Of a stretch of DNA of 64,000 nt, positions 1 through 64,000 are shown piece by piece (position 1 is the stretch's first letter; each line of letters begins with the position of its first letter). The position numbers were made by a program, and so were the translations under genes. Origin of the DNA: Nemertoderma westbladi (Eukaryota; Animalia; Xenacoelomorpha). The notes beneath the pieces were generated by a model. It had not been told where the DNA came from. It ran no database searches and was given only the letters and a program-made list of their open reading frames with translations. The stretch lies in contig JAUCBJ010006257.1 in NCBI GenBank assembly GCA_032718475.1, positions 8,743 through 72,742 on the forward strand, read 5' to 3'.

Positions 1-3000
1 TCAAGTCATTTGTAATCCAAGTTGAAACTCAAGTCATTTGTAATCCAAGTGAAACTCAAGTCATTTGTAATCCAAGTGAAACTCAAGTCATTTGTAATCC
101 AAGTGAAACTCAAGTCATTTGTAATCCAAGTTGAAACTCAAGTCATTTGTAATCCAAGTTGAAACTCAAGTCATTTGTAATCCAAGTTGAAACTCAAGTC
201 ATTTGTAATCCAAGTGAAACTCAAGTCATTTGTAATCCAAGTTGAAACTCAAGTCATTTGTAATCCAAGTTGAAACTCAAGTAATTTGTAATCCAAGTTG
301 AAACTCAAGTCATTTGTAATCCAAGTGAAACTCAAGTCATTTATAATCCAAGTGAAACTCAAGTCATTTGTAATCCAAGTGAAACTCAAGTCATTTGTAA
401 TCCAAGTTGAAACTCAAGTCATTTGTAATCCAAGTTGAAACTCAAGTAATTTGTAATCCAAGTTGAAACTCAAGTAATTTGTAATCCAAGTTGAAACTCA
501 AGTAATTTGTAATCCAAGTGAAACTCAAGTCATTTGTAATCCAAGTGAAACTCAAGTCATTTGTAATCCAAGTGAAACTCAAGTAATTTGTAATCAAAGT
601 GAAACTCAAGTTATTTGTAATCCAAGTGAAACTCAAGTTATTTGTAATCCAAGTGAAACTCAAGTCATTTGTAATCCAAGTTGAAACTCAAGTCATTTGT
701 AATCCAAGTGAAACTCAAGTCATTTGTAATCCAAGTTGAAACTCAAGTCATTTGTAATCCAAGTGAAACTCAAGTCATTTGTAATCCAAGTGAAACTCAA
801 GTAGTTTGTAATCCAAGTGAAACTCAAGTTATTTGTAATCCAAGTGAAACTCAAGTAATTTGTAATCCAAGTTGAAACTCAAGTAATTTGTAATCCAAGT
901 GAAACTCAAGTCATTTGTAATCCAAGTTGAAACTCAAGTCATTTGTAATCCAAGTTGAAACTCAAGTCATTTGTAATCCAAGTTGAAACTCAAGTCATTT
1001 GTAATCCAAGTTGAAACTCAAGTCATTTGTAATCCAAGTGAAACTCAAGTAATTTGTAATCCAAGTGAAACTCAAGTCATTTGTAATCCAAGTTGAAACT
1101 CAAGTAATTTGTAATCCAAGTGAAACTCAAGTCATTTGTAATCCAAGTTGAAACTCAAGTCATTTGTAATCCAAGTTGAAACTCAAGTCATTTGTAATCC
1201 AAGTTGAAACTCAAGTCATTTGTAATCCAAGTTGAAACTCAAGTCATTTGTAATCCAAGTTGAAACTCAAGTCATTTGTAATCCAAGTTGAAACTCAAGT
1301 CATTTGTAATCCAAGTTGAAACTCAAGTAATTTGTAATCCAAGTTGAAACTCAAGTAATTTGTAATCCAAGTGAAACTCAAGTCATTTGTAATCCAAGTT
1401 GAAACTCAAGTCATTTGTAATCCAAGTTGAAACTCAAGTAATTTGTAATCCAAGTTGAAACTCAAGTAATTTGTAATCCAAGTTGAAACTCAAGTAATTT
1501 GTAATCCAAGTGAAACTCAAGTCATTTGTAATCCAAGTGAAACTCAAGTCATTTGTAATCCAAGTGAAACTCAAGTAATTTGTAATCCAAGTGAAACTCA
1601 AGTTATTTGTAATCCAAGTGAAACTCAAGTTATTTGTAATCCAAGTGAAACTCAAGTCATTTGTAATCCAAGTTGAAACTCAAGTCATTTGTAATCCAAG
1701 TGAAACTCAAGTCATTTGTAATCCAAGTTGAAACTCAAGTCATTTGTAATCCAAGTGAAACTCAAGTCATTTGTAATCCAAGTGAAACTCAAGTAGTTTG
1801 TAATCCAAGTGAAACTCAAGTTATTTGTAATCCAAGTGAAACTCAAGTAATTTGTAATCCAAGTTGAAACTCAAGTAATTTGTAATCCAAGTGAAACTCA
1901 AGTCATTTGTAATCCAAGTTGAAACTCAAGTCATTTGTAATCCAAGTTGAAACTCAAGTCATTTGTAATCCAAGTTGAAACTCAAGTCATTTGTAATCCA
2001 AGTTGAAACTCAAGTCATTTGTAATCCAAGTGAAACTCAAGTAATTTGTAATCCAAGTGAAACTCAAGTCATTTGTAATCCAAGTTGAAACTCAAGTAAT
2101 TTGTAATCCAAGTGAAACTCAAGTCATTTGTAATCCAAGTTGAAACTCAAGTCATTTGTAATCCAAGTTGAAACTCAAGTCATTTGTAATCCAAGTTGAA
2201 ACTCAAGTCATTTGTAATCCAAGTTGAAACTCAAGTCATTTGTAATCCAAGTTGAAACTCAAGTCATTTGTAATCCAAGTTGAAACTCAAGTCATTTGTA
2301 ATCCAAGTTGAAACTCAAGTAATTTGTAATCCAAGTTGAAACTCAAGTAATTTGTAATCCAAGTGAAACTCAAGTCATTTGTAATCCAAGTTGAAACTCA
2401 AGTCATTTGTAATCCAAGTTGAAACTCAAGTCATTTGTAATCCAAGTTGAAACTCAAGTAATTTGTAATCCAAGTTGAAACTCAAGTAATTTGTAATCCA
2501 AGTGAAACTCAAGTCATTTGTAATCCAAGTTGAAACTCAAGTCATTTGTAATCCAAGTGAAACTCAAGTCATTTGTAATCCAAGTGAAACTCAAGTAATT
2601 TGTAATCCAAGTGAAACTCAAGTTATTTGTAATCCAAGTGAAACTCAAGTTATTTGTAATCCAAGTGAAACTCAAGTCATTTGTAATCCAAGTTGAAACT
2701 CAAGTCATTTGTAATCCAAGTGAAACTCAAGTCATTTGTAATCCAAGTTGAAACTCAAGTCATTTGTAATCCAAGTTGAAACTCAAGTCATTTGTAATCC
2801 AAGTTGAAACTCAAGTCATTTGTAATCCAAGTGAAACTCAAGTCATTTGTAATCCAAGTTGAAACTCAAGTCATTTGTAATCCAAGTGAAACTCAAGTCA
2901 TTTGTAATCCAAGTGAAACTCAAGTAGTTTGTAATCCAAGTGAAACTCAAGTTATTTGTAATCCAAGTGAAACTCAAGTTATTTGTAATCCAAGTGAAAC

Positions 3001-6000
3001 TCAAGTCATTTGTAATCCAAGTTGAAACTCAAGTCATTTGTAATCCAAGTGAAACTCAAGTCATTTGTAATCCAAGTGAAACTCAAGTCATTTGTAATCC
3101 AAGTGAAACTCAAGTAATTTGTAATCCAAGTGAAACTCAAGTCATTTGTAATCCAAGTGAAACTCAAGTCATTTGTAATCCAAGTGAAACTCAAGTCATT
3201 TGTAATCCAAGTGAAACTCAAGTCATTTGTAATCCAAGTGAAACTCAAGTAATTTGTAATCCAAGTTGAAACTCAAGTCATTTGTAATCCAAGTTGAAAC
3301 TCAAGTCATTTGTAATCCAAGTTGAAACTCAAGTCATTTGTAATCCAAGTGAAACTCAAGTCATTTGTAATCCAAGTGAAACTCAAGTCATTTGTAATCC
3401 AAGTGAAACTCAAGTCATTTGTAATCCAAGTGAAACTCAAGTCATTTGTAATCCAAGTTGAAACTCAAGTCATTTGTAATCCAAGTGAAACTCAAGTCAT
3501 TTGTAATCCAAGTGAAACTCAAGTAGTTTGTAATCCAAGTGAAACTCAAGTTATTTGTAATCCAAGTGAAACTCAAGTTATTTGTAATCCAAGTGAAACT
3601 CAAGTCATTTGTAATCCAAATTGAAACTCAAGTCATTTGTAATCCAAGTGAAACTCAAGTAGTTTGTAATCCAAGTGAAACTCAAGTTATTTGTAATCCA
3701 AGTGAAACTCAAGTTATTTGTAATCCAAGTGAAACTCAAGTCATTTGTAATCCAAGTGAAACTCAAGTCATTTGTAATCCAAGTTGAAACTCAAGTCATT
3801 TGTAATCCAAGTTGAAACTCAAGTCATTTGTAATCCAAGTTGAAACTCAAGTAATTTGTAATCCAAGTTGAAACTCAAGTAATTTGTAATCCAAGTTGAA
3901 ACTCAAGTAATTTGTAATCCAAGTGAAACTCAAGTCATTTGTAATCCAAGTGAAACTCAAGTCATTTGTAATCCAAGTGAAACTCAAGTAATTTGTAATC
4001 AAAGTGAAACTCAAGTTATTTGTAATCCAAGTGAAACTCAAGTTATTTGTAATCCAAGTGAAACTCAAGTCATTTGTAATCCAAGTTGAAACTCAAGTCA
4101 TTTGTAATCCAAGTGAAACTCAAGTCATTTGTAATCCAAGTTGAAACTCAAGTCATTTGTAATCCAAGTGAAACTCAAGTCATTTGTAATCCAAGTGAAA
4201 CTCAAGTAGTTTGTAATCCAAGTGAAACTCAAGTTATTTGTAATCCAAGTGAAACTCAAGTAATTTGTAATCCAAGTTGAAACTCAAGTAATTTGTAATC
4301 CAAGTGAAACTCAAGTCATTTGTAATCCAAGTTGAAACTCAAGTCATTTGTAATCTAAGTTGAAACTCAAGTAATTTGTAATCCAAGTGAAACTCAAGTC
4401 ATTTGTAATCCAAGTTGAAACTCAAGTCATTTGTAATCTAAGTTGAAACTCAAGTAATTTGTAATCCAAGTGAAACTCAAGTAATTTGTAATCCAAGTTG
4501 AAACTCAAGTCATTTGTAATCCAAGTTGAAACTCAAGTCATTTGTAATCCAAGTGAAACTCAAGTAATTTGTAATCCAAGTTGAAACTCAAGTCATTTGT
4601 AATCCAAGTGAAACTCAAGTCATTTGTACAAGTTGAAACTCAAGTAATTTGTAATCCAAGTTGAAACTCAAGTCATTTGTAATCTAAGTTGAAACTCAAG
4701 TCATTTGTAATCCAAGTTGAAACTCAAGTCATTTGTAACAGTTGAAACTCAAGTAATTTGTAATCCAAGTTGAAACTCAAGTCATTTGTAATCTAAGTTG
4801 AAACTCAAGTCATTTGTAATCCAAGTTGAAACTCAAGTCATTTGTAATCTAAGTTGAAACTCAAGTCATTTGTAATCTAAGTTGAAACTCAAGTCATTTG
4901 TAATCCAAGTTGAAACTCAAGTCATTTGTAATCTAAGTTGAAACTCAAGTCATTTGTAATCCAAGTGAAACTCAAGTCATTTGTAAAGTTGAAACTCAAG
5001 TAATTTGTAATCCAAGTTGAAACTCAAGTCATTTGTAATCTAAGTTGAAACTCAAGTCATTTGTAATCCAAGTTGAAACTCAAGTCATTTGTAATCTAAG
5101 TTGAAACTCAAGTAATTTGTAATCCAAGTGAAACTCAAGTCATTTGTAATCCAAGTTGAAACTCAAGTCATTTGTAATCTAAGTTGAAACTCAAGTAATT
5201 TGTAATCCAAGTGAAACTCAAGTAATTTGTAATCCAAGTTGAAACTCAAGTCATTTGTAATCCAAGTTGAAACTCAAGTCATTTGTAATCCAAGTGAAAC
5301 TCAAGTAATTTGTAATCCAAGTTGAAACTCAAGTCATTTGTAATCCAAGTGAAACTCAAGTCATTTGTAATCCAAGTTGAAACTCAAGTCATTTGTAATC
5401 CAAGTTGAAACTCAAGTCATTTGTAATCCAAGTGAAACTCAAGTCATTTGTAATCCAAGTGAAACTCAAGTCATTTGTAATCCAAGTGAAACTCAAGTCA
5501 TTTGTAATCCAAGTTGAAACTCAAGTCATTTGTAATCCAAGTTGAAACTCAAGTCATTTGTAATCCAAGTTGAAACTCAAGTCATTTGTAATCCAAGTGA
5601 AACTCAAGTCATTTGTAATCCAAGTTGAAACTCAAGTCATTTGTAATCCAAGTTGAAACTCAAGTAATTTGTAATCCAAGTTGAAACTCAAGTCATTTGT
5701 AATCCAAGTGAAACTCAAGTCATTTGTAATCCAAGTGAAACTCAAGTCATTTGTAATCCAAGTGAAACTCAAGTCATTTGTAATCCAAGTTGAAACTCAA
5801 GTCATTTGTAATCCAAGTTGAAACTCAAGTCATTTGTAATCCAAGTTGAAACTCAAGTAATTTGTAATCCAAGTTGAAACTCAAGTAATTTGTAATCCAA
5901 GTTGAAACTCAAGTAATTTGTAATCCAAGTGAAACTCAAGTCATTTGTAATCCAAGTGAAACTCAAGTCATTTGTAATCCAAGTGAAACTCAAGTAATTT

Positions 6001-9000
6001 GTAATCAAAGTGAAACTCAAGTTATTTGTAATCCAAGTGAAACTCAAGTTATTTGTAATCCAAGTGAAACTCAAGTCATTTGTAATCCAAGTTGAAACTC
6101 AAGTCATTTGTAATCCAAGTGAAACTCAAGTCATTTGTAATCCAAGTTGAAACTCAAGTCATTTGTAATCCAAGTGAAACTCAAGTCATTTGTAATCCAA
6201 GTGAAACTCAAGTAGTTTGTAATCCAAGTGAAACTCAAGTTATTTGTAATCCAAGTGAAACTCAAGTAATTTGTAATCCAAGTTGAAACTCAAGTAATTT
6301 GTAATCCAAGTGAAACTCAAGTCATTTGTAATCCAAGTTGAAACTCAAGTCATTTGTAATCCAAGTTGAAACTCAAGTCATTTGTAATCCAAGTTGAAAC
6401 TCAAGTCATTTGTAATCCAAGTTGAAACTCAAGTCATTTGTAATCCAAGTGAAACTCAAGTAATTTGTAATCCAAGTGAAACTCAAGTCATTTGTAATCC
6501 AAGTTGAAACTCAAGTAATTTGTAATCCAAGTGAAACTCAAGTCATTTGTAATCCAAGTTGAAACTCAAGTCATTTGTAATCCAAGTTGAAACTCAAGTC
6601 ATTTGTAATCCAAGTTGAAACTCAAGTCATTTGTAATCCAAGTTGAAACTCAAGTCATTTGTAATCCAAGTTGAAACTCAAGTCATTTGTAATCCAAGTT
6701 GAAACTCAAGTCATTTGTAATCCAAGTTGAAACTCAAGTAATTTGTAATCCAAGTTGAAACTCAAGTAATTTGTAATCCAAGTGAAACTCAAGTCATTTG
6801 TAATCCAAGTTGAAACTCAAGTCATTTGTAATCCAAGTTGAAACTCAAGTCATTTGTAATCCAAGTTGAAACTCAAGTAATTTGTAATCCAAGTTGAAAC
6901 TCAAGTAATTTGTAATCCAAGTGAAACTCAAGTCATTTGTAATCCAAGTTGAAACTCAAGTCATTTGTAATCCAAGTGAAACTCAAGTCATTTGTAATCC
7001 AAGTGAAACTCAAGTAATTTGTAATCCAAGTGAAACTCAAGTTATTTGTAATCCAAGTGAAACTCAAGTTATTTGTAATCCAAGTGAAACTCAAGTCATT
7101 TGTAATCCAAGTTGAAACTCAAGTCATTTGTAATCCAAGTGAAACTCAAGTCATTTGTAATCCAAGTTGAAACTCAAGTCATTTGTAATCCAAGTTGAAA
7201 CTCAAGTCATTTGTAATCCAAGTTGAAACTCAAGTCATTTGTAATCCAAGTGAAACTCAAGTCATTTGTAATCCAAGTTGAAACTCAAGTCATTTGTAAT
7301 CCAAGTGAAACTCAAGTCATTTGTAATCCAAGTGAAACTCAAGTAGTTTGTAATCCAAGTGAAACTCAAGTTATTTGTAATCCAAGTGAAACTCAAGTTA
7401 TTTGTAATCCAAGTGAAACTCAAGTCATTTGTAATCCAAGTTGAAACTCAAGTCATTTGTAATCCAAGTGAAACTCAAGTCATTTGTAATCCAAGTGAAA
7501 CTCAAGTCATTTGTAATCCAAGTGAAACTCAAGTAATTTGTAATCCAAGTGAAACTCAAGTCATTTGTAATCCAAGTGAAACTCAAGTCATTTGTAATCC
7601 AAGTGAAACTCAAGTCATTTGTAATCCAAGTGAAACTCAAGTCATTTGTAATCCAAGTGAAACTCAAGTAATTTGTAATCCAAGTTGAAACTCAAGTCAT
7701 TTGTAATCCAAGTTGAAACTCAAGTCATTTGTAATCCAAGTTGAAACTCAAGTCATTTGTAATCCAAGTGAAACTCAAGTCATTTGTAATCCAAGTGAAA
7801 CTCAAGTCATTTGTAATCCAAGTGAAACTCAAGTCATTTGTAATCCAAGTGAAACTCAAGTCATTTGTAATCCAAGTTGAAACTCAAGTCATTTGTAATC
7901 CAAGTGAAACTCAAGTCATTTGTAATCCAAGTGAAACTCAAGTAGTTTGTAATCCAAGTGAAACTCAAGTTATTTGTAATCCAAGTGAAACTCAAGTTAT
8001 TTGTAATCCAAGTGAAACTCAAGTCATTTGTAATCCAAGTTGAAACTCAAGTCATTTGTAATCCAAGTGAAACTCAAGTAGTTTGTAATCCAAGTGAAAC
8101 TCAAGTTATTTGTAATCCAAGTGAAACTCAAGTTATTTGTAATCCAAGTGAAACTCAAGTCATTTGTAATCCAAGTGAAACTCAAGTCATTTGTAATCCA
8201 AGTTGAAACTCAAGTCATTTGTAATCCAAGTTGAAACTCAAGTCATTTGTAATCCAAGTTGAAACTCAAGTAATTTGTAATCCAAGTTGAAACTCAAGTA
8301 ATTTGTAATCCAAGTTGAAACTCAAGTAATTTGTAATCCAAGTGAAACTCAAGTCATTTGTAATCCAAGTGAAACTCAAGTCATTTGTAATCCAAGTGAA
8401 ACTCAAGTAATTTGTAATCCAAGTGAAACTCAAGTTATTTGTAATCCAAGTGAAACTCAAGTTATTTGTAATCCAAGTGAAACTCAAGTCATTTGTAATC
8501 CAAGTTGAAACTCAAGTCATTTGTAATCCAAGTGAAACTCAAGTCATTTGTAATCCAAGTTGAAACTCAAGTCATTTGTAATCCAAGTGAAACTCAAGTC
8601 ATTTGTAATCCAAGTGAAACTCAAGTCATTTGTAATCCAAGTGAAACTCAAGTCATTTGTAATCCAAGTGAAACTCAAGTAATTTGTAATCCAAGTTGAA
8701 ACTCAAGTAATTTGTAATCCAAGTGAAACTCAAGTCATTTGTAATCCAAGTTGAAACTCAAGTCATTTGTAATCCAAGTTGAAACTCAAGTCATTTGTAA
8801 TCCAAGTTGAAACTCAAGTCATTTGTAATCCAAGTTGAAACTCAAGTCATTTGTAATCCAAGTGAAACTCAAGTCATTTGTAATCCAAGTGAAACTCAAG
8901 TCATTTGTAATCCAAGTTGAAACTCAAGTAATTTGTAATCCAAGTGAAACTCAAGTCATTTGTAATCCAAGTTGAAACTCAAGTCATTTGTAATCCAAGT

Positions 9001-12000
9001 TGAAACTCAAGTCATTTGTAATCCAAGTTGAAACTCAAGTCATTTGTAATCCAAGTTGAAACTCAAGTCATTTGTAATCCAAGTTGAAACTCAAGTCATT
9101 TGTAATCCAAGTTGAAACTCAAGTCATTTGTAATCCAAGTTGAAACTCAAGTAATTTGTAATCCAAGTTGAAACTCAAGTAATTTGTAATCCAAGTGAAA
9201 CTCAAGTCATTTGTAATCCAAGTTGAAACTCAAGTCATTTGTAATCCAAGTTGAAACTCAAGTCATTTGTAATCCAAGTTGAAACTCAAGTAATTTGTAA
9301 TCCAAGTTGAAACTCAAGTAATTTGTAATCCAAGTGAAACTCAAGTCATTTGTAATCCAAGTTGAAACTCAAGTCATTTGTAATCCAAGTGAAACTCAAG
9401 TCATTTGTAATCCAAGTGAAACTCAAGTAATTTGTAATCCAAGTGAAACTCAAGTTATTTGTAATCCAAGTGAAACTCAAGTTATTTGTAATCCAAGTGA
9501 AACTCAAGTCATTTGTAATCCAAGTTGAAACTCAAGTCATTTGTAATCCAAGTGAAACTCAAGTCATTTGTAATCCAAGTTGAAACTCAAGTCATTTGTA
9601 ATCCAAGTTGAAACTCAAGTCATTTGTAATCCAAGTTGAAACTCAAGTCATTTGTAATCCAAGTGAAACTCAAGTCATTTGTAATCCAAGTTGAAACTCA
9701 AGTCATTTGTAATCCAAGTGAAACTCAAGTCATTTGTAATCCAAGTGAAACTCAAGTAGTTTGTAATCCAAGTGAAACTCAAGTTATTTGTAATCCAAGT
9801 GAAACTCAAGTTATTTGTAATCCAAGTGAAACTCAAGTCATTTGTAATCCAAGTTGAAACTCAAGTCATTTGTAATCCAAGTGAAACTCAAGTCATTTGT
9901 AATCCAAGTGAAACTCAAGTCATTTGTAATCCAAGTGAAACTCAAGTAATTTGTAATCCAAGTGAAACTCAAGTCATTTGTAATCCAAGTGAAACTCAAG
10001 TCATTTGTAATCCAAGTGAAACTCAAGTCATTTGTAATCCAAGTGAAACTCAAGTCATTTGTAATCCAAGTGAAACTCAAGTAATTTGTAATCCAAGTTG
10101 AAACTCAAGTCATTTGTAATCCAAGTTGAAACTCAAGTCATTTGTAATCCAAGTTGAAACTCAAGTCATTTGTAATCCAAGTGAAACTCAAGTCATTTGT
10201 AATCCAAGTGAAACTCAAGTCATTTGTAATCCAAGTGAAACTCAAGTCATTTGTAATCCAAGTGAAACTCAAGTCATTTGTAATCCAAGTTGAAACTCAA
10301 GTCATTTGTAATCCAAGTGAAACTCAAGTTATTTGTAATCCAAGTGAAACTCAAGTAGTTTGTAATCCAAGTGAAACTCAAGTTATTTGTAATCCAAGTG
10401 AAACTCAAGTTATTTGTAATCCAAGTGAAACTCAAGTCATTTGTAATCCAAGTTGAAACTCAAGTCATTTGTAATCCAAGTGAAACTCAAGTAGTTTGTA
10501 ATCCAAGTGAAACTCAAGTTATTTGTAATCCAAGTGAAACTCAAGTTATTTGTAATCCAAGTGAAACTCAAGTCATTTGTAATCCAAGTTGAAACTCAAG
10601 TCATTTGTAATCCAAGTGAAACTCAAGTCATTTGTAATCCAAGTGAAACTCAAGTCATTTGTAATCCAAGTTGAAACTCAAGTCATTTGTAATCCAAGTT
10701 GAAACTCAAGTAATTTGTAATCCAAGTTGAAACTCAAGTAATTTGTAATCCAAGTGAAACTCAAGTCATTTGTAATCCAAGTTGAAACTCAAGTCATTTG
10801 TAATCCAAGTTGAAACTCAAGTCATTTGTAATCCAAGTTGAAACTCAAGTAATTTGTAATCCAAGTTGAAACTCAAGTAATTTGTAATCCAAGTGAAACT
10901 CAAGTCATTTGTAATCCAAGTTGAAACTCAAGTCATTTGTAATCCAAGTGAAACTCAAGTCATTTGTAATCCAAGTGAAACTCAAGTAATTTGTAATCCA
11001 AGTGAAACTCAAGTTATTTGTAATCCAAGTGAAACTCAAGTTATTTGTAATCCAAGTGAAACTCAAGTCATTTGTAATCCAAGTTGAAACTCAAGTCATT
11101 TGTAATCCAAGTGAAACTCAAGTCATTTGTAATCCAAGTTGAAACTCAAGTCATTTGTAATCCAAGTTGAAACTCAAGTCATTTGTAATCCAAGTTGAAA
11201 CTCAAGTCATTTGTAATCCAAGTGAAACTCAAGTCATTTGTAATCCAAGTTGAAACTCAAGTCATTTGTAATCCAAGTGAAACTCAAGTCATTTGTAATC
11301 CAAGTGAAACTCAAGTAGTTTGTAATCCAAGTGAAACTCAAGTTATTTGTAATCCAAGTGAAACTCAAGTTATTTGTAATCCAAGTGAAACTCAAGTCAT
11401 TTGTAATCCAAGTTGAAACTCAAGTCATTTGTAATCCAAGTGAAACTCAAGTCATTTGTAATCCAAGTGAAACTCAAGTCATTTGTAATCCAAGTGAAAC
11501 TCAAGTAATTTGTAATCCAAGTGAAACTCAAGTCATTTGTAATCCAAGTGAAACTCAAGTCATTTGTAATCCAAGTGAAACTCAAGTCATTTGTAATCCA
11601 AGTGAAACTCAAGTCATTTGTAATCCAAGTGAAACTCAAGTAATTTGTAATCCAAGTTGAAACTCAAGTCATTTGTAATCCAAGTTGAAACTCAAGTCAT
11701 TTGTAATCCAAGTTGAAACTCAAGTCATTTGTAATCCAAGTGAAACTCAAGTCATTTGTAATCCAAGTGAAACTCAAGTCATTTGTAATCCAAGTGAAAC
11801 TCAAGTCATTTGTAATCCAAGTGAAACTCAAGTCATTTGTAATCCAAGTTGAAACTCAAGTCATTTGTAATCCAAGTGAAACTCAAGTCATTTGTAATCC
11901 AAGTGAAACTCAAGTAGTTTGTAATCCAAGTGAAACTCAAGTTATTTGTAATCCAAGTGAAACTCAAGTTATTTGTAATCCAAGTGAAACTCAAGTCATT

Positions 12001-15000
12001 TGTAATCCAAATTGAAACTCAAGTCATTTGTAATCCAAGTGAAACTCAAGTAGTTTGTAATCCAAGTGAAACTCAAGTTATTTGTAATCCAAGTGAAACT
12101 CAAGTTATTTGTAATCCAAGTGAAACTCAAGTCATTTGTAATCCAAGTTGAAACTCAAGTCATTTGTAATCCAAGTGAAACTCAAGTCATTTGTAATCCA
12201 AGTGAAACTCAAGTCATTTGTAATCCAAGTTGAAACTCAAGTCATTTGTAATCCAAGTGAAACTCAAGTCATTTGTAATCCAAGTGAAACTCAAGTCATT
12301 TGTAATCCAAGTTGAAACTCAAGTCATTTGTAATCCAAGTGAAACTCAAGTCATTTGTAATCCAAGTGAAACTCAAGTCATTTGTAATCCAAGTGAAACT
12401 CAAGTCATTTGTAATCCAAGTTGAAACTCAAGTCATTTGTAATCCAAGTGAAACTCAAGTCATTTGTAATCCAAGTTGAAACTCAAGTCATTTGTAATCC
12501 AAGTGAAACTCAAGTCATTTGTAATCCAAGTTGAAACTCAAGTCATTTGTAATCCAAGTTGAAACTCAAGTCATTTGTAATCCAAGTGAAACTCAAGTCA
12601 TTTGTAATCCAAGTGAAACTCAAGTCATTTGTAATCCAAGTGAAACTCAAGTCATTTGTAATCCAAGTGAAACTCAAGTCATTTGTAATCCAAGTTGAAA
12701 CTCAAGTCATTTGTAATCCAAGTGAAACTCAAGTCATTTGTAATCCAAGTGAAACTCAAGTCATTTGTAATCCAAGTGAAACTCAAGTCATTTGTAATCC
12801 AAGTGAAACTCAAGTCATTTGTAATCCAAGTGAAACTCAAGTCATTTGTAATCCAAGTGAAACTCAAGTCATTTGTAATCCAAGTGAAACTCAAGTCATT
12901 TGTAATCCAAGTGAAACTCAAGTCATTTGTAATCCAAGTGAAACTCAAGTCATTTGTAATCCAAGTGAAACTCAAGTCATTTGTAATCCAAGTGAAACTC
13001 AAGTCATTTGTAATCCAAGTTGAAACTCAAGTCATTTGTAATCCAAGTTGAAACTCAAGTCATTTGTAATCCAAGTGAAACTTAAGTCTTTTGTAATCCA
13101 AGTGAAACTCAAGTCATTTGTAATCCAAGTGAAACTCAAGTCATTTGTAATCCAAGTTGAAACTCAAGTCATTTGTAATCCAAGTTGAAACTCAAGTCAT
13201 TTGTAATCCAAGTTGAAACTCAAGTCATTTGTAATCCAAGTTGAAACTCAAGTCATTTGTAATCCAAGTTGAAACTCAAGTCATTTGTAATCCAAGTTGA
13301 AACTCAAGTCATTTGTACAAGTTGAAACTCAAGTCATTTGTAATCACAGTTGAAACTCAAGTCATTTGTAATCCAAGTGAAACTCAAGTCATTTGTAATC
13401 CAAGTGAAACTCAAGTCATTTGTATCCAAGTGAAACTCAAGTCATTTGTAATCCAAGTGAAACTCAAGTCATTTGTAATCCAAGTGAAACTCAAGTCATT
13501 TGTAATCCAAGTTGAAACTCAAGTCATTTGTAATCCAAGTGAAACTCAAGTCATTTGTAATCCAAGTTGAAACTCAAGTCATTTGTAATCCAAGTGAAAC
13601 TCAATTCATTTGTAATCCAAGTGAAACTCAAGTCATTTGTAATCCAAGTTGAAACTCAAGTCATTTGTAATCCAAGTGAAACTCAAGTCATTTGTAATCC
13701 AAGTTGAAACTCAAGTCATGTGTAATCCAAGTTGAAACTCAAGTCATTTGTAATCCAAGTGAAACTTAAGTCTTTTGTAATCCAAGTGAAAATCAAGTCA
13801 TTTGTAATCCAAGTGAAACTCAAGTCATTTGTAATCCAAGTTGAAACTCAAGTCATTTGTAATCCAAGTTGAAACTCAAGTCATTTGTAATCCAAGTGAA
13901 ACTCAAGTCATTTGTAATCCAAGTGAAACTCAAGTCATTTGTAATCCAAGTTGAAACTCAAGTCATTTGTAATCCAAGTGAAACTCAAGTCATTTGTAAT
14001 CCAAGTGAAACTCAAGTCATTTGTAATCCCAGTGAAACTCAAGTCATTTGTAATCCAAGTTGAAACTCAAGTCATTTGTAATCCAAGTTGAAACTCAAGT
14101 CATTTGTAATCCAAGTGAAACTTAAGTCTTTTGTAATCCAAGTGAAAATCAAGTCATTTGTAATCCAAGTGAAACTCAAGTCATTTGTAATCCAAGTTGA
14201 AACTCAAGTCATTTGTAATCCAAGTTGAAACTCAAGTCATTTCTAATCCAAGTTGAAACTCAAGTCATTTGTAATCCAAGTTGAAACTCAAGTCATTTGT
14301 AATCCAAGTTGAAACTCAAGTCATTTGTAATCCAAGTTGAAACTCAAGTCATTTGTAAAGTTGAAACTCAAGTCATTTGTAATCACAGTTGAAACTCAAG
14401 TCATTTGTAATCCAAGTGAAACTCAAGTCATTTGTAATCCAAGTGAAACTCAAGTAGTTTGTAATCCAAGTGAAACTCAAGTTATTTGTAATCCAAGTGA
14501 AACTCAAGTTATTTGTAATCCAAGTGAAACTCAAGTCATTTGTAATCCAAGTTGAAACTCAAGTCATTTGTAATCCAAGTGAAACTCAAGTCATTTGTAA
14601 TCCAAGTGAAACTCAAGTCATTTGTAATCCAAGTGAAACTCAAGTCATTTGTAATCCAAGTGAAACTCAAGTCATTTGTAATCCAAGTGAAACTCAAGTC
14701 ATTTGTAATCCAAGTGAAACTCAAGTCATTTGTAATCCAAGTGAAACTCAAGTCATTTGTAATCCAAGTGAAACTCAAGTCATTTGTAATCCAAGTTGAA
14801 ACTCAAGTCATTTGTAATCCAAGTTGAAACTCAAGTCATTTGTAATCCAAGTTGAAACTCAAGTCATTTGTAATCCAAGTGAAACTCAAGTCATTTGTAA
14901 TCCAAGTGAAACTCAAGTCATTTGTAATCCAAGTGAAACTCAAGTCATTTGTAATCCAAGTGAAACTCAAGTCATTTGTAATCCAAGTTGAAACTCAAGT

Positions 15001-18000
15001 CATTTGTAATCCAAGTGAAACTCAAGTCATTTGTAATCCAAGTGAAACTCAAGTAGTTTGTAATCCAAGTGAAACTCAAGTTATTTGTAATCCAAGTGAA
15101 ACTCAAGTCATTTGTAATCCAAGTGAAACTCAAGTCATTTGTAATCCAAGTTGAAACTCAAGTCATTTGTAATCCAAGTGAAACTCAAGTCAGTTTGTAA
15201 TCCAAGTGAAACTCAAGTCATTTGTAATCCAAGTGAAACTCAAGTCATTTGTAATCCAAGTGAAACTCAAGTCATTTGTAATCCAAGTTGAAACTCAAGT
15301 CATTTGTAATCCAAGTGAAACTCAAGTCATTTGTAATCCAAGTGAAACTCAAGTCATTTGTAATCCAAGTTGAAACTCAAGTCATTTGTAATCCAAGTGA
15401 AACTCAAGTCATTTGTAATCCAAGTGAAACTCAAGTCATTTGTAATCCAAGTTGAAACTCAAGTCATTTGTAATCCAAGTGAAACTCAAGTCATTTGTAA
15501 TCCAAGTGAAACTCAAGTCATTTGTAATCCAAGTGAAACTCAAGTCATTTGTAATCCAAGTTGAAACTCAAGTCATTTGTAATCCAAGTGAAACTCAAGT
15601 CATTTGTAATCCAAGTTGAAACTCAAGTCATTTGTAATCCAAGTGAAACTCAAGTCATTTGTAATCCAAGTTGAAACTCAAGTCATTTGTAATCCAAGTT
15701 GAAACTCAAGTCATTTGTAATCCAAGTGAAACTCAAGTCATTTGTAATCCAAGTGAAACTCAAGTCATTTGTAATCCAAGTGAAACTCAAGTCATTTGTA
15801 ATCCAAGTGAAACTCAAGTCATTTGTAATCCAAGTTGAAACTCAAGTCATTTGTAATCCAAGTGAAACTCAAGTCATTTGTAATCCAAGTGAAACTCAAG
15901 TCATTTGTAATCCAAGTGAAACTCAAGTCATTTGTAATCCAAGTGAAACTCAAGTCATTTGTAATCCAAGTGAAACTCAAGTCATTTGTAATCCAAGTGA
16001 AACTCAAGTCATTTGTAATCCAAGTGAAACTCAAGTCATTTGTAATCCAAGTGAAACTCAAGTCATTTGTAATCCAAGTGAAACTCAAGTCATTTGTAAT
16101 CCAAGTGAAACTCAAGTCATTTGTAATCCCAGTGAAACTCAAGTCATTTGTAATCCAAGTTGAAACTCAAGTCATTTGTAATCCAAGTTGAAACTCAAGT
16201 CATTTGTAATCCAAGTGAAACTTAAGTCTTTTGTAATCCAAGTGAAACTCAAGTCATTTGTAATCCAAGTGAAACTCAAGTCATTTGTAATCCAAGTTGA
16301 AACTCAAGTCATTTGTAATCCAAGTTGAAACTCAAGTCATTTCTAATCCAAGTTGAAACTCAAGTCATTTGTAATCCAAGTTGAAACTCAAGTCATTTGT
16401 AATCCAAGTTGAAACTCAAGTCATTTGTAATCCAAGTTGAAACTCAAGTCATTTGTAAAGTTGAAACTCAAGTCATTTGTAATCACAGTTGAAACTCAAG
16501 TCATTTGTAATCCAAGTGAAACTCAAGTCATTTGTAATCTAAGTGAAAATCAAGTCATTTGTATCCAAGTGAAACTCAAGTCATTTGTAATCCAAGTGAA
16601 ACTCAAGTCATTTGTAATCCAAATGAAACTCAAGTCATTTGTAATCCAAGTTGAAACTCAAGTCATTTGTAATCCAAGTGAAACTCAAGTCATTTGTAAT
16701 CCAAGTTGAAACTCAAGTCATTTGTAATCCAAGTGAAACTCAATTCATTTGTAATCCAAGTGAAACTCAAGTCATTTGTAATCCAAGTTGAAACTCAAGT
16801 CATTTGTAATCCAAGTGAAACTCAAGTCATTTGTAATCCAAGTTGAAACTCAAGTCATGTGTAATCCAAGTTGAAACTCAAGTCATTTGTAATCCAAGTG
16901 AAACTTAAGTCTTTTGTAATCCAAGTGAAAATCAAGTCATTTGTAATCCAAGTGAAACTCAAGTCATTTGTAATCCAAGTTGAAACTCAAGTCATTTGTA
17001 ATCCAAGTTGAAACTCAAGTCATTTGTAATCCAAGTGAAAATCAAGTCATTTGTAATCCAAGTGAAACTCAAGTCATTTGTAATCCAAGTTGAAACTCAA
17101 GTCATTTGTAATCCAAGTGAAACTCAAGTCATTTGTAATCCAAGTGAAACTCAAGTCATTTGTAATCCCAGTGAAACTCAAGTCATTTGTAATCCAAGTT
17201 GAAACTCAAGTCATTTGTAATCCAAGTTGAAACTCAAGTCATTTGTAATCCAAGTGAAACTTAAGTCTTTTGTAATCCAAGTGAAAATCAAGTCATTTGT
17301 AATCCAAGTGAAACTCAAGTCATTTGTAATCCAAGTTGAAACTCAAGTCATTTGTAATCCAAGTTGAAACTCAAGTCATTTCTAATCCAAGTTGAAACTC
17401 AAGTCATTTGTAATCCAAGTTGAAACTCAAGTCATTTGTAATCCAAGTTGAAACTCAAGTCATTTGTAATCCAAGTTGAAACTCAAGTCATTTGTAAAGT
17501 TGAAACTCAAGTCATTTGTAATCACAGTTGAAACTCAAGTCATTTGTAATCCAAGTGAAACTCAAGTCATTTGTAATCTAAGTGAAACTCAAGTCATTTG
17601 TATCCAAGTGAAACTCAAGTCATTTGTAATCCAAGTGAAACTCAAGTCATTTGTAATCCAAGTGAAACTCAAGTCATTTGTAATCCAAGTGAAACTCAAG
17701 TCATTTGTAATCCAAGTGAAACTCAAGTCATTTGTAATCCAAGTGAAACTCAAGTCATTTGTAATCCAAGTTGAAACTCAAGTCATTTGTAATCCAAGTG
17801 AAACTCAAGTCATTTGTAATCCAAGTTGAAACTCAAGTCATTTGTAATCCAAGTGAAACTCAAGTCATTTGTAATCCAAGTGAAACTCAAGTCATTTGTA
17901 ATCCAAGTTGAAACTCAAGTCATTTGTAATCCAAGTGAAACTCAAGTCATTTGTAATCCAAGTTGAAACTCAAGTCATTTGTAATCCAAGTGAAACTCAA

Positions 18001-21000
18001 GTCATTTGTAATCCAAGTGAAACTCAAGTCATTTGTAATCCAAGTTGAAACTCAAGTCATTTGTAATCCAAGTTGAAACTCAAGTCATTTGTAATCCAAG
18101 TGAAACGTCAAGTCATTTGTAATCCAAGTGAAACTCAAGTCATTTGTAATCCAAGTGAAACTCAAGTCATTTGTAATCCAAGTTGAAACTCAAGTCATTT
18201 GTAATCCAAGTTGAAACTCAAGTCATTTGTAATCCAAGTTGAAACTCAAGTCATTTGTAATCCAAGTGAAACTCAAGTCATTTGTAATCCAAGTGAAACT
18301 CAAGTCATTTGTAATCCAAGTTGAAACTCAAGTCATTTGTAATCCAAGTGAAACTCAAGTCATTTGTAATCCAAGTTGAAACTCAAGTCATTTGTAATCC
18401 AAGTTGAAACTCAAGTCATTTGTAATCCAAGTTGAAACTCAAGTCATTTGTAATCCAAGTGAAACTCAAGTCATTTGTAATCCAAGTTGAAACTCAAGTC
18501 ATTTGTAATCCAAGTTGAAACTCAAGTCATTTGTAATCCAAGTTGAAACTCAAGTCATTTGTAATCCAAGTGAAACTCAAGTCATTTGTAATCCAAGTTG
18601 AAACTCAAGTCATTTGTAATCCAAGTGAAACTCAAGTCATTTGTAATCCAAGTTGAAACTCAAGTCATTTGTAATCCAAGTGAAACTCAAGTCATTTGTA
18701 ATCCAAGTTGAAACTCAAGTCATTTGTAATCCAAGTGAAACTCAAGTCATTTGTAATCCAAGTTGAAACTCAAGTCATTTGTAATCTAAGTGAAACTCAA
18801 GTCATTTGTAATCCAAGTTGAAACTCAAGTCATTTGTAATCCAAGTTGAAACTCAAGTCATTTGTAATCCAAGTTGAAACTCAAGTCATTTGTAATCCAA
18901 GTGAAACTCAAGTCATTTGTAATCCAAGTTGAAACTCAAGTCATTTGTAATCCAAGTGAAACTCAAGTCATTTGTAATCCAAGTTGAAACTCAAGTCATT
19001 TGTAATCCAAGTGAAACTCAAGTCATTTGTAATCCAAGTTGAAACTCAAGTCATTTGTAATCTAAGTGAAACTCAAGTCATTTGTAATCCAAGTTGAAAC
19101 TCAAGTCATTTGTAATCCAAGTGAAACTCAAGTCATTTGTAATCCAAGTTGAAACTCAAGTCATTTGTAATCCAAGTTGAAACTCAAGTCATTTGTAATC
19201 CAAGTTGAAACTCAAGTCATTTGTAATCCAAGTGAAACTCAAGTCATTTGTAATCCAAGTTGAAACTCAAGTCATTTGTAATCCAAGTTGAAACTCAAGT
19301 CATTTGTAATCCAAGTTGAAACTCAAGTCATTTGTAATCCAAGTTGAAACTCAAGTCATTTGTAATCCAAGTTGAAACTCAAGTCATTTGTAATCCAAGT
19401 GAAACTCAAGTCATTTGTAATCCAAGTTGAAACTCAAGTCATTTGTAATCCAAGTTGAAACTCAAGTCATTTGTAATCCAAGTTGAAACTCAAGTCATTT
19501 GTAATCCAAGTTGAAACTCAAGTCATTTGTAATCCAAGTTGAAACTCAAGTCATTTGTAATCCAAGTTGAAACTCAAGTCATTTGTAATCCAAGTTGAAA
19601 CTCAAGTCATTTGTAATCCAAGTTGAAACTCAAGTCATTTGTAATCCAAGTGAAACTCAAGTCATTTGTAATCCAAGTTGAAACTCAAGTCATTTGTAAT
19701 CCAAGTGAAACTCAAGTCATTTGTAATCCAAGTTGAAACTCAAGTCATTTGTAATCCAAGTTGAAACTCAAGTCATTTGTAATCCAAGTTGAAACTCAAG
19801 TCATTTGTAATCCAAGTTGAAACTCAAGTCATTTGTAATCCAAGTTGAAACTCAAGTCATTTGTAATCCAAGTGAAACTCAAGTCATTTGTAATCCAAGT
19901 TGAAACTCAAGTCATTTGTAATCCAAGTTGAAACTCAAGTCATTTGTAATCCAAGTTGAAACTCAAGTCATTTGTAATCCAAGTTGAAACTCAAGTCATT
20001 TGTAATCCAAGTTGAAACTCAAGTCATTTGTAATCCAAGTTGAAACTCAAGTCATTTGTAATCCAAGTTGAAACTCAAGTCATTTGTAATCCAAGTTGAA
20101 ACTCAAGTCATTTGTAATCCAAGTGAAACTCAAGTCATTTGTAATCCAAGTTGAAACTCAAGTCATTTGTAATCCAAGTTGAAACTCAAGTCATTTGTAA
20201 TCCAAGTTGAAACTCAAGTCATTTGTAATCCAAGTGAAACTCAAGTCATTTGTAATCCAAGTTGAAACTCAAGTCATTTGTAATCCAAGTTGAAACTCAA
20301 GTCATTTGTAATCCAAGTTGAAACTCAAGTCATTTGTAAAGTTGAAACTCAAGTCATTTGTAATCCAAGTGAAACTCAAGTCATTTGTAATCCAAGTTGA
20401 AACTCAAGTCATTTGTAAAGTTGAAACTCAAGTCATTTGTAATCCAAGTGAAACTCAAGTCATTTGTAATCCAAGTTGAAACTCAAGTCATTTGTAATCT
20501 AAGTGAAACTCAAGTCATTTGTAATCCAAGTTGAAACTCAAGTCATTTGTAATCCAAGTGAAACTCAAGTCATTTGTAATCCAAGTTGAAACTCAAGTCA
20601 TTTGTAATCCAAGTGAAACTCAAGTCATTTGTAATCCAAGTTGAAACTCAAGTCATTTGTAATCTAAGTGAAACTCAAGTCATTTGTAATCCAAGTTGAA
20701 ACTCAAGTCATTTGTAATCCAAGTGAAACTCAAGTCATTTGTAATCCAAGTTGAAACTCAAGTCATTTGTAATCCAAGTTGAAACTCAAGTCATTTGTAA
20801 TCCAAGTTGAAACTCAAGTCATTTGTAATCCAAGTGAAACTCAAGTCATTTGTAATCCAAGTTGAAACTCAAGTCATTTGTAATCCAAGTGAAACTCAAG
20901 TCATTTGTAATCCAAGTTGAAACTCAAGTCATTTGTAATCCAAGTTGAAACTCAAGTCATTTGTAATCCAAGTTGAAACTCAAGTCATTTGTAATCCAAG

Positions 21001-21247
21001 TTGAAACTCAAGTCATTTGTAATCCAAGTTGAAACTCAAGTCATTTGTAATCCAAGTGAAACTCAAGTCATTTGTAATCCAAGTGAAACTCAAGTCATTT
21101 GTAATCCAAGTTGAAACTTAAGTCATTTGTAATCCAAGTTGAAACTCAAGTCATTTGTAATCCAAGTTGAAACTCAAGTCATTTGTAATCCAAGTTGAAA
21201 CTCAAGTCATTTGTAATCCAAGTTGAAACTCAAGTCATTTGTAATCC
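1..21247. repeat. 27/28-bp satellite array, consensus (T)TGAAACTCAAGTCATTTGTAATCCAAG, roughly 770 copies; runs to the left edge of the window
   Basis: Directly visible. Monomers differ mainly by one T (gtgaaa vs gttgaaa) and by variants of gtCatt (gtAatt, gtTatt, gtAGtt). The array ends abruptly at ...gtaatcc|gatctg. All ORFs in this interval are translations of the repeat. Confidence 0.99.
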
Positions 21248-21701
21248 GATCTGAACTGATATGAGTGGAGCGAATATTGGATTTTACTTGGAATTATGCT
21301 TAAGAGTTACGACCTACTAAATTCAGAGGGATTCTCGGAATTATAATGTCCATAGGCCTCTATGCTGTAAGTAGTTGGTAGACAAACCCGTCACCATATC
21401 AAAGTACAACGCGATAATAACGCAAGCCGACATCACTATATAAATGGTCAATGGAACTGTAGGTGTGATTATATCTTATTAAAGTAAGAATGTAGGTTGT
21501 AATTAGACGACAGATATGATGGCTAAACTTCTATAATTTAAAATAAAGCTTTATTGTTTGAGACCTGTAGTGAAACATGTGATGGGATTCGAGCTCGTAC
21601 TTGTGGTCAGGGATATGTTGTGTGTCTGATACCGATAGTACGATAGTACATGGTAGAGGACGGTCTGTCAGTTTTAGGAAACTAAGCAACGTATTTGAAG
21701 A

Positions 21702-22245
21702 TATAATTATTTATTACATGGTAAAAAATGAGAACTTTTTTTACTATTCTCGAGGCATTTTATTTACCGAGCTCCAACGAGGTTAATAAAGGGTCGAGAG
21801 AATATTGAATTTCCATAGTTACTGCGATTCAAATTACTGTATTCTTCAAGTCATGATGCTGCCTAACTCAATGTTAAATAATTTAGTGTTCTCGAATATT
21901 TATTACGTAATAACTAGAGAGCTGCTTAACTACATACACCAATATTGAATATTTTGGAGTACCTCTTGCAGACACTAAAGTTGCAATAACTTTTGAGTTT
22001 TTGCTTTTGGGATTTTGCTCAAATTACTTGCAAACAACAACATCGATGCTCTTTCAACACATGTAATAAAATTTAAGAAATTCCACCAAAATATTTTATT
22101 TTACTTTTTTCGCCGGAAAAAAGGAAAATTATTATAATCATAAAAAAAGTAAAATCAATACAATCCGTTTGGTTACTTATTTCCCTGGAGAAAATTACTT
22201 TTATTTTGGGGTACATTCGAACCAAAAAGTAACAATTTAAGAATA
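21702..22245 (+). mobile_element. Dispersed repeat copy A (putative non-autonomous DNA element); second copy at about 45141-45849
   Basis: Shared blocks in the same order and orientation, e.g. actattctcgaggcattttatttaccgagctccaacgaggttaataaa, ttccatagttactgcgattcaaatta, gcagacactaaagttg, aagaaattccaccaaaa, gtaacaatttaagaata. Copy A lacks about 140 bp present in copy B. Confidence 0.8.
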
Positions 22246-22540
22246 CAAATTCATTCGTTATTTTATGAAAATAAGTTAGTAGTTGTTATTGGTTTAGTTC
22301 TATCAAAGCATGTTTATCGTAGGAAAAGTCCAATCTTTATTCCTTAAAAGCCGACTATAAATCAGTTAATTTATATTATTATTATTCCAGTTGCATTAAC
22401 AGCTCAATACCAATTTGTATATTTACATACTACCGTAGAAGGCATTTTGAAACTGGTCTACACTCTACTCTGAGACTGATATTCTTTAACAATGAGTAGG
22501 GCCTAATCTCGCCAGTCGCGTTAACTGCAAGAACAACGAC

Positions 22541-23587
22541 ATGAATATAACCGGTACTAAGATTCGCGTCGAAACCGACGAGGTTATAAAGATACTCGCC
22601 AAGGACTTCAACCATCATACGTCATCCATGACGTCACTGAACAGCTATGAAGATATTAACTACTTGGTTCCCACAGCAACGGGGAAATTTGTGTTGAAAA
22701 TTTCGAATCCCAGAGACTCTAAGAATGCCAATTTAATGGACGGATTAACTGAAGTTATGATTCATTTAAGAGATCGAGGTGTTGTGTGTCCCGTACCGCA
22801 ACGTTCTACAGGAGGAGATTATATTGTGTACCGCGAATTCCTCGACAAAAACAACCAATCACATCAATGCGCAGTTCGGCTTCTCTCTTACGTAGAAGGG
22901 GAGATATTATTTAAAGCGTCAGTAATAACAGACAACCTGTTGAAACAGCTGGGCGGATTTCTCGCGGATATTGATAAAGGGTTGATGACGTACACTCATC
23001 CGGGTGTTACGTCACGCACAGATTTTGATTGGGACATGAGGAATGCGCAACGAATGCGAAAATATATTGAATATATTCCAGAACCGAATCGAAGGCAACT
23101 CATTACTAACGTCTTGGATAGATTCCTGGAAAAGTTTGCAATTCATCAAGTTAATATGACGGGGGGGATTATTCACGGCGACTTTAATGGCCATAACATT
23201 TTAGTTGATGAAGATTGTAAAATGCGTGGCATTCTAGATTTTGGTCACACAGTAAATTCCTTCCTAGCATTTGACCTAGGAATCGCTATAATGTATATTT
23301 CTAAGGAATTATTTAGCAAGTACGATGAAGAACGCTTTCTGAATGCACCACGTTACTTCCTCCAATCATATTGCGCGAAGATAACCCTCAACCAATCAGA
23401 TTTGGAAATGGTTGTCGTAGCAACAATGATGCGTTATGCAATGTCTTTAACTAAAAGCTGGTACAACCTAACGTTGGATCCGGATAATATTTATTTATTA
23501 GACACAGAACGGGGCGGCGGTTGGAAATGCCTCCAATTATTGGCTGATCAGGACGCTGATGCGTTACTTCGACGGTGGATGGCGTAG
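22541..23587 (+). CDS. HYKK: Hydroxylysine kinase-like protein (APH/choline kinase fold), single coding exon, 348 aa
   Basis: N-terminal SYEDINY...KFVLKISN and VRLLSYVEG resemble animal HYKK/AGPHD1. Catalytic motifs IIHGDFNGHNILV and GILDFG are present. Length matches the family. Confidence 0.82.
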   Translation: MNITGTKIRVETDEVIKILAKDFNHHTSSMTSLNSYEDINYLVPTATGKFVLKISNPRDSKNANLMDGLTEVMIHLRDRGVVCPVPQRSTGGDYIVYREFLDKNNQSHQCAVRLLSYVEGEILFKASVITDNLLKQLGGFLADIDKGLMTYTHPGVTSRTDFDWDMRNAQRMRKYIEYIPEPNRRQLITNVLDRFLEKFAIHQVNMTGGIIHGDFNGHNILVDEDCKMRGILDFGHTVNSFLAFDLGIAIMYISKELFSKYDEERFLNAPRYFLQSYCAKITLNQSDLEMVVVATMMRYAMSLTKSWYNLTLDPDNIYLLDTERGGGWKCLQLLADQDADALLRRWMA

Positions 23588-23891
23588 TGAGTGACTACCG
23601 TACCGCATTTATTGATAAACAACTAAACAATTATTGCTCGTAAACTGTGTAAACAGTTAGACATTAATTAATTACATAGGCCCTAATTATTTTTCTAAGA
23701 CTTTAACTGACTTAAGTTCGAGTCACACAATCACATGAGCTTTTCACTTTCAATTAAAAGATTTAACACATGGTAGCCTGAGGACGAACTCAGAAAAACA
23801 GTCAACTTTCAACATTTATTTATAGGAAGGGATCTAGGGGTCTTTACCTCGAATGATAAGTTTATTTTACCGAAAATAACTTATCTTTTAT

Positions 23892-23938
23892 TGGCGCAAT
23901 AGTCTCGGCTTCCACCTCTAGGGCCCAGGTTCGAATCC
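23892..23938 (+). promoter_or_regulatory. Pol III type-2 internal promoter-like motifs (A box TGGCGCAATAG at 23892; B box GGTTCGAATCC at 23928)
   Basis: The B box is a perfect match to GGTTCGANNCC. The A box is close to TRGCNNARYGG. The spacing is tRNA-like. Confidence 0.55.
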
Positions 23939-23941
23939 GTC

Positions 23942-23984
23942 ACCACGCTGATGAGACCCAGTAAGGTCGAAACGCGTACGTGGT
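23942..23984 (+). ncRNA. Type I hammerhead ribozyme with minimal, palindromic stem III; predicted cleavage after GUA (A23978)
   Basis: ACCACG-CTGATGA-GACC-cagtaa-GGTC-GAAA-CGCG-TA-CGTGGT. The core CUGAUGA/GAAA/UH is intact, stem I is ACCACG/CGTGGT, stem II is GACC/GGTC, and stem III is formed by the palindrome ACGCGT. Confidence 0.9.
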
Positions 23985-24770
23985 TTGGAGAGATATGAGA
24001 TATTAATTTCAAGAAAAATTACGCGATTCCTAAATTTGTACACTACCCGGTTAAAAAAAAAAGTACGCATGTGATGGGATTAGTCCTACAATTGCGCCAA
24101 TAAAAGATAAGTTATTTTCGGTAAAATAAACTTATCATTCGAGGTAAAGACCCCTAGATCCCTTCCTATAAATAAATGTATAATAACAAACACCTCGAAA
24201 AATACAGCTTGCTAACACATTGTTACTATCAATAACTTTCAACATGAAACTTTCAAAATCCCCTTTAGTCATCTTCTTATTGAAAGTTGGCATTTTTAGT
24301 ATTGACAACCAATCAAAATTAACAACTATTTACCGACTAAGTATTGTGCAACAATATAGCTAATTTTTTTTTATGAGATGAAAGTTGAAAGTCTATATGT
24401 GAACCAAGTTGATAAATGAGCACTGCACGGATCCGCAGATTACACCCTAAAAAGGTAAAACAAGTTGACTTCTATAGAGACAATGTTTAATGATAGAAAC
24501 CGGATACTGATCCGTATCCCTGACCCTGCTCCAGGTAAGGAGTTACAATAATGTAAAACGAATTCCTGTTTATGGCTTGATAATAATTTAATTTGTTTTG
24601 TAAATAAAGATGATAATAAAGATATAATCTTCAGCTCCAAATAGGCTCTCATCAAGCAACACGATAAATCGCGCAAAATTAATCAGACGTCTATATTTTA
24701 TTATTAATAATTATTATTTAATTAATAATACTTGCAGCCACCAAGTAATGAAAAACGATCTTATTTTTAA

Positions 24771-26377
24771 GGGGAGTAGTACAGGCATCCAATTTTTTTT
24801 CAAATTTTTTCCTGTTTCATCTAGAGCAAATTTTTATCAAGATTCCAAATTTGAAAACCGTTTAGCAAGATCTGCCTTACCTCTCGAGATATGGCTGTCT
24901 GTCCGATTGACTGTCGGTTTGTCCATCAGTATGTCTGTCAGTCAATAAAAACTATCTATCTAAAAAAATTACCTCTATGGGTTTTCGTGGTCGTTGACTT
25001 CATTTCTGATGTCATTCTTCAAATTTGGCCGCGTCGTTTCTGTCTGTATGCCTGTCAGTCTCTCCGTCAAAATATATACGACAGACTGACTGCCAAACAT
25101 ACAATTTGGAAGCCATCAAATGTTAAATCTGACCATCGAAATGAATTATGCGACCAGGAAAACCCCTCTAGCTAAACTTTTTACTAGATTGTATGACCTT
25201 TTCTTATATTTGACGGACAGATTGTCGGATGGTCAGAAAAAAGACCGACAGACAGACATACATACAGACTAACAAAATTTCATTAAAAGTGAAAACTGAC
25301 CTCAGAAATGAAATCAGCGACCACGAAAACCCCATAGCAAAATTCTTAGCATGGTTTTGTGCTTTCTTATGGCTAGGTATATATTGACAGTCATTATTTC
25401 ATAATAACAGACAGTTTTTGCGCGGGAAGGTTCAAATTTTAACTGGATTTTTCTCAAAATGAGATTTTAGAATTCTTTCGGTACATTTTTTCAGCTGCCA
25501 TTTGATTTATATACTTGTAATATTCTCACTAGGATCATTTTTTACCGTAGAATAAGAAGGTATACCAATTAGTTGTGTGAGCGTATTCAATTCCGCCACA
25601 CTAAACCCCATAAAGTTGGCGTTAAGCAATATTGGAACTACAAGGTTGATTACCAATCAACCTTGTATCACCCCAATAAGCGGGGCAACAAACCCCAAAG
25701 GGAAACACACACAGCGGGGGTCAGAGGTTACACCTCCGGGAGGGAGGGAATGACAGCAGCAGGGGGAACACTCCCAGGGAGATGAGAGGGTGAGAAGTGA
25801 GCTATTAGCCAATGGGGGGAAGGCATCGGCTGAGTAGTGTAATGCGGCCAACCGTGCAATATATATTACCAGTCTGTTGTATCATTCCATTCAGTTATCC
25901 CAGTACAGTCACGGCAGTACGGTTACAGTTAAGACCGTCACCGCCGTCACCAATCACTATCATTTATCCATATACCGGTTAACTGTGCTATCTACTGTTA
26001 TCTCAGTACAATATATCATTAATAACGACACTGGAACAACAACTCTTTCCATTCACACGGCGGGGACGCGTACGTAAACAACACCGGATAAACCGGGATC
26101 CTCTCGGATCCCGTCACAAGTTGTTTTATATTATTTACCTATAAGTACCGCATTGTGATTTTAATGTTTGTGACACAAATTATTTGGCTATTTTTTTTTA
26201 AATTTGGTCTTTAAATAGAAATTCAAAATAAACCAATTGGTCTTCCTGAAAGCCCGTTAAATTCCGGTTGAATGCAAGAACAGTTGGCCTATAAAGTAAT
26301 CTAAAGCGTTCCAAAAGTGTACGGAGGCTTAATAGTAGTTTGTATGGATATTGGATAAAATGCCTGTACTACTCCCC
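24771..26377. mobile_element. Non-autonomous DNA transposon with TTAA TSD and 18-bp TIR GGGGAGTAGTACAGGCAT (Kolobok-like)
   Basis: ttaa|ggggagtagtacaggcat at 24767 and atgcctgtactactcccc|ttaa ending 26381. There are also internal inverted repeats (about 24979 and 25297). A TTAA TSD with RR termini fits Kolobok rather than piggyBac, which has YY termini. Confidence 0.8.
25576..26118. mobile_element. Solo LTR (543 bp) nested in the Kolobok-like element
   Basis: TGTGA...TCACA termini with an exact 5-bp TSD AGTTG (25571-25575 and 26119-26123). CCAAT-like and TATA-like motifs lie at about 25807-25868. Confidence 0.8.
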
Positions 26378-26968
26378 TTAAGTTTGGAGTTATATTATAT
26401 TTCAACTGTTATCTGAATAACTGATTATTTTTTTTATATTAGAAAAAAATCGAACAAATTATAATATATTTAAGGAATATTGATTAATATTAGTGCCTCT
26501 GTCTTATAAATACAAATCGTAGCTTAAGTGTCATAAGGAACTAAGTCAGAAATTTCAATTGTTCAGGAGAGCCAATAAAATATAATATAGAGATATATAT
26601 AGGGCCTTTCTGCAGTAAAATATTTCCCAATAGGATTATTGGGTATCACTTTACCACGCAATAATCATCACATTCCATTGGTTAAAGTGTTCAAAATTCA
26701 CCAGTTTGGAATTGTATGAAAAAGTAAAATGCGACAAAAATAAACTTAAAGGGCCTTTATGACACTCTTAAGCTACGGGGTGATTCTCACCGAAAGTGGC
26801 CAAATAGAACTGAAATATTCCTGAAATTTGAACTCCATTGAAACCATACAAAACTATATATATTCTGAAAGCATTTTTTAAGGAGAATTCAATGGTGACA
26901 ATCTCCGAGATGTTAGATAAAATCTTAAAGAAATAATCAAGGTAAAGTATGTGTCCCGCCTGTAATGG

Positions 26969-27761
26969 TTTGTCCCTCCATGTAATACGAATTTTTAGGC
27001 TGTAAATTGCCCCTGTAATGCGATGTCCCAGCCCTGTAACAATATATTCATCTATTGGTAGGCCTACCGTGTAATGCGATGTCCCCACGTTGTAACAATA
27101 TAATAGTCATGTACGTATGTATTTAGTAAATTTTCCATACATAACTTTTTAGTAAGTTTTCCGAGAAAGATAAGTTTTGTCAAAATTGTGTATTATTTTT
27201 AAAAATTAATATAATCGACCACAGAAAAGAAACCAAAATCAGACAATTCCAAACTATTCGTAAGTTGCTACAATAGCCTAGAAACAAAATTAGTTCGGAC
27301 AGAGTGAATTCGAAATTCAATAAACTTCGAAATTATATAAAGTTTTCATTCAGACAAAAATTGGAGAGAATCAATAATTGAGGGGTAAAGTTCAGCATCC
27401 GACATATCAAACCCTGTAAAATCCAAAATAGCGAAGTCTTTCACTGCACTTGAATGCTTCGTACATAATAGTTCGCATGGTGGAAGGCATGGTTTCGTGT
27501 TTCCATTTTGTAAATTTAACGGACCATACATAATTAATCTATGTTAGTAGAATGGTACGGTGTAAGTTAATTAAAACAGAAAAGTTAAGTCCTGAAATTA
27601 AATGACCAAATACAGATGCTTTTCAAATTTCCCACCAATTAGTGTGCCATAGAATCAATACTAAATTTCCCATTACAGAGAAGGGACAGTCCCTCACTGT
27701 AATGGCATCTCGCACACGTAATTTGTGGGACAATTACAGGGCCATTACATGGAGGGACAAA
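26969..27761. repeat. Degenerate inverted-repeat element (possible old DNA transposon)
   Basis: Perfect 18-bp IR tttgtccctccatgtaat (26969) / attacatggagggacaaa (27744), plus repeated cctgtaat/attacagg and tgtccc/gggaca sub-motifs. The ends are not defined. Confidence 0.4.
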
Positions 27762-28870
27762 TTGATCTTGATATTGAATGTGTAGGGAGCACACTTTAAT
27801 ATTGAAGTTGGAAGTAACAATGGCTGTATTGCCCATGTTTTAATCTGCTATAATAACTTTATTTTGTTAATTCAAAATGTTACATGCAAATTTATATGCA
27901 GAATTAGTAATGGAAAACATGGGACAAAACATCTTGAACATACCGGGTTTGTCACATATAGATGTTAAAATCTCGGCAACTACTGGATCGTTTTCAATAA
28001 GGTTTTTTTTATTGTGTTCTGTAATAATTGAGGCTGGATTTGCGCATCATCATACCGACTGATAACTTCTTATAGCTTCTTTCGAACCTCTATTTAACAT
28101 TTGGGACATTACAGGGGTCATATTGAAATTTAATAATATTTTATGCTGTTACTGGAACGGAAGTATTTGTATCCTCCAAAAACTAATCTGAGAATGTAGG
28201 AAAATTTTCAAGCTTCCGAATGATATATAGTTTGTACACCAAGGACCATAATGGGGTCATTCTACTGCTCTCTAAATGTTATGCAAATTCTTTAAACAAG
28301 TGTTAAAAATGCTATTTTTTAGCGTTTGACAGAGAAATATGGTAATATGCAGGGATTTTTCAACCCTGAAAACATGATGAGCAGAATTTTCAGGCCAAGT
28401 TTCATATATAAAACATTTTACCGTTTAAAAATTCACCAATCTAAACAGAAATTACGTTCCGGACAATTTCTAAGTCGGTTTTGGCCACTTTTGTTGAGAA
28501 TGACCCTACGATATGTGGTAATTTAATAAAACTATTTAGCATAAAAAATGGACATTATGTTCATGTAACTAAGTAGTAATGGGTAAAGCCTTAATAGTGC
28601 ATAATTAGTTAAAGCGTCGACCATTTAAGAGGATACAATACTGATTAAATGTAATGCATACATAGTACTCTCCTCACTACAACAGTGCCAGACACAAATT
28701 ATTAAATTAAATTATTTACCGATACGCCACGCAAACAATTTTATATATAAATTATATTGATAATTACAAAATATGTATATTTATCTAATCGTTATATAGA
28801 AAAAAATAAAAAATAAATTAGATTATACGATAGAGTTGGGGTAGGCTGCAGTTTTTAATGCACTCTGGCT

Positions 28871-30325
28871 AAACAGTGCTGCCCCATCTAGGGATCGCAC
28901 CAGGTCCTTCTGGATGGGGATCCCAAACAATGCTGCCCCATCTGGGGATCAAACAAGGACTACCTGGATCGGGAGCCCAAACGGTGCTGCCCCATCTAGG
29001 GAACGAACCAGTGCCTTCAGGATGGGGATCCCAAACAGTGCTGCCCCATCTAGGGATCGAACCAGGGCCTTCTGGATGAGGAGCCCAAACGGTGCTGCCC
29101 CATCAAGGGATCGAACCAGACGTTCTGGATGAGGAGCCCAAACAGTGCTGCCCCATCTAGGGATCGAACCAGGGCCTTCTGGATGGGGAGCCCAAACAGT
29201 GCTGCCCCATCAAGGGATCGAACCAGACGTTCTGGATGAGGAGCCCAAACAGTGCTGCCCCATCAAGGGAACGAACCAGTGCCTTCAGGATGGGGATCCC
29301 AAATAGTGCTGCCCCATCTAGGGATCGAACCAGGGCCTTCTGGATGGGGAGCCCAAACGGTGCTGCCCCATCAAGGGATCGAACCAGACGTTCTGGATGA
29401 GGAGCCCACACAGTGCTGCCCCATCTAGGGATCGAACCAGGGCCTTCTGGATGGGGAGCCCAAACAGTGCTGCCCCATCTAGGGATCGAACCAGGACGTT
29501 CTGGATGGGGAACCCAAACAGTACTGCCCCATCTAGGGATCGAACCAGGACGTTCTGGATAGGGAAGCCAAACAGTACTGCCCCATCTAGGGATCGAACC
29601 AGGGCCTTCTGGATGGGGAGCACAAACAGTGCTGCCACATCTATGGATCGAACCAGGACGTTCTGGATGGGGAACCCAAACAGTACTGCCCTATCTAGGG
29701 ATCGAACCAGGACGTTCTGGATAGGGAAGCCAAACAGTACTGCCCCATCTAGGGATCGAACCAGGGCCTTCTGGATGGGGAGCCCAAACAGTGCTGTTCC
29801 ATCTAGGAATCGAATCAGGGCCTTCTGGATGGGGAGTCCAAACTGTGCTACCCCATCTAGGGATCGAACCAGGACGTTCTGGATGGGGAACCCAAACAGT
29901 ACTGCCCCATGTGATCGAACCAGGACGTTCTGGATGGGGAACCCAAACAGTACTGCTCCATCTAGGGATCGAACCAGGGACTTCTGGATGGGGAGCACAA
30001 ACAGTGCTGCCCCATCTAGGGATCAAACCAGGACTTTCTGGATCGGGAGCCCAAATGGTGCTGCCCCATCTAGGGATCGAACCAGGGCCTTTTGGATGGG
30101 GAGCCCAAACAATGCTGCCCCATCTAAGGATATAACCAGGGCCTTCTGGATGCGGAGTCCAAACAATGCTGCCCCATCTAGGGATCGAACCAGGGCCTTC
30201 TGGATGGGGAGTCCAAACAATGCTGCCCCATCTAGGGATCGAACCAGGGCCTTCTGGATGATGAGCCCAAACAGTGCTGCTCCATCTAGGGATCGAACGA
30301 GGACCTTCCGATGATGAGTCTAAAA
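28871..30325 (-). repeat. 54-bp minisatellite (about 27 copies) derived from a tRNA 3' half; each unit carries a B box on the minus strand
   Basis: Minus-strand unit: TTTGGGCTCCCCATCCAGAAGGCCCTGGTTCGATCCCTAGATGGGGCAGCACTG. The 54-bp period is seen directly and as an 18-aa period in the ORF track. Confidence 0.92.
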
Positions 30326-30357
30326 TATCGCAATTTTACCCAATAAACTGCAGCTAC
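30278..30357 (-). pseudogene. Degenerate elongator tRNA-Met(CAT)-like sequence forming the terminal (5'-most) unit of the 54-bp array
   Basis: Minus strand ...TAGACTCATCATCGGAAGGTCCTCGTTCGATCCCTAGATGGAGCA resembles the animal tRNA-Met(e) 3' half as recalled from memory (CAGTCTCATAATCTGAAGGTCGTGAGTTCGATCCTCACACGGGGCA). The 5' half is poorly conserved. Confidence 0.55.
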
Positions 30358-33300
30358 TAATACTACAGCGCTATTAATACTGCAGCTATTAATACTGCAG
30401 CTATTAATACTACAGCTATTAATACTACAGCTACTAATACTGCAGCTATCAATACTGCAGCTATTAATACTGCAGCTACTAATACTGCAGCTACTAATAC
30501 TACAGCTATTAATACTACAGCTATTAATACTGCAGCTATCAATACTGCAGCTATTAATACTACAGCTATTAATACTACAGCTATTAATACTACAGCTATT
30601 AATACTGCAGCTATTAATACTACAGTTACTAATACTACAGCTATTAATACTGCAGCTATCAATACTGCAGCTATTAATACTGCAGCTACTAATACTGCAG
30701 CTATCAATACTGCAGCTATTAATACTGCAGCTATCAATACTGCAGCTATTAATACTGCAGCTACTAATACTGCAGCTATCAATACTGCAGCTATTAATAC
30801 TGCAGCTACTAATACTGCAGCTACTACTACTAAAGCTATTAATACTGCAGCTATCAATACTGCAGCTATTAATACTACAGCTATTAATACTGCAGCTATT
30901 AATACTACAGCTATTAATACTACAGCTATTAATACTACAGCTAATAATACTACAGCTACTAATACTGCAGCTATCAATACTGCAGCTACTAATACTGCAG
31001 CTACTAATACTGCAGCTATTAATACTGCAGCTAATAATACTACAGCTATAATACTACAGCTATTAATACTGCAGCTATTAATACTACAGCTACTAATACT
31101 GCAGCTATCAACACTGCAGCTACTAATACTACAGCTATTAATACTACAGCTATTAATACTACAGCTATTAATACTGCAGCTATTAATACTACAGCTACTA
31201 ATACTGCAGCTATCAACACTGCAGCTACTAATACTACAGCTATTAATACTGCAGCTATTAATACTGCAGCTATTAATACTGCAGCTATTAATACTACAGC
31301 TATTAATACTACAGCTATTAATACTACAGCTATTAATACTACAGCTATTAATACTGCAGCTATTAATACTACAGCTATTAATACTACAGCTATTAATACT
31401 ACAGCTAATAATACTACAGCTACTAATACTGCAGCTATCAATACTGCAGCTACTAATACTGCAGCTACTAATACTGCAGCTATTAATACTGCAGCTAATA
31501 ATACTACAGCTATAATACTACAGCTATTAATACTACAGCTATTAATACTACAGCTACTAATACTGCAGCTATCAACACTGCAGCTACCAATACTACAGCT
31601 ATTAATACTGCAGCTATTAATACTGCAGCTATTAATACTGCAGCTACTAATACTGCAGCTATCAATACTGCAGCTATTAATACTGCAGCTACTAATACTG
31701 CAGCTATCAATACTGCAGCTATTAATACTGCAGCTATCAATACTGCAGCTATTAATACTGCAGCTACTAATACTGCAGCTATCAATACTGCAGCTATTAA
31801 TACTGCAGCTACTAATACTACAGCTATTAATACTGCAGCTATTAATACTGCAGCTATTAATACTACAGCTATTAATACTGCAGCTACTAATACTGCAGCT
31901 ACTAATACTGCAGCTAATAATATTAGAGCTATTAATACAGCAGCTACTAATACTGCAGCTAATAATACTGCAGCTAATAATACTGCAGCTATTAATACTA
32001 CAGCTATTAATACTACAGCTATTAATACTGCAGCTATTAATACTGCAGCTATTAATACTGCAGCTATTAATACTACAGCTATTAATACTGCAGCTATTAA
32101 TACTACAGCTATTAATACTACAGCTATTAATACTGCAGCTACTAATACTGCAGCTACTAATACTGCAGCTATCAATACTACAGTTACTAATACTGCAGCT
32201 ATTAATACTGCAGCTATTAATACTACAGCTATTAATACTACAGCTATTAATACTGCAGCTATTAATACTACAGCTAATAATACTGCAGCTATTAATACTA
32301 CAGCTATTAATACTACAGCTATTAATACTGCAGCTACTAATACTGCAGCTACTAATACTGCAGCTATCAATACTACAGCTATTAATACTGCAGCTATTAA
32401 TACTACAGTTACTAATACTGCAGCTATTAATACTGCAGCTATTAATACTACAGCTATTAATACTGCAGCTAATAATACTCCAGCTATAATACTACAGCTA
32501 TTAATACTGCAGCTAATAATACTACAGCTATTAATACTGCAGCTATTAATACTGCAGCTACTAATACTGCAGCTACTAATACTGCATCTACTAATACTGC
32601 AGCTACTAATACTGCAGCTACTAATACTGCAGCTATTAATACTGCTGCTATTAATACTGCAGCTACTAATACTGCAGCTATTAATACTGCAGCTACTAAT
32701 ACTGTAGCTACTAATACTGCAGCTACTAATACTGCAGATACTAATACTGCAGCTACTAATACTGCAGATACTAATACTGCTGCTATTAATACTGCAGCTA
32801 CTAATACTGCAGCTATTAATACTACAGCTACTAATACTACAGCTACTAATACTGCAGCTATTAATACTGCAGCTACTAATACTGCAGCTACTAATACTGC
32901 AGCTACTAATACTGCAGATACTAATACTGCAGCTACTAATACTGCAGCTATTAATACTGCTGCTATTAATATGGCAGCTACTAATACTGCAGCTATTAAT
33001 ACTACAGCTACTAATACTGCAGCTACTAATACTGCAGCTATTAATACTGCAGCTACTAATACTGCAGTTATTAATACTGCAGCTATTAATACTGCAGCTA
33101 CTAATACTGCAGCTATTAATACTGCAGCTAATAATACTACAGCTATTAATACTGCAGCTACTAATACTGCAGCTACTAATACTGCAGATACTAATACTGC
33201 AGCTAATAATACTAGAGCTATTAATACAGCAGCTACTAATACTGCAGCTACTAATACTGCAGATACTAATACTGCAGCTAATAATACTAGAGCTATTAAT

Positions 33301-35293
33301 ATAGCAGCTACTAATACTGCAGCTAATAATACTACAGCTATTAATACTGCAGCTACTAATACTGCAGCTACTAATACTGCAGCTACTAATACTGCAGCTA
33401 CTAATACTGCAGCTACTAATACTGCAGCTACTAATACTGCAGCTAATAATACTCCAGCTATTAATACTGCAGCTATTAATACTACTGCTATTAATACTGC
33501 AGCTATTAATACTGCAGCTAATAATACTACAGCTATTAATACTGCAGCTATTAATACTGCAGCTACTAATACTGCAGCTATTAATACTGCAGCTACTAAT
33601 ACTACAGCTATTAATACTGCAGCTATTAATACTGCAGCTACTAATACTACAGCTATTAATACTGCAGCTACTAATACTGCAGCTACTAATACTGCAGCTA
33701 CTAATACTGCAGCTACTAATACTGCAGCTACTAATACTGCAGCTACTAATACTACAGCTAATAATACTAGAGCTATTAATACAGCAGCTACTAATACTGC
33801 AGCTAATAATACTCCAGCTATTAATACTGCAGCTATTAATACTACTGCTATTAATACTGCAGCTATTAATACTGCAGCTAATAATACTACAGCTATTAAT
33901 ACTGCAGCTATTAATACTGCAGCTACTAATACTGCAGCTACTAATACTGCAGCTACTAATACTGCAGATACTAATACTGCAGCTAATAATACTAGAGCTA
34001 TTAATACAGCAGCTACTAATACTGCAGCTAATAATACTACAGCTATTAATACTGCAGCTATTAATACTGCAGCTACTAATACTGCAGCTACTAATACTGC
34101 AGCTATTAATACTGCAGCTACTAATACTGCAGCTACTAATACTGCAGCTACTAATACTGCAGCTAATAATACTAGAGCTATTAATACAGCAGCTACTAAT
34201 ACTGCAGCTATTAATACTACAGCTATTAATACTGCAGCTACTAATACTGCAGCTACTAATACTGCAGCTACTAATACTGCAGCTACTAATACTGCAGCTA
34301 CTAATACTGCAGCTACTAATACTGCAGCTACTAATACTACAGCTATTAATACTGCAGCTATTAATACTACAGCTATTAATACTACAGCTATTAATACTGC
34401 AGCTATTAATACTGCAGCTACTAATACTGCAGCTACTAATACTGCAGCTACTAATACTGCAGCTAATAATACTACAGCTATTAATACTGCACCTATTAAT
34501 ACTGCAGCTACTAATACTGCAGCTACTAATACTGCAGCTACTAATACTGCAGCTAATAATACTACAGCTATTAATACTGCAGCTACTAATACTACAGCTA
34601 ATAATACTGCAGCTATTAATACTACAGCTATTAATACTGCAGCTACTAATACTGCAGCTACTACTACTAAAGCTATTAATACTGCAGCTATCAATACTGC
34701 AGCTATTAATACTACAGCTATTAATACTGCAGCTATTAATACTACAGCTATTAATACTACAGCTATTAATACTACAGCTAATAATACTACAGCTACTAAT
34801 ACTGCAGCTATCAATACTGCAGCTACTAATACTGCAGCTACTAATACTGCAGCTATTAATACTGCAGCTACTAATACTGCAGCTATTAATACTACAGCTA
34901 TTAATACTGCAGCTATTAATACTGCAGCTATTAATACTACAGCTATTAATACTGCAGCTACTAATACTGCAGCTAATAATACTACAGCTATTAATACTGC
35001 AGCTACTAATACTACAGCTATTAATACTGCAGCTATTAATACTGCAGCTACTAATACTGCAGCAATTAATACTGCAGCTATTAATACTGCAGCTACTAAT
35101 ACTGCAGCTACTAATACTGCAGCTATTAATACTACAGCTATTAATACTGCAGCTATTAATACTACAGCTATTAATACTGCAGCTACTAATACTGCAGCTA
35201 CTAATACTGCAGCTATTAATACTACAGTTACTAATACAGCTATTAATACTGCAGCTATTAATACTGCAGCTACTAATACTGCAGCTACAGCTG
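30346..35293. repeat. 15-bp minisatellite AATACT(G/A)CAGCTA(T/C)T, about 330 copies
   Basis: Directly visible. It ends about 50 bp from the LZTR1 stop codon. Single-base deletions near 31050, 31512 and 32486 break the frame. Confidence 0.98.
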
Positions 35294-35344
35294 TTAGTTG
35301 ATTAACAAGGTTAATCTGCACTGGTCCGCCAATTGGTTTACGAA

Positions 35345-36644
35345 TTACTCCATAATTTCTGCCGATTGCGCTCCGATCTGCGACTCAGACAACGCATCGA
35401 TAATATCCAGTAACAATTCCCTCCGCAAAGTTCGAACTTTCGGCAACTTGGCGATCCTCTTAAAATGGCAAACGATAATATTGAGACAATGATTCTTCAT
35501 ATCGAGAGCGCCTATCGAGTCAGTAGCCTCCAGTATGTGGATCACGTTCCCCGTTGTTATATTAGTTTCTAGATTGTGTTTACAGAACGCCTGTAGTCGG
35601 TTGTTTGTGAATCCGTAGAAATGTGGCGCCGCAAACAAATAAAGAGAGTCTTCTGGGGGCATCGAAGCGTCGTCGTAATAAATATACCGCAGGAGGGAGT
35701 TAAACGATTGTAGAGTCGGGATTGTGTCGCCTATACTGATGTCTACCTCCCCACTGGACGGCATATAGGAGCGAAACAACGCCTCGAAGTAGGCGGATCG
35801 CGCCGCTAGAATGGCCTTATGAGCGGGAACCGCTGCCCCGTTGACCCGCAGAACCACGTCGGTAAAGTCACGACCTACACTGCCGCACAGGAAGGTCTTT
35901 AGGTCCAACTCGAGGGAGGGCGTCTTGGTATCGGAGTCGGAGTGGGATTCCGGAGCTGCGAACAACGGCCCGAAACGATCGCGTCGGATAACCTCCACCA
36001 ACAACTCCTTCGGGAGACTCTCGAACTCTCGCATCATTATAATTCGGTTGTAGTTGGATTCCTTGATGATGAATCGCATACAACGTTCCTTAAGGTTATC
36101 CAACTCCAGCTGGTTGCCCTTTACGAGTATGAGCAACACGTTGTCCAGACATATACAGTTGTCAAGGTACTGTATGCAGAGCATCTCGAGTCCTTTTAGT
36201 TGCAGACAGATAGCCAGATGGTAGACGTCGACCATGAGTATAACGGCGGTTGGGGAACATCTGTCCTCGCTGGATACCGCCCCGTTGGTTGCTATGCCGT
36301 CCGTGTAGATGTACATTAGCGCCATACGGAAGGGTTTAACTTCTACTTTGTTGGGTAGAACTACGCGCAGTGGTTCTACTGCAGTAGATGCATCGTTATC
36401 GGCGTCAGGACCCAGATGCTTCTCGACGCTACTTCTACGCGCTTTCATCGCTTCTACAATCGTGGCTCGCAGGTAATGCGACCGGGCCGCCACCATGGCG
36501 ACGTGGGCTGTGACCACGGCCCCGTTGGGCCCCAGTACGAACTCGAGGTCTCCCAATTGACTCCCGTCTAGCAGTTTAGAGAAGTCCGACTTTAGTGTAG
36601 ATTTGGGGTAGGACGACAACTGGAAACGGTAGATCTCTCCGCTC
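35345..36644 (-). CDS. LZTR1: LZTR1 coding exon 2 (end of Kelch region, two BTB-BACK domains)
   Basis: Acceptor tctgtttag|G at 36645/36644. Splicing gives NNIR-SGEIYRFQLSSYPKSTL. BTB motifs AHVAMVAARS and AHKAILAARSAYFEA and the segment MPPEDSLYLFAAPHFYGF match LZTR1. Confidence 0.95.
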
Positions 36645-36956
36645 CTAAACAGAATAGCGTGGTACGGTACAATTACAGAAACGTGGCTAATTAACTAATT
36701 AAATTAATTTATTAACAACAAAACATCAGAAGAAAGAAAGTATGGTATTCAATATATCAATTATTTCATTGTAAATCTTTAATATATATAGAATGATGAA
36801 TTGTATATTTTTCTTTGATTCTTTCTTGACTAATTTTCGGTCTCTTGATGACAGGATGGCCTAGATGTAATGAAAGAATGTGTTACCTTGGCTGTTACCG
36901 GTAGTTACTTTGGCATATTAAATCCTTTGACCAAATATAAAATGCAAGAAAAGCAA

Positions 36957-37178
36957 ACAGTCGGCCGAGGCCGGAGGCGACCCGAAGGATCCTCCTTCGA
37001 TAATTGCTACCCGAGGGTAGGAGTGGCAGTGGGGTGGGGGGGCTAATCCTATCCTTAGTTTTTGCTTCCAGTAATTCAACTGATCCCCAGTGGATAAAAG
37101 GCTGAATGGACCCTGGTGGGAGTCGAACCTACAACCAATAGATTGCAGGCCCGGCGCTCAACCAACTGAGGTACCCCC
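36957..37178 (-). mobile_element. tRNA-derived SINE within the LZTR1 intron (same sense as the gene)
   Basis: Minus strand: A box TACCTCAGTTGG, B box GGTTCGACTCC, followed by TTCAGCCTTTTATCC and a GC-rich 3' segment (GGATCCTTCGGGTCGCC) reminiscent of invertebrate SINE bodies. Confidence 0.75.
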
Positions 37179-37334
37179 AAAAGTCAAATTATTTAAAGAG
37201 AAACAAATGATTGCGGCTTGGGGTTATAAAATCATATCCATACAAATTACGTCCCAACAACTGAACAACGTTGATTTGAGTTCTTAAACTTCGCGTATCA
37301 GAGAGTTTGAATAAACATACCGTATTAAACTTAC

Positions 37335-38359
37335 CTAATGTTGTTCTCCACGGTCCCCCCGAATATAAACAGCGCGTCGCCAACTACGGCAGCCGAGTGA
37401 AACAGCCTACCGTTGGGGGTCTCGCTAACCGAGGACGTCTCGTTAACCGACCAGGAATAGGCGTCCAGATCGTAGCGGTACAGCTCGTTGGGATGACTGT
37501 TACCGGAACCGCCTCCGAACACGTACAGATACCTACCGTGGTGAACCATCGTGTGTCCATACCGCCGCGATGGAGGGGGCCAAAGGTCTGGTAACAGATG
37601 GTCCGTAGTTAACTTCATCCACTGTCTGTTGGAGAAACGAAACTGAAACAAATTATTAGCTATTTTAGCTCCAGATTGGCCGCTGAATACGAAAATAGAA
37701 TCGCGAGCTACGGTTATAGCGAAGTTACAACAAGAAGGAGGAACCTCACCCCAGTGGTCCACTCTCTCCCAGCGCCTAGTAGGGGTCGAACTCTTCACCT
37801 CTGGATTCAAACTCAACGTCCACATGTCATTTAGTCGCGCGCTTCCATCGTACCCAGCGAATATCCACATCTTGTCGTCGTAAATGACAGCCCCGTGCGC
37901 GGAACGAGCCACCGGGGTCGTTCCTTCTATAACCCGCTCGTTCCACTGCCCCGTCGAGAACTTATACTCGAAGAGATCGTTCTTATTGCGTAGATTTGAG
38001 TTGGAGTAGATGTCGCCGGTGTATCCGCCGAATATAAACATGGATTGTTGGAACACCACGGCGGAATGGTGGTACCGCGGTGCCGGTGGGGTACCCGTTG
38101 CAAACGCACGTCCCCAAGACAACTCCCGGCAGTCGAATCGCAAGAGATCGTTTAGCATTTTGTGTCCGTCGTCCCCCCCGAACACGTACAGGGCTTCCTT
38201 GTAGGCGACCATCGTGTGTTTGCTGCGTCTCGCGCCCACAAATTCTGCACACTCCGGCATCTGTCGCCATTTATGGATTGTCTCATACGGACCGAAATCA
38301 AGCGTGAGACTCTCCGCGCTACCCCAGATAGAGGTTGGCGCAACTTGTCCCGTTTCCAT
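37335..38359 (-). CDS. LZTR1: LZTR1 coding exon 1 (Kelch repeats); intron 36645-37334 (690 bp, phase 2); spliced protein about 774 aa
   Basis: [32 protein letters not shown] and the Kelch GG motifs ([22 protein letters not shown]) match LZTR1. Donor AG|GTAAGT at 37335/37334. Confidence 0.95.
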
Positions 38360-38689
38360 GACAACACCGCAAATTAAAGCACAATTTTTTAGCCTTACCG
38401 GTAGACCTACCAGAGTTAATCAGTTAATTGCGATTTGACCCAAACCAGAACATCAGTTGTTGTTGTTGTTAGGTTGTCCACTGACCATTGCTGTACACTT
38501 CAGCCCCCCGCCTGTCAGCAGCGCCAGCACCAACTGCCAACTGTCAGGCAGCCGTCATCGTCAGTTTACGGTTATTAAATAAAGCAATAAAAGGATACCA
38601 ATTAAAGTCATACCAAAATCGATGAAAATTTCACCAAAAAAAAAATATTATATTACACCATTTTAAATAATGTGACCAAAAAAAAATTA

Positions 38690-38875
38690 TTTAAAACAAA
38701 AAAAATTATTCAACACCAAATAAAATCAAGTCACCCCAAATACAATTATTCAAACAACAAAATAAATTTTTCAACACCAAAAGCAAAAACAATTATTCAA
38801 CATCAAATCAATTATTCAACACCAAAAACAATTATTCAACACCAAAAACAATTATTCAACACCAAAATAAATAAA
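38690..38875. repeat. Short degenerate ~20-bp tandem repeat (AACACCAAAAACAATTATTC)
   Basis: About 8 imperfect copies are visible upstream of LZTR1. Confidence 0.7.
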
Positions 38876-38978
38876 TGCTCAGCAAATAAATGCTTCCCTG
38901 GTAACCCTCCGTCTAACTCTAATTGGAACCTAAAGTATGATCAGGCCCTTCTGACCTGAAATACCATGATATCATAAT

Positions 38979-39112
38979 TTATTACCAGGTTATTTAGTTA
39001 TTTTACGAGTTATTTACCCGAGGGACATGTTATAGACCCGAGGCGAAGCCGAGGGTTTATAACTGGCCCGAGGGTAAATAATGAGGAAAATAACTAAATA
39101 ACCTGGTAATAA
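38979..39112. mobile_element. Palindromic (hairpin) MITE-like element centred on CCGAGGCGAAGCCGAGG
   Basis: Arms ttattaccaggttatttagttatttt / aaaataactaaataacctggtaataa, with further paired segments inward and a central GCGAAGC loop. Confidence 0.75.
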
Positions 39113-39757
39113 GTGAGTTATTAACCAATTTTACAAGGTTTCCCACATTTCTAAAAGGGCTTTAGTTTGGGGGCAGAAGTATTAAAATGGGGCTTGGATA
39201 TTTTGGGGGTACAAATATAATATATTTTCATTTTTGTAATTCTTTATGTGCATTATATTTTATTTCAAGACGGTTATTATTCCCTGGGGAGAAATAACTG
39301 AATTGGTGATGAATATCACCGACATTCATGTCCCGCATTTCCTGTCCAGTTCGACAACTAAAGTACTGTACATGCATAATAAGCAATAAAGAGTATTGAT
39401 AACATAAGTGGTGTACACATCCAATTAGCCCCTTCTCCTTCAAAATTTTAAAATAGTCCACATCTAAGGCATCACTTGTAGAATCTCATTATCAGCTTCA
39501 TCCATCAGTGTCAACTGATCCCTATCCAATTGAATCTCTAATACATCTAAACATCCCGCCACCATATCCACCCCCACCCAGTCCATCCCGCCACCGCCAC
39601 CATCTTGTCAAGAAAGAATTCGCTTGCGGGGCGAGCCACGAAGTGAGCGAAGCCTTAGCATATGGGTGTCATTAACGAGTTGCCTGTCGACGTCGTCTGT
39701 CGTCGTCGTAAATTTTTGATCGATAATAACTCGGTCATTCCTTGATTCAATTAAAGT

Positions 39758-40611
39758 TATTAGTTACAGACTCTTAGTTACAGACTATTAGTTACAGACT
39801 ATTAGTTACAGACTCTTAGTTACAGACTCTTAGTTACAGACTATTAGTTACAGACTCTTAGTTGCAGACTCTTATTACAGACTCTCAGTTACAGACTCTC
39901 AGTTACAGACTCTTAGTTACAGACTATTAGTTACAGACTCTTAGTTAAGACTCTTAGTTACAGACTATTAGTTACAGACTCTTAGTTACAGACTCTTAGT
40001 TACAGACTCTTAGTTACAGACTCTTAGTTACAGACTCTCAGTTACAGAATCTCAGTTACAGACTCTTAGTTACAGACTATTAGTTACAGACTCTTAGTTA
40101 CAGACTATTAGTTACAGACTCTTAGTTACAGACTCTTAGTTACAGACTATTAGTTACAGACTCTTAGTTACAGACTCTCAGTTGCAGACTCTTAGTTACA
40201 GACTCTCAGTTACAAACTCTTAGTTACAGACTATTATTTACAGACTCTTAGTTACAGACTATTAGTTACAGACTCTTAGTTACAGAATCTTAGTTACAGA
40301 CTCTTAGTTACAGACTCTCAGTTACAGACTCTCAGTTACAGACTCTTAGTTACAGACTATTAGTTACAGACTCTTAGTTACAGACTATTAGTTACAGACT
40401 CTTAGTTACAGACTCTTAGTTACAGACTCTTAGTTACAGACTCTTAGTTGCAGACTATTAGTTACAGACTCTTAGTTATAGACTATTAGTTACAGACTCT
40501 CAGTTACAGACTCTTAGTTACAGACTCTTAGTTACAGACTTAGTTACAAACTCTTAGTTGCAGACTCTTAGTTGCAGACTCTTAGTTACAGACTCTCAGT
40601 TGCAGACTATT
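39758..40611. repeat. 14-bp minisatellite TAGTTACAGACT(CT/AT), about 60 copies
   Basis: Directly visible. Confidence 0.97.
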
Positions 40612-40625
40612 GTGACGAGGATCGT

Positions 40626-40839
40626 CGGGTGAATACAAAACAAAGTCCCAAGACTTTACTGCCCGTTCTGTACAAAACAAAGAGGTAAAGTCACATTAGG
40701 TCCCAAAGAGCGTTAGGTCCCATTGCTACTTAAAGGAGCATGTTAGAAAAGGAGCAGGTTACAGAGGCGTGCTGTGGGAACCAAAACAATAAACGAAAGT
40801 TAACAATTGGATCTTTGGTCTTTGTTTTGTACTCACCCG
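40626..40839. mobile_element. 214-bp MITE with ~28-bp TIRs and a probable 8-bp TSD (hAT-like)
   Basis: Left cgggtgaatacaaaacaaagtcccaaga vs reverse complement of the right end cgggtgagtacaaaacaaagaccaaaga. Flanks aggatcgt / gggatcgt match 7/8. Confidence 0.65.
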
Positions 40840-41041
40840 GGGATCGTCGGTATAATATGATTAAACAATTTGTTTGATTTATGGAAATAAATCATGAATG
40901 AATTTGTATAATTAAATTTTCCATAAAATATTTGGTGCTGGAAGAATTGTTTTTGGTTGACAAGTAGTTATTTTAGGGAGATTGAATACACCCTAGTTGT
41001 TTTTGGGGCACAAACTGCAATGTTGTAACTCGACTTTGAAA

Positions 41042-41482
41042 GTCGCGGTACGGCTACTCAAAAAAGTCGCGTTACGGCAAATTGTCGCGTTTCAGATAAT
41101 CTATTGTCTTGGTTTTACATAAGGAATCATTATCAATATTATTCTATGGTCTTTACGTACAGAGGAGGTCCGAAAATTGTAATGTAATAATGTTTTACAG
41201 CATGTGAGTATCGACATATTCTTTCGCATTCCCTCGCGCTAACAGGAAATAATAGGAAAGAAATAGGAAAGATGGTAAAATCTCTCATCCCCCCCCCCCC
41301 CCCCCCTGAAACTCACATGCTGCAAAACATGATTAAATTACATTTTTCGGACCTCATCTGTACGTAAACACCATAGAATAATATTTATAATGATTCCCTC
41401 TGTAAGGCCAAGACAATAGAGTAGCCGATACGCGACAGTTAGCTGTAGAGCGCTACAGTAGCCGTAACGCGAACACCCACTG
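41042..41482. mobile_element. MITE with ~130-bp imperfect inverted arms; right end CCCACTG|TA is Tc1/mariner-like, left end truncated
   Basis: About 41083-41210 and 41308-41436 are reverse complements. The sub-terminal motif GTCGCG(G/T)TACGGC(TACT) is repeated at both ends, and the spacer contains a poly-C tract. Confidence 0.7.
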
Positions 41483-41696
41483 TATCGCTTGTTGGGATGT
41501 CTTGGGAAATACTTGAGTTTCTGGGAAACACACGATGTACGGTATAGTGAAGTCATCATTATTGAGCAGTTTTACAGTCAGCTTTCCAACCAACCAGACG
41601 ATCAAACGATGGATATTCGTGTAAACTTTGCTGTTACCTTGGAAGATGGTTGGGTGAGAAGATTAATTGTTTGTTATGACGCAGCAGATTCCATAC

Positions 41697-42915
41697 GATA
41701 GGAATGTGTAAGATGGGAAATGTGGGAAGATGGATGGGAATGTGTAAAGATGTGAATGTTGGAAAGTTGGAATGTGGGAAGATGGATGGGAATGTGTGAA
41801 GATGTGAATGTTGGAAGATGGGAATATGGGAAGATGGGAATATGTGAAGTTGGGAATGTGTGAAGTTGGGAATGTTGGAAGATGGGAGGATGTGAATGTG
41901 GGAAGATGAGAATGTGGGAAGATGATAATTTAGAAAGATGGGATTTTAGTGAGATGGATTGGAATGTGGGAAGATGGATGGAAATGTGGGAAGATGGATG
42001 GGAATGTTCGAAGATGGGAATGTGGGAACATGATAATTTAGAAAGATGGGATTTTAGTGGGATGGATGGGAATGTGGGAAGATGGATGGGAATGTGGGAA
42101 GATGTATGGGAATGTGGGAAGATGGATAGGATTGTGTGAAGTTGGATGGGATGTGTGAAGGTAGATGGGAATGGGGGAAGGTGGATGCGAATGTGGGAAG
42201 ATGGATGGCAATGTGGGAATATGGATGGCAATGTGGGAAGATGAATGGGAATGTGAGAAGATGGATGGCATTGTGGGATGATGGGAATGTGGGAATATTG
42301 CTAGAAATGTGGGAAAATGGATGGGATGTGTGAAGGTAGATGGGAATGTGGGAAGATAGGAATATGGGAAGATGAATAGGAATTTGGAAAGATGGATGGG
42401 AATGTGGGAAGATGGATGGCAATGTGGGAAGGTGGATAGGATTGTGGGAAGTTGGATGGGGTGGGAAGATAGGAATATGGGAAGATGAATTGGAATTTGG
42501 AAAGATGGATGGGAATGTGGGAGATAGGTGGAAATATGGGAATTTGGATAGGAATGTGGAAAATGGATTTGGAAGTGGGAATATAAAAATGCGGCAATGT
42601 GGATTGGAATGTGGGAAGGTGGATGGGAATGTGGGAAGATGGGTGGAAATGAAGGAAGATGGGAATGATGGAATATGGGTAGAATGTGGGAAAATTGGAA
42701 GATAGATGAGAATGTGGGAATGAGGGAAGATGGATGGGAATCTGGGAAGATGAATTGGAATTTGGAAAGATGGATGGGAATGTAGGAATGTGGAAGATAG
42801 GTGGAAATATGAATGGGAATTTAGATAGGAGTGTGGATAAATGGATTGGGAAGTGGGAATGTGAAGTGGATGGGAATGTGAACAGGTGGATGGGAATGTG
42901 GAATGGTGGGAAAAA
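41697..42915. repeat. Degenerate purine-rich repeat (GATGGATGGGAATGTGGGAA-like)
   Basis: Almost C-free + strand. A short inverted remnant lies at about 43205-43295. Confidence 0.9.
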
Positions 42916-43374
42916 ATAGGAGTGATGCAATATAGTATGTTGTTTAGGTTATAAAAAAAAAGCTTCTACCTAACCTATTCGTTTCTCTCAATGGTAACAA
43001 CATCGTTTATTAGTTTTGTTCAAAACCCTGCCTCTGTTAACTGTTCAATTCCATCAATTGATAATCTTTGGTTACAAAAGTCCGCCTTTGTAACCTGTCC
43101 ATATATTGTTAATTGCTCTGGTTAGAAAATATCCTGCCTTTGAAACCTGCAATTTTCCCTCAATTGGTAACAACATAGTTTATTGACCCTCAATTGATAA
43201 AACATACCCCATCCATATTGCCACATTCAAATCCACTTTCCCACACCCGTCTTCTAATATTCCTACCTTCTCACATTCCCATCGACCTTCCCAAATTCGT
43301 GTGATTTACAGTTTCGAATTGAGATATAAATATTTACTTTATCATATATAAGTAAATTTAACGGATTTATAAAT

Positions 43375-43696
43375 AAATCCGTACAACGAGATAAACGTTG
43401 AAACTTTGGGAGTAAAAGTGTCTTAAAGGAAATCCGTACAAGAGAGATAAATGGCTAGATAGACGTTGTAACTTTGGGAGTAAAAGTGGACCTAGTTGTG
43501 TCTTAAAGGAAATCCGTACAAGAGAGATGGCGAGATAGACGTTGTAACTTTGGGAGTAAAAGTGGACCTCGTTGTGTCCTAAAGGAAATCCGTACAAGAG
43601 AGATGGCGAGATAGACATGGTAACTTTGGGAGTAAAAGTGGACCTCGTTGTGTCCTAAAGGAAATCCGTACAAGAGAGATGGCGTGATAGACGTTT
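43375..43696. repeat. 76-bp tandem repeat, about 4 copies
   Basis: aatccgtacaagagagat recurs at 43431, 43511, 43587 and 43663. Confidence 0.9.
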
Positions 43697-45140
43697 ATTA
43701 ACTAATTAAGAAGTTCCAGGTAATTAAATTGTATCAAAACAATGAGTTTGCTTCAATAACCACCAAAATGTTTTAAAACTCAATATAATATACTAAAATG
43801 CTTTTCACAATGAATTTAAAACAAATATAAATTTGTGCATAGTGACTACAGAAACACAATATTGTGACATAAGTGTATTGCATAAGTGTCTAATATTAAA
43901 TGAAGATGACATTTTAACCTGAAAAAAATTATTAATAAAGCACCACTAAATGTTAGCATTAGCCCCCTTCACTAAAATGCAAAATGAAGCCTATGGCATA
44001 AATAGTTAATAACGCAGCTGTATAAGACGATATCACAGTAATGGGATTGAGCTCAAATGTTCGCGCTGTGGAATATATTCCGTAAGGGCATTGCCTCTAC
44101 ATTAATTATTGCTAAGCTAATACATGAAAAAACTATTGTTTTCTTACTTATAGGTTCTTCCATTGAAATATTTCGAATCTGTTCAGAAATCAGTTCACTC
44201 ACACGTTTGCAAAGTATTTGCGTAGCAGTTAAAACTGAACAGCAATAATGTTGCATTATTTCTAAACCGGTTATACAACATATCTGAAGAGGAATCTCAC
44301 GCTTGGGCATTGGTGTTATCATTAAAATAAGTTAGGAAATTAATAATTTTGTAACAACAGCGAACAGCACATAGGTCAATGTTTATATTACATGTACATT
44401 AAGTGTACATTAACAGTACATATATACAGCGTCATATAAAATCAATACGCACCAAAGGTTGTCCGTTTCATAAAGACGGAACAAAAGTTGTACCAATACC
44501 CGAGATTGTTTACACCCGAAAAATCTTAAATATTTACACAAAAAAACAAATACAATCACCCTATAATGTTACTTAAAATACTTGCCGGTTTAAAATGATA
44601 TCTATATTACATATATACATACAGTACATACTTATGTGTGAAGTAACCCTTTGGTGTATACTGTTGTCTGATGGATGGGTTTATCACACAATCAGAACTT
44701 TGTAAACTTTTCAGGTTTGTATTGTATGTAGTTTTCTAATATTGTAATAATAGGAAACAAGAAACTCCTGCTGAAGAGAAAATGGCGTACATGAAAAACT
44801 ATTACTGTTAGAAAATAGTGTAATATATTTTTGGAGGAATTTCTCAAATTGAATTGATAGAGTATTGGATCTGGTATAGGTGATTCGGCCTATTTAACTA
44901 TTAATTAATAATTTTATTTTGTTTTATTTTATTTAAAACTAATATTATAATTAAAGAGTTAATAAATTTCCCAATAATAAGAGAAGGTCATATGAGAAAC
45001 GTGCATTCGAATCGTAAAGTGTTACAGCAATAAATATTTATTATATATACAAACGTGCTTCAATTCCGGCTGACTCTGGAATGTTTGCCTAACGAGGGTT
45101 ACAAGCGTGATCAATTATACATTAACGAATTATGTGGGAA

Positions 45141-45849
45141 ATATAATTATTTATTACGGGAAAAAAGTAGAACTTTTTTCACTATTCTCGAGGCATTTTA
45201 TTTACCGAGCTCCAACGAGGTTAATAAATAACGGGTCGAGAGAATATTGAAAAAAAATGTTCTACATTTTTTTCCAAGTTATACGTAGTTTTATTCTTAA
45301 AGCATGGTACTTTTTTGTTGCTTAATTATTTAATAAAAGACTAAAAGAGCAATTGTTACAAAATAAATTGAACTGTAGTATTTTACTATATTGCTTCCAT
45401 AGTTACTGCGATTCAAATTATTGTACTCTTCAACTCCTGACGCTGCCTTACTCAATGTTAAATAATTTAGTGTTCTAGAATATTTATTACGTAACTAGAG
45501 AGCCGCTTAACAACATAAACCAATATTAGATATTGAGTTCCGTTTTGGAGTTCGCCACGCAGACACTAAAGTTGAAATAACTTTTGAGTGAGTAAATGGA
45601 TTTTGCTCAAATTACTTGCAAACATTTTCTACTTCGATGCTCTGTCAACACATGTAATAAAAATTAAGAAATTCCACCAAAAATATTTTAACTTACCTTT
45701 TTCGCCGGGCGGGAAAAAAGTAAAATCTATGCAATCCCATGGGTTACTTTTTTTTACGAGGTAAAAACCCTTTTTACCCTTTTGTACCCTTTTTCTATAT
45801 TGGTATACCAATGTTGCAACACATTTGCAACAGTAACAATTTAAGAATA
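45141..45849 (+). mobile_element. Dispersed repeat copy B (longer copy of 21702-22245)
   Basis: Collinear similarity with copy A over several hundred bp. Confidence 0.8.
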
Positions 45850-46899
45850 AAGCTATTTTACTCTCATGTAATACGTATAAATTTATTCTACTGGATAACC
45901 TAGTGTCGCATAAGATTGATTATATTCGTCCAGAATATAACCAACCGCCGAGTCACTGCTGACTGCAGTATTGCAAATGAATATGAAGTACAATTATTTT
46001 ACGAAGTACTGGCTGCTGACTGGTAGCAAGTGTTGCACGCAGTATGACGCTCATTATTATTCCTCTAGAAACATGTATTTATATTGGGCACTCTAACTCC
46101 CAAGAGAGAATAAGAGCAATCTTAAATCATCCCTCTATAAAGCGGGTATAAAGGCAAATTTAAAGAATAAATTATTGCAAAATATGCAGATTTTGGTATT
46201 TGCACTCGCGCACTCGCTATGCTCGTTCGCGAATCAATACAATCGGATCATCACACTATAAAGTGCCACTTTACACACAAGTATGGGAATGATTATTATT
46301 TTACACTGTTAACTTATTCACTACACCCATTCACACGGTATGTCATACCTTTCCATGTTCACAGATTCACATCATAAGATAAGAACTATGAACGGCGTGT
46401 TGTGGGTTCATGTTAAATAAGTTAAACATATATTTTGATTTGGAGGATTTTTCAAACTAACAAATTCTTGAAAATAAATTATCACAATTATACAATATAT
46501 GACATGTGTATAATTGAGATAATAATAAAAATATAATAATTAAGAAACATAATATTATGTATCTTAACTTGGAAAAAAGTTAACAGAGCAAAATAAATTC
46601 ACGTTTTGCATGGGGAATAAATGAAGAACATTATTTCCCGTGCAATTAATAATTATATATTCTAAAAGTATAGATTCACCTACTGACAACTCAAATGATA
46701 GACAGAACTGCAAATAATTTGTCAATTTTAGGTTTAGTAGTTCTGTATGTGTACTGTAGTACTGTACATGAAATAAAATGATTTCAATCCGGTAAGTAAA
46801 ACATTCCACAAAAGAACCTAAATAAAAGCGAATTAATTTAATAACTAAAATAAATTAAATATCTAAAGACATTAAAAACAAACGGCGTTCTCGAGGTAA

Positions 46900-47235
46900 T
46901 CGTTCTATAACACAAGATAGGGGAATTCAGGAACACAGGATAAGTCTGTTCTAGAACATAGGATAAGGGTGTTCTAGAACATAGGATAAGTGTATTCTAG
47001 AACATATGATAAGTGCGTTGGAGAACGTATCATTATGGCTTTTCAGAATGAATGATATTGTTCTAGAACATAAGATAAGGGTTTTCTAGAACGAAGGATA
47101 ATAATGGTGTGCAGAAGGTAGCTGGGTTTATATCGCTAGAATATGATAAGGGGATTCCAGGGAGTAAACTTTGGTAAAGACGTTATGGCACGTATAATAA
47201 TGGAGTTCTAGAATGCAAGGTAATGGCGTTCTATT
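46900..47235. repeat. Degenerate ~23-bp repeat containing the palindrome GTTCTAGAAC, immediately downstream of the AGL stop
   Basis: gttctagaacataggataag and variants recur at about 46948, 46971, 46994, 47060, 47082 and 47205. Confidence 0.75.
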
Positions 47236-47241
47236 GGATCA

Positions 47242-50200
47242 CTATTTCGGCACACGATACAAGTCGTAAAGAACGTCCAACATTCCTCCCACACTCCACG
47301 CCTGTATGGGGCAGGAGAAGGGACACGACTCTCCATTCTTATTGGTCAGTTCGGGCAACCCGTGCCAAGGACTCGCCTCCAGTGCGGCCTGTTGCCGCGA
47401 AAGGCGCTGCTTCGCGTAGCGGAATGCGGCGTCCAGACACCCGGGATCGGCGGCCTCCATGCGAGCCGCGACGGCAAGTTTAGCTCGAAGGAAGAAGGCG
47501 GTGAGCCACAACCACTCGGGGCCCTGGTGGTAGTTGAACCCGCGAGCCACATCGGGATCAGATGAATCGTCGGACTGGTCGTAGTACGGATGGTACTTCC
47601 AGTCCCCGGGGTCCAGACTCCGCATTCCGAGAGGAGCCGCCAGCTTCTCTTCCGCGAGCCCGAGCGCCCGCCACGCGCGGCTCGCCGTGAACATCTCGGG
47701 CCCGGTCACCATAGCGACGAGGAAGTTGGGCCGCAGTCGGTGGTCGTCCCACGGACGGGAGGAGCCAACCGAGTCGCGGTAGATCCCGCGGAGGTTGGAG
47801 TACGGCTCCAACGTACCCGTCGGATCCACCCAGAACAGCGGCTCGAAACTCCGATCGATGAGCGCGGCCCATTGAGCGAATGTAACCTCCTCCGCGCCGA
47901 CCTTTATCCCGGGGCGCGGATACCTCCCGTCGCCATGACAACCGGCCAACCAACCCACGACCCCGCGACACAACCCGACCAGCTCGACCGCCGTCCCATC
48001 CCGCGGCGTCGCCGGAACCCCGCGGGTCCCCGCCCGTTCGCTCTCGCCCATTTTATCCATCCAGGTTCCGCAATTGTGTTCGTTCCCCCCGTAGGGGAAC
48101 CCAGTGGCCCAATCGATCCCGGCTGTCACTACGAATCCCTCCCACTTCATGTGAGCGTCGATCCCTGATCCCGCCCCCCGTTCGATAAACTCGATCCCGT
48201 TCCCGTGGCTCTCCAACCCGCGCTGCATCACCTCGTACAGAAACTCCTCCTTATTCTCTTCGTCTTCCCACATCGAAACAACGTGGGACTTCAATATCTC
48301 GAAGCCGCTTGGGGCCATCTCGCAGTAATCTCTGATGCAGTACAACCACCACCAGATGGCGTCCCTACAGTTATACCGAGCGTGGGTCCCGGCCCCGAGG
48401 AGATTCGGTATCAAACCGTGTCGCATAGTCCCTCCGTAGGCGAGGATGAGATCCCGAGCCTCGTCCCACCGACCCGTGACCAGCAGCAGACCGCGGGCCG
48501 CTATGAACGTGTCGCGACCCCAGTTACGCATAATACCGGAAGCGAAGTGAGGCAGACCAGCGGCCATGGAGGGGAGACGTTGTTCGAGGAGACCAGAAGT
48601 CGGGTTCAATCGGGTGGGAAGTCGAGGTAGACTGGAGGAAACCGCGGGGAGGGGAGCCGAATCAACCACTCCCATCAGCTGGACGCTCCCGAGGGAGAGC
48701 TCCTTAACAAAGGTCGAACCTTTCTTAACGAAATCGCTCATATTCGAGTACATAACGTCGAGGATGTTTATGAAAGCGCCGGTGACTATAGCATCGAAGT
48801 AACACGGGATGAGGTAGCGAGGAAGGAGTTTAAGTCGGTCGAATACGTTGGCGAACCAGGCGCCGATTGCCTGAGTGCGAGGGTTCATTGACAATCGGTT
48901 GGATATGTAGCCGGGCATCCAGTCACCGTCGCGGAGATTGTCGCAGAACGGATGGCCGAGATCGTTACCGATACGGAGCTGGGAGAGGACCGACACGAAC
49001 CCGAAGAGGCCGCAGTACGGGAGGTCCCCGTGTCGCGGCACGTTGTAGGCGGAGATCCCGTTACCGTCCGAGAGCTCCTCGTCGCTGCAACGGTAGAGAA
49101 CGCGGTTCAACTCAGACAGACTGAGCTCCCGGACGAGGTTGACAAAGTCGGCGGGGCGGAGGTCCTGCGGGGAGTCGGCCACGGCTGACCGGTAACCGAA
49201 GCGGACCAGTTCGTTACGGATCGACTGGACGGCGGACGCCGAGGTCGGGGCTAGGGAAACCTTGAGGACGAAAACCGAACCCGGAGGGAAGTCGGTGAAC
49301 TCAAGTTCCTGCACGGCCCCATCCGTTTCCGCCTTCACCTCGAACATCCCGCTGTCGGAAACCGCCACGTTATCCCTAATTGCCAACCGATACCCCGCCA
49401 GTCCGTTTATATACGAGGCATCGCGACGGTACGACGGGGCGTACTTCCTCGTCTCGAGTTTGGCCTCGAGAAGGACTTTATCGACGCGCCCCGGGACGCA
49501 GAGAGATGGAACGTTGGTCGGGGTGTCTGGGGGCTGCGTGAACGAGGTGCGGGCCACCAGAACCACGGAGTGGTGCAGCGACGGACAATGTCGCGTCACC
49601 GCCACAATGTCCGCATCTACTTGGTCAACATAAACCTCGTTGAACCCGCGAGTAGACAACATCTGGTGTAGGTGGTTCAAGGCTTTCTTCCCCTTTAGGA
49701 TTCCGTTGTTTATATTAACTACCCCCGGCGTCTCCGCCCCGGAGTTCTTCCCTCCCATAACCGCCTCTCCTTCCCAGTTGTTGTACATCCGATTCTCGGT
49801 AACCACGTGGATCTGATGTGGAACCAACTCGTCGTAGCCCCGGTTGCTCCCGGTCGAGCAGCAGCCCATTGCGACGATAGCCGCCGTCGGCAAGGCGTCG
49901 TAAACGGAACGGCGTGCGATCACCGCCGGGTTGTCGTGCGTCTGGTCCATAAACACGGCGTGGGCCACGGACGGTACGAGGGGCCGCACGCACGGCTGTA
50001 TGAAGGAGCCGACCGGATCGCCACCGTACCGGTGAACCAGTCGGCCTTCCTCGTGGCTGTCCGGCGCCGACATCGCCTCCCGGATCAGCGAGTTGATCCC
50101 GAGTCGATTCACGAAAACGTTGTCCACGTCGGAGGAGCCGGTGAAGAGTTCCGCAACGACGTAGAGATCGGGGTTGACCGCCCGACCGCAGTCCAGCAGC

Positions 50201-51237
50201 CACGATGCGAAGTCCAACGGCGTGCTGTGGCAGTTGTCCAGACGGATTCCGTCGAAGGCCCCCGCGGTCAGCTCCATGTAGCGCCGCATCCGGTCCCACA
50301 GAGCGGGACAGTCGTCCCGCGATGTCCCGTACCTCAGCTTTATGCTGTCCCCCCAGGCGATCAGCTCGCGCCGCAGGTAGACCAGCCCCGGTGCCGCGGC
50401 GAAGTTCCGCAGCGGATCGTCGTTCATGACCCACCCGTTGTGAGCCATAACGAGCGCGGCTCGGCTCGGCTCCCTCGCCATGCGTTCCTCCTCATCCACC
50501 GACGTCGCCTCCCATCTGTGGTAGAAGTACGGCGTCGCTATTGGGTGTTGCTTGGAGACGGGCCCGCATTTGGGGCCCCCATCCTGCACGTAGAAGTATT
50601 GGGTAGACCGGGCCACACACTCAACCGCCTGCAGCAGATGGTCCCAAACATCGGTTTCCTTGGCAATGTTAAGTGCATTCAGATGCTCTTTAAACGCATT
50701 CACGGATAACTTCTGGCGCTCAGTCTCCGAAATGTTCTCCCCTCTGGAAATGTTAAACGCCCTGAGTGCGAGCTCTAAATCCACAGTGCATGAGAGTCGC
50801 ATGTACTGGGGGTCCTGCACAATGGTCACTGCGTCGGCAGACTCAGCTGGTGTACTCGCACCCCCCAGCTGAGACACTCGGCTAGCGAATTCCTTGACAG
50901 AACTCTCCACGTTCACCTGGTAGAACTGCGACAGTTTGTACGTCGGTATCACGACGTCTCTCAGGGCCGCTTGGAGCGCGGAGATGTGGTCCGCGCTGGT
51001 TATGTTGGACGGGACGTTGCGGAACTCCCACTGGCCTTGGGAGACCTCGACCCCGAAATGGTAGAGGATGCGGTCGAGGAGGTAGGCGGGTCGGAGGTAG
51101 GGGGAGTTGGCGAGGTTGAATGCGCACTGGGGTTCGGCGGTGATCCAAGCCGAGTCGTTGGAGGTGTGGTTGAGAACCACGTCGCAGATGGAGAGGACAC
51201 CGTGATCGCGTCGCAGTCGATCTAGGAACGAAGTGAC
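47242..51237 (-). CDS. AGL: Glycogen debranching enzyme (4-alpha-glucanotransferase / amylo-1,6-glucosidase), coding exon 2
   Basis: Motifs DVVLNHT, GIRLDNCHSTP, VVAELFTGS, MDQTHDN, AAGLPHF...RNWGRDTFI, GTWMDKMGES, GFNYHQGPEW and GLPELTN...SCPIQAWS. Acceptor tttgtttcag|GTC at 51238/51237. Confidence 0.97.
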   Translation of the reverse strand, partial: VTSFLDRLRRDHGVLSICDVVLNHTSNDSAWITAEPQCAFNLANSPYLRPAYLLDRILYHFGVEVSQGQWEFRNVPSNITSADHISALQAALRDVVIPTYKLSQFYQVNVESSVKEFASRVSQLGGASTPAESADAVTIVQDPQYMRLSCTVDLELALRAFNISRGENISETERQKLSVNAFKEHLNALNIAKETDVWDHLLQAVECVARSTQYFYVQDGGPKCGPVSKQHPIATPYFYHRWEATSVDEEERMAREPSRAALVMAHNGWVMNDDPLRNFAAAPGLVYLRRELIAWGDSIKLRYGTSRDDCPALWDRMRRYMELTAGAFDGIRLDNCHSTPLDFASWLLDCGRAVNPDLYVVAELFTGSSDVDNVFVNRLGINSLIREAMSAPDSHEEGRLVHRYGGDPVGSFIQPCVRPLVPSVAHAVFMDQTHDNPAVIARRSVYDALPTAAIVAMGCCSTGSNRGYDELVPHQIHVVTENRMYNNWEGEAVMGGKNSGAETPGVVNINNGILKGKKALNHLHQMLSTRGFNEVYVDQVDADIVAVTRHCPSLHHSVVLVARTSFTQPPDTPTNVPSLCVPGRVDKVLLEAKLETRKYAPSYRRDASYINGLAGYRLAIRDNVAVSDSGMFEVKAETDGAVQELEFTDFPPGSVFVLKVSLAPTSASAVQSIRNELVRFGYRSAVADSPQDLRPADFVNLVRELSLSELNRVLYRCSDEELSDGNGISAYNVPRHGDLPYCGLFGFVSVLSQLRIGNDLGHPFCDNLRDGDWMPGYISNRLSMNPRTQAIGAWFANVFDRLKLLPRYLIPCYFDAIVTGAFINILDVMYSNMSDFVKKGSTFVKELSLGSVQLMGVVDSAPLPAVSSSLPRLPTRLNPTSGLLEQRLPSMAAGLPHFASGIMRNWGRDTFIAARGLLLVTGRWDEARDLILAYGGTMRHGLIPNLLGAGTHARYNCRDAIWWWLYCIRDYCEMAPSGFEILKSHVVSMWEDEENKEEFLYEVMQRGLESHGNGIEFIERGAGSGIDAHMKWEGFVVTAGIDWATGFPYGGNEHNCGTWMDKMGESERAGTRGVPATPRDGTAVELVGLCRGVVGWLAGCHGDGRYPRPGIKVGAEEVTFAQWAALIDRSFEPLFWVDPTGTLEPYSNLRGIYRDSVGSSRPWDDHRLRPNFLVAMVTGPEMFTASRAWRALGLAEEKLAAPLGMRSLDPGDWKYHPYYDQSDDSSDPDVARGFNYHQGPEWLWLTAFFLRAKLAVAARMEAADPGCLDAAFRYAKQRLSRQQAALEASPWHGLPELTNKNGESCPFSCPIQAWSVGGMLDVLYDLYRVPK

Positions 51238-51319
51238 CTGAAACAAAAACATACTTGTGAGGATCCAGACAACCCGTTATTACAACACACTGCAACAAAC
51301 GAAGAAATAAGTTTCAACA

Positions 51320-54300
51320 ATAATTATTCCCTATTATTGCATTTATTTCCTAATGGTAGTATTTCATTCCAGTTGCTATATTCCCTATTGCTATAACTAC
51401 GTATCGCTTTTATTTCACATTGCTATTATTGTTTCCTTCCAGTTGTCAATTTCTTATTGCTATTGTTTTTCTGTATAGGAAATATCACTGCCAATAGGAA
51501 ATAAAAGCATAATAATTCCATAATTATAATAGCATAATAATTTCACATCGCTATTATTTCCTAAATTGCTAATACTTCCTATTGGTATCAGGGTATTATT
51601 TCTTCCTACAGTCCTATTGATTATTTCCTAAAGGCTATTAGTTCCTATTGCTATTATTTCCTTTTGCTATTATTTCCTATTGCTATTATTTCTTATTGCT
51701 ACTATTTCCCATTGCTATTATTTCATATTCCTATTATTTCCTATTCCTATTATTTCCCATTGCTATTATCTCCTATTGCTATTATTTCCTATTAATATTA
51801 TTTCCTATTCCTATTATTTCCTATTGCTATTATTTCCTATTCCTATTATTTCCCATTCCTATTATTTCCTATTCCTATTATTTCCCGTTGCTATTATTTC
51901 ATATTCGTATTATTATTTCATATTGGTATTATTTCCTATTGGTACCGGTATTATTTCTTATTGCTATTATTTCCTATTGCTATTATTTCCCATTGCTATT
52001 ATTTCCTATTGCTATTATTTCTTATTGCTATTATTTCCTGTTGCTATTATTTCATATTCGTATTATTTCCTATTGCTATTATTTCTTATTGCTATTATTT
52101 CCCATTGCTATTATTTCCTATTGCTATTATTTCTTATTGCTATTATTTCATATTAATATTATTTCCTATTGCTATTATTTCTTATTGCTATTATTTCCTA
52201 TTGCTATTATTTCCTATTCCTATTATTTCCTGTTGCTATTATTTCATATTCGTATTATTTCCTATTGCTATTATTTCTTATTGCTATTATTTCCCATTGC
52301 TATTATTTCCTATTGCTATTATTTCTTATTGCTATTATTTCATATTAATATTATTTCCTATTGCTATTATTTCTTATTGACGTTATTTCCTATTGCTATT
52401 ATTTCCTATTGCTATTATTTCATATTCGTATTATTATCTCATATTGGTATTATTTCCTATTGGTACCGGTATTATTTCTTATTGCTATTATTTCCTATTG
52501 CTATTATTTCTTATTGCTATTATTTCCTATTGCTATTATTTCTTATTGCTATTATTTCCCATTGCTATTATTTCCTATTGCTATTATTTCTTATTGCTAT
52601 TATTTCATATTAATATTATTTCCTATTGGTACCGGTATTATTTCTTATTGCTATTATTTCCTATTGCTATTATTTCTTATTGCTATTATTTCCTATTGCT
52701 ATTATTTCTTATTGCTATTATTTCCCATTGCTATTATTTCCTATTGCTATTATTTCCTATTGCTATTATTTCTTATTGCTATTATTTCCCATTGCTATTA
52801 TTTCCTATTGCTATTATTTCTTATTGCTATTATTTCTTATTGATGTTATTTCCTATTGCTATTATTTCCTATTGCTATTATTTCATATTCGTATTATTAT
52901 TTCATATTGGTATTATTTCCTATTGGTACCGGTATTATTTCCTATTGCTATTATTTCTTATTGCTATTATTTCCCATTCCTATTATTTCCTATTCCTATT
53001 ATTTCCCGTTGCTATTATTTCATATTCGTATTATTATTTCATATTGGTATTATTTCCTATTGGTACCGGTATTATTTCCTATTGCTATTATTTCTTATTG
53101 CTATTATTTCCTATTGCTATTATTTCCTATTCCTATTATTTCCTGTTGCTATTATTTCATATTCGTATTATTATTTCATATTGGTATTATTTCCTATTGG
53201 TACCGGTATTATTTCATATTGCTATTATTTCATATTGGTATTATTTCATATTGGTATTATTTCCTATTAATATTATTTCCCATTGCTATTATTTCATATT
53301 GGATTGGTATTATTTCCTATTGGTACCGGTATTATTTCTTATTGCTATTATTTCCTATTGCTATTATTTCTTATTGCTATTATTTCCTATTGCTATTATT
53401 TCTTATTGCTATTATTTCCTATTGCTATTATTTCCTATTCCTATTATTTCCCGTTGCTATTATTTCCTATTCGTATTATTTCCTATTCCTATTATTTCCC
53501 ATTGCTATTATTTCCTATTGCTATTATTTCCTATTGCTATTATTTCCTATTGCTATTATTTCCTATTGCTATTATTTCCTATTAATATTATTTCCTATTC
53601 CTATTATTTCCCATTGCTATTATTTCCTATTGCTATTATTTCCCATTGCTATTATTTCCCATTGCTATTATTTCCTATTGCTATTATTTCCTATTGCTAT
53701 TATTTCCTATTGCTATTATTTCCTATTGCTATTATTTCCTATTAATATTATTTCCTATTCCTATTATTTCCCATTGCTATTATTTCCTATTGCTATTATT
53801 TCCCATTGCTATTATTTCCTATTGCTATTATTTCCCATTGCTATTATTTCCTATTGCTATTATTTCCTATTGCTATTATTTCCTATTCCTATTATTTCCC
53901 ATTGCTATTATTTCCTATTGCTATTATTTCCCATTGCTATTATTTCCTATTGCTATTATTTCCCATTGCTATTATTTCCTATTGCTATTATTTCCTATTG
54001 CTATTATTTCCTATTGCTATTATTTCCTATTAATATTATTTCCTATTCCTATTATTTCCTATTCCTATTATTTCCTATTGCTATTACTTCCTATTCCTAT
54101 TATTTCCCATTCCTATTATTTCCTATTCCTATTATTTCCCGTTGCTATTATTTCATGTTCGTATTATTATTTCATATTGGTATTATTTCCTATTGGTACC
54201 GGTATTATTTCTTATTGCTATTATTTCTTATTGATATTATTTCCTATTGGTACCGATATTATTTCCTATTGCTATTATTTCCTATTGCTATTATTTCCCA

Positions 54301-57300
54301 TTGCTATTATTTCCTATTGCTATTATTTCTTATTGCTATTATTTTCTATTCCTATTATTTCCTATTCCTATTATTTCCCGTTGCTATTATTTCATATTCG
54401 TATTATTATTTCATATTGCTATTATTTCATATTGGTATTATTTCATATTGGTATTATTTCCTATTAATATTATTTCCCATTGCTATTATTTCATATTGGA
54501 TTGGTATTATTTCCTATTAATATTATTTCCCATTGCTATTATTTCATATTGGATTGGTATTATTTCCTATTAATATTATTTCCCATTGCTATTATTTCAT
54601 ATTGGATTGGTATTATTTCCTATTGGTACCGGTATTATTTCATATTGGTATTATTTCATATTGGTATTATTTCATATTGGTATTATTTCCTATTAATATT
54701 ATTTCCCATTGCTATTATTTCATATTGGATTGGTATTATTTCCTATTAATATTATTTCCCATTGCTATTATTTCATATTGGATTGGTATTATTTCCTATT
54801 GGTACCGGTATTATTTATTATTGCTATTATTTCCTATTGCTATTATTTCTTATTGCTATTATTTCATATTGCTATTATTTCTTATTGCTATTATTTCCTA
54901 TTGCTATTATTTCCTATTGCTATTATTTCCTATTGCTATTATTTCCTATTAATATTATTTCCTATTCCTATTATTTCCTATTGCTATTATTTCCTATTCC
55001 TATTATTTCCCATTCCTATTATTTCCTATTCCTATTATTTCCCGTTGCTATTATTTCATGTTCGTATTATTATTTCATATTGGTATTATTTCCTATTGGT
55101 ACCGGTATTATTTCTTATTGCTATTATTTCTTATTGATATTATTTCCTATTGCTATTATTTCCCATTGCTATTATTTCCTATTGCTATTATTTCATATTG
55201 GTATTATTTCCTATTAATATTATTTCCCATTGCTATTATTTCATATTGGATTGGTATTATTTCCTATTAATATTATTTCCCATTGCTATTATTTCATATT
55301 GGATTGGTATTATTTCCTATTAATATTATTTCCCATTGCTATTATTTCATATTGGATTGGTATTATTTCCTATTGGTACCGGTATTATTTCATATTGCTA
55401 TTATTTCATATTGGTATTATTTCATATTGGTATTATTTCCTATTAATATTATTTCCCATTGCTATTATTTCATATTGGATTGGTATTATTTCCTATTAAT
55501 ATTATTTCCCATTGCTATTATTTCATATTGGATTGGTATTATTTCCTATTGGTACCGGTATTATTTCCTATTGGTACCGGTATTATTTCCTATTCCTATT
55601 ATTTCTTATTGCTATTATTTCCTATTGCTATTATTTCTTATTGCTATTATTTCCTATTGCTATTATTTCTTATTGCTATTATTTCCTATTGCTATTATTT
55701 CCTATTCCTATTATTTCCCGTTGCTATTATTTCATATTCGTATTATTATTTCATATTTCCTATTGCTATTATTTCTTATTCGTATTATTATCTCATATTG
55801 GTATTATTTCCTATTGGTACCGGTATTATTTCTTATTGCTATTATTTCCTACTGGTATTATTTCCTATTGCTATTATTTCATATTGGTATTATTTCATAT
55901 TGGTATTATTTCCTATTAATATTATTTCCCATTGCTATTATTTCATATTGGATTGGTATTATTTCCTATTAATATTATTTCCCATTGCTATTATTTCATA
56001 TTGGATTGGTATTATTTCCTATTAATATTATTTCCCATTGCTATTATTTCATATTGGATTGGTATTATTTCCTATTGGTACTGGTATTATTTCATATTGC
56101 TATTATTTCATATTGGTATTATTTCATATTGGTATTATTTCCTATTAATATTATTTCCCATTGCTATTATTTCATATTGGATTGGTATTATTTCCTATTA
56201 ATATTATTTCCCATTGCTATTATTTCATATTGGATTGGTATTATTTCCTATTGGTACCGGTATTATTTCCTATTGGTACCGGTATTATTTCCTATTCCTA
56301 TTATTTCTTATTGCTATTATTTCCTATTGCTATTATTTCTTATTGCTATTATTTCCTATTGCTATTATTTCTTATTGCTATTATTTCCTATTGCTATTAT
56401 GTCCTATTCCTATTATTTCCCGTTGCTATTATTTCATATTCGTATTATTATTTCATATTGGTATTATTTCCTATTGCTATTATTTCATATTCGTATTATT
56501 ATCTCATATTGGTATTATTTCCTATTGGTACCGGTATTATTTCTTATTGCTATTATTTCTTATTGCTATTATTTCCTATTGCTATTATTTCATATTCGTA
56601 TTATTATTTCATATTGGTATTATTTCCTATTGCTATTATTTCATATTCGTATTATTATCTCATATTGGTATTATTTCCTATTGGTACCGGTATTATTTCT
56701 TATTGCTATTATTTCTTATTGCTATTATTTCCTATTGCTATTATTTCATATTCGTATTATTATCTCATATTGGTATTATTTCCTATTGGTACCGGTATTA
56801 TTTCCTATTGCTATTATTTCCTATTCCTATTATTTCCCGTTGCTATTATTTCATATTCGTATTATTATTTCATATTGGTATTATTTCCTATTGCTATTAT
56901 TTCATATTCGTATTATTATCTCATATTGGTATTATTTCCTATTGGTACCGGTATTATTTCTTATTGCTATTATTTCTTATTGTTATTATTTCCTATTGCT
57001 ATTATTTCATATTCGTATTATTATTTCATATTGGTATTATTTCCTATTGCTATTATTTCATATTCGTATTATTATCTCATATTGGTATTATTTCCTATTG
57101 GTACCGGTATTATTTCTTATTGCTATTATTTCCTATTGGTACCGGTATTATTTACTATTGCTATTATTTCACAGCTATTATTTCCTATTGCTATTATTTC
57201 CTATTCCTATTATTTCCCATTCCTATTATTTCCTATTCCTATTATTTCCCGTTGCTATTATTTCATATTCGTATTATTATTTCATATTGGTATTATTTCC

Positions 57301-58995
57301 TATTGGTACCGGTATTATTTCTTATTGCTATTATTTCTTATTGCTATTATTTCCTATTGCTATTATTTCATATTCGTATTATTATTTCATATTGGTATTA
57401 TTTCCTATTGCTATTATTTCATATTCGTATTATTATCTCATATTGGTATTATTTCCTATTGGTACCGGTATTATTTCTTATTGCTATTATTTCTTATTGC
57501 TATTATTTCCTATTGGTACCGGTATTATTTACTATTGCTATTATTTCACAGCTATTATTTCCTATTGCTATTATTTCCTATTCCTATTATTTCCCATTCC
57601 TATTATTTCCTATTCCTATTATTTCCCGTTGCTATTATTTCATATTCGTATTATTATCTCATATTGGTATTATTTCCTATTGGTACCGGTATTATTTACT
57701 ATTGCTATTATTTCACAGCTATTATTTCCTATTGCTATTATTTCCTATTCCTATTATTTCCCATTCCTATTATTTCCTATTCCTATTATTTCCCGTTGCT
57801 ATTATTTCATATTCGTATTATTATTTCATATTGGTATTATTTCCTATTGGTACCGGTATTATTTCTTATTGCTATTATTTCTTATTGCTATTATTTCCTA
57901 TCGCTATTATTTCTTATTGCTATTATTTCCCATTGCTATTATTTCATATTCGTATTATTATTTCATATTGCTATTATTTCCTATTGCTATTATTTCTTAT
58001 TGCTATTATTTCCTATCGCTATTATTTCTTATTGCTATTATTTCCCATTGCTATTATTTCATATTCGTATTATTATTTCATATTGCTATTATTTCCTATT
58101 GCTATTATTTCTTATTGCTATTATTTCCTATTGCTATTATTTCACAGCTATTATTTCCTATTGCTATTATTTCATATTCGTATTATTATTTCATATTGCT
58201 ATTATTTCCTATTGGATTGCTATTATTTCCTATTGCTATTATTTCTTATTGCTATTATTTCCTATTGCTATTATTTCACAGCTATTATTTCCTATTGCTA
58301 TTATTTCACAGCTATTATTTCCTATTGCTATTATTTCATATTCGTATTATTATTTCATATTGCTATTATTTCCTATTGCTATTATTTTATATTGCTAAGT
58401 TGCTATTATTTCCTATTGCTATTATTTCACAGCTATTATTTCCTATTGCTATTATTTCACAGCTATTATTTCCTATTGCTATTATTTCCCATTGCTATTA
58501 TTTCCTATTGCTATTATTTCCTATTCCTATTATTTCCTATTGCTATTATTTCCTATTAATATTATTTCCTATTGATATTATTTCCTATTGCTATTATTTC
58601 TTATTGCTATTATTTCCCATTGCTATTATTTCATATTCGTATTATTATTTCATATTCGTATTATTATTTCATATTGGTATTATTTCCTATTGGTACCGGT
58701 ATTATTTCTTATTGCTATTATTTCTTATTGCTATTATTTCCTATTGGTACCGGTATTATTTCCTATTGCTAATATTTCCTATTGCTATTATTTCTTATTG
58801 CTATTATTTCCTAATAATATTATTTCCTATTGATATTATTTCCTATTGCTATTATTTCCTAGTTATTATTTCCTATTCCTATTATTTCCCATTGCTATTA
58901 TTTCCTACTGTTATTATTTCATATTCATTCGTATTATTTCATATTGGTATTATTTCCTATTGGCATTATTACTGGTATATATTATTTCATATTGC
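51320..58995. repeat. 16-bp AT-rich satellite TATTATTTCCTATTGC with variants (about 450 copies) inside the AGL intron
   Basis: Directly visible, with degenerate edges. It produces spurious stop-free ORFs in all three + frames. A degenerate continuation lies at about 60515-60745. Confidence 0.98.
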
Positions 58996-59002
58996 GGTAA
59001 TA

Positions 59003-60502
59003 TCACATTTGAGGCACAGTGGTAAGAAATTTTTTTATCGATTCCCATATGCCCATGGCGAACCACTTATACTTTTTCCAAAAGTTTGTTGATTCAGCTA
59101 CGTCCATAGCAAACCACTCCTTTTCAAAGTTTGTTGATTCTTCTATGCCCTCATTAAGAAACCTAATTATTTGAAAGTTTATTTATTAACGTTTTATTTA
59201 TTAATTAATAGTAGTAATAATAACAATACTTGATTAGCATACATTGCACTGAAATATTGCATATAATTACCTAATTAACTAAAACTGCTAATTAACTACA
59301 GAACTTGAGAACTATGTATTAATAAATGGCACAAACTGCAAATTGATTTATTATTGTACAACATGACACAATTCCTATAAATATGCACTGTAATAATTGC
59401 TTAATAATAATTTGAGGTTGACTTAAAAAAACGTACTAAAAAATGATAAATTTAATTAAAAATTACTTAGTAGGCCTTATAAATTACATAATTAACTAAA
59501 AAAAATTATTATTAAAAATGTATTAATTATTGATTTGGCCTACATGAATAGGCTAATACTTACTGACTTAGTATAAATAAAATGCCACAACAAATTACTG
59601 TAAAGCAATCCACAACATAATTATATATATTGTAAGTGAAATTATTTAAAAATATATCATAAAAAATATTCATCATCAGTGCAGCAATGCGGGCAGAGAG
59701 ATTTGCCGATTCCGCATCTGGTGCATGTGCATCTCCACATGAGTCAGTGAGTTGATGAGCGTCAGGTCGACGCAGAGAACGAGACTTCCTCGAAGATACT
59801 TCATTGCCATCTAGCAACGACAACACGTTGGGGGTGTTTCCGGACCGAGATCGTGTCTGATCAACCACTGAAAGACCGCTGCAGCCTGCAGATGACGTCC
59901 GCCAAATCTCTGCTAATCGTAAATCGTCAAGGCACTTAAACTTTGCCTAACGACGGCCCGTCGGTACAATTGAACATCGCCATTTAAAATATTATTTGAC
60001 TAGGCCTATTTATTTGATAGCCTACTTACAGCGCAGTAGGTACCGGTTCGGTAGTGCTATACTGCGGTTGGCTGGTACTGGCTGGGCAGTCGCAGTAGAA
60101 CTGACTGTGGTCAAATTAAGAAGTATTTTTATAGAAAATACAGTTTTTTTTCACGTGCTGCGCGAAGGGCAAATCGTCCTCTGCAGCCGTAAAATTTACA
60201 TCACATTAAATACCGGTACACGACCTGGAGTGTCTGTATGTAGATTTTCCGGCAAAGTGAAGGAAAATTGAGGAAATGGTGCACATTTGAAAACAGGCAA
60301 AAATTGACTTTTTGAAAAAAAGCCATAAATTCATGATTTTCTATCGTGCTGCTCGAAGCGGAAAATCACCTAATTAAACAATTTTTTCCTATGATCTTAC
60401 ACATAGGTCAGAGAGTGTCTGTGTGAAATTTGAGACAAATTGGTCCAAAAATGGCCACTGGCTGACTGGGGAAAGGTGTTTGTCACTGTGCCTCAAATGT
60501 GA
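59003..60502. mobile_element. ~1.5-kb DNA transposon derivative with perfect TIR TCACATTTGAGGCACAGTG flanked by TA, inserted in the intronic satellite
   Basis: ta|tcacatttgaggcacagtg at 59001 and cactgtgcctcaaatgtga|ta ending 60504. Satellite-like sequence lies on both sides. Confidence 0.78.
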
Positions 60503-60993
60503 TAGAACCCATAGGCCTATTGCTGTATTGCTATACCGGTACCGTATATTATTACTTCATATTGATAATATTTCAGTATTTCGTATTGATATTATTTCCT
60601 TCCTATTGACATAATTTCCTATTTATTTCCTTTTGTCGTATTATTATTTCACATTGACATGTTCTATTGCTGTAATTTCCTATTGTATTGATATTATTTC
60701 CTATTGGCATTATTATTTCATATTGATATTATTTTCTAATTATATTACAGTATTAGTATCACAGCCATTTTTTATCTTCTGATTTTGGACAATAATGGGA
60801 CTTCATCCAAAAACATAAAGTAAAGCCGGTGACAGGGTGAAAATCTTATATCATATGTAATTTGGAATTTATATCTGTCAGTCTGTATAATTCAATTTCT
60901 GTATATACCAACCATCCCATCCCAATCCCACAAGTTAATAAGTTTATATCATAGGTTTTGAACAAGTGAACAAGTAAAATAACATACGCCTAC

Positions 60994-61572
60994 CTCAGGG
61001 AATGAGACGGAAGGACCAAGTCCAGGGTCCACCGCTAGCTGATCCGACAGAGAATAGGCGGAGTCGGAACCACCGCGTTGTTGGATAGGAGTCAGATGCA
61101 CCGCTGTGTATCCGGTCTCCTTGGCGACCAGCAGACGGCTCTCCCACTGGTCCAATGGGCCCAGACACTTAGTAAGATGGGTCTGCATACATATGGAGTC
61201 CATCCTAGCAGACGGGAATGGGTCCACTATGAAGTAACCGGAGCCGGCGGATTCTGAGTCCGAGTGGGTCAGGTAGAACTGGAAGGAACCCGCGCGTACC
61301 ATCTCGATCTCGGCGAACTGGTCGCTGTAGTCGGTTCGCGCAGGTTCGTCATGGAGAAAGTCGAGTTGACGGAAGGAGTCGCGAGCGAAGGGTTCGTCGG
61401 CGCTGGCAGGGTGGTTTGTGTAGAGACGGACCTTGTCTCGGGATAGGAGACTCGGACCGAGCAACAAATGGAGCTTCCATTTCTTCTGTAATCGGTACAG
61501 CGTGGACAAAGTGCACTGTCCGTCGTGCAGTGTCAGTCGTCGGATCTGGACCGTATCCGTGGGAATAGCCAT
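60994..61572 (-). CDS. AGL: AGL coding exon 1 (193 codons); intron 51238-60993 (9756 bp, phase 0); spliced protein about 1524 aa
   Basis: TLYRLQK, LYTNHP, AGSFQFY, GSGYFIVDP and QTHLTKCLGPLDQWESRLLVAKETGYTAVHLTPIQ are the AGL N-terminus. Donor GAG|GTAGGC. The in-frame join gives a length close to known AGL proteins. Confidence 0.93.
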
Positions 61573-61799
61573 CTTGAAAAATAAATCCTCTAAAGCTAAA
61601 AAAAGCTAAACTGCTAACAGTATAACTACTGAACATCAGAACATGAACTTTGAATTCTACCACCTGACCACTGCCAGACTGCTCCACTGACTGACCAGGC
61701 ACCGGCACGGCGGCACGATAGGTAAATAAACCTGTCAGCCTGTAATGTAGGTAGACAGTCAGACAGTGCAGTACAGCAGTAATACTGTAATAAGGGTTT

Positions 61800-62330
61800 G
61801 GGCTCTATCCTGTTTGGGGGCCTCCAGTCAGACAATGAACCCGGCAGCCCGGCGTAGCATTCTTGTGAATGTGCAATCCAGCAGTCCAGAGATTTGGTGT
61901 CCTCAGCAGTTAGAGCCCAGCACAGCAGCATGGACTCCCATCTGCCCATAGAGGACTACTGGCAGACTGGAACTAACTGACTACCGGTACTGCAGTACTG
62001 CTGCTCTAAATAATCGGACCTTAAGTTTCCGATTAATTTTTTGCGACTTCCAAATCCTGGAAAGCCTATTCAAGGCTGCCCATGCCTTTCCCTTAAACGT
62101 ATTCGAAGCCTCCCCCGACAGCCCGAATTCCTCACCTGACTTCCGGATCCATGATCCCAGGTAACAGAAGTCGCCCACATTCTCAAGCATACCATCTGAC
62201 CATCCTTTGAGCTTATGCTCATCCGATATCAGAGACTTGCTGAGGACTTTCAAAGTTAACTGTCAAAATTTTGGTCTTTCTGGAGTTAACAAAAAGACCA
62301 ACACTAGAAGCAGCATGTTCTAATGAGCTG
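61800..62330 (-). pseudogene. Degraded non-LTR retrotransposon RT C-terminal fragment (RTE-like)
   Basis: LEHAASSVGLFVNSRKTK...LENVGDFCYLGSWI...KAWAALNRLSRIWKS...KLKVRLFRAAV...VLYG, with frameshifts and stops. Confidence 0.75.
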
Positions 62331-62654
62331 AGGAACTAACGTACAGTCTGTGACTTACTCATTGCCTTAATTTACTTTCACTATACAGCTATACCTGATA
62401 CCGGTACCTGTAAGGTAAGCCATAGCTAGCATAAGCCGTTATGTATTTACTGTACTTTTGTTAGGCCTATCAGCCTATTTGTTGTGTCGTATTATTTCAC
62501 TTCAATTCGGAGAGAGGGCTGTTGCGCTGTCAGTCAGAGGTAACAACGCGTGGGGTAAGGATTTACCTCTGGGACCTGTATTAGGCAAAATAGCAGTAGC
62601 TGTGTAGACCCACCAGTACTGTGTGCTGTGCACGGTACAAGACCCAAAATTTAG

Positions 62655-63811
62655 CGGTATTAGTACGTTTGAACGACACTAGCCAAACAATCCTGAAATC
62701 AGATAGAAACTGATAAAAATTGTTACCGGTACCGGTATATCAGTATTGTTAGGCCTACTGTTACTTACTGGGCCTACTGTTAGTGTACTGTACTCGTGTA
62801 CTGGGAAACTTATCGAGACTGAGGAGCGCGCTATTGAGTTTGCACAAAGCGTGGAGCTTCTCCCCCGAACTCTACAACAAAATGGGCAACCAACCCTACA
62901 TCTTTGTCCTTTTCCGCCATTTCCGGGTTGTACTGCGCAATCTAAAATTACGCTGGTGAAGGACAGGGGATTCATGCGGCTTGTTTGGCGTTGTCTCTAA
63001 TAAGAACAAGCTGACAAGCGAACTGCACGTTCTGGAACGTGGTTTGAGAAGAGTCGATTCGCGGTGTGAATGTTGGTATAACAAACGCCACCAACCCGTG
63101 GTCTGCTACAGTACCAATGGAACAGGGACCTACATACATGAAACCGTCAACCATTCGTTAGAGTGGGTGAGTGCGACAGGCGCCCACACTCAACGTATAG
63201 ATAGAGTCGATGTGGGGCCACTTAAAGACGTCAGTCATCCGCAACATATTGCTGGCCACCTGGCAGAATTTCGGTGGAGACTTTTAAATCGCGACCGACC
63301 TTTCTCAAATCTCCTTGCATTTTTCAAACATTACTGCCCTTGCTGAATGTATACCATAACCAACCCAAACGGCCCTTTTCAGGGCCAACATATGAAATAA
63401 ACAACCGTATCGCAACAGCATTATTAGCTTGTCAGCTTGTAATATTTTTTTACAATAAGATACACCCCCAGTCGGAGTAAATATTAATTATAATATTGGT
63501 AATGTTTTACGGTAGAATGTAATTAAGATTACGTACGCGCACAGTAAATCGTAATTAAACTAATAGATTAAGCTAAAATATTAGCCCTACATACGGTAAT
63601 TAAGCTAGTAAATAATAGTAATAGTAGTAATAATAGTCTGATAATAGTAGTAGTAATATAAATTACATTAAAATAATACATTCCCTTCAAAGAACTTAAT
63701 AAATAATGCCCATGCAATCCGCAAGGTGGTGCACAATACTGCTATACCGGTACCATTATTTATCTGATTTTAGGCTTGTTTGGCTAGTGTCGTTCAAACG
63801 TACTAATACCG
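62655..63811 (+). mobile_element. Internally deleted Merlin (IS1595/ISXO2-like) DNA transposon with ~50-bp TIRs
   Basis: TIR cggtattagtacgtttgaacgacactagccaaacaa at both ends. Transposase remnants: IETEERAIEFAQ..ELL, LFGVV, HETVNHSLEWVSATGAHTQRI and HLAEFRWR. No TSD was seen. Confidence 0.8.
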
Positions 63812-64000
63812 GCTAACGGCACCTCGCTCTGTCGCATCAGTTTTTGTAGTGGTCTAGTTCCAGGCTACCAGAATCTGTTAGTGGATAATATAGAATCAGC
63901 ACATCCTGACATCTGTGCAACTCCTGAACTCAGGCGCGAGCATTTTACAGACAGATGGTGGTCTAATTTATATGGTCTTGTACGGCGAAACCGTGTATTA

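Follow-up and report, generated by a model that had tools for sequence, protein, structure and literature searches.

The combination of a tRNA-derived head and a hammerhead ribozyme in one repeat is already known from the Sm-alpha element of Schistosoma (PMC2770079 and PMC6765202, in extract). In Sm-alpha and Sj-alpha the head, with its Pol III-type promoter, leads directly into a type I hammerhead, and Sm-alpha is a high-copy element with a unit of about 335 bp that needs tandems for its propagation (PMC2770079, PMC6765202 and PMC8490949, in extract).

Metazoan non-LTR retrozymes are likewise small and ribozyme-bearing: they are non-coding units of 170-400 nt with a canonical type I hammerhead, found in tandem or circular form, with Penelope-like elements (PLEs) being proposed as their mobiliser (PMC7229834 and PMC7761336, in extract). 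Promoters reportedly do not appear to be present in them (PMC7761336, in extract), and the accessible part of a 2026 preprint (bioRxiv 10.64898/2026.07.22.740005) makes no mention of tRNA, Pol III or a promoter. Both the canonical geometry of metazoan type I hammerheads and the 'minimal' geometry of PLEs (min-HHR) are defined in PMC4209133 (in extract), the latter having a helix II of 7-8 bp, a short helix I and an extra base between positions 9 and 10.1.

PLE insertions carry a signature that consists of an adjacent inverted, 5'-truncated copy, a tail at one end and a target-site duplication (TSD) of 8-10 bp (PMC3846280 and PMC8557442, in extract). The purified PAc protein nicks and extends both strands, and two internal A/C-rich starts define the tail; it mostly uses uncleaved RNA and primes without homology (PMC11167929). 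A precedent for a short element that uses PLE enzymes is the non-autonomous MRC1 of Chlamys, which belongs to a clade without canonical hammerheads and for which the available text describes no tRNA head (PMC8557442, in extract). The capture of a small-RNA head by a retroelement other than a LINE is represented by Helenus, an LTR-type, tRNA-bearing non-autonomous element (PMC10886601, in extract).

The window analysed here is a stretch of 64,000 nucleotides from Nemertoderma westbladi (contig JAUCBJ010006257.1), which begins with 21 kb of a 27/55-bp satellite and contains intron-poor genes and large satellites. The glycogen debranching enzyme gene (47242-61605) has an exon of 1,344 codons and is split by a 9.7-kb intron full of a 16-bp satellite, and LZTR1 (35345-38419), with two long exons, matches hemichordate and frog at 66-68%. 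A 54-bp minisatellite of 26.7 copies at 28871-30308 carries a B-box-like T-arm on the minus strand and an ARAGORN tRNA-Gly call at 30170-30240, and is a tRNA-derived satellite. Other repeats include a MITE-like element at 24979-25332, which has inner repeats and whose inverted arms of 48 bp are 85% alike, and two copies of another interspersed repeat at 21701-22129 and 45141-45726, which are 83-91% alike.

Positions 23816-24233 of the window hold one recent insertion of a high-copy, non-coding, tRNA-headed hammerhead element of about 411 nt, probably made by a PLE reverse transcriptase with a GIY-YIG endonuclease. On the best reading, the element is an Sm-alpha-like, tRNA-headed non-LTR retrozyme that was moved by a Penelope-like element. 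The insertion is real, young and mechanistically informative, and it varies on kinds already known without founding a category of its own. The features of the locus are as follows.

22496-23587, plus strand: single-copy, intronless APH-family kinase ORF, presumably hydroxylysine-kinase-like, ending 228 bp upstream of the insertion
23804-23815, plus strand: left TSD, 12 bp, identical to 24234-24245
23816-23900, minus strand: inverted, 5'-truncated second copy of the 3' part of the element, exact reverse complement of 24091-24175 (85 bp)
23901-24233, plus strand: direct copy, 5'-truncated, with tRNA-head remnant, B box, hammerhead, body and a tail of about 55 bp
23901-23938, plus strand: tRNA-like head remnant (anticodon-arm region and B box), the A box being cut off in this copy
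23936-23989, plus strand: type I hammerhead, whose distal stem I overlaps the B box
23990-24179, plus strand: body, with an internal A tract, a hairpin and the first preferred 3' end near 24175-24185
24180-24233, plus strand: A/C-rich tail of about 55 bp, in the direct copy only, with the second preferred 3' end at 24228-24235
24234-24245, plus strand: right TSD, 12-bp direct repeat of 23804-23815

The limits of the insert are given by an empty site. Contigs of two public runs from different studies, X1 and X4, join 23803 to 24234, with 430 bases of the window skipped and 12 letters fitting on either side; the insert is therefore the 418 bp at 23816-24233, flanked by 12-bp TSDs. There is one empty-site contig per run, and both have single-copy depth (31.1x in X1 and 43.7x in X4), the kinase ORF serving as the single-copy control. 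The filled allele is the window itself and was found in none of the five public runs compared, of which only X1 and X4 span the flanks; in X2 the single-copy flank of the insertion has no cover. The insertion is recent and polymorphic and is missing from other individuals, and the empty site and the TSD bear out the young age proposed in the preliminary description of this DNA. The same description had placed the element at 23812-24179 and had overlooked the 12-bp direct repeat; the direct copy extends 54 bp beyond the right arm, to 24233-24235, and the contig depth of the element drops to single copy at 24241. Minor depth bumps at 23728-23803, 24262-24335 and 24402-24492 represent other low-copy repeats adjoining the insertion site.

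The inverted repeat was described as perfect over 89 bp, and it is indeed free of mismatches at 23812-23900 and 24091-24179, with no outward extension; inward extension gives 92 bp at 99%. It appears to begin at 23812 because the last four nucleotides of the left TSD also fit the inverted end of the element (microhomology). Minor alleles at two positions, 24146 (where the allele makes up about 13% of X1 depth) and 24170, are shared by the left arm and the direct copy, which fits a single template. Between the arms, the A10 tract was located at 24053-24062 as reported, and about half of the family has five A fewer. No second copy or tandem of the element was found within the 64-kb window.

The family was studied from contigs of the public runs, which were placed at 80% likeness. 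In summed contig depth, the element bins (23917-24240) exceed the flank 65-210-fold in X4 and 7,000-17,000-fold in X1; as overlapping contigs are summed, this depth expresses abundance, at least tens to hundreds of copies, and not copy number. Two preferred 3' ends, at about 24171-24185 and 24228-24235, have unlike flanks (agreement 0.43-0.52) among the ends listed. Loose ends at 24171 occur in at least 16 contigs of X1 and at least 23 of X2, with a consensus that matches on to about 24183; those at 24228 in at least 8 contigs of X1, and those at 24235 in at least 23 of X1 and at least 24 of X2. They were also observed in X6 (24171, 24228 and 24235) and X4 (24185 and 24233). A poly(A) or simple-repeat tail is absent at 24233, the two 3' ends being present instead, while the 12-bp TSD, the empty site and the unlike 3' flanks are those of dispersed copies, as in SINEs.

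Of 25 joints in all, the 15 listed comprise the empty site, a strand switch, seven internal deletions and six joints that begin within the inverted arm, each at a different point; every one rests on one short contig. Five of the seven inverted or strand-switch joints in this set have at least 30 letters on the short side. Arm lengths differ among the nine mapped inverted joins, six of which duplicate part of the direct copy while three do not. Core and arm are contiguous in contigs of the family.

A contig of 441 nt from run X5 consists of 24147-24235, 81 other letters, 23900-24171 and five letters. Its ends overlap by 30 nt and therefore close it into a cycle of 411 nt (330 + 81). Since the label of X5 names another organism and its RNA nature is a guess, the cycle is a hint of circular or multimeric RNA, and a tandem would look alike. 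In the low-depth DNA run X6 no cycle was obtained: the assembly breaks off at 23931 and branches at the 3' ends. A joint in X1 that links the 3' end to 23932 (depth 129) represents a partial tandem in DNA. The contigs of the runs showed no long arrays, and most copies appear dispersed and truncated. At 411 nt the unit slightly exceeds the 170-400-nt range of non-LTR retrozymes, with which it shares the non-coding character, the type I hammerhead and a PLE as the proposed mobiliser, and whose tandem or circular form it may share as well.

Three deep contigs of X4 hold more distant sequences. One of 1,831 nt (401x) matches 23903-24011 and another of 1,914 nt (1,031x) matches 24014-24087; each carries about 1.7 kb of other sequence, and the two break at nearly the same place, 24011/24014. 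An autonomous relative, or an old interrupted copy, may be split between them. The 401x contig is 89% alike, and the invariant core positions 23950, 23970 and 23977 are changed in it, which leaves its hammerhead core dead. The third contig, of 600 nt (512x), contains a diverged part of the element within 23903-24227.

A complete hammerhead with a GUA site was found exactly where the preliminary description had placed it, at 23942-23984. The core lies at 23948-23954, GAAA at 23969-23972 and GUA at 23976-23978, and cleavage is predicted after 23978, leaving a 5'-OH at 23979. Stem I comprises 6 bp (23942-23947/23979-23984) and is followed by a distal helix (23936-23939/23986-23989); stem II (23955-23968) has 4 bp and a 6-nt loop, and stem III has 2 bp within the palindrome ACGCGT. 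With this core, a helix I of 6 bp, a helix II of 4 bp, a short palindromic helix III and an NUH site, the geometry is canonical type I under the definitions of PMC4209133 (in extract) and not 'minimal', as it had first been called; the lengths of helices I and II are not those of min-HHR and the extra base is absent. The Rfam model Hammerhead_HH9 matches 23932-23999 with 28.7 bits (E 4.3e-5), and the suggested comparison with Rfam thus yielded a match that does not reach the gathering score of 52, at which Rfam gave none. The full hammerhead descriptor has one match in the 64-kb window and none in 300 dinucleotide shuffles, on both strands, of the 26,567 non-satellite bases of the window.

When the hammerhead is folded in isolation, stems I and II have pair probabilities of 0.65-1.0. 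At equilibrium, stem I has a pairing probability of 0.01-0.05, in the whole insert as well as in the 335-nt copy, owing to a rival helix that displaces it, so that in this model cleavage would need to be co-transcriptional or dimeric. The cofold minimum is predicted to be a dimer with an intermolecular helix III (-32.9 kcal/mol). The hammerhead region has unremarkable MFE z-scores, between -1.3 and +0.4, and these were excluded from the support. No variants of at least 2% were found within 23942-23984 in X1 or X2, and about seven were found in the body; the family is so young that the invariance of the hammerhead is not a significant sign of selection. Position 23940 is A in all runs, which would add one pair to the distal stem I.

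The B box, GGTTCGAATCC, occupies 23928-23938 and is perfect, as had been stated. In X2, 14 contigs that reach upstream of 23900 share a head (agreement 0.91) that holds the A box TGGCCTAGTGG, 31 nt before the B box (the spacer was counted by hand in the X2 loose-end consensus). Upstream, this consensus goes beyond the expected tRNA start by about 9 nt. The family thereby has the A/B spacing of the SINE consensus, N30-35 (PMC8969392, in extract), and the present copy does not. An A-box-like 11-mer pointed out in the preliminary description has two mismatches to the consensus, lies 25 nt from the B box and straddles the inversion junction, being partly in the inverted fragment; the A box of the family itself lies upstream and was lost in this copy. 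Equally good look-alikes of the 11-mer arise at 16 of 170 possible truncation points, and it was rejected as a promoter box. The T4 run at 23886-23889, which had been raised as a caveat to Pol III transcription, is present and, like another at 23865, sits within the inverted piece 23816-23900.

The head remnant resembles tRNA-Gly of annotated phage genomes weakly (83% over 41 nt, E 0.2), and tRNA-Gly accounts for the top 21 of the 25 head matches listed (41 in all, many of them redundant). The truncated head gave neither an Rfam tRNA match nor an ARAGORN call. Compared by description only, in the extracts available, the element differs from Sm-alpha in its 411-nt unit and in a head whose best, weak match is tRNA-Gly instead of being tRNA-Gln-like. 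Its A and B boxes distinguish it from the non-LTR retrozymes, and the possession of a small-RNA head by a non-LINE retroelement is a feature in common with Helenus. A run of T residues serves as the terminator of Pol III. The hairpin of the body, near 24102-24135, holds a T4 run at 24115-24118 that is invariant in the family. Transcription by Pol III could terminate there, short of both 3' ends, so that the mobile RNA may be a read-through product.

The structure of the insert suggests the following course of events. Tandem or partial-tandem masters would be transcribed by Pol III from the A and B boxes, or by read-through, and the hammerhead would cut the multimers to monomers, which may circularise. 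The PLE enzyme would nick the two target strands 12 nt apart, giving two 3' overhangs, each of which would prime cDNA at one of two starts about 55 nt apart, 24233 and 24175. One overhang would prime at 24233 and copy 333 nt, through the intact cleavage site and into the head, and the other would prime at 24175 over a 4-nt match and copy 85 nt. Both cDNAs would then stop early and be joined head to head, at a point where the head and the inverted body share six bases, of which three would be kept. Since such a template spans the intact cleavage site, the RNA would have been uncleaved or re-ligated. The present copy, without the A box, is likely a dead end.

In agreement with insertions of EN+ PLEs and their pLTRs, the locus contains an adjacent inverted, 5'-truncated copy with outward 3' ends, a tail at one end only and a short TSD (PMC3846280 and PMC8557442, in extract). 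Two A/C-rich 3' end points, partial tandems, an AT-rich target and a type I hammerhead with a palindromic stem III are further points of likeness. Unlike EN+ PLEs, the element has no ORF, bears a tRNA head in place of a Pol II promoter and carries a canonical hammerhead; its tail of about 55 bp and TSD of 12 bp exceed the published 30-40 bp and 8-10 bp. Another difference is that both priming ends have 2-4 nt matches to the target, where PAc needs no homology (PMC11167929). In being short and dependent on PLE enzymes it would correspond to MRC1. For Sm-alpha no description of a Penelope-type inverted insertion, of such a tail or of an empty site was found, and an origin from RTE has been suggested for it (PMC1291365, in extract). 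A Pfam scan found no reverse transcriptase or GIY-YIG family in four long ORFs and 72 short frames of the window (72 of the 93 short frames of its non-satellite parts, the 21 that overlap genes or repeats being omitted), and the PLE ORFs sharing the hammerhead that had been envisaged were not found among these.

Other origins of the insert have to be weighed against this one. It is unlikely that the insert is the truncated end (pseudo-LTR) of an autonomous PLE with a tRNA-like promoter, with no separate short element, even though PLEs most often insert as 5'-truncated, inverted pLTR fragments (PMC8557442 and PMC4209133, in extract) and the 1,831- and 1,914-nt deep contigs of X4 contain diverged pieces. 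The X5 unit closes at 411 nt and leaves no room for an ORF, and a frame that opens within the hammerhead core meets a stop 15 codons on; the 401x contig resembles an old copy caught in another repeat, and the hammerhead is canonical as in retrozymes and not of the minimal PLE type (PMC4209133 and PMC7229834, in extract). An ordinary LINE-dependent SINE of the Sm-alpha type, whose 5' part was inverted by LINE twin priming, is an explanation of similarly low probability. Its 3' end would be expected to differ from the one observed, which has no poly(A) or simple-repeat tail, the A tract lying 170 nt inside, and 85 nt of the direct copy are present a second time in the inverted arm, which starts at a recurrent second end. 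L1 twin priming is not known to yield a duplicated inverted arm of this kind. A closed tandem or circular unit and a conserved sequence upstream of the tRNA start are also not SINE features; by contrast, the tRNA head, the A and B boxes, the 12-bp TSD and the 5' truncation are (PMC8969392, in extract), schistosome SINE-like elements have been suggested to derive from RTE elements (PMC1291365, in extract), and three of the nine mapped inverted joins are non-overlapping, as twin priming gives.

The perfection of the 89-bp inverted repeat, together with the lack of the filled allele in all five runs, might point to the capture of the ribozyme core by a foldback or MITE shell whose TIRs measure 89 bp, or to a fold-back assembly artefact, and either is highly improbable. 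The preliminary description had offered the shell and a Penelope-type inverted insertion side by side, and only the latter is upheld, by an arm that copies the element's own 3' part, by the TSD and by the empty site. The inverted repeat, being an inverted duplicate of the element's own 3' part, is therefore not a MITE shell. The empty-site joint, from which both arms and the core are missing together, refutes a MITE; the family runs 54 bp past the right arm, inverted arms have other lengths in other copies, and the TSD adjoins 24233, 54 bp outside the right arm, instead of lying directly outside the TIRs. Against an artefact stands the 12-bp TSD, since its agreement with the empty site is nothing that an assembly error would produce. 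Insertions of this kind mimic MITEs and will be misannotated.

The preferred reading, a tRNA-headed retrozyme inserted by a PLE, agrees with the earlier view of a mobile RNA that is non-autonomous, bears a ribozyme and has a tRNA-derived head. The word 'undescribed' used for it does not hold for the tandem unit of tRNA head and hammerhead, which is that of Sm-alpha, and may hold for the PLE insertion of such an element: no tRNA-headed element with a PLE insertion footprint was found described in the open-access literature, and repeat databases or subscription papers may contain such families. The family pattern had no matches in metagenome contigs. A looser pattern, combining a B box and a hammerhead, matched 10 viral and 112 metagenome loci (with full flanks for 80 of the 112), and 36 of these 122 pass the stem filter, nearly all with a long stem III and many in tRNA clusters. 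Only locus L115 among the 122 has a short palindromic stem III and an A box. Within L115:257-380, the A box at 257 and the B box at 300, with a spacer of 32 between them, are followed by a type I hammerhead, which has the same palindromic stem III as the element studied here and a compensatory pair in stem II; the tRNA-like head is unrelated, and a short tandem repeat precedes. In L006, L008, L014, L029, L052, L107 and about 25 more loci, a hammerhead with a long stem III immediately follows a tRNA gene, and many of these loci are phage-like tRNA clusters. Such hammerheads may be tRNA-processing ribozymes and are presumably already known.

For the host gene nearby, the ATTAAA at 23753 may end the kinase mRNA before the insert; if the transcript reads through, the insert is predicted to add an RNA duplex of 85-89 bp and a ribozyme. 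For the elements themselves, PLE mobilisation of retrozymes has been proposed from co-occurrence and sequence relationship (PMC7229834 and bioRxiv 10.64898/2026.07.22.740005, in extract), and an insertion footprint with an empty site is more direct evidence than co-occurrence. The filled and empty pair, with its 12-nt stagger, two cDNA starts and head-to-head join, provides an in vivo test of the two-strand, two-start model of PAc. A broader proposal, which is tentative, is that a class of 'Penelope SINEs' exists, in which self-cleaving RNA circles with a tRNA promoter replicate by PLE double priming in place of LINE priming, and that it arose repeatedly in invertebrates (in this genome, in L115 and probably in Sm-alpha). 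The present family would then be active now, with a circular template of 411 nt and an empty site that is known. As retrozymes are said to be without promoters, a tRNA head would answer how they are transcribed, and with it the concept of a SINE, so far tied to LINEs as partners, would come to include PLEs.
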